Shown: piece by piece, positions 1 through 64,000 of the stretch | How the letters are laid out: the number at the start of each line of letters is the position of its first letter | Numbering within the stretch: the stretch's first letter is position 1 | Assembly (NCBI GenBank): GCA_964035575.1 | Contig: OZ037836.1 | Location: 992,001 to 1,056,000, forward strand | Direction of reading: 5' to 3' | DNA length: 64,000 nucleotides | Origin: Rhynchopus sp. YZ270_cl-10 | Lineage: Eukaryota | The notes under the pieces: model-generated | What the model was told of the DNA's origin: nothing | What the model saw: only the letters and a program-made list of their open reading frames with translations | Databases searched by the model: none | Translations under genes and position numbers: made by a program

Positions 1-12978: not shown

Positions 12979-15900
12979 GCGAAATTTTTTGACTTAACAC
13001 TGCTTGTGCTTAGAAAACCCGAATTTTTTACCCTTCAAAATTGCATTTGAGGAACTCACAACGCGTCAAAACGAAAAGGTCGTTTTTGGCACTTTTAAAA
13101 CCGGGCTCCGCTGAGTTCACCATATTTTTGCTCGATTTATTTAGTGGAGTAACTAATTAGTAATCGTATTCTCGGACAAAAATTCGGGACGAGGTGTTAG
13201 ATAATTCCCCTGTATTTTACTAAGGGAAAATCCCTAGTAAAATACAGGCAAAAATCCAGGTAAAAATCACTTTGTCTCGATTTTTTAGTAAAAATACAGG
13301 GTGCAACGAAACCAGAAAAAAACTTCGCCATTGGACGTTTCTGGGTTCCGAGCTTTTAACGCAAAAAAAATCTATTTTTTTTTCGCGAAATTTTTTGACT
13401 TAACACTGCTTGTGCTTAGAAAACCCGAATTTTTTACCCTTCAAAATTGCATTTGAGGAACTCACAACGCGTCAAAACGAAAAGGTCGTTTTTGGCACTT
13501 TTAAAACCGGGCTCCGCTGAGTTCACCATATTTTTGCTCGATTTATTTAGTGGAGTAACTAATTAGTAATCGTATTCTCGGACAAAAATTCGGGACGAGG
13601 TGTTAGATAATTCCCCTGTATTTTACTAAGGGAAAATCCCTAGTAAAATACAGGCAAAAATCCAGGTAAAAATCACTTTGTCTCGATTTTTTAGTAAAAA
13701 TACAGGGTGCAACGAAACCAGAAAAAAACTTCGCCATTGGACGTTTCTGGGTTCCGAGCTTTTAACGCAAAAAAAATCTATTTTTTTTTCGCGAAATTTT
13801 TTGACTTAACACTGCTTGTGCTTAGAAAACCCGAATTTTTTACCCTTCAAAATTGCATTTGAGGAACTCACAACGCGTCAAAACGAAAAGGTCGTTTTTG
13901 GCACTTTTAAAACCGGGCTCCGCTGAGTTCACCATATTTTTGCTCGATTTATTTAGTGGAGTAACTAATTAGTAATCGTATTCTCGGACAAAAATTCGGG
14001 ACGAGGTGTTAGATAATTCCCCTGTATTTTACTAAGGGAAAATCCCTAGTAAAATACAGGCAAAAATCCAGGTAAAAATCACTTTGTCTCGATTTTTTAG
14101 TAAAAATACAGGGTGCAACGAAACCAGAAAAAAACTTCGCCATTGGACGTTTCTGGGTTCCGAGCTTTTAACGCAAAAAAAATCTATTTTTTTTTCGCGA
14201 AATTTTTTGACTTAACACTGCTTGTGCTTAGAAAACCCGAATTTTTTACCCTTCAAAATTGCATTTGAGGAACTCACAACGCGTCAAAACGAAAAGGTCG
14301 TTTTTGGCACTTTTAAAACCGGGCTCCGCTGAGTTCACCATATTTTTGCTCGATTTATTTAGTGGAGTAACTAATTAGTAATCGTATTCTCGGACAAAAA
14401 TTCGGGACGAGGTGTTAGATAATTCCCCTGTATTTTACTAAGGGAAAATCCCTAGTAAAATACAGGCAAAAATCCAGGTAAAAATCACTTTGTCTCGATT
14501 TTTTAGTAAAAATACAGGGTGCAACGAAACCAGAAAAAAACTTCGCCATTGGACGTTTCTGGGTTCCGAGCTTTTAACGCAAAAAAAATCTATTTTTTTT
14601 TCGCGAAATTTTTTGACTTAACACTGCTTGTGCTTAGAAAACCCGAATTTTTTACCCTTCAAAATTGCATTTGAGGAACTCACAACGCGTCAAAACGAAA
14701 AGGTCGTTTTTGGCACTTTTAAAACCGGGCTCCGCTGAGTTCACCATATTTTTGCTCGATTTATTTAGTGGAGTAACTAATTAGTAATCGTATTCTCGGA
14801 CAAAAATTCGGGACGAGGTGTTAGATAATTCCCCTGTATTTTACTAAGGGAAAATCCCTAGTAAAATACAGGCAAAAATCCAGGTAAAAATCACTTTGTC
14901 TCGATTTTTTAGTAAAAATACAGGGTGCAACGAAACCAGAAAAAAACTTCGCCATTGGACGTTTCTGGGTTCCGAGCTTTTAACGCAAAAAAAATCTATT
15001 TTTTTTTCGCGAAATTTTTTGACTTAACACTGCTTGTGCTTAGAAAACCCGAATTTTTTACCCTTCAAAATTGCATTTGAGGAACTCACAACGCGTCAAA
15101 ACGAAAAGGTCGTTTTTGGCACTTTTAAAACCGGGCTCCGCTGAGTTCACCATATTTTTGCTCGATTTATTTAGTGGAGTAACTAATTAGTAATCGTATT
15201 CTCGGACAAAAATTCGGGACGAGGTGTTAGATAATTCCCCTGTATTTTACTAAGGGAAAATCCCTAGTAAAATACAGGCAAAAATCCAGGTAAAAATCAC
15301 TTTGTCTCGATTTTTTAGTAAAAATACAGGGTGCAACGAAACCAGAAAAAAACTTCGCCATTGGACGTTTCTGGGTTCCGAGCTTTTAACGCAAAAAAAA
15401 TCTATTTTTTTTTCGCGAAATTTTTTGACTTAACACTGCTTGTGCTTAGAAAACCCGAATTTTTTACCCTTCAAAATTGCATTTGAGGAACTCACAACGC
15501 GTCAAAACGAAAAGGTCGTTTTTGGCACTTTTAAAACCGGGCTCCGCTGAGTTCACCATATTTTTGCTCGATTTATTTAGTGGAGTAACTAATTAGTAAT
15601 CGTATTCTCGGACAAAAATTCGGGACGAGGTGTTAGATAATTCCCCTGTATTTTACTAAGGGAAAATCCCTAGTAAAATACAGGCAAAAATCCAGGTAAA
15701 AATCACTTTGTCTCGATTTTTTAGTAAAAATACAGGGTGCAACGAAACCAGAAAAAAACTTCGCCATTGGACGTTTCTGGGTTCCGAGCTTTTAACGCAA
15801 AAAAAATCTATTTTTTTTTCGCGAAATTTTTTGACTTAACACTGCTTGTGCTTAGAAAACCCGAATTTTTTACCCTTCAAAATTGCATTTGAGGAACTCA

Positions 15901-18900
15901 CAACGCGTCAAAACGAAAAGGTCGTTTTTGGCACTTTTAAAACCGGGCTCCGCTGAGTTCACCATATTTTTGCTCGATTTATTTAGTGGAGTAACTAATT
16001 AGTAATCGTATTCTCGGACAAAAATTCGGGACGAGGTGTTAGATAATTCCCCTGTATTTTACTAAGGGAAAATCCCTAGTAAAATACAGGCAAAAATCCA
16101 GGTAAAAATCACTTTGTCTCGATTTTTTAGTAAAAATACAGGGTGCAACGAAACCAGAAAAAAACTTCGCCATTGGACGTTTCTGGGTTCCGAGCTTTTA
16201 ACGCAAAAAAAATCTATTTTTTTTTCGCGAAATTTTTTGACTTAACACTGCTTGTGCTTAGAAAACCCGAATTTTTTACCCTTCAAAATTGCATTTGAGG
16301 AACTCACAACGCGTCAAAACGAAAAGGTCGTTTTTGGCACTTTTAAAACCGGGCTCCGCTGAGTTCACCATATTTTTGCTCGATTTATTTAGTGGAGTAA
16401 CTAATTAGTAATCGTATTCTCGGACAAAAATTCGGGACGAGGTGTTAGATAATTCCCCTGTATTTTACTAAGGGAAAATCCCTAGTAAAATACAGGCAAA
16501 AATCCAGGTAAAAATCACTTTGTCTCGATTTTTTAGTAAAAATACAGGGTGCAACGAAACCAGAAAAAAACTTCGCCATTGGACGTTTCTGGGTTCCGAG
16601 CTTTTAACGCAAAAAAAATCTATTTTTTTTTCGCGAAATTTTTTGACTTAACACTGCTTGTGCTTAGAAAACCCGAATTTTTTACCCTTCAAAATTGCAT
16701 TTGAGGAACTCACAACGCGTCAAAACGAAAAGGTCGTTTTTGGCACTTTTAAAACCGGGCTCCGCTGAGTTCACCATATTTTTGCTCGATTTATTTAGTG
16801 GAGTAACTAATTAGTAATCGTATTCTCGGACAAAAATTCGGGACGAGGTGTTAGATAATTCCCCTGTATTTTACTAAGGGAAAATCCCTAGTAAAATACA
16901 GGCAAAAATCCAGGTAAAAATCACTTTGTCTCGATTTTTTAGTAAAAATACAGGGTGCAACGAAACCAGAAAAAAACTTCGCCATTGGACGTTTCTGGGT
17001 TCCGAGCTTTTAACGCAAAAAAAATCTATTTTTTTTTCGCGAAATTTTTTGACTTAACACTGCTTGTGCTTAGAAAACCCGAATTTTTTACCCTTCAAAA
17101 TTGCATTTGAGGAACTCACAACGCGTCAAAACGAAAAGGTCGTTTTTGGCACTTTTAAAACCGGGCTCCGCTGAGTTCACCATATTTTTGCTCGATTTAT
17201 TTAGTGGAGTAACTAATTAGTAATCGTATTCTCGGACAAAAATTCGGGACGAGGTGTTAGATAATTCCCCTGTATTTTACTAAGGGAAAATCCCTAGTAA
17301 AATACAGGCAAAAATCCAGGTAAAAATCACTTTGTCTCGATTTTTTAGTAAAAATACAGGGTGCAACGAAACCAGAAAAAAACTTCGCCATTGGACGTTT
17401 CTGGGTTCCGAGCTTTTAACGCAAAAAAAATCTATTTTTTTTTCGCGAAATTTTTTGACTTAACACTGCTTGTGCTTAGAAAACCCGAATTTTTTACCCT
17501 TCAAAATTGCATTTGAGGAACTCACAACGCGTCAAAACGAAAAGGTCGTTTTTGGCACTTTTAAAACCGGGCTCCGCTGAGTTCACCATATTTTTGCTCG
17601 ATTTATTTAGTGGAGTAACTAATTAGTAATCGTATTCTCGGACAAAAATTCGGGACGAGGTGTTAGATAATTCCCCTGTATTTTACTAAGGGAAAATCCC
17701 TAGTAAAATACAGGCAAAAATCCAGGTAAAAATCACTTTGTCTCGATTTTTTAGTAAAAATACAGGGTGCAACGAAACCAGAAAAAAACTTCGCCATTGG
17801 ACGTTTCTGGGTTCCGAGCTTTTAACGCAAAAAAAATCTATTTTTTTTTCGCGAAATTTTTTGACTTAACACTGCTTGTGCTTAGAAAACCCGAATTTTT
17901 TACCCTTCAAAATTGCATTTGAGGAACTCACAACGCGTCAAAACGAAAAGGTCGTTTTTGGCACTTTTAAAACCGGGCTCCGCTGAGTTCACCATATTTT
18001 TGCTCGATTTATTTAGTGGAGTAACTAATTAGTAATCGTATTCTCGGACAAAAATTCGGGACGAGGTGTTAGATAATTCCCCTGTATTTTACTAAGGGAA
18101 AATCCCTAGTAAAATACAGGCAAAAATCCAGGTAAAAATCACTTTGTCTCGATTTTTTAGTAAAAATACAGGGTGCAACGAAACCAGAAAAAAACTTCGC
18201 CATTGGACGTTTCTGGGTTCCGAGCTTTTAACGCAAAAAAAATCTATTTTTTTTTCGCGAAATTTTTTGACTTAACACTGCTTGTGCTTAGAAAACCCGA
18301 ATTTTTTACCCTTCAAAATTGCATTTGAGGAACTCACAACGCGTCAAAACGAAAAGGTCGTTTTTGGCACTTTTAAAACCGGGCTCCGCTGAGTTCACCA
18401 TATTTTTGCTCGATTTATTTAGTGGAGTAACTAATTAGTAATCGTATTCTCGGACAAAAATTCGGGACGAGGTGTTAGATAATTCCCCTGTATTTTACTA
18501 AGGGAAAATCCCTAGTAAAATACAGGCAAAAATCCAGGTAAAAATCACTTTGTCTCGATTTTTTAGTAAAAATACAGGGTGCAACGAAACCAGAAAAAAA
18601 CTTCGCCATTGGACGTTTCTGGGTTCCGAGCTTTTAACGCAAAAAAAATCTATTTTTTTTTCGCGAAATTTTTTGACTTAACACTGCTTGTGCTTAGAAA
18701 ACCCGAATTTTTTACCCTTCAAAATTGCATTTGAGGAACTCACAACGCGTCAAAACGAAAAGGTCGTTTTTGGCACTTTTAAAACCGGGCTCCGCTGAGT
18801 TCACCATATTTTTGCTCGATTTATTTAGTGGAGTAACTAATTAGTAATCGTATTCTCGGACAAAAATTCGGGACGAGGTGTTAGATAATTCCCCTGTATT

Positions 18901-21900
18901 TTACTAAGGGAAAATCCCTAGTAAAATACAGGCAAAAATCCAGGTAAAAATCACTTTGTCTCGATTTTTTAGTAAAAATACAGGGTGCAACGAAACCAGA
19001 AAAAAACTTCGCCATTGGACGTTTCTGGGTTCCGAGCTTTTAACGCAAAAAAAATCTATTTTTTTTTCGCGAAATTTTTTGACTTAACACTGCTTGTGCT
19101 TAGAAAACCCGAATTTTTTACCCTTCAAAATTGCATTTGAGGAACTCACAACGCGTCAAAACGAAAAGGTCGTTTTTGGCACTTTTAAAACCGGGCTCCG
19201 CTGAGTTCACCATATTTTTGCTCGATTTATTTAGTGGAGTAACTAATTAGTAATCGTATTCTCGGACAAAAATTCGGGACGAGGTGTTAGATAATTCCCC
19301 TGTATTTTACTAAGGGAAAATCCCTAGTAAAATACAGGCAAAAATCCAGGTAAAAATCACTTTGTCTCGATTTTTTAGTAAAAATACAGGGTGCAACGAA
19401 ACCAGAAAAAAACTTCGCCATTGGACGTTTCTGGGTTCCGAGCTTTTAACGCAAAAAAAATCTATTTTTTTTTCGCGAAATTTTTTGACTTAACACTGCT
19501 TGTGCTTAGAAAACCCGAATTTTTTACCCTTCAAAATTGCATTTGAGGAACTCACAACGCGTCAAAACGAAAAGGTCGTTTTTGGCACTTTTAAAACCGG
19601 GCTCCGCTGAGTTCACCATATTTTTGCTCGATTTATTTAGTGGAGTAACTAATTAGTAATCGTATTCTCGGACAAAAATTCGGGACGAGGTGTTAGATAA
19701 TTCCCCTGTATTTTACTAAGGGAAAATCCCTAGTAAAATACAGGCAAAAATCCAGGTAAAAATCACTTTGTCTCGATTTTTTAGTAAAAATACAGGGTGC
19801 AACGAAACCAGAAAAAAACTTCGCCATTGGACGTTTCTGGGTTCCGAGCTTTTAACGCAAAAAAAATCTATTTTTTTTTCGCGAAATTTTTTGACTTAAC
19901 ACTGCTTGTGCTTAGAAAACCCGAATTTTTTACCCTTCAAAATTGCATTTGAGGAACTCACAACGCGTCAAAACGAAAAGGTCGTTTTTGGCACTTTTAA
20001 AACCGGGCTCCGCTGAGTTCACCATATTTTTGCTCGATTTATTTAGTGGAGTAACTAATTAGTAATCGTATTCTCGGACAAAAATTCGGGACGAGGTGTT
20101 AGATAATTCCCCTGTATTTTACTAAGGGAAAATCCCTAGTAAAATACAGGCAAAAATCCAGGTAAAAATCACTTTGTCTCGATTTTTTAGTAAAAATACA
20201 GGGTGCAACGAAACCAGAAAAAAACTTCGCCATTGGACGTTTCTGGGTTCCGAGCTTTTAACGCAAAAAAAATCTATTTTTTTTTCGCGAAATTTTTTGA
20301 CTTAACACTGCTTGTGCTTAGAAAACCCGAATTTTTTACCCTTCAAAATTGCATTTGAGGAACTCACAACGCGTCAAAACGAAAAGGTCGTTTTTGGCAC
20401 TTTTAAAACCGGGCTCCGCTGAGTTCACCATATTTTTGCTCGATTTATTTAGTGGAGTAACTAATTAGTAATCGTATTCTCGGACAAAAATTCGGGACGA
20501 GGTGTTAGATAATTCCCCTGTATTTTACTAAGGGAAAATCCCTAGTAAAATACAGGCAAAAATCCAGGTAAAAATCACTTTGTCTCGATTTTTTAGTAAA
20601 AATACAGGGTGCAACGAAACCAGAAAAAAACTTCGCCATTGGACGTTTCTGGGTTCCGAGCTTTTAACGCAAAAAAAATCTATTTTTTTTTCGCGAAATT
20701 TTTTGACTTAACACTGCTTGTGCTTAGAAAACCCGAATTTTTTACCCTTCAAAATTGCATTTGAGGAACTCACAACGCGTCAAAACGAAAAGGTCGTTTT
20801 TGGCACTTTTAAAACCGGGCTCCGCTGAGTTCACCATATTTTTGCTCGATTTATTTAGTGGAGTAACTAATTAGTAATCGTATTCTCGGACAAAAATTCG
20901 GGACGAGGTGTTAGATAATTCCCCTGTATTTTACTAAGGGAAAATCCCTAGTAAAATACAGGCAAAAATCCAGGTAAAAATCACTTTGTCTCGATTTTTT
21001 AGTAAAAATACAGGGTGCAACGAAACCAGAAAAAAACTTCGCCATTGGACGTTTCTGGGTTCCGAGCTTTTAACGCAAAAAAAATCTATTTTTTTTTCGC
21101 GAAATTTTTTGACTTAACACTGCTTGTGCTTAGAAAACCCGAATTTTTTACCCTTCAAAATTGCATTTGAGGAACTCACAACGCGTCAAAACGAAAAGGT
21201 CGTTTTTGGCACTTTTAAAACCGGGCTCCGCTGAGTTCACCATATTTTTGCTCGATTTATTTAGTGGAGTAACTAATTAGTAATCGTATTCTCGGACAAA
21301 AATTCGGGACGAGGTGTTAGATAATTCCCCTGTATTTTACTAAGGGAAAATCCCTAGTAAAATACAGGCAAAAATCCAGGTAAAAATCACTTTGTCTCGA
21401 TTTTTTAGTAAAAATACAGGGTGCAACGAAACCAGAAAAAAACTTCGCCATTGGACGTTTCTGGGTTCCGAGCTTTTAACGCAAAAAAAATCTATTTTTT
21501 TTTCGCGAAATTTTTTGACTTAACACTGCTTGTGCTTAGAAAACCCGAATTTTTTACCCTTCAAAATTGCATTTGAGGAACTCACAACGCGTCAAAACGA
21601 AAAGGTCGTTTTTGGCACTTTTAAAACCGGGCTCCGCTGAGTTCACCATATTTTTGCTCGATTTATTTAGTGGAGTAACTAATTAGTAATCGTATTCTCG
21701 GACAAAAATTCGGGACGAGGTGTTAGATAATTCCCCTGTATTTTACTAAGGGAAAATCCCTAGTAAAATACAGGCAAAAATCCAGGTAAAAATCACTTTG
21801 TCTCGATTTTTTAGTAAAAATACAGGGTGCAACGAAACCAGAAAAAAACTTCGCCATTGGACGTTTCTGGGTTCCGAGCTTTTAACGCAAAAAAAATCTA

Positions 21901-24159
21901 TTTTTTTTTCGCGAAATTTTTTGACTTAACACTGCTTGTGCTTAGAAAACCCGAATTTTTTACCCTTCAAAATTGCATTTGAGGAACTCACAACGCGTCA
22001 AAACGAAAAGGTCGTTTTTGGCACTTTTAAAACCGGGCTCCGCTGAGTTCACCATATTTTTGCTCGATTTATTTAGTGGAGTAACTAATTAGTAATCGTA
22101 TTCTCGGACAAAAATTCGGGACGAGGTGTTAGATAATTCCCCTGTATTTTACTAAGGGAAAATCCCTAGTAAAATACAGGCAAAAATCCAGGTAAAAATC
22201 ACTTTGTCTCGATTTTTTAGTAAAAATACAGGGTGCAACGAAACCAGAAAAAAACTTCGCCATTGGACGTTTCTGGGTTCCGAGCTTTTAACGCAAAAAA
22301 AATCTATTTTTTTTTCGCGAAATTTTTTGACTTAACACTGCTTGTGCTTAGAAAACCCGAATTTTTTACCCTTCAAAATTGCATTTGAGGAACTCACAAC
22401 GCGTCAAAACGAAAAGGTCGTTTTTGGCACTTTTAAAACCGGGCTCCGCTGAGTTCACCATATTTTTGCTCGATTTATTTAGTGGAGTAACTAATTAGTA
22501 ATCGTATTCTCGGACAAAAATTCGGGACGAGGTGTTAGATAATTCCCCTGTATTTTACTAAGGGAAAATCCCTAGTAAAATACAGGCAAAAATCCAGGTA
22601 AAAATCACTTTGTCTCGATTTTTTAGTAAAAATACAGGGTGCAACGAAACCAGAAAAAAACTTCGCCATTGGACGTTTCTGGGTTCCGAGCTTTTAACGC
22701 AAAAAAAATCTATTTTTTTTTCGCGAAATTTTTTGACTTAACACTGCTTGTGCTTAGAAAACCCGAATTTTTTACCCTTCAAAATTGCATTTGAGGAACT
22801 CACAACGCGTCAAAACGAAAAGGTCGTTTTTGGCACTTTTAAAACCGGGCTCCGCTGAGTTCACCATATTTTTGCTCGATTTATTTAGTGGAGTAACTAA
22901 TTAGTAATCGTATTCTCGGACAAAAATTCGGGACGAGGTGTTAGATAATTCCCCTGTATTTTACTAAGGGAAAATCCCTAGTAAAATACAGGCAAAAATC
23001 CAGGTAAAAATCACTTTGTCTCGATTTTTTAGTAAAAATACAGGGTGCAACGAAACCAGAAAAAAACTTCGCCATTGGACGTTTCTGGGTTCCGAGCTTT
23101 TAACGCAAAAAAAATCTATTTTTTTTTCGCGAAATTTTTTGACTTAACACTGCTTGTGCTTAGAAAACCCGAATTTTTTACCCTTCAAAATTGCATTTGA
23201 GGAACTCACAACGCGTCAAAACGAAAAGGTCGTTTTTGGCACTTTTAAAACCGGGCTCCGCTGAGTTCACCATATTTTTGCTCGATTTATTTAGTGGAGT
23301 AACTAATTAGTAATCGTATTCTCGGACAAAAATTCGGGACGAGGTGTTAGATAATTCCCCTGTATTTTACTAAGGGAAAATCCCTAGTAAAATACAGGCA
23401 AAAATCCAGGTAAAAATCACTTTGTCTCGATTTTTTAGTAAAAATACAGGGTGCAACGAAACCAGAAAAAAACTTCGCCATTGGACGTTTCTGGGTTCCG
23501 AGCTTTTAACGCAAAAAAAATCTATTTTTTTTTCGCGAAATTTTTTGACTTAACACTGCTTGTGCTTAGAAAACCCGAATTTTTTACCCTTCAAAATTGC
23601 ATTTGAGGAACTCACAACGCGTCAAAACGAAAAGGTCGTTTTTGGCACTTTTAAAACCGGGCTCCGCTGAGTTCACCATATTTTTGCTCGATTTATTTAG
23701 TGGAGTAACTAATTAGTAATCGTATTCTCGGACAAAAATTCGGGACGAGGTGTTAGATAATTCCCCTGTATTTTACTAAGGGAAAATCCCTAGTAAAATA
23801 CAGGCAAAAATCCAGGTAAAAATCACTTTGTCTCGATTTTTTAGTAAAAATACAGGGTGCAACGAAACCAGAAAAAAACTTCGCCATTGGACGTTTCTGG
23901 GTTCCGAGCTTTTAACGCAAAAAAAATCTATTTTTTTTTCGCGAAATTTTTTGACTTAACACTGCTTGTGCTTAGAAAACCCGAATTTTTTACCCTTCAA
24001 AATTGCATTTGAGGAACTCACAACGCGTCAAAACGAAAAGGTCGTTTTTGGCACTTTTAAAACCGGGCTCCGCTGAGTTCACCATATTTTTGCTCGATTT
24101 ATTTAGTGGAGTAACTAATTAGTAATCGTATTCTCGGACAAAAATTCGGGACGAGGTGT
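12979..24159. repeat. 406-bp tandem satellite, ~27.5 apparently identical copies
   Basis: GAAATTTTTTGACTTAAC recurs at 12981, 13387, 13793, 14199 ... 23131 (25 x 406), 23537 and 23943; no long ORFs. Confidence 0.98.
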
Positions 24160-25795
24160 AAAAATAAAAAAAAATTTGGGGAAAAAAATTTGACGGGCCT
24201 CAGAGGCCTGGTCATATGGGCCAGTCTCCGAAGGACGCTCCATTTACAACCAAGAGTGTGCCTTTGTACACCCTCTTCAGGTAAAAACCATCTAAGATGT
24301 GTAAAAACACCTGCCTCGCACAGTCCCAACACAAAATTTTCCGCTCGCTGCGCTCGCGGAGGTACACCTTAAAAATTTTTTCCGCTCGCTTCGCTCGCGG
24401 AAGTACCCCCAAATTTTTCTCCGCTCGCTGCGCTCGCGGAAAGACACCCCCAATGTGGACTGTTACGTGAAATAAAAAAACGGGCGTGGAAAATTTTTTT
24501 TGAGCCTCCCACGATTTCATAAAAACCCAAAATTTAGCGTCAGGCCCTGGTTTCCCCATTTTCCCGTGAATTTTCACACCTCTTCCAACTTTGTCAGGGA
24601 GGAGCGCGCGCGAAGCGCGCGCGACGACCGCTTGTGTGGGGAGAAAGCTCGGAATGTACTTTTCTGAAGGGGGAAAAAAATCTTCTTCAAAATTCACACC
24701 CGAAGAAGGAGCGAAGAATCCCTGTGGGAGGGGAAAAAAAAAAAAAGAGGGGATTTTTGAGCACTTTTGGGGACCCCTCGCCCGACCCCCAGATGACTGG
24801 AATGATGGAACCTTAAAATTTTTCTGCTTGCTGCGTACCGTACCCCTTATTTTTTTTGCCTGCGGCGCCATTTTCCTTTTTTGCTCCGCAAAAAAGGGTT
24901 TGTTGAGTGACTGTGTGGTGTAAACCAGCATTTTTACACCGTACCCTATTTTTTTTCGCCTGCGGCGCCATTTATTTTTGTTCATACGGCTAAATAATCG
25001 CAGGGTGGCGTTCGCGAAGTTTGACGAATACAAGCGCGTGCAAAAAGTAGTTATCCAGAGGAGAAAGGAATGGAAACCACCAACCCTGAACAGTACTTGA
25101 CCTGCCTTTCCCGGGGGGAAAATTTTTTTTATCAACTAAATCTGAGAAAATTGCGAATTTGACGATAATGGGCTGAAAAAAAACCAAAAAAAAAAAAACC
25201 CAAAAAAAAATTCGCCTCGGGCCGACTTTTTTTTGAGTCGGGCCGACTTTTTTCGACTCGGGCCGACTCGGGCCGACTCTGAAAAAAAAATTTTTGAAAA
25301 AAAAAATAACGAAAAGTGGTCGGCCCGAGTCGGCCCGACTCGGCCCGACTACCATCTATGGAAACCCCGGTTTGCAAAAAAAAAAACGCACCACAAAAAT
25401 ATCCAAAAATCCCGGAACAAAGGACAGAAGTTAGCGCAAAGCCTGGACGTGACCTTGAAGTTACCATTTTTATTTTTTTTGAGAACAGCGTTAGGACCCC
25501 TGGAGAAGGGATGTGAAGAAAAAAAAAGAAGAAGTTGAAAAGCGCAAAAACGTCTCACCGTTCCTCTGCGGACGCAGGTACTCTTTATGAGACCAAGCCT
25601 CGAACGCCTCTCGTGTATCAAATATTTTGGGGTGTAAACAGGAAACGGTACTGTACTGTACAAACAAAAGGGGGGACCTGAACAGATCACTTTGTGTAAG
25701 TTTTGGTGATAGTCGCGGGACCCTTTGGGGATTGACTTCGCACAGCTAAGGACCAGCTAAGAAACACATGAAACATGCATTTGCGGCCCTATGAC

Positions 25796-27540
25796 TTACG
25801 TAGTCTTTGCGTGGAATGGGTCCTCTGAAAAGCCAAAGGAGAGGGGCTTGAAATGCCTTTTGTTGATCGACTCCAGGATGTGACTGAGACGCGGGGGGAG
25901 CTCGGGGAGCGGGCTGGGTAGTGCGTCGAACTTCTCCTCCAGAACAGACCTGACGACGCTGTTCTGTGCAAGCAGATCGCCTCCTTCGTTCCTGTCAGCC
26001 TCCAGCTGGTACATCCACTCCTCATTCTTGGACTCCTTCTTGTGTACAATGTTCCATATCATCCTGGCATTGGACTTCGGGTGAATGCATTTGTGGATGA
26101 GCTCTAGCTCGAAGACACTTCCCACCTTCTCGCGCATCTTGTTGTCCAGTGTGCACTTCAATGTGAGGGTTTTGTTTAAGGTCTCGAGAAGCTGGACCCA
26201 CATCACGTCGTCGGAGATCACTGTGAAGCGCCTGGATGTCATTGTCCCGATGTTGCCAACGCGCGCCGAGCCTGAGGCCACGGCACATGAGAGGTTGAAG
26301 TTCATCGCAGGGACCTCGCGAAGTGCGTTGCTGGCATCTAATGACGCATCGCAAGCAAGCGTGGCACTGCTGTACACAGCGCGTGCTGCGTTCCATGTGA
26401 ACAGCAGGCGGTCACCTGACATCGTGTCCAGGACCCCTTGGTATGACATCGCCAGCGCCACCACAGTGCCCACAAATAAGCTGCTCTGCTCGAGAACAAG
26501 CCTCTCAGTGGCGGACTGTGCTGTCCACCCACACTTCACCAAATTGAACTGTGCCAGTGTGACACTCTTCTCCTCGAGGTACAGTGACAGCCGCACCCCC
26601 GCAGACACCTTTTTCACCTTACTGAGAGGCTGCTGGCATGTCCGCTAGGCCGGGTTGAGTGGGACGTTTGCGATGCTGATGTCGTATTCTCTACGCCGAT
26701 GCTGCTGCGGTCGTCGTCCACAACGTCGTCCGGTTGTATGGCTGCAGGCATGAAGGCCTTGAACTCTTGGATGCGTGCCGCCGTTGCTGTCATGCCGTCC
26801 ACCACCGTGCGCACCTCCCGCACCATCAGGCACCGTGTCTGGTATGTGGCCACCTCATCCATCGCGATCTCAGTATACATATCCCCCAGCGCTGTGATGG
26901 CTGCCGACAGACGCTTCAAAGGGAAAGCGATGAACACAGACTCCATGACGGCCACCGTCATGTCAAACACCAACACAAGCACAGTAAACAGAATCAGGAA
27001 GATGAGCGCCTCGACAAACTTGCTTTGCACAGCACTGACAGGCTGCAGCCACACGAGCACCAGGTCTTTGTGCGGTGCAGGGGCACGGCGGATGTAGTGC
27101 TCACTCCCGTCCAGGGACGACTTCCCAAAGTACGTCGCGCCCTCTCTGGACAGCGCTGCGACACCCTCTTGCGCCACAAGCGGAAGCGTGCTCACCGTGC
27201 GCACACAGTCATCCGTGGCGTGCACTCCGCACGCGCCATGCCACCGTACGTCGACGCGTACACGATCCCACTCTTGAGCTCCACCAGGAACGCGATCTTC
27301 TCGGGGTGGTCACGGCCGAACTCATCAAACGCCTTTTGGAACGTGTTGTACATCAGGCCGACGTACACCCCCACCGCCTTGTACGTGCTCCACGGGTGTG
27401 GTGGCGGCGGTGGCGGGAAGATGAAATCGAGCATCGCATAGAAGTAAAGATTGTTGTCGTACGCACGCCACTGCGTCATTGACGTACACTGCGACGCGGC
27501 AGCACCGGCCAGAAGGTTCTTGTTGGGGAAGCCTGTGTCC
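25796..27540 (-). pseudogene. 5'-deleted, frameshifted copy of the receptor cyclase-like gene
   Basis: Matches 32567-34334; 1-bp deletion near 26623, short deletion near 27220, and the N-terminal ~210 codons are missing. Confidence 0.9.
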
Positions 27541-27865
27541 AGAAAAAACAGAGAACATATGCTTTGCTTCTCTTTCTTTATGAGCGTTCTTGCTTTGCAT
27601 CGATGCATCCACACCAGTGTTCACATTGACATCGATTTCTCTTTCACCCTGACGACCGACCGCTTGAACCGCTCTTGTTATTGGTTCCGTTGTCTTCCTG
27701 TTCAAAAACACTTGACCCCCGTCTTTAAAAAAAATAGTGTCCCCATTCGTATATTCCGAATTTCCCAGAAGAAACCTCTTGTCTGTGCGGTACATGAAGC
27801 TGGTGTAGAGCACAGACATGGATGGAGAGGGGCTGTCTATGTGGAGAGAGGTGAAAAGGGGGGTA

Positions 27866-29168
27866 CCTACCCTCCCCCGTGCATAAGTCTGCGTATAAGT
27901 CCGATTTTTGGGGGGGCTGAGGGCCTCCGGACTTATACACGGGTATCGGACTTATACACCGTTCGGTTTTGTGCACCCAGGTACCCAGACCCATACAGTG
28001 TCACATGACCTTAGTGTGAGTGACCCACACATGAAGGAATGTGACACCACAAAATTTACCCTGTCTTCGTGCACCTTCGGTACAACGCCGCAGGCAGGCC
28101 AAACAGCGTTGGACTCAGAGGAATGCCTGCTGTGCAGTGTATCAAACATGAGAATCAACACCCAGCAACAAGGGGCACCTTTTGGCTGTTGAGACTGTTT
28201 GGGGTGCAAAGTCTTCCACAATTTTGCAGTAACAGGCTCACATATTTGAGAATTGTGAGGATGATGTGTTGACACGAGAAGCGTGAAGATGATCCCTGGT
28301 GAATACACCGCCAATAAAAATAAATTGCGCTCGCTTCGCTCGCGGAAAAACACCCAATATTTTTCCTCCGCTCGCTTCGCGAGCGGGAAAACGCCCCTAA
28401 AAGAAAAAATTCTCCCCACCAGTACACAAAACCGGTGTATAAGTCCAATCCTGAGCCCAAATCTGCCCGGACTTATACACGGGTCATGGGGGTCGGACTT
28501 ATGCACGGGGGGGAGTCAGGTGTAGCCATAAGTCGGGGATCGATCCCCGGGCCAAAATTCCCAGATTTTCCCCCTAACAAACTGCGTGGGAAATGCTGCC
28601 TTAGCAATATTAGATTTAAGGATCAATTTGAATCCTGGGCCGTAACACGGATTTGGATTCAGAGGATCCCAATCTTTCCAATAACGACATTTTCTGGGGG
28701 TGGAAAAATACCCTGCTTTCTTGCGTGGGGGTTGGGCCAAAAAAAATATAGGCACCCGAACAATCCCCAGTGTATACTGTGTATACTGTGTGCGGAAATT
28801 GACCAAAAACGAGAACTTGTCCATTTCGACAAATTGACCCCACCACTGGCCGGACGGATTCCGGAAATGCAAATGCAAGTGTTTTCGGTGTGAACTGTGT
28901 GTACTCTATGTACTGTGCGCTACCACAGCACAGGACCTCGTAAGCTCTCAGTAAGCTCTCACAGGCTCTCACAAGGTTAACACCTTGCGCTTTCAGCGGT
29001 GGGTCGCGATTTTTTTCACAGTGTGCAAACGAACAGATTTTTGACATTTTTTTACCGTTTTCCTGATTTTTCCTCATAAAACTCCCCCCCTAAATTAAGC
29101 CGGGGATCGGGGATCGGGGATCGCGGGTTTTGACCCCCCTAGTTACGGCTACACCTGGGGGGAGTAGG
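27866..29168. mobile_element. MITE with TA TSD (copy 1, interrupted by a hAT MITE)
   Basis: TIR CCTAC(C)CTCCCCCGTGCATAAGTC / GACTTATGCACGGGGGGGAGTAGG, flanked by TA; internal CTTATACAC repeats; paralog of 35771-36418. Confidence 0.7.
28517..29157. mobile_element. hAT-type MITE (641 bp)
   Basis: TIR CAGGTGTAGCCATAA / TTACGGCTACACCTG; perfect 8-bp TSD GGGGGAGT; empty site in the paralog at ~36408-36415. Confidence 0.9.
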
Positions 29169-29463
29169 TACAAAAGGAAACAAACGTCATTCTCAATCGC
29201 AACAGAAACGGTCTTTGTACATTGCATGTCGCTAAAAAATAAGACAGTTTTTGTGGGGATTCTTTTGCAGCACAGAGTAACATAACACAATGTGTGGAAC
29301 GTCTTGCTCAGCACAGCTCTCCTCTCGCACCAAGTAGTAGTCTGTGCCACGGTGAGCAAGACTGTGCCCCTCTTCTTCTCCGAACCAGAGGACGCAAGCA
29401 GACATATTGCCAGAGACCCTCCACCTCGGGGAGGTGCTGCCCTGCCACCAACACACCACGTCG

Positions 29464-30228
29464 TCATTGTGCGTGTCTCTGTCGATTCTGGCTTTGCTCG
29501 GGGGATTCGTCTCTGCTTCGTTTCGGACGTGCTTCAACCACAAGCTCACTCAGATCGCCGTTCCTCACTTCGTTGGACACAACACTGCTGCAGCCGGAAA
29601 GGTAAATGCTCGTCAACGAAGTGCAGTACGCAGCAAAATACGTAACATGTGTAAAAAAATTCTTATCAATGCCCGTCACGTTGGCGAATGGTGACAAATC
29701 CAGGGTGGTTAAGCTTCTGCAGCTCCAAAGGAAGGCCTCACCAACCTGCGTCAAATTGCTCAACCCAGAGAGGTTGATACTTGTCAACGAGGTGCAGTCT
29801 GCCAGGAACCTGTCTCCAATGCGAGTCACAATGGACTCAGCACTGAGATCAAGTCTCGTCAACGAAGTGTGTGCCAAGAAGTCATTCGGAATGACAGTCG
29901 CAACCTCCGCCTGCAGAAGCAAACACGCCACCTCAGGATCCTCCACACTCTTCAACTTCTCGGCTGTGATGTCGGTCACACCCAACGCATGAAGCTCTGC
30001 AATGGCTTCTTGTTTCTGCGTTTTCGTGAGGATGATTGTGTCACCAGCACTCAGCTGCGTCATGTCCGCTCCTTCTCCCATCGCTTCGTCTCCGAAACTC
30101 ATGCAAAAGCCGTCTTCAGGTAACCCCATTGCAGTCGCCACCTTCCGCCGCAAGCCCTCCACTGTGTCATCTTCACCCACCTCGACTGTGTGCTGATTCG
30201 TGTCGAAACCCTTGATGTTCAGGTCCAT
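29464..30228 (-). CDS. Ubiquitin-like domain + BspA/TpLRR-type leucine-rich-repeat protein with basic C-terminal NLS-like tail (254 aa)
   Basis: Ubl fold MDLNIKGFD..TVEVGEDDTVEGLRRKVA..LSAGDTIIL; LRRs IGDRFLADCTSLTSINLS and VGEAFLWSCRSLTTLDLS; tail RPKRSR..RQR. ATG chosen at 30228. Confidence 0.85.
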   Translation of the reverse strand: MDLNIKGFDTNQHTVEVGEDDTVEGLRRKVATAMGLPEDGFCMSFGDEAMGEGADMTQLSAGDTIILTKTQKQEAIAELHALGVTDITAEKLKSVEDPEVACLLLQAEVATVIPNDFLAHTSLTRLDLSAESIVTRIGDRFLADCTSLTSINLSGLSNLTQVGEAFLWSCRSLTTLDLSPFANVTGIDKNFFTHVTYFAAYCTSLTSIYLSGCSSVVSNEVRNGDLSELVVEARPKRSRDESPEQSQNRQRHAQ

Positions 30229-31549
30229 GTCTTTGTTGTGGTTTTGTGTTCTGATTTCTGTGTGTGGTGGTGGGGTGGAGGACAACAAGCCTGCAGTCCT
30301 TTTCAAGAACCTTGCAAACAACAACTGTGGGAAGAAGGCCCCCTCTCCCCGACTCGAGAGCATCTGTCCCCACTGGTCGCCAGCACCTCTAACTGTGATG
30401 AGCCCCTACCCTGACACTGTACCAGAACACAGAGGATGAACCCGAAACCAGAATGTACCTGAATCAGAGTTGAAATACAAAGCCCTCTCGTGAACAGTGT
30501 ACCTTGGTACAAGGACCGGCTGTACCAGGGGTGGACACCCAACCATCCATTTCGTGGTTTACCTGGCCGCAATTGAAATATTTTTTTTTTAGCAAATATT
30601 TCAACCGACGCCATCGATTTATTTTGAAAAAAAAGTGAAAAATCAGGCCAAAATAAGGTATTTTCATATGCAATCAATAAATTGATAGTATATGGTGAGG
30701 GATCAACAAAAATGGTCCCATCTTTCTTTGTATGGCGTATGTTGTGCAAAACGTAGAAAGGTGATATCAGGTCAAATAAAGAAAAGAATAAAATCATAAC
30801 TGGAGGGGGAAATAGAGATCAAGCTCAAGCCTGAAAAAAATGCGTTAATGGTGTTCCCTGAGGGGGGCTATGTGTAAAAAGGGTCCTTCTAAGGTATACC
30901 CCAAAACCCCATAAGGCACACTGTGCAGACAAACCATTGGTTCGTCGATGTTCGTCCTGGGTCTGGGGGAGGGGGAATGGTTCCTCGAACATCAAACCAA
31001 AACGACGAACTTTTGGTTCGTCTGCACAGTATGATGGGAAGCACCAATTTAACAAAAAATTATTACTCATCCACTTGCTGTTTGGATAAAGAAAACAAAG
31101 ACGATAAGGGGGTTTGGGGGGAAGAGTTTAATTCTTGAACGCATCCCCACACATACTCGTTGCAAAAAAAGTATTTTCATCATATGCAATCAATAAATTG
31201 ATAGTATATGGTGAGGGATCAACAAAAATGGTCCCATCTTTCTTTTTATGTTGTGTGTTTTGCAAAACGTAGAAAAGAAAAGTAAAATGCTTCGTGCACA
31301 AGTTGAAACTTCAGTAGATTGGTTTCTGATATTAACCCTGTTTCAGTCCTAAGAATCATACAGTTGTATTCAAAAGGGTGGACATCTTCAGTGATTTCCC
31401 TTTAAATGGTGGGAAAAAAAAAAAAAAAAAAAATGTTTTAAGAAAGAGAAATTGGGAAAGTGAGAGAAGGGATGTGAAGAAAAAACAAGTAATTGCTATC
31501 GGAAAAAAAAAACGGGGTGTGCTGTGGAACTCCATCCTGTAGAAATAAT

Positions 31550-31870
31550 CTACAACACACCCAGCATTCTGCTCTTCTGCAGGTATGCTAACGCTCTTCG
31601 TACGCTGCCAGACCCACTGGGACGCCAGCATCTGAAACGTTCAAGAAGGGGGGCTGTCCTCTTCGTCCAGCACCATCTGCTCGATAGCGTTGTTGGACGC
31701 CCGCTCGGCAGGCTCGGCGTGGTCCAGCTCGTTTTTGTCCACAGGCTCCCCACATTGTCGTCGTCGTTGGAGCAGTGCGGAAGGAACACAGAATGCACAG
31801 ACTACAACACATCGATCACACCAGGCACATCAGCACCTCCAGCAAATCGCCAGGATGCTACGGTGGTTTC
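31550..31870 (-). pseudogene. Possible Cys-rich (RING-like) gene fragment
   Basis: GC-rich coding-like island reading ..WCDRCVVVCAFC..RRQCGEPVDKNELDHAEPAERASNNAIEQMVLDEED*, with an upstream stop. Confidence 0.25.
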
Positions 31871-32566
31871 GAAAATCACGCAGAGTTTTCCACAGCACAC
31901 CCCGCTTTTTTCTTAGCAATTACTTGTCCTTGTTGTTATTGTTGTTTTCAACCACCTTCCTTCAACCCTTGTAGGATCAGTTGTTATTTTTTTCGCGAAA
32001 ACATGAAATTACACATTTCAAGAGAACAAATTAAAAAGGGTCCTTATTTGCATTTTTGGGCTCCGCCCGTGCAGTGGTGGGGTCAATCTCGAAAATTGGA
32101 CAATTTTTTGACCACTTAAATTTTGAGAAATATGAGCCCGGTTGCTTATACGTGGGGCCCATTTTCGGCTAAAATTTTCCTCAAAATCTGGTTTTGTAAA
32201 ATTGACCCTTTACTCCCCCCCCACATCGATTTCAATACTATACCTTACTTCACCTACGGTTGCCCTTACAGGGGGGTGAAGGAAGGTAAGTTGAAAAAGG
32301 AGAAGTTGAAAAGTGCAAAAACGTCTCACCGTTCCTCTGCGGACGCAGGTACTCTTTATGAGACCAAGCCTCGAACGCCTCTCGTGTATCAAATATTTTG
32401 GGGTGTAAACAGGAAACGGTACTGTACTGTACAAACAAAAGGGGGGACCTGAACAGATCACTTTGTGTAAGTTTTGGTGATAGTCGCGGGACCCTTTGGG
32501 GATTGACTTCGCACAGCTAAGGACCAGCTAAGAAACACATGAAACATGCATTTGCGGCCCTATGAC

Positions 32567-34960
32567 TTACGTAGTCTTTGCGTGGAATGGGTCCTCTGAA
32601 AAGCCAAAGGAGAGGGGCTTGAAATGCCTTTTGTTGATCGACTCCAGGATGTGACTGAGACGCGGGGGGAGCTCGGGGAGCGGGCTGGGTAGTGCGTCGA
32701 ACTTCTCCTCCAGAACAGACCTGACGACGCTGTTCTGTGCAAGCAGATCGCCTCCTTCGTTCCTGTCAGCCTCCAGCTGGTACATCCACTCCTCATTCTT
32801 GGACTCCTTCTTGTGTACAATGTTCCATATCATCCTGGCATTGGACTTCGGGTGAATGCATTTGTGGATGAGCTCTAGCTCGAAGACACTTCCCACCTTC
32901 TCGCGCATCTTGTTGTCCAGTGTGCACTTCAATGTGAGGGTTTTGTTTAAGGTCTCGAGAAGCTGGACCCACATCACGTCGTCGGAGATCACTGTGAAGC
33001 GCCTGGATGTCATTGTCCCGATGTTGCCAACGCGCGCCGAGCCTGAGGCCACGGCACATGAGAGGTTGAAGTTCATCGCAGGGACCTCGCGAAGTGCGTT
33101 GCTGGCATCTAATGACGCATCGCAAGCAAGCGTGGCACTGCTGTACACAGCGCGTGCTGCGTTCCATGTGAACAGCAGGCGGTCACCTGACATCGTGTCC
33201 AGGACCCCTTGGTACGACATCGCCAGCGCCACCACGGTGCCCACAAATAAGCTGCTCTGCTCGAGAACAAGCCTCTCGGTGGCGGACTGTGCTGTCCACC
33301 CACACTTCACCAAATTGAACTGTGCCAGTGTGACGCTCTTCTTCTCGAGGTACAGTGACAGCCGCACCCCCGCAGACACCTTTTTCACTTTACTGGAGAG
33401 GCTGCTGGCATGTCCGCTAGGCCGGGTTGAGTGGGACGTTTGCGATGCTGATGTCGTATTCTCTACGCCGATGCTGCTGCGGTCGTCGTCCACAACGTCG
33501 TCCGGTTGTATGGCTGCAGGCATGAAGGCCTTGAACTCTTGGATGCGTGCCGCCGTTGCTGTCATGCCGTCCACCACCGTGCGCACCTCCCGCACCATCA
33601 AGCACCGTGTCTGGTATGTGGCCACCTCGTCCATCGCGATCTCAGTATGCATATCCCCCAGCGCTGTGATGGCTGCCGACAGACGCTTCAAAGGGAAAGC
33701 GATGAACACAGACTCCATGATGGCCACCGTCATGTCAAACACCAACACAAGCACAGTAAACAGAATCAGGAAGATGAGCGCCTCGACAAACTTGCTTTGC
33801 ACAGCACTGACAGGCTGCAGCCACACGAGCACCAGGTCTTTGTGCGGTGCAGGGGCACGGCGGATGTAGTGCTCACTCCCGTCCAGGGACGACTTCCCAA
33901 AGTACATCGCACCCTCTCTGGACAACGCTGCGACACCCTCTTGCGCCACTAGCGGAAGCGTGCTCACCGTGCGCACACAGTCATCCGTGGCGACACTCAG
34001 CTCACGCCCCGCGGTGCACTCCGCGCGCGCCATGCCACCGTACGTCGACGCGTACACGATGCCGCTCTTGAGCTCCACCAGGAACGCGATCTTCTCGGGG
34101 TGGTCACGGCCGAACTCATCAAACGCCTTTTGGAACGTGTTGTACATCAGGCCGACGTACACCCCCACCGCCTTGTACGTGCTCCACGGGTGTGGTGGCG
34201 GCGGTGGCGGGAAGATGAAATCGAGCATGGCATAGAAGTAAAGATTGTTGTCGTACGCACGCCACTGCGTCATCGACGTCCACTGCGACGCGGCAGCACC
34301 GGCCAGAAGGTTCTTGTTGGGGAAGCCTGTGTCCGTGGTGTAGTCCTTCAGGTGCTGCACCCGGAAGGGGTCCAGGTAGCGCCGCTTTGCGTTGAACTCA
34401 TACACGTACTGATCGATGTAGCCTGTAGTGTTGTGCAAAGCATAGCACGGCACCATCATGCCCTCAACGTCCGTCCCATCTGGGGTCAACGGAAACAAAG
34501 CCGGGCCAAGGTTCTTGTAGTACGACCCGAACACATATTCCTTATTCCCGTCGGCGGTAAGGTCGGCCCACACCGACGACCAGAAAGCCGAGCTGTTCGT
34601 TGGGTCGTGTGTCGCGAGGGCTACCTGGGACGCATGAAGTGCAGGAACCGACCTGACCTGCGAGAAGACAAAGGAACGCACCAGGTGGGCCCATTCTGTG
34701 TTGTTGTTGTTCTTGATGCGTTCCTGCGAGTACATGAAGTACTTGAGCGTGAGCACGGAGCCTTCGACAGCCTGCACTACCTCTCTGATCTCCGACTGCA
34801 ACCCTGCCACCTCTGCACGGCTGGACTGCTCCACAGTGTCTTCCAGCGATTCAATACCTTGGTAATAAAGGATTAAACCACCCGCCATTGACGCACAAGT
34901 ACTGACCAAAGCTGAGATGATGATGAGCACAAGCACAGGTATGTCAAGACGGAAGCCCAT
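32567..34960 (-). CDS. Receptor-type class III adenylate/guanylate cyclase-like membrane protein (2 TM, extracellular sensor, HAMP-like linker, degenerate cyclase domain), 797 aa
   Basis: TM1 IPVLVLIIISALV.., TM2 FLILFTVLVLVF.., HAMP-like PLKRLSAAI..VREV, cyclase motifs GVLDTMSGDRLLFTWNA and SGSARVGNIGT..RFTVIS; intronless. Confidence 0.8.
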   Translation of the reverse strand: MGFRLDIPVLVLIIISALVSTCASMAGGLILYYQGIESLEDTVEQSSRAEVAGLQSEIREVVQAVEGSVLTLKYFMYSQERIKNNNNTEWAHLVRSFVFSQVRSVPALHASQVALATHDPTNSSAFWSSVWADLTADGNKEYVFGSYYKNLGPALFPLTPDGTDVEGMMVPCYALHNTTGYIDQYVYEFNAKRRYLDPFRVQHLKDYTTDTGFPNKNLLAGAAASQWTSMTQWRAYDNNLYFYAMLDFIFPPPPPPHPWSTYKAVGVYVGLMYNTFQKAFDEFGRDHPEKIAFLVELKSGIVYASTYGGMARAECTAGRELSVATDDCVRTVSTLPLVAQEGVAALSREGAMYFGKSSLDGSEHYIRRAPAPHKDLVLVWLQPVSAVQSKFVEALIFLILFTVLVLVFDMTVAIMESVFIAFPLKRLSAAITALGDMHTEIAMDEVATYQTRCLMVREVRTVVDGMTATAARIQEFKAFMPAAIQPDDVVDDDRSSIGVENTTSASQTSHSTRPSGHASSLSSKVKKVSAGVRLSLYLEKKSVTLAQFNLVKCGWTAQSATERLVLEQSSLFVGTVVALAMSYQGVLDTMSGDRLLFTWNAARAVYSSATLACDASLDASNALREVPAMNFNLSCAVASGSARVGNIGTMTSRRFTVISDDVMWVQLLETLNKTLTLKCTLDNKMREKVGSVFELELIHKCIHPKSNARMIWNIVHKKESKNEEWMYQLEADRNEGGDLLAQNSVVRSVLEEKFDALPSPLPELPPRLSHILESINKRHFKPLSFGFSEDPFHAKTT

Positions 34961-35770
34961 CGCAACTTCCTGAAAAATAAGTTTTCAGTCTCTCCGTGGC
35001 TGAATTATTGTGTGCTGTTAACCCTGTTGCGGGTGTGGCGAGGTAGTTGTGGTCTGGGGACGAGGTGTAGTTATTCCACAAAAAATAAAATAGAATCTTG
35101 CGCCAGACTGTCCTTATCCCAAAATAAAATGAAACACCACCCCTTCTTTATTCGTTGTTGTTTGTTGATCGCATCCATCCTTTTTTCACAACCAAAAATT
35201 CCGAAAAACACCCGAAACCCCGCGTCCTGAAGTACGGGGGAGAAGTGGAGCACAAAAGGGGAGAAGGCGAGAACGGCAAGACTCATGGCAACCGAAGAGC
35301 ACGTCTTTCCTTTCCAGACGTATTGCATACTCGCACAAAAATAATTTGACGGCCAAAGTAAGTTTTGGGATCCGGGGATGTTCTGGGTGATTTGGCGTCT
35401 TTATTTGTGTTGCGAGCTACAGGAAATGTTGCTCGTATTCATCGCGAAAATCCGCACCAGGCTATAAAAAAAACAGAGAACATATGCTTTGCTTCTCTTT
35501 CTTTATGATCGTTCTTGCTTTGCATTGATGCATCCACACGATTTCTCTTTCACCCTGACGACCGACCGCTTGAACCGCTCTTGTTATTGGTTCCGTTGTC
35601 TTCCTGTTCAAAAACACTTGACCCCCCGTCTTTAAAAAAATAGTGTCCCCATTCGTATATTTCGAATTTCGCAGAAGAAACCTCTTGTCTGTGCGGTACA
35701 TGAAGCTGGTGTAGAGCACAGACATGGATGAGAGAGGCTATCTATGTGGAGAGAGGTGAAAAGGGGGGTA

Positions 35771-36418
35771 CCTACCCTCCCCCGTGCATAAGTCTGCGTA
35801 TAAGTCCGATTTTTGGGGGGGCTGAGGGCCTCCGGACATATACACGGGTAACGGACTTCTACACCGTTCGGTTTTGTGCACCCAGGTACCCAGACCCATG
35901 CAGTGTCACATGACCTTAGTGTGAGTGACCATAAAGGAATGTGACACCACAAAATGTACCCTGTCTTCGTGCACCTTCGGTACAACGCCGCAGGCAGGCC
36001 AACCAGCGTTGAACTCAGAGGAATGCCTGCTGTGCAGGTATCAAACGTGAGAATCAACTCCCAGCAACAAGGGGCACCTTTTGGCTGTTGAGACTGTTTG
36101 GGGTGCAAAGTTTTCCACAATTTTGCAGTAACAGGTTCACACCTTTGAGAATTGTGAGGATGATGTGTTGACACGAGAAGCGTGAAGATGATCCCTGGTG
36201 AATACACCGCCAATAAAAATAAATTGCGCTCGCTTCGCTCGCGGAAAAACACCCAATATTTTCCCTCCGCTCGCTTCGCGAGCGGGAAAACGCCCCTAAA
36301 AGAAAAAATTCTCCCCACCAGTACACAAAACCGGTGTATAAGTCAAATCCTGAGCCCAAATCTGCCCGGACTTATACACGGGTCATGGGGGTCGGACTTA
36401 TGCACGGGGGGGAGTAGG
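35771..36418. mobile_element. MITE with TA TSD (copy 2, uninterrupted, 648 bp)
   Basis: TA|CCTACCCTCCCCCGTGCATAAGTC ... GACTTATGCACGGGGGGGAGTAGG|TA. Confidence 0.75.
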
Positions 36419-36716
36419 TACAAAAGGAAACAAACGTCATTCTCAATCGCAACAGAAACGTTCTTTGTACATTGAGCATGTCGCTAAAAAAATAAGACAG
36501 TTTTTGTGGGGATTCTTTTGCAGCACAGAGTAAAATACCACAATGTGTGGAACGTCTTGCTCAGCACAGCTCTCCTCTCGCACCAAGTAGTAGTCTGTGC
36601 CACGGTGAGCAAGACTGTGCCCCTCTTCTTCTCCGAACCAGAGGACGCAAGCAGACATACTGCCAGAGACCCTCCACCTCGGGGAGGTGCTGCCCTGCCA
36701 CCAACACACCACGTCG

Positions 36717-37484
36717 TCATTGTGCGTGTCTCTGTCGCTTCTGGCTTTGCTCGGGGGATTCGTCTCTGCTTCGTTTCGGACGTGCTTCAACCACAAGCTC
36801 ACTCAGCTCGCCCTTCCTCACTTCGTTGGACACAACACTGCTGCAGCCGGAAAGGTAAATGCTCGTCAACGAAGTGCAGTCCACAGCAAAATGCGTACTA
36901 CCAGTATAAGTATTCAAATCAATAGACGTCACGTTGTTGAGTGGTGATAAATCCAGGGTCCTTAAACTGTTGCAGCTCGCAAGGAAATATGTACCAACCC
37001 GCGTCACTTTGCTCAACCCAGAGAGGTCGAGACTTGTCAACGAGGTGCAGTCATATAGGAAGCCGTCTCCAATGCGAGTCACAATGGACTCAGCACTGAG
37101 ATCAAGTCTCGTCAACGAAGTGTGTGCCAAAAACCAATTCGGAATGACAGTCGCAACCTCCGCCTGCAGAAGCAAACACGCCACCTCAGGATCCTCCACA
37201 CTCTCCAACTTCTTGGCTGTGATGTCGGTCTCACCCAACGCATGAAGCTCTGCAATGGCTTCGTACTTCTGCGACTTCTTCGTGAGGATGATTGTGTCAC
37301 CAGCACTCAGCTGCGTCATGTCCGCTCCTTCTCCCATCGGTTCGCCACCGAAACTCATGCAAAAGCCGTCTTCAGGCAACCCCATTGCAGTCGCCACCTT
37401 CCGCCGCAAGCCCTCCACTGTGTCATCTTCACCCACCTCGACTGTGTGCTGATTCGTGTCGAAACCCTTGATGTTCAGGTCCAT
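36717..37484 (-). CDS. Ubiquitin-like domain + LRR protein, paralog 2 (255 aa)
   Basis: Same architecture as 29464-30228; ATG at 37484; a T-tract + AG lies ~90 nt upstream on the minus strand. Confidence 0.85.
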   Translation of the reverse strand: MDLNIKGFDTNQHTVEVGEDDTVEGLRRKVATAMGLPEDGFCMSFGGEPMGEGADMTQLSAGDTIILTKKSQKYEAIAELHALGETDITAKKLESVEDPEVACLLLQAEVATVIPNWFLAHTSLTRLDLSAESIVTRIGDGFLYDCTSLTSLDLSGLSKVTRVGTYFLASCNSLRTLDLSPLNNVTSIDLNTYTGSTHFAVDCTSLTSIYLSGCSSVVSNEVRKGELSELVVEARPKRSRDESPEQSQKRQRHAQ

Positions 37485-37987
37485 GTCTTTGTTGTGGTTT
37501 TGTGTTCTGATCTCTGTGTGTGGTGGTGGGGTGTGGAGGACAACAAGCCCTGCAGTCCTTTTCAAGAACCTTGCCAAAAAAAAAAATCACGTCATCAAGT
37601 GTTCCTTTTTTGATAGCGGACGGGGGGACGGGTTGTGCAACCAAAGTTAAAGCAAAGGGGTGGGGGTGGAGAAAGAAAATAATGCAAAATTACAGAAGGA
37701 CACCACTAAGCGGTGCACGAAAGGGAAGATGCTCTTGAGTGTGCACTAGGGAGGAGAGGGAACCTAAGACAAGGGGGTGGAGGGGGTGCGGTGGGGGGTA
37801 GGGGGGTAGGGGGGAGGAAATGATCCTGCGCGACAGGTGGGTCGCATACGCTTCACATGTCCACAAACTACGCCACATGGACGCAATGCGCAGACGTAGA
37901 GGCAAACTAACCCACCTGCCCGCCCTCGCCGATCATTCGCGAAAGGGTTCTCTTGCGTTTCCTATCTCTTTCTGGTAGTCTCATCAT

Positions 37988-38040
37988 ACTGTGGGTGTTA
38001 TAACGTTATTAACGTTAGATAACGTTATAACACCCACAGT
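37988..38040. repeat. 53-bp near-perfect palindrome
   Basis: ACTGTGGGTGTTATAACGTTAT ... ATAACGTTATAACACCCACAGT. Confidence 0.9.
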
Positions 38041-39049
38041 CTTATTATCTTCTAAATGTTGTTGTGCTAACGCGGACACCCGAGGGTGAGCTCCACACCA
38101 CCTATTCTCGTCAGCTCCTTAATTCAACGGTGTCACCAAAAAACGCTGGAAGAAAGAAAACTAAAAAGAAAATAGTGCCGGCCCCTGCCCCTAGACAAAA
38201 TTCATGGAATCAGAAGGAGTCCCCGTACACCTATGCTCCTGTTGCATAGACTAGGGCAACTATATTCCGGAGTTCCAAAAAGGGGGAGCATCAACTCCAG
38301 TGAAAGGAGGGATTCCCTCTGTTTAAGTTGCCCTTTTCCAGATAGAGTATAAGGGCAATACGAGATAGGGGAGGGACTCCTGGGGGGGGGGAGGGGTACA
38401 GGATAAAAAGTATTTCAGCATTTTGCCATATGCATCAAAGTTGTTAGGGGTAGGCCCGCAGTGCGGGGTGGTCACATCTTTTTCTTCCCCCACCCCAGTG
38501 TCTTATCCAGGAATCCAGATTTTCAAGGGGGTCAGCTTGTTTTTTGCCCAAGATTATTTCCAGCACTGCTGACCAGGGAAGACATTGGGAACATAGGGAA
38601 CTGTAGAGAAAATGGCGCCGCAGGCGAAAAAAATTTAGGGCGGGGTGTAAAAATCTAGCTTTTTACACCACAGTGTCACATTAACGAACATTGGAAATTT
38701 TGGCCCAGTCATGCTCTTGAAGAAGCCTGGCAGTTTGGTGTGGATGTGGCAGAAGCCTGGCAGGGTGTTGTTTTCTTCTGAACTCTCTGTGTTATAATAT
38801 CTAAGTCAATCGCGGGTGGTGGTTTGTGTAGCGTGAGGCTTGGCTCACTTCCTGGGTTCAGAAGTAGTGATTTCTTCAGATTAAATGAAAGCAGCGTGCT
38901 CATAGATTGCTCATCTGGTTGACACAACAAAACAAAACAATAAAATTTTACTGGAAAAACGGGTCTTCCCTCTCTTCGCGATATTTTTCGTGATTCATGA
39001 TCAGCGTGGTAGAATGGTATCGTCCCCTGATCACCCCACATTTGTGGTA

Positions 39050-39482
39050 CAGTAGGACAAGAAACTTAGCGACCAAAAAAATTGGCGATCAAATAATATT
39101 GGCGGATTTTAGGGGTTTTCTTGTAATTGGCGACTTTTTTGGTCGCCAATATTACTTGGTAGGATAGTGGTTCTTAGTCACATTGGTTGGGAAGTAGCTT
39201 TTTTTTTTCGCAATTTTTGATAAAGTTTTTGTGCCTCTTTTCGACTCACCATGTGTATTTTGGGTGGCGTGCGTGAGTGCGTGGCACGGAGCTAATGTTC
39301 GACGTTCTAAGATACGCTGCACCTGGTGCACTGAAGGGGCACCTTTTTTGTACTTGTTTTTTTTGTACCAATAAAAACCGCTTTCCCACCAAATAACTTG
39401 GCGACCAAAAAATATTGGCGGATTTTGGGGGTTTTCTTGCAATTAGCGACTTTTTTGGTCGCCAATATTACTTGTCTTACTG
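39050..39482. mobile_element. Tc1/mariner/pogo-type MITE (433 bp)
   Basis: TA|CAGTAGGACAAG ... CTTGTCTTACTG|TA; internal direct repeat 39068-39158 vs 39399-39472 with GCGACCAAAAAA/TTTTGGTCGCC motifs. Confidence 0.75.
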
Positions 39483-40675
39483 TATATTTATGCCTGAAGC
39501 ACACAAAGTGAGAGAAGAGGGAAACTACAGCGAATCTAACGTCCCAGATCTCTCCTGACAAAGGAAACAGAAAACTATCAGAAAGCTGCCACGACCCAAA
39601 CATTTTATTTCCCACCCCAACAACAACGATAAAGCGTGAAGACAATAGAACGAAAAAAAATTTCTTCACAGTAACAAAGTGTGAGGAAGAAGAAAAGAAA
39701 GCGAATAAAAACGAAAAAACAGTGTTTTTCTGAATGTGATGTTGTTGTTGGGGTGAGGAGAATAAAACAGTTCCAAGAAAAGCTCCTGCGTCGGTTTTCT
39801 TTTGGTTAAAAAAAAATAGGGTGAAAGTCAAATGTATACACATATCACTCATTCTCCGAAATTGCGTATCATTTTTCAGATTTTTCACTCACTCGACCCA
39901 GATGCATATTTTTTATCGTCCGACCCCGGAATTGAACGTTTCGAAACCGCGCTTTCAAAAGAAATAAAAATCTCAAAAAAATAAAAAAAATCTTTTTTCT
40001 GAAATCACCGCGAGAGTTTTTACCTCCCACTCTCAGCAACAGGTGAGAAAAGGACAGATGCATAATTTTTTCTGAAAATACGCGGAATGGTGTTTCCGGA
40101 CTCCAAACTTTTCAAAGAAAAAAAAATCGAGTATTTTAGTCAAAAAACTATTAAATTAAATTGGCTCCATTGTATAATACCCATATATAGGGCAATTCGG
40201 GTGCAATTTGGGTGTAAAAATGGGGTTGGCTCCACCGAAACCTGGCTGACATATAGTATTTTTCCGGCGGAAAAAAATCGTCAGAATTGAGAGAATTGTT
40301 GAAAATAATTCAAAGAAAAAAAAATCGGCAACTTTTGATAAAAACGTTTTTAGTGGAATAAGTCACCGAAAACCACCCAAAAAGGGGTTTCTAACCTGAT
40401 CTCTTAGGAAAGTATAGGGAATACCTGAAAACGCCCCCCTCTCCCAAAATCCTTTGCGACATGAAGAGAGGCATAAAAAAAATCGTCCGACCCCGGAATT
40501 GAACGTTTTCACACCCGATCTTTCACACGGTGCAGTCTGTCCTGGAAATGTCGGACCCTTTTGTCGGAGTCCGAGGGGGTCCGACAGTCGGACCCCCTGA
40601 GTCCGACAGTCGGACTCAGGGGTCCGACTGTCGGACCCCTGAGTCCGACTGCCGGACCCTGGGGTCCGACAGGCA

Positions 40676-40860
40676 CACCCAGGTGCCCAGGTACCCAGGT
40701 ACCCAGGTACCCAGGTACCCAGGTACCCAGGTACCCAGGTACCCAGGTACCCAGGTACCCAGGTACCCAGGTACCCAGGTACCCAGGTACCCAGGTACCC
40801 AGGTACCCAGGTACCCAGGTACCCAGGTACCCAGGTACCCAGGTACCCAGGTACCCAGGT
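40676..40860. repeat. (GGTACCCA)n microsatellite, ~23 copies
   Basis: 8-bp tandem repeat, read directly. Confidence 0.97.
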
Positions 40861-40889
40861 CCAGGTCCAGGAACAGGCACCCAGGAACA

Positions 40890-42145
40890 GGAAAAAAGTC
40901 GTGAAAGAGCAACCACAGCTCCACATGACAAACACAAAAGTGTCCAGTCACGTGGGGCATTCATGCACCGAGGAGATAATGATCCAACAATTTACAAGAA
41001 AGATTACTTAACCTACTGCTGGAAATTGCCAGGTCGTAGTAACACACAAAGTGTGCCTCCGTTCGGGAAGACCGGATATTCTAGAGACCAAAAAGGCCTC
41101 AAGAATATCTTCCGGTAGTCAAGGTATAACCGAGTGAACGGCCCAAGACCCCCGTGGAGAAGTTAAATGTTGTAATGCTATCAGGTAGAAACTGCGAACA
41201 CTGTCTTACCCTCCTCAATGCATGGTGGAAGATGTCTTACACAACCAATATCCTGTACCCAGGTACCCATATTCCCAGACCCACGCAGTACCACGTCGCA
41301 GTACTACGCAAAATTTACCACCAGACCCTGTCTTCGTGCACCTGAAGTACAACGCCGCAGACAGGCCAAACATGCGTTGGACTCAGAGGAATGCCCGCTG
41401 TGCAGGTATCAATGAGAACCAACTCCCAGCAACAAGGGGCGCCTTTTGGCGGGCGTTGTTGAGGGTGTTTGGGGTGCAAAGTTTTCCACAATTTTGATGC
41501 GCGGGTACAGAAGTGTTGTCTTGTTCTTTCATCTCTAGGAATGTAAATGTCAATCGCGTTTAACTACCACGAGGGCTTGTTTAGTGAACCCACGAGGGGT
41601 CGAAGGGGGTTGGTTATCCCATATCTATCAAAGGTTGTGTCGACCAGGCGAATCCACTATGTTACGCTGTATGATGATAAATCCGAAGAAATAACAGTGC
41701 ATAGCAACTGCAGGAAGTTTGTTAAAAAGAGTGCCTCACGCTACACAAACCACCACCCGCGATTGACTTAGATGTTATAACAAAGAGAATTCAGAACAAA
41801 ACAACACCCTGCCCCATACACACTAAATTGTCATGCTTCAAGAACATGCCTGGGCCAAAATTACTATGACGAAAAGGCAACAAGACCACCCACAAGGAGT
41901 GTGAATTGTGCACTGGTTTTCTGGGGGAACGCAATATTTTCTTGTGTCTAGTCCTCTGCAAGCAGAGGACAGACTTTCCGGAAAGTTTCCAAAGGTCGAA
42001 TTTCTTGCACTAGCTATGCTCCCTGGGTTAAATGGCAATAGCAGTGACTGACTTCTGAGAGAAATAGGGTACTTAAAACCCAATTTTCATTGTTTTGGTG
42101 TAATCCTGTTGAGGGATGGTGGGGAGGTGTGGGTGTGGGTGGGTG
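40890..42145 (+). pseudogene. Core repeat containing a decayed Ulp1/C48 cysteine-protease-like reading frame
   Basis: LVIPYLSKVVSTRRIHYVTLYDDKSEEITVHS (His/Asp region) and, in another frame, RQQDHPQGV*..CAL (Gln/Cys region; paralog at ~58770-58810 reads RQQDHPQGVLNCALS); inverted copy at 49790-51090. Confidence 0.45.
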
Positions 42146-42343
42146 AAAAAAAAAAGGGTGGGGCAAGCATTTCATGATGAGATTATGAAGTGAACAACAA
42201 AAAAAAAGAGTGAATACCCAAATGAAAAAAAAACAAAAAAATATTAGTGGAGCACACTCTAGGGTGGCTACACTAATACAACCAACTTTTCAAAAACAAA
42301 AAAACAAAATGCATGATCCTCACCCACTGTACCTGATCTGATA

Positions 42344-44261
42344 CTACGCATGACCTTCACAATGTGCTACCCATTCTTCAGAAGATTGAAACAACAAAAA
42401 ACATAATTTGCATCTGTTCTCTTCAAAAAAAAAATCTGGATGTTTCAACTCCATGTGCCTAGTCAAAGATTTGACTGTTTTGCTACACGGAGATATGGGA
42501 CAAACAGCACTGAGACTGCTGTCTTTCCTGCGATGTGTGTTGTCAATGTGAACCGCAAGAGAATTTGCGGCCATTGGCTTCTCACAAAAATCACACGCCG
42601 CAGTGCCGTCTCCCTCCGGTTCCTCATTCCCTTGTGAACCGTTCTCCTCGTCACACTCTGCAATTGCAGCAGCTTCAAACTCATTAAATTTGTTATCACT
42701 GGCTACAAAAAGCTCAAATTTTTCATCAGATGGAGGGTCTGTAGAACAGATGCACACTTTTGCGCGTCCTCTCCCTTTTGGAAAACGAAAAAGACAGTAT
42801 CCCCCCGAAAAAAAAACAAAACCACTTTTTTTCTCACTGAGTTGCGTGCACAAAACGTACGTCGCGAGTACCATCGCATGCGTGCTACTGATGCAGGGAC
42901 AGAGGATGATGTCCTTTTTCCCCTTTAGCCCTTCATCAGATAGGTCCGCTACCTTCCACGGGGTCTGCCTCGCCCTCCTCGCCACCTCTGAGGTTGCCTG
43001 AATTTCTTCGTAGGTGGCGACACTCGTGTTACTCGCACCACGCTTCCTCTGTCCGTTCTCCTGTTCCTCTGGCTCGTCGTTGTTGAGGAGAGGAACAGCA
43101 TCTAGCGGACTCCACCAGTGCTGCATGCTGTGGCAGTAGGTGCTGAGGGTGCTCTTGGGGGAGACGGTTTCCATGAGGCACAAGAAAACGTGGCCTGCGA
43201 TGCGTGCGCGAAGAAAGGGGAAGAGAGCCGCGGGCTCAGCCTTCGCATGGTGCCTCCAAGGGACGTCGCCGTACCTGAAGTTCGACAGCTCACTCAAAGA
43301 AATGAACATGAGTCTGTCGACGAGGGGGTAATCCGCCAGTTCAGCCATTTTGCGGATCACGTCCCGCATTTGGCTCCCTTTGGAGTTCCCCCCGCTCAGG
43401 TCGTACCTGAAGTGTCGGCACACACTGTCGAAGACACCAGTGGTCTGGGGCTTCATGACATCGCGCAAACTCAGCCATACCCTTGAGGTCGTGCAGGGGG
43501 GGGGCTGACGAAGTGAGCGTTTGGGGCTACTCCTGCGAGGAAAGAAGGAAAGCCGGCATCCGACATCTCTTGCAAGGAGAGGTGGGGAAAGCGGTGCGTC
43601 ATCAGCAGCCACTGCGACATTGGGATGGCACACATGGTACACTTGTGGCCCCTCCCCCCGCAACCCTTCACCTTACACCACTGGTCAAGGTGGTCACCAG
43701 TGATCTTCAGCACGAAGAACCGGCTCACGAGAGTCCGCGGTTTGCCCTTTCGCTCCACGTTCCTCATGACACTTGACCTGTGCACGAGTGCAATATCGTC
43801 AATGAGGGTGCCGTGCTCCCACACCGCATACTCCGCCTTCTTCAGGTCAACCACCGTCAATCCCCTGGTTGATAAGCCGGAGAGGGGGTCTATGATGCCC
43901 ACGGAGAAGCGCGTGCGTGCATTACTCGGTTTCATGCCGAATGGGGTGTAGCCATCACTGTACAGCACCAAGGCCAGCGCAGCTGACGACCTGATGTGGC
44001 CAAGAGCGACAAACTCTTCCTCCAAGTACTCGCATGTACCAAGCAACCCCCTGTGCAGCCTCTCCCTCGTCTCTTCGCGCTGCGGCTCCTCTATGACACG
44101 CATGCGTTTCGGGCTCAACCCCGCGGATTCCCCCGTTTCCTCACGATGACGCTTGTTCGCCTTGCCGAACCACCGCCGGGACGGGCCCTCGCCTTCTAGG
44201 TGCATGGCCTCCAGCGTTTCGGGGAAACTCTGACCTTGCCGTGACTGATCATTTTGTGACA
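42344..44261 (-). pseudogene. RAG1/Transib/CMC-like DDE transposase with three C-terminal C2H2 zinc fingers; frameshifted at ~43465-43505
   Basis: Ordered motifs LVLYSDGYTPF (D1), ITGDHLDQ (D2), GHKCTMC, PPLHDLKG (third frame, across the G9 run), STYCHSMQH and NDEPEEQEN (E); then CDFC..H..H, CPISPC..H..H and CKLC..H..H. Confidence 0.75.
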
Positions 44262-44307
44262 TACTGGGCACTGGAGGATAAATGTGATAAGAAAATGTGT
44301 ACAAATA

Positions 44308-44766
44308 CACGGTGGACTTCGGAATGACATTACGTGACGAGTGATGGGGGCAGAAACGGGGTGAAAATACGCGCGCTACGTCGTCATGACGGGGGCACCC
44401 CCACGTTATGACGACGTCATACCCAAATTTTCGTTGTTTTACCAAAGACAAGTCGATTTTTTGACCCATTTTTTTTTTTTTTGTTTGTTTTTTCCCAAAG
44501 TCGGGCTGGGGACACGATGGTGAAGTAAATGACTTGACTTGTGGTTTCACCGTTGGCTTACAACGGTGAAACCACAAGTCAAGTCATTTACTTCACCATC
44601 GTTGAGGTCATCAAGGAACGCACCCCCTCGTCATGATGACGTCATGATGACGTCATCATGTTGGCGACGTTCGTTGTAATTACGACAGCATGACGAAGTG
44701 TGCCCTCGTCATGATGCCGTAATTACGACGGCATCACTCCCGTAATGTCCTTACGAGCCCACTGTG
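44308..44766. mobile_element. Foldback/MITE with CACGGTGG / CCCACTGTG (Transib-like) ends and an internal 42-bp perfect hairpin
   Basis: Imperfect TIR CACGGTGGACTTCGGAATGACATTACG vs CGTAATGTCCTTACGAGCCCACTGTG; GTCATGAC/TGACGTCA repeats; stem 44514-44555 pairs with 44561-44602; no TSD seen. Confidence 0.55.
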
Positions 44767-45089
44767 AAGGTCAAAATGTTGTTCACCAAAAAAAAAAAAA
44801 AAAACCCTCCCTCTTTTTTTTTTTCTTTTGGATTCTCACTTGATCATGATGCATGGTACGAAAGCAAAAAGAGGGGGGGAAATCACATGTAAGGGACTCC
44901 ATCTTATCTTATTGTGTGAAACAGACTAACATGACAACGCTAGATACGACTGCCAACGCAGAACGGGGTCCCAAATGCAGTACCGACCCCCAGTGAACCG
45001 TATAAACGGTTCACTGGGGGGGGAGGTCCTCAGGGAAAATAGATAACAAGAAAACAACAAAGGATACCAGTAAAAATTTGAAAAAAAAA

Positions 45090-46241
45090 TCAGAGGTTTT
45101 CAACAACCTGGGTTTGCGGGTTTCCGGAAAAAGCATCCTGTGAAAGGACGGTGACACCGGCCGATGGTAACATCGACTCACCCTCACCCTCCTCCTCCTC
45201 CTCCTCCTCCTCTTCCCCTTCCCCGAGGTCCACCCCCATCAGATCGATGTACTTCTGGCGGTCCACCTTGCCCAGCCCCTGCCTGCTCTCCTTCACCTGC
45301 TCCATAACAATCTGTGTAGTTATTATTGGATAACAGTCAAAAAGTTGCAGGAAAAGGTACCAAGTAACACACCTTTACCTCCCACAAGGCAATCTGCCCG
45401 TCAACAGGAGCGCAGGAAATGGCCTTGTCCTCACGGGATGGGCGGGGCAAGAAGTAATCCACCCTGTACACACCCGAGGGATGGGTTGAGCCTTCGGGCA
45501 CTCTGCGCGTACACTGCAGGTCAACCTTATTCGCATTCACAAGGTATGCGATGTCGACAAAGCACCCTTCGATGCGCATTGTGTGCGTGTCGTTTTCGAC
45601 AGGAAGAGGGGTGAGGGTGGGGAAAGTCTTCTCCTGCAGAGTCGACAGCTGCGCCTTAGGCTTCGCTGAGTAGAGCGAGCACATATCACAGTCCCTGTAC
45701 TTAGGGAGGATGCTCTCCCTCACTCGCACGTAGAGTTTGTTCTTGGCAGAGGTTTCTGCTTTCCACCCAGTGATCATGAAAGAACGAAGACACACACCAT
45801 ACAGCTGCACAAGGTGCTTGCCGTCTGTTGCCCTCTTGGCGACCTATGTATACAAATGAATGTAGTAGCATAGTGTAATACCAAATAAGGGAGCATACCT
45901 TATAGTATGATGGCAACCTTTTGTCTTCAGTCGCGGCGTCGTGTTGGGTCACGCTGAGCTTCGTGTCCAGTCCCGGGTACACGTTCACCAATGCGTTCAT
46001 CATGGTGGGGGAGTTGGGGTGCACAGTGGCGCCGGTGATTCTCGCATATAAAAGTTTTAGATGCGAGAGCACCATCACGTTCCCTGCTTGCGACTGGGTG
46101 TACAGTGATAAAGTCAGTCTCCGGTGTATTCGCCTTTGCCGGTTGTGGTTGTCCATTCTGGTCCTCCCTTTTCCTTTTTCCAGACGCAGTCGGTGCCGCT
46201 TTGGCTGCCGGTTTGGGTGCCGCTTTGGTTTTGGGTGCCAT
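45090..46241 (-). CDS. Unknown protein with basic N-terminus and acidic C-terminal tail; two short GT-AG introns and one apparent frameshift
   Basis: ATG at 46241 (MAPKTKAAPKP..KRKR); frame change near 46110. Intron 45844-45898 joins YYK|VAKR in frame; intron 45312-45372 (or -45378) joins in frame to IVMEQ..EEEEEEEEE..VVENL*. Confidence 0.65.
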
Positions 46242-47230
46242 TTTTTGATGTGTTTGAGTCTGAGAAAAGGAAATGGGGAGACAGACACAAAAGCAAAAAA
46301 GGGAAGGCTCGTTTTTCCATTTATTGTTACAGTAACAATTGTTACTTTGTAACAATAAATGAAAAAACGAGCCTTCCCAAAGAGGCAAAAAAAATCACTT
46401 TCCCATCCCGCCGGGGTATACGCAACCGTACTGTATTCCGCAAACCCGTAAACCCTTGCGGGTTTACGGGTTTGCGGAATACATTATTGTTCTTTTTTTT
46501 ACTGGTATCCTTTTGTTGCTTTCTTGTTCTTTCTTTTATCCCCCAAAAACCATCATATCTCTTACCGATCGCCCTGGTTTGGACCAACAAAAAAAAAAAA
46601 AACCCCCCCCAAAGAAAATGAGTTTTAATGAAGTTTTCGCTTAAAATCCATTAAAACCCCCTTGACCGGCAGTCGGGGCTCGTGTTGTCATGCTAGTCTG
46701 TTCCCCCCCCACACCAAAAAAATGATGTGCAAAAATCATGTGTTTTGACCATGTCCGGGTACACCAAATACACACATCTCTGAACAAGCCTATACCCAGT
46801 AGTAGGCAACAAGGCCATTTTTTGACCAAAAAATAATTTCCCCCTCCCAAAAAAATTGGGCGTGGTAGGTCATAAAATGGCCCAAAAAATCCAAAGAAAA
46901 CCTCAGATTGACCAAACAAGGAAAAAAATTTTCAAGTCAAATTTTCAGTCAAAATACGGCTATTTTGGTTATAGCATGTGTACTGTAGTGACTATACAAG
47001 GCGATTTTCGGCCAAAAAAATTTTTTTGGCCGAAAAAAAAAATTTTTTTTTCGGCCCAAAAAAAATTTTTTTTTTTTTTTTTTTTTTTTTTGCATTTTTT
47101 TTGCATTTTTTTTTTTTTTTTTTTTTTTTTGCATTTTTGGATTTTTTTTCATGCTTTTTCTGTAACCTCTCTCTCTTTTACGGCAGGTGACCGGTTGAGG
47201 CGATACTTCCGGACTGAGGAAGGGCATTCT

Positions 47231-49177
47231 TTTACTTTTTTATTTGCCTGGAGGGGGTACGGGGCGGCCTCTTGTAAGTTTGTTTTTGTTTGTAGTCTTT
47301 TGTTGGTTTAGGGGCGTGGCTGACGACACGATGAACCTCCTTGGTTCAAAGCTGTTAACGACGTCTAGCCAGGCCTGGCTGTACACTCTAGTCTATAAAA
47401 GGGGGAGGGGGGGGGAAACGAAAAAGGAAAAGTAGAAAAATGGTGACTCTAGTGTCTATGTGGCGTTTCGACGACGCGTCTGCACAAGGCTCCGCAGGCG
47501 ATTGTACAGCTCCGCCGACTTCTTCAGCTCCCACTGGTTCAACATCGGCTTCACTGCATTCCTCCACCGCCCACAGTACTCGAAAGCCTCCGCTGCCGTC
47601 AGTCCGTACCCACCTTGGGAGCTGAAATGAGTGGTATTGGGATAGAACAGTCCCTCCCACTCTTCGGCCGTCTCTGGAGTAGGCAAGTCAAACCCGGGGC
47701 AGGGCGCTATGTCATTCCATACCGGCACAGAGTTCGGGAGGGCTGGTGGTGCGGATTGGGAGCCACTCTCCGATGTTGTGTCTGTGCTGGGGACCGATGA
47801 TGCGCCTGGCAAAGGAACTGCGGGTTGGGACCTGTCGAGGAGGTCCGCGGAGTACGCACTGCCTTGCGAGGCGTCGTGTGGCTGTTCACTCGTGTCAGCG
47901 CGGGAGTGAGCTGCCTCAGAGGACGTGAATACGGGGGGGGCTGGGGTGGTGTTTGAATAGCCACTCCCCGTATGTGTCCTGGTGGGCTGCACCTGCGATG
48001 AAGCGGTTGGCGGAACAGCGTGGGGCTGCACTCTCGTGTTGGAGGTTGAGGGAGCTGCTGCAACAGGCGCGGGTACGGGGAGGGCTGAGTGGGTGTTGGA
48101 ATAGCCACTCTCCGTATGTGCCTGATGCTGCTGAGACGCGGCCGATCCAGCAAGCGACTGCGACGAGGTGCCAGGTTGGACAGGGGTCTGCTCTACGTGG
48201 GGCGCACACGAAGTAGGGAGGGCTGGTGCTGTGTTAGAGTAGCCACTCTCTGCTTCGGACTTCGCAAGGTTACGGAGCCGGCCGCCAAGCATCGAAGCCC
48301 ACTGCTGGTCCCCCCCACTCAAACTCGGCTTCATTGCCTCCCACCAACGAGTGAAGCACACTAGAGCGTTAGCAGCTGACATAGACGCGCCCTCGGGATC
48401 GGCGTGAGTGGCAACGGGGTAGAACAAAACCCGCCACTCCTCTGGGGTCGCTGGGATCGGCCTGTTGTACCCAGGGCAGGGCGCCAAGTCGTTCCAGAAA
48501 ATCACATTGCTCGGGCACGGGAGGGCTGAATTGGTGTTGGAGTAGCCACTCGCCGTAGGTGTCTGATGTTGCTGAGGCTCGTCTGAAGCAGAGGGCGCTT
48601 GCGAGGTGTTAGGCTGGGGAACAGCGTGCGCGACGTGGGGCACCGAGGGCGCGGAGGCGGCAGGGAGGGCTGATTGTGTGGTAGAGTAGCCGCTCTCCTG
48701 TCCCTTGACGTCCGATGGTGCCTGTCTCATGGTGTCGTGTAGCTGTGCCCTCCTCATCTTCGCAGCCTCCGTGCTCTTAGCCACCCGGACTTGTTTCTGA
48801 TCCTTCACCAGGCTGTTGCTCTTGGGGTCCGTCGTCACCGTGCGCTCCGTCTTCTTCACAGAGCGCGGGTTGCTGGCGACCGGTAGGGCACGAGGGCAAG
48901 TTGAACCTAGGGGAAGACACGACAGGCACGCCCACCCCACGCACTCCCGACACTGCCAGTGGCGTTCACTGCCAAGAACAGCAGCCAAGCACAACTCGCA
49001 TCGCCCGAAATCCGCCCTCGTTTCGTCCTGAGGATAGTCCAGCAGAGCCTCGCGAGACACACATGTGAGCGACGGCAGGCGCGGGTTCGGCTCTTGCATC
49101 AGGAGGTACTGCGTCAGCTTCTCGGGGATGGTGACCGGTGTGAAGTGGCCCGCTACGTGACCGTCGTGGGCCAGCGT
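47231..49177 (-). mobile_element. 5'-truncated non-LTR retroelement copy (OTU C-terminal end, zinc finger, ESGYSNT repeats); ORF 47456-49177
   Basis: Divergent paralog of 60700-62254 including the 3' UTR ending CCAGGCAAATAAAAAA; starts at LAHDGHVAGHFTPV. Confidence 0.75.
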
Positions 49178-49610
49178 TTTTTTTGGGTCCGACTGTCGGA
49201 CCCCAGAGTCCGACAGACGGACCCCAGAGTCCGACAGTCGGACCCCCTGAGTCCGACTGTCGGACTCCAGAGTCCGACTGTCGGACTCAGGGGGTCCGAC
49301 TGTCGGACTCAGGGGGTAAGTCTGTTTTCGACACACTCTAAGCACGACAGACTGCACCGTGCAAAATAAAAAAAAAATAAATTTTTTTTTCTGGGGCGCG
49401 AGAAATTAGTAGGATCCGCCCGTCAACTCACACAGACGTTTAATGACCTCAGGGTGCAATATTTTTTTGCAAAAAGGCGCGGAATGGCATTTCCGGAGCG
49501 ATCTGAAAAATTCCGGGGTCGGAGAATTTTTTTAGTGAAAAAATAGTCACTTTAAATTGGCTCCATGGTTGGTCACAAGTGATACGCAGTTTCGGAGAAT
49601 GAGTGATATA

Positions 49611-51396
49611 CACAGGGTTATAGTCAGATCTATACACTCATTGTATATACAATTGTCAATTGTACATACAATTGTATAGAAATTGTATAGATCTGACTAT
49701 TTGATGTACAATCCCAACTTTTTTTATAGTCAGATCTATACAATTTATGTACAATCCCAGTACACAGGTTTGGCCAGGTTTCTGGCTATTGCCTCCCACC
49801 TACCCACACACACACCCACCCCTACAGGACTATACACAAAAAAATGGAAATTGGGTTTCGCACACCCGATTCTTCTCAGAAGTCAGTCACTGCTATTGCC
49901 ATTTAACCCAGGGAGCATAGCTAGTGCAAGAAATTCGACCGGAAACCTTCCGGAAAGTCTGTCCTCTGCTTGCAGAGGACTAGACACAAGAAAATATTGC
50001 GTTCCCCCAGAAAACCAGCGCACATTTCACACTCCTTGTGGGTGGTCTTGTTGCCTTTTCGTCATAGTAATTTTGGCCCAGGCATGCTCTTAAAGCATGA
50101 CAATTTAGTGTGTATGGGGCAGGGTGTTGTTTTGTTCTGAATTCTCTTTGTTATAACATCTAAGTCAATCGCGGGTGGTGGTTTGTGTAGCGTGAGGCAC
50201 TCTTTTTAGCAAACTTCCTGCGGCTGCTAAAGTGTTATTTCTTCGGATTTAACAACGTACAGCGTAACATAGTGGTTTAGCCTGGTCGACACAACCTTTG
50301 ATAGATACGGGATAACCAACCCCCTTCGACCCCTTGTGGGTTCACTGAACAAGCCCTAGTGGTAGTTAAACGCGATTGACATTTACATTCCTAGAGATGA
50401 AAGAACAAGACAACACTTCTGTACCCGCGCATCAAAATTGTGGAAAACTTTGCACCCCAAACACCCTCAACAACGCCCGCCAAAAGGCGCCCCTTGTTAC
50501 TGGGAGTTGGTTCTCATTGATACCTGCACAGCGGGCATTCCTCTGAGTCCAACGCATGTTTGGCCTGTCTGCGGCGTTGTACTTCAGGTACACGAAGACG
50601 GGGTCTGGTGGTAAATTTTGCGTAGTGTCGCATTCCCTCATGTGTGGGTCACTCACACTTGCGGTCATGTGCCACTGCGTGGGTTTGGGAATTTGGGTAC
50701 CTGGGTACAGGATATTTGTTGTGAAAGACATCTTCCACCATGCATTGAGGAGGGTAAGACAGTGCTCGCATTTTACTTGAAATCATTACAACATTTAACT
50801 TCTCCACGGGGGTCTTGGGCCGTTCACTCGGTTATACCTTGACTAGCGGCAGAGGCCTTTTAGGACTCTATAACTCCGATATTCCCGAACGGAGGCACAC
50901 TTTGTGTGTTACTACGACCTGGCAATTTCCAGCAGTAGGTTAAGTAATGTTTTCTTGTGAATTGGTGGATCATTATCTCCTCAGTGCATGAATGCCCCAC
51001 GCGACGGACACTTTTGTGTTTGTCAAGTGGACTGTCTGGTCACTTTTCAGTGACTGGCGGGTTGGCTGTGGTTGCTCTTTCACGACTTTTATCCTTGTAT
51101 CCAGTGTACCGTGTACCTGGGTACCTGGGTACCTGGGTACCTGGGTATGGCGTGTACAATCTCCCTCGAGTGTACAATCCAAAAATTGTATAGATCTGAC
51201 TTTTGTATAGTCAAATCTATACAATTTGTGTACGACCTAGTGTATACTGGGATTGTACATAAATTGTATAGATCTGACTATAAAAAAAGTTGGGATTGTA
51301 CATCAAATAGTCAGATCTATACAATTTCTATACAATTGTATGTACAATTGACAATTGTATATACAATGAGTGTATAGATCTGACTATAACCCTGTG
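49611..51396. mobile_element. 1.79-kb non-autonomous element with ~155-bp near-perfect TIRs
   Basis: TA|CACAGGGTTATAGTCAGATCTATAC ... GTATAGATCTGACTATAACCCTGTG|TA; interior is the core repeat plus (GGGTACCT)n. Confidence 0.85.
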
Positions 51397-51448
51397 TATA
51401 TGTGTATACATTTGACTTTCACCCAAAAAAATAAAAAATGAAACACCG

Positions 51449-51593
51449 GAGGCACGGCACTTTTGTGGAATTTTGTGGAATTTTGTGGAATTTTGTGGAA
51501 TTTCAAAAACTCGACTTCTACTTTTTCCCCTTATAAAAAAATTCCACAAAATTCCACAAAATTCCACAAAATTCCACAAAAGTGCCGTGCCTC
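51449..51593. mobile_element. Small foldback element made of inverted (TTTTGTGGAA)4 arrays
   Basis: GAGGCACGGCAC(TTTTGTGGAA)4 ... (TTCCACAAAA)4GTGCCGTGCCTC; no TSD seen. Confidence 0.7.
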
Positions 51594-52610
51594 TTTCAAG
51601 AAAAAAAAATTTTTTTTTTCGACATCACAAAATTTTTCCCACAGAAAAAAATTTTTTTTTTTTGCACATGTCTGCACCAAAAATGCAAATAAAGCCAGAA
51701 TTTTGATGTTTTGAGCATCTAGAATTTATTCCACGGCTATTTTGTGTATAAAATACATAGATGGAACGCCCATATGGGCAGCTGCTAATATGGGCACCCC
51801 AAAAAACAGGATATGGGCAATATGGGCGCCCATATTGCCCATATGGGCGGATATGGGCAAAAAAGGCGCCCATATCCGCCCATATCCCGCCCATATTTTA
51901 CATATTTTAATGCGCCCATATCGGGAAAAAGCGCCCATATTTTGGATATGGGCGCCCATATCCAAAATATGGGCGCCCATTTTTTTTTTTTTTTTTTTTA
52001 CACAAGTGTTTTTGAGGCCTGCTCACTACACCCTATGTACCCTTCTGGGACCAAAAAGTCAAAAAAAGCAAGAATTGGGCTGTTTTGAGCATCTAGAGTT
52101 TATTCCCCGGCCATTTTCTGCACCACCAGTGCATTTTGTATGGGCCAGCGCCTTGTCGAAAAATCGAAAAATCTCAAAAAAAAAAAAATCCCAAATTTTT
52201 TTTCACAAGTGTTTTTGAGGCCTGCTCACTACACCTATGTACCCTTCTGGGACCAAAAAGTCAAAAAAAGCAAGAATTGGGCTGTTTTGAGCATCTAGAG
52301 TTTATTCCCCGGCCATTTTCTGCACCACCAGTGCATTTTGTATGGGCCAGCGCCTTGTCAAAAAATCAAAAAATCTCAAAAAAAAATTTTTTTTTGTCGG
52401 GAAAATTTCGACCCCTGAGTTGGGGTTTTGGGCACCAAAAAGTGCAAAAAAACGCAAAAATCGGATGTTTTGACGATCTGGGGGTAAACCATATGCACTA
52501 TTACAGTTTCCTGGTGGTCCGGGTTTTGAGTCTTTTATAGTGTTTTATTTTTTCTTTTTTCCGAGAGACCAAAAAATAGGGAGGGGATGGCAAAAATCTT
52601 GTGCTTTATT

Positions 52611-53010
52611 CGAATAACGAATTGAGAGAACACAACTTTTAGCTTTATTTGCTTTTACTTTTACTTTTACTTTACTCATATCAACAAGAGGATACCAACA
52701 AAAAGAAAACATCAAGAGAACACACCGACCAGCATATCAGCTGGTCACGGGAACCTTTAAAAGGTTTCCACTTTTGTTGTCAGGCCAGTGTCCTAAACGA
52801 TGCTGCCACACCCTGAGGGGGAGGTGTGCTGTCTGTAAACCCTGTGTGGCAACAACGGGGAGGTGACCTCCGTATATCGGCAACCCGCACGTCCTAGATG
52901 TGAAAAACGGCACCAGCCGGGACACAGCCCCGGGTTTACTCTGGATAGAACAAAAAAGAGCGGCCACACTGCCTCGGCAGCGCTAAAGAGACGAGAGTGA
53001 ATACCAAGGG

Positions 53011-53048
<38 letters not shown>
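52611..53048 (-). mobile_element. Short non-coding insertion, possible SINE-like retroposon
   Basis: Present in the left palindrome arm and absent from the right arm (58050-58075); A38 run at one end and (GTAAAA)4 on the minus strand at the other. Confidence 0.4.
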
Positions 53049-53050
<2 letters not shown>

Positions 53051-53129
53051 GGAACGGGCTAGACGAATGTGGTGTAAGATGTGTAAGTGTAAGAGGTGTA
53101 AATTGCAACGTGTAAGATGTGTAAACAAC

Positions 53130-55430
53130 TTACCAATCAAACTCGTCGTTTTTTGCTGTGCTGTACCCCCCAAACGCCACGTCATCTTCACTCACCCGCA
53201 ATTTCCCTTGCACGTCGCCATTTATCAGGAGCTGGGTGCGCATACAAAAATTTCCAACAGTGGTGCGTGCACGTTTTTTGTTGCACGAGAGCTTGTACGA
53301 CGTCGAAAATCCACGACTCAACAAGTGTCACGCAAGGTGATATGTCCAAGACGCAGAACACAAATTTTTTCAGCACCTCGTACGAATCGTCCAGCATTTT
53401 CCAGAGATCCCGAACAGGATATCCCTGAGTGATGACATTGGGGTCATCAAGCCAGCGGAGCAGGGCACTCTCGACCTCGTCAGTGAACCAGGGCCCCAAC
53501 AAAAACACTGGGACCGAACCCCGCCTTCAAGAGCGCCACAGCACTTTGACCAGTTAACTTCAAAAGGCCTGGAACAAGGAGACTTCCGGCGGAAAATTGG
53601 GGGAAATTGGGGGGAAATTTGGGGGAAATTTTTGTGCTTGCGAAAAAAATTTCCAAGTTCGGTTCCGAGTTCCTTTGCCCCAGTATGCTCCATTGAGCTC
53701 AGTTCTGTGGTCATCTTCTCGAACGAAGTATGCAGGGTGAGGATAGGGGGCACTGTGCCGGACGGATCCGCCACACCGTCCATGAGCTTTGAGGGGACAT
53801 CCATGACCTCGGAGCACGCCACCACTTGCTCCCACAGAGACACAGTGTCCGTGTCATGCAGCAACTGCACGAGTGCGCGGATGCTCTTGCAGACAGATGC
53901 TCCATACTTCTGTCTCTCTTCTGCGCAGAAGGCCATAATAGCCAATCTACGCTCGGACACATGCCTCAAGAGTTTGGTGAGGGAGTTCCAGCGTGTGCCC
54001 TTGGAGTCCACCATAGACTTCGCCTTGGGCTCTGCAGTTTCTGTTTGGTGTAAGTCACCCAACAGTTTCTCCGTCTCCTCCAGAGTACCGGGGGTTATCG
54101 AAGGGTAGGTCACAAAAAATTTTGCAAGCATAGTTGACAAAGTATCAGGCAGGACAAAACTTGAAGCACCAAGGATGTTCTGAAACTCCTGGTAAGCCTT
54201 CTCGTGTGGCCCGTTTGCAGATGGCGCAGCCAAATTCTGTGCTTTTTGCGCGCTGATGTACCTCGACGCCCTAGTTGGGGCGTTAAAAAATGCTTTCCGC
54301 AGCAACACCACCAACTCCCACACCGCTGGATAGTGTTTTTTTACAAAATTTTTCATGATATTGTGTATCCCGTGACCCACACACAAGAAGATCAAGAGTT
54401 CTGTTGCTGCTTCAGAGGCTCCCTGAGATAGAAAAAAGAAAAGTATAAATAATAAATAATAAATAAATAAAAGAACCGAAAAGACACAAAACCACACCTT
54501 AATATTGTACGTCGCGCTGTCCATCACTACATGCCTCATGTTGGGGTACTTCTCTGTGACGTGTTTGAGTATTATTTTGATGACTTCAAAGTCTGTCGTC
54601 TCTCCGGCTGCTATCATGTAGTTGTCGAACCACAACTCAGAGGGCAGTGCCCTCATCCCTATCACATGGTGTTTTGCCATGAGGCCGCCGTCCAATCCGA
54701 ATCCTGTGGAAGCACGCAGCTGTGGTGCCAAGAAGTCGAGGTGTCCTGAAAAATTGAGGTAAGCTTCTTGCCCACTCTTCGAAGGCGGGGAACTCGGCGT
54801 CATACGTGACCCTGACGAAGCTGGCCATCATTGCTGCTTCACCGTCTGTGATGCCGGAATAGAGGCAGGCTCGCGCAAACAGAGCGTTCCTCTCATTTTT
54901 CGTCGACGGTGCAGTAGTACGGTTGGTTTTTTTGGCCTTCGTGTGGGGGTTCTGGTGCTGTAGGGACTTGGTATGCTGCTTGAGCGCGGTGTAGTTGTGC
55001 GGCTGTCACACCTGGTTGCACCTCGTGTCGAAGATCAGCTTCTCATTTTGATCTTCGCCGGCCGCGATGAACATGTCTCGGTCTTTTTCTGGGAGATCGG
55101 ACACAGTTTTTATGGTGTATCCCAACTGCTCCAGCTCGAGGCGATTATCGCGAAACACCTCTGAGGCTGAGCTGCTGCCTTTGCGCGACCGCTTTTTGGG
55201 GGTGTCGTCTTTCTTTTTTGGAGTGAGCTTTTCCTCCTGTTTTTTTTCCTGCTCCTCCTTCACCTTCGAGGCCAGCGAGTCGGCGGTCTTCTTGGTGCCG
55301 ACTTTCAGCTTTTTTGTTGGGGGCTCCTTGTTTTCGCAAGAGTCTTCGTCGACATCTTTACCTTTTGCAGCCTGGGTCGGTTGTTGTTGTTCTGATTTGT
55401 CTGCCGACTTCCTCTTGCTTGTTTTTGCTT
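53130..55430 (-). pseudogene. Inverted, frameshifted copy of the hAT transposase lacking the start codon
   Basis: Reverse complement of 55620-57896 with indels near 54970-54930, 54780-54745, 53620, 53495, 53317 and 53150; intron 54423-54497. Confidence 0.9.
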
Positions 55431-55601
55431 TTGGTTATCGATAAATGTGTTATGTCTGTTGGTAGGGCGGGTTTTTGAAATTTAGTGAGTTGTCCCCAGA
55501 TACTCCCTGTTTGGTTTTCGAGTGCTTTTTGTACTTCACACTACCTACTAATTTCAAAAACCCGCCCTACTAACAGACATAACACATTTGTCATTCTCAC
55601 C

Positions 55602-57896
55602 ATGCCAAAACCAAGAGGAAAAACAAGCAAGAGGAAGTCGGCAGACAAATCAGAACAACAACAACCGACCCAGGCTGCAAAAGGTAAAGATGTCGACGAA
55701 GACTCTTGCGAAAACAAGGAGCCCCCAACAAAAAAGCTGAAAGTCGGCACCAAGAAGACCGCCGACTCGCTGGCCTCGAAGGTGAAGGAGGAGCAGGAAA
55801 AAAAACAGGAGGAAAAGCTCACTCCAAAAAAGAAAGACGACACCCCCAAAAAGCGGTCGCGCAAAGGCAGCAGCTCAGCCTCAGAGGTGTTTCGCGATAA
55901 TCGCCTCGAGCTGGAGCAGTTGGGATACACCATAAAAACTGTGTCCGATCTCCCAGAAAAAGACCGAGACATGTTCATCGCGGCCGGCGAAGATCAAAAT
56001 GAGAAGCTGATCTTCGACACGAGGTGCAACCAGGTGCGACAGCCGCACAACTACACCGCGCTCAAGCAGCATGCCACTACCCTACAGCACCAGAACCCCC
56101 ACACGAAGGCCAAAACCAACCGTACTACTGCACCCTCGACGAAAAATGAGAGGAACGCTCTGTTTGCGCGAGCCTGCCTCTATTCCGGCATCACAGACGG
56201 TGAAGCAGCAATGATGGCCAGCTTCGTCAGGGTCGCGTATGACGCCGAGTTCCCCGCCTTCGAAAGAGTGAGCAAGAAGCTTCCTGTTATTTTTCAGGAC
56301 GACCTCGACTTCTTGGCACCACAGCTGCGTGCTTCCACAGGATTCGGATTGGACGGCGGCCTCATGGCAAAACACCATGTGATAGGGATGAGGGCACTGC
56401 CCTCTGAGTTGTGGTTCGACAACTACATGATAGCAGCCGGAGAGACGACAGACTTTGAAGTCATCAAAATAATACTCAAACACGTCACAGAGAAGTACCC
56501 CAACATGAGGCATGTAGTGATGGACAGCGCGACGTACAATATTAAGGTGTGGTTTTGTGTCTTTTCGGTTCTTTTATTTTTATTTTTCCTTTTCTTTTTT
56601 CTATCTCAGGGAGCCTCTGAAGCAGCAACAGAACTCTTGATCTTCTTGTGTGTGGGTCACGGGATACACAATATCATGAAAAATTTTGTAAAAAAACACT
56701 ATCCAGCGGTGTGGGAGTTGGTGGTGTTGCTGCGGAAAGCATTTTTTAACGCCCCAACTAGGGCGTCGAGGTACATCAGCGCGCAAAAAGCACAGAATTT
56801 GGCTGCGCCATCTGCAAACGGGCCACACGAGAAGGCTTACCAGGAGTTTCAGAACATCCTTGGTGCTTCAAGTTTTGTCCTGCCTGATACTTTGTCAACT
56901 ATGCTTGCAAAATTTTTTGTGACCTACCCTTCGATAACCCCCGGTACTCTGGAGGAGACGGAGAAACTGTTGGGTGACTTACACCAAACAGAAACTGCAG
57001 AGCCCAAGGCGAAGTCTATGGTGGACTCCAAGGGCACACGCTGGAACTCCCTCACCAAACTCTTGAGGCATGTGTCCGAGCGTAGATTGGCTATTATGGC
57101 CTTCTGCGCAGAAGAGAGACAGAAGTATGGAGCATCTGTCTGCAAGAGCATCCGCGCACTCGTGCAGTTGCTGCATGACACGGACACTGTGTCTCTGTGG
57201 GAGCAAGTGGTGGCGTGCTCCGAGGTCATGGATGTCCCCTCAAAGCTCATGGACGGTGTGGCGGATCCGTCCGGCACAGTGCCCCCTATCCTCACCCTGC
57301 ATACTTCGTTCGAGAAGATGACCACAGAACTGAGCTCAATGGAGCTTACTGGGGCAAAGGAACTCGGAACCGAACTTGGAAATTTTTTTCGCAAGCACAA
57401 AAATTTCCCCCAATTTTCCGCCGGAAGTCTCCTTGTTCCAGGCCTTTTGAAGTTAACTGGTCAAAGTGCTGTGGCGCCCTTGAAGGCGGGGTTCGGTCCC
57501 AGTGTTTTTGTTGGAGGTGCAGGTGCCTGGTTCACTGACGAGGTCGAGAGTGCCCTGCTCCGCTGGCTTGATGACCCCACTGTCATCACTCAGGGATATC
57601 CTGTTCGGGATCTCTGGAAAATGCTGGACGATTCGTACGAGGTGCTGAAAAAATTTGTGTTCTGCGTCTTGGACATATCACCTTGCGTGACACTTGTTGA
57701 TCGTGGATTTTCGACGTCGTACAAGCTCTCGTGCAACAAAAAACGTGCACGCACCACTGTTGGAAATTTTTGTATGCGCACCCAGCTCCTGATAAATGGC
57801 GACGTGCAAGGGAAATTGCGGGTGAGTGAAGATGACGTGGCGTTTGGGGGGTACAGCACAGGCGAGGAGACAGAGGACGACGATTTTAATTGGTAA
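55602..57896 (+). CDS. hAT-superfamily transposase with one 63-nt intron (56547-56609)
   Basis: FGLDGG (D1), VVMDSATYN (D2), CVGHGIHN (CxxH), GTRWNS, and VDRGFS at the ERxFS position; degenerate N-terminal Zn-finger-like DTRC..H..H; GT..polypyrimidine..CAG intron. Confidence 0.8.
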   Translation: MPKPRGKTSKRKSADKSEQQQPTQAAKGKDVDEDSCENKEPPTKKLKVGTKKTADSLASKVKEEQEKKQEEKLTPKKKDDTPKKRSRKGSSSASEVFRDNRLELEQLGYTIKTVSDLPEKDRDMFIAAGEDQNEKLIFDTRCNQVRQPHNYTALKQHATTLQHQNPHTKAKTNRTTAPSTKNERNALFARACLYSGITDGEAAMMASFVRVAYDAEFPAFERVSKKLPVIFQDDLDFLAPQLRASTGFGLDGGLMAKHHVIGMRALPSELWFDNYMIAAGETTDFEVIKIILKHVTEKYPNMRHVVMDSATYNIKVWFCVFSVLLFLFFLFFFLSQGASEAATELLIFLCVGHGIHNIMKNFVKKHYPAVWELVVLLRKAFFNAPTRASRYISAQKAQNLAAPSANGPHEKAYQEFQNILGASSFVLPDTLSTMLAKFFVTYPSITPGTLEETEKLLGDLHQTETAEPKAKSMVDSKGTRWNSLTKLLRHVSERRLAIMAFCAEERQKYGASVCKSIRALVQLLHDTDTVSLWEQVVACSEVMDVPSKLMDGVADPSGTVPPILTLHTSFEKMTTELSSMELTGAKELGTELGNFFRKHKNFPQFSAGSLLVPGLLKLTGQSAVAPLKAGFGPSVFVGGAGAWFTDEVESALLRWLDDPTVITQGYPVRDLWKMLDDSYEVLKKFVFCVLDISPCVTLVDRGFSTSYKLSCNKKRARTTVGNFCMRTQLLINGDVQGKLRVSEDDVAFGGYSTGEETEDDDFNW

Positions 57897-59666
57897 GTTG
57901 TTTACACATCTTACACGTTGCAACGTCTTCCACGTTGCAATTTACACCTCTTACACGTTACACGTCTTACACGTTACACCTCTTCCACGTTACACCTACA
58001 CGTTACACGTCTTACACGTTACACGTCGTACACATTCGTCTAGCCCGTTGCACTTTTTTTTTATCGATTGATTAATAAAGCACAAGATTTTTGCCATCCC
58101 CTCCCTATTTTTTGGTCTCTCGGAAGCAAGGAACCCCACAATAAATAAAACACCCCCCCTTAAAAAATAGAGCGTAGTGTGCATCCTCGGGTGTCTACAC
58201 TACACTACGATTTCTAAAGCTACAACACCTCTACTTTTTTTGAAATGAGGGCAGTCTCTTAACTGCAATCTCCAAAACCCCTTCTTAGCATGTAGCCGTG
58301 TATGGTGTATAGTACCTTGATGCGGACTACCCCTTTTAAGGCTATTTTCTTCCTAAAAGTTGCTCTGAAGGGTTGAGGACGCAGGGACGTCTTCCGCAGT
58401 ACAAAGGCTTCGGCCAACATTGAGTACAGACCTGAATTCTCCCACCTGGTGGGTTTACTCGGCGAATGTCGACACAACAAAAAAAAGTTCAAAGGACTTT
58501 GTTGGTCGCCTTACTCATTTGGATCACAACGGTATGTATATGCTACTCATTACAATGTTAGCCACTTCTATTGCCAGACACCGGGGCAAATAGTAAGTGC
58601 AAGAAAACTGCTTTTTGGAAACCAGGAAAACATGGTGGACACTCCACTCCACGTGCGGGCATGTTTGGCACTTCTGCATGCGTGCAGTATCCAAATGTGT
58701 CCCCGTGGGACCAAAGTGATAAAGATGTGTCCACTGTGTACAGGGAAAAAACTTTGCGCTCCCCCGGACAGTGCACAATTCAACACCCCTTGTGGGTGGT
58801 CTTGTTGCCTTTTGGAACAACAACAATTTTTTTTCACGTTGTTGTATTTTGGCCAGGCATGCTCTTGAAAGCATGACAATTTGATTGCGTATGGACAAAG
58901 CAAAGAACCAAGTATGAATTCTGAGTTGAAGTCTGAGAGATGTTGTGGGAAGGGGAGTTCGCTCCTTTCAACGATGACCTCGTTGTTCTTCATAGGCTTG
59001 TCTTAACCGACCACATAAATAAAATTGTGCCGGCCTCGAAGGAATTCTAAGCACACCCGCGTGGCAGCTAAACACGACTCTCTCTCAATTCAACAAAGAA
59101 GGAATACTTGGTAATTTGTGGAGCACCCGTGCATGAAAATTGTAAAACTTTGCGCCCCACGTTGCCCCAGAACACGGCTTCCTTAGAACCGGTTCTGGCC
59201 CAACGTGGACTGCCTGCTCACCCTTTCCCGGGTGGCTGGCGGTTTTTGGCATAATTTTCGGGCTCCGGCCCCAGCCCCCATTATTAAGATTGGGCGCCCA
59301 TATTGAAATATGGGCGCCCATATCCGAAATATGGGCCACCTTAAAAAATATGGGCCCGTAGCCCATATTTGAAAATGTGCCCACATCCGCCCATATGTGC
59401 CCATATCCGCCCAAATTTACGCCCATATGCCCATATGGGCATATGGGCACATTTTTTTCGCCCATATTGCCCATATTTTTTGGTGCCCATATGGGCGTTC
59501 CATCTATGAAAATACCCACCCTGTACAGTTTGTATGGGCCAGCGCCTTGTCAAAAAAAATCGAAAAATCTCAAAAAAAAAAAAAAAAATTTTTTTTTTCA
59601 CAAGTGTTTTTGAGGCCTGCTCACTACACCCTAGGCACCCTTCTGGGACCAAAAAGTCAAAAAAAG

Positions 59667-62254
59667 ACTGTGTGGTTGCGAACCCCCTGGCCTCTTCGCA
59701 TGTACAGGGGGCGGCGCGAGCGGTGGGGCACGCAGCGGTCAAGCATCAGTCCTGGAAGCGCGATAAACATGGCAAAGCTTGCAGGACAGCACGCATTTCC
59801 TTCTCCGCTTTTGCGGCCGAGGTCTTTGGGGGGCTGGGGCCGGAAGCAGCCACGCTGTGGCGGCACCTGAACAAGATGGCCGCGGAGCGTGCGGACGGGG
59901 ACAAGGTCTTGGCCTCGGCCAAATGGAATGAGCGTCTGGCCGTGTGTGTACAGCGGGAGGTGGGTGCCACGCTGTTGAAGCGGGGGGCCTTGTGTTTCGG
60001 CCTTGGGGGTGATCGTGATGCAGTGCCGCCTGCTCCTGTCGAACGTACCCCAGACTACTACGTCACACCTGACGACGCCCCAGACGATCGCTTCCCTACA
60101 TACGTGGACGACCACCTGTACCGGCTCGCTGAGCAAGACTGTGAGATTGTTGAGGAACCAACCCCTGATCCACGAAGTGCGGCTGATGTTGATGAGGCTA
60201 CTGCGGCGATGGAGAGGTGGTTACAGCGGCAGGCGCGCAAGAACCCTGTTCATCAGTCTTCCGTCGTCGTGGAAGTAGCTCCCTGCGAGGACCCAGCTGC
60301 GGCCTATGAGAAGCTGCATGAGGGTGACTCCCCTCCTGCCCTAGCGGTGCAGCTGTCCGCCGTCGGATGCTCCACTCCCGCGAACTTCCGCTACACCGTG
60401 GGTGACTGCTGTTTCGACGCTATGGCACACTTGAGCGGGAAGAACGCGGGGTCCCTGAGGCAGGTTGCGGTTGCACAGGTAGTCCAAGACGCGGACCTGG
60501 CGGCACGGGCGGAACCGAATGTCGCCGTGTGGTCGCGGCGGATGCTCATCGCTGGGTGTGATCGATCGGATACCTGGGCTGACACTGTGACCGTTGCCGG
60601 CCTTGCACGCGCTCTGAACTCGCTGGTGGTGGTGTTTGTGGGTGGTCATAAGCCTTCGCTCTTCACCCCCTCGAGTGCGACGAATTACCAGAATGTGTTT
60701 GCGCTGGCTCACGACGGCCGCACGGTGGGCCACTTCACGCCGGTCACCATTCCGGAGAAACTGAGGCAGTACTTCCTGATGCAGCCTCCGACGCCGCGCC
60801 TGCCGTCGCTCACTTGTGTGTCCCGCGTGGCAATGCTGGACTACCCTCAGGACGGAACGAGAGAGGATTTCGGGAAATGTGAGGTGTGCGGGTCTGCTGT
60901 CCTCGGCAGTGAGCAGCACTGGCAGTGCGGGGAGTGCGTGGCTTGGGCGTGCCGGCAGTGTCGTCCCCTCAGCTGCTCTTCCTGCCCACGGGCTCCAGCG
61001 GTTGTCAGCTTACCGAGTTCCTCAGGTGTCACCGCGCGCACACATCCAGCAGCGGACCCCAAGAGTAATGACTTGTTGCAGGAGCAGCGGGATAAACGCG
61101 TGGCCACGAGTGGGGCTACTATCAAGAAGAACAGGGACCAGCTTCGTGCCCGGTTGCGTAAGGCTCCGACGGATGCCATGGATGTAGAGAGTGGCTATTC
61201 AAACACCACCCCAGCCCTCTCTACCTCCTCCGCGCCCCAGGTCGTGCAGACCCCTGTCCAACCTGGCACTTCGTCGCAGGCGCACTCTGCATCGGACGAG
61301 TCTCAGCAGCATCAGACAAATACGGAGAGTGGCTATTACAACACCCACGCAGCCCTCCCCGTACCCGCGTCTGATGTGGCTGTTCCCTCATCCACCAGCA
61401 CGAGAGAGCAGCCTCACGCTGTTCCGCAGGTCGCTACGTCGCAGGCGCAGCCATCAAGGACCCATACGGAGAGTGGCTATTCAAACACCACCCCAGCCCT
61501 CCCCGTATACACGTCCTCTGAGGCAGCTCACTCTCACGCTGACACGAGTGAGCAGCCACACGTCGCCTCGCAAGACAGTGCGTACTCCGCGGACCTCCTG
61601 GGCGGGTCCCAGCACGCAGTTCCCTTGCCTGGCGCAACCTCGGTCCCCAGCACAGACACACCATCGGAGAGTGGCTACCAATCCGCACCACCAGCCCTCC
61701 CGAACCCTGTGCCGGTATGGAATGACATAGCGCCCTGCCCCGGGTTTGACTTGCCTATTCCAGAGACCGCGGATGAGTGGGAGGGGTTGTTCTATCCCAC
61801 TACCACTCATTTCAGCTCCCAAGGCGGGGACTCTATGACGGCGGCGGAGGCTTTCGAGTACTGTGGGCGGTGGAGGACTGCAGTGAGGCCGATGTTGAGT
61901 CAGGAGGAGCTGAGGAAGGCGTCGGCGCTGTGCAATCGCCTGAGGAGTCTTGTGCAGACGCGCCTTCGATCCGCCGCATAGACTTTAGAGACTTCTTTTT
62001 ACTTTTTCTCCCCTCTCCCCCCCCTTCTCCCCTTTCTTCTTCTTTTTTGGCTATTTTTATTTCGTTCACATAGCCTAGATTCGGACCTGTTTTCAGGCCG
62101 ACCGTGTACAGCCGGGTAGAGCTTGACAACGCCAACAGCTGTGGTCCAAGGAGGTCCCCAGTGTTGTCTGCCAATCCCCTTAACCCAACAAAAGACTACA
62201 ATATAAAAACAATCTAGACAAAGCCGCCCCCATCCCCGTCCAGGCAAAATAAAA
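59667..62254 (+). mobile_element. 5'-truncated CRE/SLACS-like non-LTR retrotransposon; ORF to 61981 with RLE C-terminus, OTU-like protease, Cys-rich finger and repeats
   Basis: RLE-like AA..K..K..C..FSAFAAEVFGGLGPEA..W.ERLAVCVQR; OTU-like GDCCFDA..LR..WAD..GHF; 3' poly(A). Inserted in the repeat GTCAAAAAAAG^CA(A/T)GAATTGGGC (empty copies at ~52060 and ~52260) with AAAAAAAG duplicated. Confidence 0.75.
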
Positions 62255-63589
62255 AAAAAAAGCATGAATTGGGCTGTTTTGAGCATCTAGAGTTTATTCC
62301 CCAGCCATTTTCTGTACCGCCAGTGCACTTTGTATGGGCCAGCGCCTTGTCAAAAAATCGAAAAATCTCAAAAAAAAAAATTTTTTTTTCGGGAAAATTT
62401 CGACCACTGAGGTGGGTCTTTGGGCACCAAAAAATGCAAAAAAAATGCAAAAATCGGGTGTTTTGACCATCTGTGGTTACACAAAACACACTTCTGTGTA
62501 CAAGCCTACACCAATACAGTGGTAATACAAGGCGATTTTTGACCAAAAAAAAAATATTTTTTTTCGCCCAAAATCGGGCGTGGTACGTCATAAAATGGCC
62601 CAAAATATCCAAGGAAAACCTTAGATTGGGCAAATTATGAAAAAAATTTTCAAGTCAAATTTTCAACCAAAATACGGTCATTTTGTTCACACAGTGATTC
62701 TACGTCATGCTAGCTTCCTGTGCAGAACTCCAGCAATTCACCAATGCCGGCATCTATCTTTCCATTATCGCCATTGCACTTCGTGTGTTACCAACGTGCT
62801 CAAGAAATGGCGTGCTGTCACACTCCAACCAGAGTATCGAACCCGTACGTACATAACGGAGATCCACGAGCCCACCCAAAGGCGGAGGGTCTAGCCGAAG
62901 GCGGACGAGCTAGCCCAATCCGGACGAGCGAGCCTCATAAAGCACACCAGCTCCAATCTGACGGGGAACTTCGAGCCTCCAAGCCCAGAGAAAGAACCTG
63001 GCCACCGGAGGGCCCTAACGGCCCGACGAGGAGGCGCCCCATAGGGCGCTGGGGCCAAGGGACTTAAGTCGCCCTAACGCTTCGCTAAGTACCTGGAAAA
63101 ATCCCTAAGGAAAAAAGTGGAAAAAAAGTGTCTCAAAATTGACATCTATTTTTTGACCTTTTTGCTGGGTAGGTTTGGGTCGGTCCGACCTGACCCTACT
63201 GAGTCGGTTTAAGTCGGATTGGTAGCCTTGTCCCCTATCATCTCCCCTCTTCCCCCTTTTAATACAAGGGCAGTCTCGTGACTATGTAACCTACAAAACC
63301 ACCATTTAAGCACCTCAGTATCATACCCCATCTAAGCACCCTCAACCCTCATCCACACAGATTCGCCTCCTTAAACCTGCAAACCTGCAAACCTGCAAAC
63401 CTTCTAACACCTCAGAGGGCAAGGCCCGCAAACCCTTATTCCAATGGAAGAATTTTTCAAAAATTCTCTATACTTCCTATGACTGGACCCAACTCCCCTC
63501 ACTATTTTTCCCTAAAAAAACGCAAAAAACGCCCAAAAAATTCTGCCAAAAATATCAAAAATATCAAAAATGCGCATTTTTGCCGTGCC

Positions 63590-64000
63590 TCCACCACCCC
63601 TTCTTTATTTATTCGTTGTTCTTTGTTGATCGCATCCATCCTTTTTTCGAACCCCAAAAGTCCCGCAAAAACCCCGAAAACCCCTGTCCTGAAGTAAGAC
63701 TCATGGCACCCGAAGAACGCGTCTTTCATTTCCAGACGTATTGCATACTCATACAAAAAAATAAGACATGGGTTTTTGTGGGGATTCTTTTGCTTTTTGC
63801 AGCACAGAGTAAAATACCACAATGTGTGGAACGTCTTGCTCAGCACAGCTCTCCTCTCGCACTAAGTAGTAGTCTGTGCCACGGTGAGCAAGACTGTGCC
63901 CCTCTTCTTCTCCGAACCAGAGGACGCAAGCAGACATACTGCCAGAGACCCTCCACCTCGGGGAGGTGCTGCCCTGCCACCAACACACCACGTCGTCATT
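63590..64000 (-). repeat. Start of duplication unit 3: 3' flank and stop codon (63996-63998) of a third Ubl-LRR paralog
   Basis: 63590-63750 resembles 35135-35330; 63755-64000 resembles 36485-36721. Confidence 0.85.

Follow-up and report, generated by a model that had tools for sequence, protein, structure and literature searches.

A TIR-bounded transposon with a predicted RAG1-like transposase fold from a probable diplonemid lineage

Introduction

The CMCT clade of transposases comprises CACTA, Mirage, Chapaev, Transib, Plavaka, ESTA, Lanisha and RAG1. Its members normally have CA..TG ends and generate target-site duplications (TSDs) of 2–5 bp (PMC12730594). Duplications of 2 bp are known in animal CACTA, ESTA and PlavakaA and even in one element of the Transib lineage, and TSD length is reported to be labile within Transib. 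Transib termini consist of a heptamer, a 23-bp spacer and an A-rich nonamer. Co-oriented second products have been described in CACTA (TnpA/TnpD) and in AanRAGL, and ESTA was also recognised through similarity to RAG1. RAGL elements from protists have already been published, as have several CMCT lineages that are unplaced. Subterminal repeats are a CACTA trait.

Here we describe an element lying within 64 kb of DNA, the whole of which was analysed and is referred to as the window. A first-pass annotation had proposed a transposon with a RAG1/Transib-like transposase and a partner gene at this locus. We compare its ends, its genes and the predicted fold of its transposase with those of the CMCT families.

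Results

Boundaries and target-site duplication

The insertion was confirmed as a real element that has terminal inverted repeats (TIRs) as its boundaries and is flanked by a 2-bp duplication. It extends from 40526 to 49361, as first annotated, with perfect 16-bp TIRs and in-register arrays of 15-bp palindromes at both ends (Table 1). The two TIRs are the only exact matches to their sequence in the window, where a mean of 0.27 would be expected by chance even allowing 3 mismatches, and contigs start exactly at the left tip in runs X1, X2 and X6. Counted inward from either tip, the palindrome GTCCGAC-W-GTCGGAC is phased at 54, 76, 97 and 118/119 bp, and 10 of its 10 matches in the window fall inside the two subterminal arrays. 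Empty alleles in three of four runs (X6, X5 and X2) carry a single CA followed by the right flank, which demonstrates a 2-bp CA duplication; a paralogous host repeat at 39908 is consistent with this. The insertion site is AT-rich, and CA also precedes other left junctions. An Rfam search of the window gave no match.

Two early impressions of these ends have to be adjusted. The 2-bp TSD had been considered unusual, but falls within the CMCT norm of 2–5 bp (PMC12730594). The ends had also been likened to the heptamer of recombination signal sequences (RSS): they do begin with CAC, but the further likeness is weak: the window has 2432 7-mers beginning with CAC, of which 206 (8.5%) are at most one mismatch from CACAGTG. 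Contigs carrying the ends are much deeper than those carrying the transposase (9946 against about 340 in X1, 25.8 against 2.16 in X6), which suggests that many non-autonomous copies carry these ends.

Table 1. Coordinates of features in and around the element (window positions).
Feature	Position	Strand	Remarks
Left TSD (CA)	40524-40525	.	empty alleles
Left TIR	40526-40541	+	16 bp, CACGGTGCAGTCTGTC, perfect; contigs start at 40526
Left subterminal array	40579-40657	.	4 palindromes of 15 bp, 21-22 bp period
GGTACCCA tandem run and high-copy repeat	40686-42145 (repeat 40804-42145)	.	probably nested
DDE transposase gene	42344-44262	-	639 aa when intact; frameshifts in window copy at 43496 and 43468
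Three C2H2-like zinc fingers, C-terminal	42347-42595 (residues 557-639)	-	transposase gene
Catalytic residues	D103 43954-43956; D190 43693-43695; E400 43064-43066	-	transposase gene
Gene B, candidate accessory gene	45090-46241	-	predicted product 343 aa; introns predicted at 45898-45844 and 45378-45312; inferred frameshift near 46118
High-copy host repeat	about 46710-47230	.	probably nested
Non-LTR retrotransposon-like ORF fragment	47225-49176	-	5'-truncated; longer copy at 59510-61981
Right subterminal array	49187-49308	.	6 palindromes
Right TIR	49346-49361	-	16 bp, CACGGTGCAGTCTGTC, perfect
Right TSD (CA)	49362-49363	.	empty alleles

The transposase gene and its family

Intact 639-aa forms of the transposase are found on other contigs, and the unbroken form is present in four of four runs; an intron as the explanation of the window copy's two frameshifts was rejected. 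The intact copies P0001 and P0004 retain SDG, GD, CTMC, LH, YxHxxxH and EPEEQEN in the order first annotated. Conservation was counted per column over the covering rows of a 41-row family alignment. The catalytic residues are nearly invariant (D103 in 21 of 21 rows, D190 in 25 of 25, E400 in 25 of 26), and the zinc-site and LH histidines are conserved (H257 27/28, H378 25/27, H382 24/26). In the C(2)C motif, CTMC in P0001, the second cysteine (C211) is present in 27 of 27 family rows, the first in 7, with serine in 19. This conservation, together with the predicted structure matches below, bears out a DDE core of the RAG1/Transib/CMC type, and the three C-terminal C2H2 fingers noticed at first reading are present.

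Intact copies differ at 1 residue in 639, and a second family also contains near-identical copies (P0005 and P0007, 99.9%); recent activity is therefore likely. The transposase has about 40 relatives. Word-indexed homolog searches returned 1–2 proteins each, and locus scans of viral, metagenome and prokaryote genome sets found none. Three of 10 relative clusters looked up bear names, and all three are diplonemid transcripts; a probable protist host, as first supposed, is supported. In the PDB, searching by sequence and by profile matched zinc fingers only, and neither RAG1 nor Transib.

Nested sequence and gene B

The element is a mosaic that contains two high-copy repeats and a retrotransposon fragment. 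The repeat on the left side also occurs outside the element (49797-51147, inverted, 88%), and contigs in X1 and X5 continue beyond 49176 into different sequence. A 649-aa ORF was rejected as partner gene: it is the nested retrotransposon fragment, a copy of the ORF at 59510-61981. If the first-pass annotation meant this ORF by its partner gene, that part of the claim falls, while the frame at 46241-45090, our gene B, is plausible.

Gene B is the only plausible partner gene, and its predicted product is unlike RAG2, its exon pieces having no kelch or PHD match and no known family in Pfam or the PDB. By-eye readings as an RFX winged helix or an alpha-crystallin domain found no Pfam or PDB support. 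The predicted GTATG donor of gene B agrees with the diplonemid consensus. A co-oriented partner had been thought unusual, but occurs in CACTA and AanRAGL alike.

There is a real, if minority, chance that the transposon is as described but has one gene only, gene B being a passenger or a small element in its own right. Gene B is surrounded by its own 42-bp imperfect inverted pair (45036-45076 and 46496-46537), belongs to no known family, and has an uneven depth in X4 (862-3358, against 677-1250 for the transposase). However, its depth equals that of the transposase in X1 (304-307 and 329-343) and X6 (2.0 and 2.0-2.16), it is found in four of four runs, and, like the transposase gene, it comes with a polypyrimidine-AG acceptor of its own.

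Predicted fold and placement

The AlphaFold model of the transposase (pLDDT 92.2, pTM 0.82) predicts a RAG1-like fold without a nonamer-binding domain. In a Foldseek search, a check proposed in the first-pass annotation, ranks 1–45 among the matches listed were all RAG1, BbRAG1L or HzTransib (best E 1.5e-6, 11–16% identity). VIA comparisons gave Z scores of 21.8 for RAG1 (rmsd 4.3, 404 residues aligned) and 18.1 for HzTransib (rmsd 4.9, 394 aligned), both at about 12% identity, 15.3 for the P element and 10.4 for Hermes, the scores varying with conformation from 13.9 to 21.8 for RAG1 and from 11.1 to 18.1 for HzTransib. Model residues 12-434 align with RAG1 460-1001, and residues 9-12 already lie at RAG1 459-461; the nonamer-binding domain, which precedes the core in RAG1, is thus missing from the model. 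Structures from CACTA, Chapaev, Mirage and Plavaka are absent from the ranked lists, which thus rank none of these families, so that RAG1 is the best structural match partly by default. A BFVD fold search gave a weak hAT match only. Language-model neighbours in the Atlas include RAG1, CACTA Transposase_21 and Plavaka alike: the N-terminal half has Transposase_21 as top match (0.96, 182 shared features) and Plavaka at 0.94, and the whole core has RAG1 clusters at 0.92.

The element could be a divergent member of a named CMCT superfamily, most likely EnSpm/CACTA, otherwise ESTA, Plavaka, Lanisha or a CNEST-like group, a reading that we hold to be possible but rather unlikely. CAC termini, a TSD within 2–3 bp, subterminal repeats and a second product, candidate gene B, amount to a CACTA-type layout; Transposase_21 leads the Atlas matches of the N-terminal half, and ESTA was likewise detected by RAG1 similarity. 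Against this, a Pfam scan of 37 member proteins at E<=1 had no transposase family among the best 25 of 52 families, and P0001 alone had none at E<=10, the Transposase_21 HMM (PF02992) being unmatched. A search of 1.84 billion protein representatives gave 40 matches; 39 were to the transposase core, and no match bore the name of a different family. These searches and those of the PDB support the earlier view that no described family is close. The context of E400, DExxExxNGxRK, is presumably also more like RAG1/Transib than CACTA.

It is unlikely that the element instead lies at the base of the branch leading to Transib and RAG1, nearer to RAG1 than to CMC and with gene B in the place of RAG2. 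RAG1 is the top structural match and supplies the whole-core Atlas clusters, one relative has a CX2CX4HX4C tail, and the right end has a nonamer match of 6/9 at a spacer of exactly 23 bp. However, RAG1 leads partly by default and with Z scores that swing with conformation, the TSD is 2 bp rather than 5, the model predicts no nonamer-binding domain, and the exon pieces of gene B match neither kelch nor PHD. The left end, with 1/9, lacks a nonamer; the match at the right end has a chance probability of 6% over four tests and is changed in abundant copies, whose end form differs from the window copy at 4 positions between 49323 and 49330. An RSS-like 12/23 asymmetry of the ends was rejected as not significant.

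Pairing of the TIRs with the transposase

TIRs and transposase are found together in one copy only, that of the window. No contig joining a TIR to the transposase is among those listed; in X6, 538 letters of the transposase contig 3' of 42268 are not aligned to 40870-42267 in the records listed, and none of the left-end records listed matches this contig in length. Some contigs in X4 and X5 join 42296 to 46585, skipping both genes. It is decidedly improbable that the TIRs are those of a non-autonomous collector of cargo, which the transposase and gene B entered separately with other ends or none: three foreign pieces inside, ends far more numerous than the transposase, the skipping joints and the lack of a TIR-to-gene contig among those listed would fit, but the ends and the 2-bp TSD are those expected for a CMCT enzyme and so support the pairing, no second TIR pair with a TSD was found around the genes apart from the imperfect pair of gene B, and the joints, with short sides and intervening letters, may be deletion derivatives or shared repeats.

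Discussion

The locus is best explained as a cut-and-paste transposon, likely active until recently, from a CMCT lineage that is probably undescribed and probably diplonemid; our transposase tree comprises family members only. Rather than a special RAG ancestor, the transposase likely represents a branch, so far without a name, of a transposon clan already known; the story of RAG origins is unchanged, given that RAGL elements of protists and several CMCT lineages without a placement were already in the literature.

In the mechanism that we propose, the transposase would act as a dimer that brings the two CAC ends together and excises them, probably by nick-and-hairpin cutting as in RAG and Transib. 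It would then join them to the target, often at CA, and a stagger of 2 nt would produce the duplication. The phased palindrome arrays may confer end specificity, being recognised either by the zinc fingers at the C-terminus or by the product of gene B in the manner of CACTA TnpA. The same transposase would mobilise many shorter copies with shared ends, and the window copy would later have gained two host repeats and the retrotransposon fragment.

A bolder and doubtful version would give the family superfamily rank, as a branch of RAG1-fold transposons that ranges across diplonemids, is still mobile and lies nearer to Transib/RAG1 than to CACTA. In this version the branch would have exchanged the nonamer-binding domain for palindrome-reading C-terminal zinc fingers, would cut with a stagger of 2 nt and would have gained a partner other than RAG2, independently of RAG2.

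The element extends CMCT/RAG1-fold transposases to Euglenozoa with a complete, apparently young copy. Since its ends, TSD and intact enzyme are all known, it offers a useful comparison of 2-bp and 5-bp staggers made by one fold, and also of end recognition without a nonamer-binding domain. It may be of use as an insertional tool for diplonemids.

Among known systems, the RAG1 core and BbRAG1L (PDB 6xnz, 4wwx, 6b40) resemble the predicted fold over about 400 residues and act on CAC-starting ends, and AanRAGL likewise has a co-oriented second gene upstream. Identity to RAG1/RAGL is only about 12%, however, and the element has no nonamer-binding domain or RAG2-like gene; RAGL and ProtoRAG have 5-bp TSDs and asymmetric RSS-like TIRs with a 12/23 pair, whereas this element has a 2-bp TSD and no such pair. 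HzTransib (PDB 6pqx, 6pqn) is similar in predicted fold and compact size, and presumably in the distance between the second D and E, which is 210 aa in our transposase. Transib differs in its 5-bp GC-rich TSD, against 2-bp CA at an AT-rich site; the element does not carry A-rich nonamers at both of its ends, with 6/9 at the right and 1/9 at the left, and has subterminal palindrome arrays and a second gene. Chapaev duplicates 3–4 bp. ESTA and PlavakaA/B of fungi share the 2-bp TSD, the CMCT motifs and a likeness to RAG1 by remote comparison, but are set apart by description: ESTA duplicates TA rather than CA, and Plavaka ends are TGT..ACA (PlavakaA) or CATCA..TGATG (PlavakaB) rather than CACGG..CCGTG. 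Animal EnSpm/CACTA elements (SmTRC1, ENS1_Cis) likewise duplicate 2 bp and have a second product next to their transposase, and ENS1_Cis has CAC..GTG ends; unlike them, the element has no Pfam Transposase_21 match and has an intronless transposase gene separate from gene B. Within the CMCT clade as a whole, the element stands out by the absence of a sequence match to any member family, by serine for the first cysteine in most relatives, by an extra C-terminal Cys-rich domain and three C2H2-like fingers, and by its diplonemid hosts. It shares with the clade a DDE triad in a predicted RNase H fold with a helical insertion, C(2)C after the second D (in P0001), H(3-4)H before E, the LH histidine, CA..TG termini and a TSD within 2–5 bp.

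Ends and target-site duplication

A perfect 16-bp TIR, CACGGTGCAGTCTGTC, is common to the left (40526) and right (49361) ends of the element; the window holds no other exact match, and shuffles gave a chance expectation of 0.27 matches even allowing 3 mismatches. Past the TIR, the two ends are identical at 5 of 29 positions (17-45) and then at 44 of 51, in a second block formed by an array of the palindrome GTCCGAC-W-GTCGGAC. Measured from each tip, its copies begin at 54, 76, 97 and 118/119 bp (four at the left, six at the right), and all 10 matches in the window fall within the two arrays.

The dinucleotide CA adjoins the element on both sides. At the left end, contigs of three of four runs (X6, X5, X2) leave the window at 40525 and pass through a single CA into the right flank, with the same arrangement in a paralogous host repeat (39908); this demonstrates a 2-bp duplication at the element's ends. 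The TIR pair and 2-bp duplication proposed in the first-pass annotation are thereby upheld. Contigs starting exactly at 40526 in X1, X2 and X6 fix the boundary; other left junctions begin at 40524, which makes CA a common pair before this end, though not the sole one.

The ends had also been likened to the RSS heptamer. They do begin with CAC, but the likeness is commonplace (206 of the 2432 window 7-mers starting with CAC lie within one mismatch of the heptamer). The ends give no evidence of a 12/23 RSS-type layout: the right end has a 6/9 nonamer match at a 23-bp spacer and the left none at 12 or 23 (chance over four tests, 6%), and the abundant form of the end differs at the nonamer-like spot.

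Transposase gene and family

Two intact 639-aa transposase copies (P0001 and P0004) occur on other contigs, 1 residue apart; P0004 and the window pieces are likewise separated by a single residue. The letters at 43496 and 43468 are unbroken in 4/4 runs, so the breaks there are copy-specific or assembly errors. Searching 1.84 billion representatives returned 40 proteins at E<=0.001, the weakest of which matched by zinc finger alone and was dropped. Among 10 relatives looked up, seven carried no name and three clusters were named, all diplonemid transcriptome proteins (Lacrimia lanifica, one; Rhynchopus euleeides, two), from which we infer a diplonemid host and a diplonemid range for the family. 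The host inference is backed by polypyrimidine-AG acceptors preceding the transposase gene and gene B, and by a GTATG donor agreeing with the diplonemid consensus in the accessible part of PMC12621601.

Conservation was counted in a 41-row alignment, without near-duplicates and the finger-only match, over the rows covering each column. The catalytic residues were conserved (D103 21/21, D190 25/25, E400 25/26), as were H257 (27/28), H378 (25/27), H382 (24/26) and C211 (27/27). C208 was present in only 7 of 27 rows, with Ser in 19; judging from the alignment, H206 (22/28) and H223 (25/27) may take its place as ligands. In a tree of 22 members, the window enzyme falls in a 100/100 subclade with a Lacrimia protein keeping both cysteines. 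Three C2H2-like motifs occur in 10 of the 22 rows, several others being fragments, and a relative, P0018, has a C-terminal CX2CX4HX4C in their place, which we take to be the spacing of a zinc knuckle or of the CTT1 tail in RAG1L/Transib. Tail types are swapped between family members. A distant member, the P0029 cluster, recurs almost unchanged on many large contigs; another young family is therefore probable in a related assembly.

Predicted fold and family assignment

The AlphaFold model (38-row alignment) reached pLDDT 92.2 and pTM 0.82. Among the Foldseek matches listed, ranks 1-45 were all RAG1, BbRAG1L or HzTransib (11-16% identity), bearing out the RAG1/Transib-like core first noticed by eye. 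A wide VIA search gave Z scores of 18.8 for RAG1 (rmsd 4.3, 402 aligned), 16.4 for BbRAG1L, 15.1 for P element, 14.3 for HzTransib, 10.3 for ISCth4 and 9.6 for Hermes; a second VIA comparison was conformation-dependent (RAG1 13.9-21.8, HzTransib 11.1-18.1). Model residues about 10-434 match RAG1 460-1001 so that, with the nonamer-binding domain bounds we assume for RAG1, the predicted enzyme would have no room for that domain. Sequence methods (Pfam, PDB sequence and profile searches) reached no named family. For the N-terminal half, Atlas features pointed to Transposase_21 (0.96) and Plavaka (0.94); the whole core scored 0.93 with unnamed clusters and 0.92 with RAG1. By its predicted fold the transposase is of RAG1/Transib/CMC type, probably an undescribed diplonemid lineage inside the known CMCT clade.

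Other contents of the element and window

The first-pass description held overall, except that one internal ORF is reassigned as a nested fragment: its last 278 residues share 75% protein identity with a longer ORF outside the element. The fragment is abruptly truncated beside a run of As at the right array; X1 and X5 contigs extend beyond 49176 into different sequence, and an X6 right-end contig goes on into a longer A run. The motifs of the longer ORF are presumably those of CRE/SLACS-type non-LTR retrotransposon endonucleases and of OTU domains, neither confirmed by Pfam or PDB. An OTU-like tail after the endonuclease may be unusual.

In X1 and X6 the contig depth of gene B, a candidate accessory gene, is the same as that of the transposase; in X4 it is uneven, depth not being copy number. 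Its exon pieces had no match in Pfam or PDB searches, which lent no support to the two domains seen by eye. Both genes are preceded by near-perfect palindromes. The first two of those tabulated fall in bins of high depth, and the palindromes may therefore represent small MITEs or widespread hairpins with a regulatory role.

Elsewhere, the inverted duplication is either genuinely palindromic or a product of misassembly; the motifs of its 805-aa ORF, without a Pfam match, we take to be hAT-like DDE. The tandem array had no match in Rfam.

Features of the element and its surroundings
Feature	Position	Strand	Remarks
Transposase gene	44262-42344	-	two ORF pieces in window copy
Gene B	46241-45090	-	two predicted introns, one inferred frameshift, about 343 aa
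RFX-type winged helix (by eye)	45902-46123	-	in gene B
Alpha-crystallin-like domain (by eye)	45379-45620	-	in gene B, follows winged helix
Palindromes	44514-44602; 46301-46378; 46429-46486; 44987-45020		near-perfect
High-depth repeat	40804-42145		occurs outside element too
High-depth repeat	about 46710-47230		occurs outside element too
Nested fragment	47225-49176		
Longer ORF	59510-61981	+	5'-truncated, then OTU-like and Cys-rich parts; source of nested fragment
Tandem array	12979-24240		28 units of 406 bp; 27 identical over 300 nt compared
Host block, tandemly duplicated	25796-27309 and 32567-34984; 29464-30405 and 36717-37586		by eye: cyclase-like membrane protein; ubiquitin-like/LRR
Inverted duplication	53156-57861		long, near-perfect (97-100%); 805-aa ORF and partial mirror copy

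Proposed mechanism and comparison with published systems

The insertion and its duplication, the young intact copies and the conserved catalytic residues are established, and the transposase has a predicted RAG1-like fold. A transposase dimer would synapse the CAC ends, excise the element by nick-and-hairpin, as described for RAG and Transib in the accessible part of PMC10629977, and transfer strands with a 2-nt stagger. Recognition of the phased palindromes might fall to the finger tail or, in a role like that of TnpA, to gene B. Short copies may be mobilised in trans; end contigs exceed transposase contigs in depth in X1 (9946 vs about 340) and X6 (25.8 vs 2.16). Weak points of the mechanism are that none of the runs' contigs listed carries TIR and transposase together, that 538 letters behind the transposase gene in X6 are left unaligned, and that some contigs skip 42297-46584.

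Literature searches found, among the matches listed, no diplonemid element of RAG1/Transib/CMC type; the accessible part of the Diplonema papillatum genome paper reports DNA transposons including TATE, MULE and Helitron, none of RAG1/CMC type (PMC10161547). The protist element AanRAGL carries a co-oriented RAG2L (PMC9435367). In the portions available of the remaining sources, C(2)C and H(3-4)H, together with CA..TG termini and TSDs of 2-5 bp, define the CMCT clade, which includes ESTA (TA) and PlavakaA (2 bp) (Kojima 2025, PMC12730594); a further CMC lineage, CNEST, was named recently (PMC12810828), a Transib-lineage element has a 2-bp TA duplication (10.64898/2026.08.26.747230), and Chapaev TSDs are 3-4 bp (PMC4079192). 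Transib has a 5-bp TSD and a nonamer (PMC1131882), whereas the window element has a 2-bp TSD; animal CACTA elements combine 2-bp TSDs with CAC ends (PMC1636069, PMC6004678), as the window element does.

What the first reader, a model, noticed from the sequence alone, without database searches (positions are those of the whole stretch)
52540..58155. Giant palindrome of head-to-head hAT transposase genes inside one element
Seen: arms ~53050-55485 and ~55546-58060 (extending to 52540/58155) are inverted copies around a ~60-bp spacer. The right gene is open; the left lacks its ATG and has frameshifts; a single TIR pair with a TSD encloses both. Established: inverted transposon duplications such as maize Mu killer make hairpin RNA that silences the family. 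Inference: a fold-back-derived silencer locus or a mobile palindromic element.
Basis: partly seen in the sequence, partly recalled or inferred. Interest (0 to 1): 0.7.

Follow-up and report, generated by a model that had tools for sequence, protein, structure and literature searches.

The report
Palindromic hAT transposon, one arm dead
A single jumping gene in a protist genome carries its transposase gene twice, back to back like a mirror image, with one copy broken; it likely arose by a DNA-repair accident and would make silencing hairpin RNA if the host reads through it, and its enzyme belongs to a divergent group with an unusual predicted active-site residue.

Summary
The palindrome is real. 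One 7,753-bp element (51756-59508; 25-bp perfect TIRs, 6-bp duplication AAAATA) holds two head-to-head copies of a transposase gene, 99% identical in the core, around a 67-bp spacer. Short-read contigs from 4 of 4 runs laid (2 studies) hold the exact 252-nt centre junction at about half the depth of the arms, so it is no chimeric read, and the palindrome looks single-copy. The right gene is open; the left has lost its ATG and has a stop and frameshifts. The protein folds like Hermes (Z 20.4) but has Asp where Hermes has catalytic E572, as do 6 of 6 relatives covering that site, including a multi-copy Diplonema papillatum family. The polarity is the reverse of Mu killer and Ac killer: here 5' ends face inward, so a hairpin needs read-through from outside. 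If the host is a diplonemid with polycistronic transcription (inferred), minus-strand read-through would give a natural stem-loop against the only near-identical transposase found. No RNA data were available, so silencing is untested; an inert decaying duplicate is nearly as likely.

The parts
51750..51755 (+). Left target site duplication AAAATA (6 bp)
   Evidence: contigs lacking the element join 51756 to the sequence after 59515 in 4 of 4 runs (table 7)
51756..51983 (+). Left end: 25-bp TIR plus subterminal ATATGGGC motif array
   Evidence: 17 motifs; a different copy's contig starts to match exactly at 51756 (record 1)
51991..52506 (+). Piece of the high-copy repeat family that also forms the target site (filler or nested insertion)
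   Evidence: 89-96% to 59520-59666 and 91-95% to 62255-62482; very high summed depth
52540..55482 (-). Left arm: dead inverted copy of the transposase gene with 5' UTR, intron and 3' UTR
   Evidence: no ATG, R146*, four frameshift sites
52612..53048 (+). Poly(A)-tailed high-copy insert in the left arm's 3' UTR, likely a short retroposon
   Evidence: absent from the right arm; high summed depth over about 52680-53084; no clean TSD; no Rfam match
53370..54803 (-). Residual 477-aa ORF of the left arm, lacking the N-terminal zinc-finger region and the C-terminal catalytic segment
55483..55549 (.). 67-bp spacer (loop); 5-bp micro inverted repeat TAGTG/CACTA at its edges; pyrimidine-rich on plus
   Evidence: spanned by the 252-nt contig
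55550..58155 (+). Right arm
55602..57896 (+). Open hAT-type transposase gene, 764 aa unspliced (743 aa if spliced): BED-like C139-H, D251, D309, CxxH 350-353, W481, D700
56547..56609 (+). 63-bp GT-AG intron (75 bp in the left arm); shows the duplication was DNA-level
   Evidence: relatives lack exactly this segment
58156..59290 (+). Internal 3' region, with no counterpart on the left
   Evidence: no blastn match to 51984-52539
59291..59508 (-). Right end: subterminal motif array plus 25-bp TIR; 165 of 242 columns identical to the left end
59509..59514 (+). Right target site duplication AAAATA

Best explanation
This is one hAT-type DNA transposon whose transposase gene lies twice, head to head, with the left copy broken; the second copy likely arose by fold-back repair of a break inside the element, and host read-through would likely turn the locus into a hairpin RNA against its own family. 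Shown: the structure, its presence in short-read contigs, the two different element ends, the dead left arm, the Hermes-like fold. Inferred, step 1 (about 0.75): a break just upstream of the gene primed fold-back synthesis near the spacer, copied about 2.6 kb through the 3' UTR, and rejoined the left end by way of an abundant repeat; the intron in both arms makes it a DNA event. Inferred, step 2 (about 0.65): the host is a diplonemid-like protist with long one-way transcription units. Inferred, step 3 (untested): the unit here runs on the minus strand, so one RNA would carry the intact gene antisense, the loop, then the dead copy sense, and pair over about 2.4 kb; Dicer products would target the only near-identical transposase found and so quiet the non-autonomous copies that share the ends.
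For: Junction contig in 4 of 4 runs, 2 studies, depth about half the arms: X1 104 vs 178-222, X2 73 vs 130-191. Ends differ beyond the TIR (165 of 242) and inner flanks are unrelated, so it is one element, not two fused. Only P0002 and P0003 (the two arms) are close protein hits (cluster of 1). 1909 of 2275 coding 21-mers have a perfect partner in the left arm; the centre folds as a stem-loop, z -36.8. Nearest named relatives are Diplonema papillatum proteins. That species has one-way gene clusters, SL trans-splicing, Dicer, Argonaute/Piwi and RdRP genes (PMC10161547, passages). 5 of 5 recognisable host-gene ORFs in the window are on the minus strand. Stem-loop transgenes, built in both divergent and convergent orientation, are the RNAi tool in Leishmania braziliensis (PMC2965760, passages). 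Fold-back priming at breaks near short inverted repeats makes inverted duplications in yeast (PMC10622511, abstract).
Against: No transcript or small RNA evidence was obtained. The five host ORFs are only three gene families (chance of one strand 0.25, hand arithmetic), the nearest lies 14 kb away, and on the right only a 245-bp gene-end fragment is in the window. [quoted passage not shown] Host identity is inferred; the Atlas put the cyclase-like neighbour nearest to eukaryotic clusters whose commonest phylum is Heterolobosea and gave nothing for PEMT. The spacer micro-repeat is only 5 bp. A silencer would be expected to keep its arms paired, yet the left arm has taken an insert and 11 indels. 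Depth ratios are noisy in X3 and X4.
Confidence: 0.45

Rival explanations
1. Same fold-back origin, but the locus is transcriptionally inert: a decaying duplicate in a repeat-rich block, with no RNA function.
For: The element sits among nested repeats and retroelement pieces. The left arm shows undirected decay: isolated substitutions give a stop and three missense changes, plus an insert. Differences are clustered (32 events in 12 clusters, random mean 21.4, P 5e-5), as expected from repeated break repair.
Against: All 6 disabling sites are on one arm (two-sided 0.03 by hand arithmetic), which plain decay does not predict. Host genes of one strand flank the region.
Confidence: 0.35
2. Selection removed the expressed copy: with genes on both strands the element would be expressed in either orientation, and the copy lying in the host's transcription sense (left) was knocked out while the antisense copy survived untouched.
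For: 6 of 6 disabling sites fall in the minus-strand copy, the strand of all 5 host ORFs. The right arm has changed in non-coding parts (3' UTR repeat gains) but kept its frame.
Against: One locus only. An error-prone new strand, or copying from an already dead copy, gives the same asymmetry. The left copy's upstream region is purine-rich (pyrimidine 0.42 vs 0.62), so it may never have been processed into mRNA; host genes gave 0.49-0.60, so this test is weak.
Confidence: 0.1
3. The left arm makes a truncated 477-aa transposase that poisons the multimer, as a protein repressor.
For: An ORF of 477 aa remains at 54803-53370 with D251, D309, CxxH and TRWNS.
Against: It lacks the zinc finger and the following N-terminal region, starts in a shifted frame, and looks like a chance remnant between frameshifts.
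Confidence: 0.04
4. The palindrome is a mobile unit that has transposed in this form.
For: TIRs are perfect over 25 bp, the TSD is perfect and the right gene is open.
Against: Centre junction and the left inner junction (52480-52588) are at single-copy depth in X1 (104, 97); no other near-identical protein.
Confidence: 0.05
5. Assembly artefact from a fold-back chimeric long read.
For: Long-read fold-back chimeras exist (own knowledge); one of the two studies may be the source of the assembly.
Against: Identical 252-nt junction in 4 of 4 runs from 2 studies; arms at about twice junction depth in X1 and X2; both alleles of the 54713-54837 frameshift cluster present (X2 95 vs 99); both alleles at 55008 in X3 and X4.
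Confidence: 0.01

Closest known systems
Ac killer alleles p1-ww-id1 and id4 of maize (bioRxiv 10.1101/2020.01.07.897926, passages read)
   Same: hAT superfamily; natural inverted duplication of 2-4 kb of transposon sequence; dsRNA can come from a host promoter reading through.
   Different: Ack arms are the 5' terminal parts of Ac with promoters outward, made by alternative transposition together with large chromosomal duplications. Here whole genes face outward from the centre, both native ends and a clean TSD are kept, and dsRNA is not shown.
Mu killer of maize (PMC3440606, passages read)
   Same: Inverted duplication of a transposase gene inside a TIR-bounded element.
   Different: Mutator, not hAT; TIRA at both ends; only 1.3 kb of mudrA per arm; 5' ends outward; no intact gene. 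That paper also disputes the flanking read-through hairpin model.
Hermes transposase (PDB 4D1Q, 2BW3, 8EDG)
   Same: Fold (Foldseek E 6e-7; VIA Z 20.4, rmsd 5.6, 382 aligned; next family 10.1), D...D, CxxH, TRWNS, W..YP.L..S..FS motifs.
   Different: 11-15% identity; Asp aligns to catalytic E572; 6-bp rather than 8-bp duplication.
Repbase hAT6 group (as summarised in PMC12730594, passages read)
   Same: hAT with a 6-bp target site duplication.
   Different: hAT6 is placed among Blackjack and animal hATs; no tree was built here, so kinship is untested.
Diplonema papillatum hypothetical proteins DIPPA_32336 and relatives
   Same: About 22% identical homologue with the same motifs and D at the third site (TRVDAVFS); one 772-aa sequence on 9 contigs.
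   Different: Element ends and arrangement could not be fetched; palindromic forms there are unknown.

Membership tests
hAT superfamily | Hermes-like RNase H fold with helical insertion | tested here: met
   Model pLDDT 71; Hermes ranks 1-10 by Foldseek and Z 18.4-20.4 vs 10.1 next; family profile hits only Hermes below E 0.7.
hAT superfamily | First two catalytic Asp, CxxH and RW motifs | tested here: met
   D251, D309, C350-H353, TRWNS 479-483; conserved in relatives that cover them; D309, CxxH and TRWNS align to Hermes.
hAT superfamily (canonical DDE form) | Third catalytic residue is Glu (Hermes E572) | tested here: not met
   D700 aligns to the E of SERTFS; Asp in 6 of 6 distinct proteins covering the site. 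Model pLDDT is under 50 there, so placement rests on sequence. Filed as a divergent D-D-D lineage, not as canonical hAT.
hAT superfamily | C-terminal dimerisation region PF05699 and BED finger PF02892 | tested here: inconclusive
   No Pfam hit for P0001; PF05699 above cut-off in 1 of 10 relatives (P0007), below cut-off in others; BED only at E 0.06-0.12.
hAT superfamily | Short TIRs with subterminal motif arrays | tested here: met
   25-bp TIR; 33 of the window's 35 ATATGGGC motifs lie in the two ends.
hAT superfamily (usual form) | 8-bp target site duplication | tested here: not met
   6 bp, one insertion only; 5-, 6- and 7-bp hAT groups exist.
hAT6 | Phylogenetic placement with Blackjack-type hATs | not tested
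   No hAT6 sequences were available from the tools.
Killer loci (Muk, Ack) | Long inverted duplication of transposon sequence | tested here: met
   About 2.4 kb, 99% in the core.
Killer loci (Muk, Ack) | Two copies of the 5' end facing inward, gene truncated | tested here: not met
   Ends differ, genes are whole and 5' ends are central (vs 40, 41).
Killer loci (Muk, Ack) | dsRNA, siRNA and heritable silencing in trans | not testable with these tools
   No RNA run was laid.

The most novel reading that the evidence does not exclude
A promoter-free, self-made killer: in a protist with polycistronic transcription, the last transposase locus of a hAT family folded into a palindrome that the host's one-way transcription turns into a stem-loop, shutting down the family; and the enzyme represents an undescribed, recently mobile D-D-D lineage of hAT transposases with 6-bp duplications in diplonemids.
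Probability: 0.25. Interest if true: 0.72.

Novelty: new variant of a known kind. Interest (0 to 1): 0.5.

Why it matters
How a genome first recognises an active transposon is known from few natural cases, chiefly maize Mu killer and Ac killer. A case of opposite polarity in a protist whose transcription ignores gene promoters would show that any internal fold-back can start silencing there, and it can be tested with one small-RNA library. Apart from that, Hermes is inactive when E572 is changed to Ala or Cys (PMC2533014, passages); a natural, multi-copy lineage with Asp there is a ready probe of hAT active-site geometry and of the link to TSD length. If the locus is silent, what remains is a real but ordinary rearranged transposon plus that lineage.

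Tried and rejected
No whole genome is held, so copy number rests on contig depth and protein searches. Metagenome scans found nothing: TIR pattern 0 matches, protein 0 of 59 candidate stretches; the alignment was too divergent to seed a scan. Word-seeded protein searches gave only the two arms. Single-sequence PDB search found nothing. Rfam: 24 matches, all below gathering score, hairpin look-alikes. Earlier scan notes: nothing on this genome, sequence or structure. A 7-bp or 8-bp TSD reading (ends ATAG) was rejected because it needs an extra base or a mismatch, and a second copy's contig begins to match at 51756. Two elements fused at their 5' ends was rejected. Retrocopy origin was rejected (intron in both arms). 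Mosaic alleles in single contigs were not taken as gene conversion, since these contigs drop variants. A related 3' fragment seen in the runs has 5 synonymous of 11 listed changes: too few to call selection. Literature searches for a D-D-D hAT, a diplonemid hAT and a head-to-head transposase palindrome listed no description; Repbase Reports and subscription papers are not searched. 'hAT' had 0 hits in 7 supplementary files of PMC10161547, but 'polycistronic' also had 0, so the main supplementary PDF was probably not among the text read. The last script did not run, so catalytic columns are read.
Full report
Observation. The window holds an inverted repeat of about 2.4 kb per arm around a 67-bp spacer at 55483-55549. 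Over the core, 2266 positions match, with 21 substitutions and 11 indels. Outer homology runs to 52540 and 58155, interrupted on the left by a 437-bp insert ending in 37 A. The right arm has an open frame, 55602-57896. The left arm has lost 14 nt including the ATG, carries a stop at codon 146 and frameshifts at four sites. One pair of 25-bp perfect TIRs at 51756 and 59508, flanked by AAAATA, encloses both.

Is it real? Twelve public runs were listed, 10 holding part of the stretch; the best 4, from 2 studies, were laid on the left half plus the centre. All 4 have a 252-nt contig across the spacer with no difference over the 229 nt laid. Its ends are those computed for a k=31 unitig if both arms exist (55397-55648). 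Arm contigs are about twice as deep as the junction in X1 (1.7-2.1 times) and X2 (1.8-2.6); X3 and X4 are noisier. Both alleles of the frameshift cluster (X2, 95 vs 99) and of the stop (X3, X4, about half each) are present, and an X1 contig carries the 22-nt insertion. Two lesions are backed only by contig ends. One study may be the source of the assembly. Contigs that lack the element join the two flanks with one AAAATA in 4 of 4 runs; they may be other copies of the target repeat. Another copy's contig begins to match exactly at 51756, fixing the end.

The protein. Pfam finds nothing. A full HMMER scan gave 12 hits: the two arms and 10 relatives at 25-34% identity; the named ones are Diplonema papillatum proteins. 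A profile of the family hits Hermes (E 2.5e-6), and the model matches Hermes by structure (E 6e-7; Z 20.4, rmsd 5.6, 382 aligned, next family 10.1). D251, D309, CxxH and TRWNS are in place. The third acidic residue is D700, aligned to the Glu of Hermes SERTFS. Asp is found in 6 of 6 distinct proteins that cover the site; the other hits are fragments or lack this part. The model is unreliable at that segment (pLDDT under 50). One 772-aa D. papillatum member is identical on 9 contigs, which suggests recent mobility with Asp, though that assembly may duplicate repeats. Relatives lack the 21 residues that a GT-AG intron at 56547-56609 would remove.

Anatomy and origin. The two ends share the TIR but only 165 of 242 columns beyond, and the inner flanks are unrelated: these are the left and right ends of one element, and the palindrome is internal. 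Both arms keep the intron, so the copy is DNA-level. The spacer is pyrimidine-rich on the plus strand and reads as the right gene's native upstream sequence (inference). The left arm ends about 80 bp past the AATAAA and meets a piece of the abundant repeat that also forms the target site. Fold-back priming at a break, then a switch to a repeat, fits this; the yeast mechanism is in PMC10622511 (abstract). Differences between arms are clustered (12 clusters, random mean 21.4, P 5e-5), as repeated repair would leave. All 6 disabling sites are on the left.

Copy number. Junction and left inner junction are at single-copy depth; the arms are at two copies in X1; only a diverged 3' fragment of the gene shows besides. 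Protein searches find no other close copy, although a neighbouring retroelement ORF has 17 cluster members on other contigs, so repeats of this assembly do appear there. Summed depth at 51786, in the left end, is about 50 times single-copy in all 4 runs; the tool warns this is no copy number, but it hints at many non-autonomous relatives. So this locus likely holds the family's only transposase.

How it would work. Head-to-head genes transcribed from the centre give two sense RNAs and no duplex. Mu killer and Ac killer have the reverse layout (PMC3440606 and 10.1101/2020.01.07.897926, passages). A hairpin here needs read-through. D. papillatum has one-way gene clusters, SL trans-splicing and a full RNAi gene set (PMC10161547, passages). 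The 5 recognisable host ORFs in the window are all on the minus strand, and a fragment of one such gene's end lies right of the element. If the unit spans the element, one RNA would carry the intact gene antisense, the loop and the dead copy sense; 1909 of 2275 coding 21-mers have a perfect partner. That is the layout of stem-loop RNAi constructs used in Leishmania (PMC2965760, passages). Against: three gene families only, the nearest 14 kb away, host identity inferred (searches did not settle it), and repeat-rich blocks separate clusters in D. papillatum. No RNA evidence was obtained.

Verdict. A real, single-copy, internally palindromic hAT-type element. Origin by fold-back about 0.75; working as a hairpin silencer about 0.35-0.45 given the host assumption; inert relic about 0.35. 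It works like a hAT and could work like a killer locus, but it is not a member of the Muk/Ack layout and not a canonical DDE, 8-bp hAT (6-bp groups exist: PMC12730594, passages). Searches listed no description of a D-D-D hAT, a diplonemid hAT or this layout; PMC11008031 (passages) only uses the general term DDD/E. Repbase was not searchable. New variant of a known kind; interest 0.5.

Noticed in passing
window 9865-25360: A second element with CATAGATGG ends (different subterminal motif) spans 15.5 kb and holds a 100%-identical 406-bp tandem array (12979-24159, about 27.5 units; may be an assembly-collapsed repeat). GAAACC lies at both flanks but 3 bp off on the left.
   Followed up: partly
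window 39819-51424: 11.6-kb element with 27-bp TIRs, 9-bp TSD AAAAAAATA and inner inverted arms of 1.35 kb at 88% (40804-42145 / 49797-51147); Mutator-like by TSD (label recalled). It holds ORFs 42344-44577 with a zinc-finger hit.
   Followed up: partly
window 59534-61981 (+) and 47456-49357 (-): Two inverted, 71-80% similar ORFs whose 17-member cluster includes long members with reverse transcriptase and a weak OTU protease hit: pieces of a retroelement family.
   Followed up: partly
window 51594-51755, 51991-52506, 59509-59666, 62255-62685: Very abundant A/T-tract repeat with about 200-bp subunits; contigs loop from 52506 back to 51605, so it may be a satellite.
   Followed up: partly
window 28517-29157: 641-bp element with CAGGTGTAGCC ends and 8-bp TSD GGGGGAGT, a likely canonical hAT-type MITE.
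   Followed up: no
window 3500-5894: 2.4-kb element with CAGGGTTTTTTCTAGG ends and a 6-bp duplication CCCCTT, a second 6-bp case.
   Followed up: no
window 25523-37583: Tandem duplication of a cyclase-like receptor gene and an LRR-ubiquitin gene; the first cyclase copy is broken.
   Followed up: no
window 51449-51593: Perfect 55-bp inverted repeat of TTTTGTGGAA units around 35 bp, just left of the target repeat.
   Followed up: no

Follow-up and report, generated by a model that had tools for sequence, protein, structure and literature searches.

A CRE-like retrotransposon family with predicted OTU proteases on both sides of its reverse transcriptase and endonuclease

A truncated insertion in the genome of Rhynchopus sp. 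YZ270_cl-10 belongs to a recently amplified family of retrotransposons which carry OTU domains on both sides of the reverse transcriptase (RT) and the restriction-like endonuclease (RLE), an architecture of which we are nearly certain. With more reserve, the reading we favour is that of a CRE-like RLE element whose front OTU likely cleaves the polyprotein at a site imitating the tail of ubiquitin, and whose rear OTU is likely a deubiquitinase protecting the element's own protein. The insertion lies in a window of 64,000 nt (contig OZ037836.1 of assembly GCA_964035575.1, positions 992,001 to 1,056,000), analysed here together with related proteins from public sequences. Transposons repeatedly carry proteases of the ubiquitin and SUMO type (Ulp1, Josephin, OTU), the published roles of which are only conjectured.

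The truncated copy and its surroundings

The copy occupies 59667-62254 on the forward strand and retains the 3' UTR and the final 771 codons of an ORF of 1934 aa. It is bounded by matching 8-bp target site duplications (TSD) at 59659-59666 and 62255-62262 (+), composed of seven A and one G, and the last 2 nt of the 5' duplication are also microhomology with the element. The 3' UTR (269 nt) and a short A tail extend over 61982-62254 (+). The initial annotation had read a 3' UTR, a poly(A) tract and a TSD at this end; all are present, the poly(A) amounting to only 11 A, seven of which belong to the TSD. The combination of 5' truncation, an intact 3' end with an A tail and an 8-bp TSD is as in RLE-type (R2-group) non-LTR retrotransposons, and TSDs are reported for the CRE clade in PMC3636483.

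The insertion point is an A-run within an AT-rich high-copy repeat, uninserted copies of which, with a 202-bp unit, are found at 51993-52386 (+). An empty-site form, which skips 2596 bp and shares 8 letters (joint 59658-62255), is present in contigs of all four runs, from four studies, and also within the window at 52040-52085 and 52243-52290; since the flank is a high-copy repeat, the runs may show paralogous sites instead of the empty allele. In run X1, a contig extends 398 nt upstream of 59665 as untruncated element, and contigs of the untruncated form match the window from 59665 on. Insertion would proceed by target-primed reverse transcription at A-runs, in which the T-rich strand would be nicked first, reverse transcription would be primed on the A tail, and a second nick, staggered by 8 bp, would generate the TSD.

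A single open frame (59666-61981, 771 aa, P0001) runs through all the parts which the initial annotation had strung together, from the RLE piece to the end module. Of the RLE, annotated at about 59670-59990, only the C-terminal half is there (59666-59995 (+), residues 1164-1273 of the full-length protein P0044): the copy begins with Asp1164 (P0044 numbering), the second of the acidic catalytic residues, and includes neither the CCHC finger nor the catalytic Asp that comes first. Without an RT and half of the nuclease, the window copy is immobile by itself. An acidic Pro-rich linker (59996-60358 (+), 58-64% identical in sister families) leads to the C-terminal, or rear, OTU (60359-60766 (+); Cys248 at 60407, Trp304/Asp306, His356 at 60731). 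It is followed by an 8-Cys cross-brace finger at 60815-60985 (+), with the pattern Cys384-x20-CxxC-x12-CxxC-x4-CxxC-x7-Cys440; the CxxC-rich finger noticed earlier is thus real, but it begins further upstream than had been claimed, with Cys384 at 60815, and ends with Cys440 at 60985. A basic linker (61001-61186 (+)), a Ser/Pro/Gln-rich region (61187-61699 (+)) with four 33-nt repeat cores at 61187, 61325, 61469 and 61667, and a three-helix end module (61712-61981 (+)), loosely kept across the clade and duplicated in a sister family, complete the protein.

The spacing of the finger presumably fits the C1 consensus, with Cys in place of His; fold matches to the C1 type are weak (Z 3.5-4.9), and FYVE and ZZ score weakly too. 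The model of the end module (pLDDT 71) had no Foldseek match under E 1 (best Z 5.4), an absence which carries no weight on the novelty of its fold, and the end-module profile reaches distant families at E 0.06-0.24 at best.

A copy of a sister family at 47225-49176 (-) is truncated further, starting at the OTU end, carries a duplicated end module and is 71-80% identical to the window copy. In this sister family (47459-48560, -; P0027) the repeat block is duplicated along with the end module, and its last block resembles the window family (77-79%) more than the family of P0005, which hints at a swap of 3' ends between families.

Elsewhere in the window, two near-identical head-to-head copies at 55602-57896 (+) and 53370-55434 (-) contain a 764-aa frame, which reads through an apparent GT-AG intron in frame; it had no Pfam match, and it resembles a hAT-type transposase. 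A 406-bp satellite (12979-24159, 27.5 copies, 100% matches) and perfect minisatellites with units of 9 bp and 5 bp, directly adjoining each other at 11390-12174, are also present. Genes with ubiquitin-like and leucine-rich-repeat domains (Pfam on the first) are duplicated at 29464-30405 and 36717-37586 (-), with 93% DNA identity, and a 1.4-kb inverted dispersed repeat (40804-42145 and 49797-51147, 88% identical) lies beside 21-bp and 8-bp tandem repeats.

The full-length element and its clade

Searches with residues 1-445 of P0001 returned three longer proteins, all with an RT, and one near-length cluster of 17 members, with P0044 (1934 aa) among the 15 listed. P0001 equals residues 1164-1934 of P0044 letter for letter. 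The order of domains in P0044 is a front OTU (92-218, Pfam OTU E 0.004), C2H2 and C4 zinc fingers, the RT (610-809, Pfam RVT_1 E 1.7e-14), CCHC and RLE (1086-1273), a second, rear OTU (1395-1530), the C1-like finger, the repeats and the helical end module. The upstream RT which the initial annotation had expected of full-length copies is therefore found, and its extension of about 650 aa behind the RLE corresponds to 661 aa. The CCHC reads Cys1087-x2-Cys1090-x9-His1100-x3-Cys1104, and the RLE motif Arg1113-His-Asp1115, Glu1135, Lys1145..Asp1148 and Asp1164, three spacers being off by one residue from the SLACS/CRE consensus as given in PMC12857005.

An RT followed by CCHC and a PD-(D/E)xK-like RLE in one ORF makes P0044 an RLE-type (R2-group) element, which departs from the typical layout of that group in that the RLE is not the last domain. 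As a tendency the terminal position of the RLE holds, with 85 of 117 relatives ending at most 60 aa past it. The rule that retroelement proteases precede the RT is kept by the front OTU, which the earlier reading had missed, and the rear OTU is an addition to it. Solved R2 and L1 RTs match at no better than E 1e-7 to 1e-8, and a SLACS-labelled relative (32% identity) occurs in the RT-RLE match set, though not as sister to the OTU clade. The label CRE-like is fair by the RLE motif and the labelled neighbours, but it does not extend to spliced-leader specificity.

The points at which cluster members join the reference on the 5' side are many and varied, and the members mostly share its C-terminus. 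Copies that are nearly identical, along with full-length ORFs that are intact, suggest that the family was active recently. Foreign leads of six residues or more precede 18 cluster members (both window copies included), 13 of which have a Lys in the last four residues before the junction, and the leads of P0013, P0019, P0020, P0042 and P0046 all match one flanking repeat family, at offsets that vary. Such leads would fit an insertion at A-runs within AT-rich repeats, weakly so because AT-rich flanks translate Lys-rich anyway. A spliced-leader target was considered and is unsupported, as copies join one flanking repeat family at varied offsets and other repeats too; across 51600-63000, none of 14 Rfam matches reached the gathering score, in a database which may lack the leader RNA of this host.

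An RT-RLE search yielded 141 proteins, 120 of them listed; the analysis covered 121 proteins, made up of 117 new ones among the matches listed and four stand-ins. The RLE was detectable in 117 of the 121. A rear OTU is present in 13 of the proteins analysed, a front OTU in 12, both in 8 and either in 17. The five rear-only proteins begin at or just before the RT and are probably 5'-incomplete, while of the four front-only ones two stop before the RLE, one is a near-copy of P0056 with another tail and one is P0057. In the RT tree the 17 OTU-bearing relatives all fall on a single branch (SH-like 98; 112 rows, nine proteins with a split or short RT being left out), and in a 41-row RT-RLE tree 14 of the 17 group together (SH-aLRT 99). 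The window's own assembly is the probable source of most long-contig families; P0004, P0049 and P0050 are on short contigs. Across three sister families, identity is 86% in the RLE, 78% in the RT, 77-78% in the front OTU, 69-74% in the rear OTU and 34-64% in the linkers.

Front and rear OTU profiles align with each other at 95% probability, and a single branch (SH-aLRT 99) separates the 12 front domains from the 16 rear ones. As the two sets split at one branch, both domains likely date from the ancestor of the clade. A recent duplication of the front OTU into the rear one was rejected, the two sets being separate in the tree.

The same data bear on whether the tail could be a fragment of a host gene, acquired through 3' transduction and retained as a neutral passenger. 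Long low-complexity tails do occur in unrelated RLE elements, with more than 150 aa behind the RLE in 29 of 117, and dN/dS between the two window copies rises to 0.5-0.6 over the repeats and the end module, with 0.37 in the basic linker. It falls below 0.3, however, over the OTU end with its linker (0.29, 53 codons) and over the finger (0.25, 42 codons), all of these being point estimates from few codons; moreover, the tail is in frame with the RLE in 13 families, in a clade whose RTs are 40-80% identical, and the rear OTUs group apart from the front ones. A passenger origin is thus already largely refuted, and we give it hardly any credence. The RLE appears able to bear a large folded C-terminal cargo, which is relevant to the engineering of R2-like gene writers.

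Other protease domains were met nearby. Behind the RLE of P0062, from a 35-member cluster, lie a USP and two RNase H1 N-terminal domains, and this element branches as the sister of the OTU clade (99). On a distant branch, a USP follows the RLE in P0133 (labelled barnacle) and in P0134, which has N-terminal PHD fingers as well, and P0140, of the same RT-RLE match set, has an Ulp1 protease domain ahead of the RT. Some of the USP-tailed proteins may be gene-model fusions. One origin for the OTU clade and all USP tails was rejected (AU test p 1e-6, for a group named post hoc from the tree), and separate gains of USP tails point to a recurring conflict between hosts and retroelements based on ubiquitin.

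Predicted activities of the two OTU domains

Pfam called neither OTU nor RLE on the window protein and its parts, phmmer with the rear OTU alone against PDB sequences gave nothing useful, and a four-row rear-OTU profile had no PDB match below E 0.5. An 11-row profile returned weak matches to OTUs alone (best E 0.02), and an Atlas search, to be taken as a lead only, returned OTU clusters at 0.90-0.91. The four-member family profile recovered homologous rear domains in related families, and the rear domain of P0053 (1924-2006) exceeds the Pfam OTU cut-off (28.9 bits). A search of 1.84 billion protein representatives matched 31 proteins, family members first; among 26 new proteins scanned from it, Pfam found an OTU in eight and a C1/ZZ/FYVE-type finger in five. 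The predicted model of the rear OTU (pLDDT 85, 12-row alignment) matched OTUD3 in the PDB by Foldseek (E 7.3e-6, TM 0.78 by target), and the 33 matches at E <=0.001 include OTUD3, OTUD5, Otu2 and nairovirus OTUs, every listed row being an OTU. By VIA, the alignment with OTUD3 has Z 16.1 and rmsd 3.1 Å over 135 aligned residues, and ranks 1-31 are OTU-type. The rear domain is accordingly predicted to have an OTU fold, and the OTU-like Cys...His domain and the RLE proposed initially are both upheld by fold, profile and motif evidence.

Cys248 and His356 align with the catalytic pair of Pfam-positive OTU domains. Three residues ahead of the catalytic Cys, where OTUs usually carry Asp, the window domain has Val. 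The third residue of the OTU triad, stated as Asp or Asn in PMC7464072, falls at His+2, which here is Thr358; in the 11 intact rear domains this position is Asp in two, Glu in three, Thr in four and Ser in two. Given the Thr at His+2 and the Val in the Cys loop, the window rear OTU may be weak or dead.

These departures from the canonical triad and Cys loop would suit a rear OTU which is a pseudo-enzyme, or a ubiquitin-binding tether to ubiquitinated chromatin or partners, with catalysis left to the front OTU only. Cys and His are lost in 5 of the 16 rear domains (read by eye), including the sole rear OTU of P0048 and of P0049, and these domains are still in frame and alignable; in each of the three elements that have a pair of rear OTUs, the first one is dead. 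The 593-aa tail of P0057 has no OTU at all, and together with the five losses this indicates that the rear OTU is dispensable. Against a pseudo-enzyme, the pair is retained in the remaining 11 rear domains, across deep branches, as in 12/12 front domains, and the second OTU of each two-rear-OTU element is intact. We regard a non-catalytic rear OTU as unlikely and keep to a deubiquitinase.

The front OTU, which in P0047 exceeds the Pfam cut-off (30.1 bits), is preceded in 11 of 12 proteins by Leu/Met-x-Gly-Gly, 31-38 residues ahead of the catalytic Cys, P0113 having a front OTU without the site. The first residue is Leu in eight and Met in three (one Met being the predicted start residue), and the middle residue is freely variable. 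In background windows of 25 residues, the Leu form occurs in 17 of 974 and a form with any hydrophobic residue in 56 of 974; the 12 front domains are related and stand for about 7-8 lineages rather than 12 independent events. A conserved Gly-Gly site was looked for ahead of the rear OTU, and a clear one ahead of the Ulp1 domain of P0140, and none was found in either place. The site falls outside the window copy. The Gly-Gly region has a second copy in P0052, some 55 residues ahead of the first (Trp-Thr-Gly-Gly at 378), which resembles the site of P0054.

With its fixed distance from the front OTU, the motif is a precise candidate substrate, which likely mimics the ubiquitin tail and serves for self-cleavage. 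Coronavirus PLpro is described as cutting at Leu-x-Gly-Gly sequences which imitate the tail of ubiquitin (PMC7464072), and the OTU protease of TYMV as combining polyprotein processing with stabilisation of the polymerase by deubiquitination (PMC5967125). The likeness of the motif to the tail cut by PLpro, together with the dual role in TYMV, leads us to infer a division of labour, somewhat better supported than not, in which the front OTU would process and the rear OTU would deubiquitinate. The front OTU would cut after Gly-Gly, freeing a defined N-terminus; the rear OTU would strip ubiquitin off the RT protein, or off host proteins present where the element inserts, and would shield the element protein from ubiquitin-based destruction by the host, with the C1-like finger and the end module acting as binding parts. 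A precedent for such restriction is L1 ORF1p, which according to PMC5570191 is restricted through polyubiquitylation. A more far-reaching version, which we hold tentatively and rate a little short of even, is that of a virus-style self-processing polyprotein, in which the front OTU would free the mature RT-endonuclease, the rear OTU would be a counter-defence deubiquitinase, and the repeated capture of OTU and USP domains downstream of the RLE would mark host restriction based on ubiquitin.

The rear OTU might instead be an active deubiquitinase that acts at the nick on host chromatin or on DNA-repair proteins, aiding integration rather than protecting the element. It adjoins the endonuclease and the cross-brace finger, and PMC2836005 proposes the same role for the OTU and Ulp1 domains of Ginger transposases; but the finger is nearer to C1 types than to a PHD reader, by weak matches, and the substrate is purely hypothetical. 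This seems to us quite improbable, slightly more so than a pseudo-enzyme, and protection of the element's own protein is the role we retain for the rear OTU.

Comparison with known systems

A literature search found no OTU-bearing RLE retrotransposon, although Repbase may already describe such a family, and Diplonema elements are characterised in PMC10161547 as not rigorously curated. What is new with respect to described CRE-type elements is the double-OTU architecture and the predicted self-cleavage site; deubiquitinase domains in transposons have precedent.

In the CRE clade (CRE1/2, SLACS, CZAR, MoTeR, FoTeR), as in the OTU element, a single ORF encodes zinc fingers at the N-terminus together with RT, CCHC and RLE; the TSD and the A tail are shared too, and the RLE spacing of the OTU element deviates from the published consensus by at most one residue (anatomy of CRE and R2 as outlined in PMC12278014, PMC3636483 and PMC13580325). 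The CRE clade differs in lacking the 661-aa extension and the two OTUs, and its targets are spliced-leader genes or telomeres, whereas the OTU element targets A-runs in repeats. NeSL and Utopia-1_TSP (Ulp1) and Dualen (Josephin) are likewise RLE retroelements with a cysteine protease of the ubiquitin/SUMO type, as presented in PMC4640811 and PMC8557442. NeSL and Utopia-1_TSP are described with a single N-terminal Ulp1 and the RLE at the C-terminus (PMC4640811), while here the proteases are of the OTU class, one on each side of RT and RLE, with a candidate cleavage site.

Ginger1 transposases, with a C-terminal OTU or Ulp1, and the OTU-bearing Helentrons also fuse an OTU to a transposition enzyme (PMC2836005, PMC6431247), but they are DNA transposons without RT and RLE. 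The Penelope-like element Chlamys-1_cBra has a C-terminal extension with a weak Josephin-like motif and a Cys/His motif, according to PMC8557442, and differs in retroelement class, endonuclease and protease family. Models for the proposed working are TYMV PRO and coronavirus PLpro, which couple a cut at a ubiquitin-tail mimic with deubiquitination of the polymerase; in these RNA viruses one domain does both jobs, whereas in the OTU element two domains are predicted to share them.
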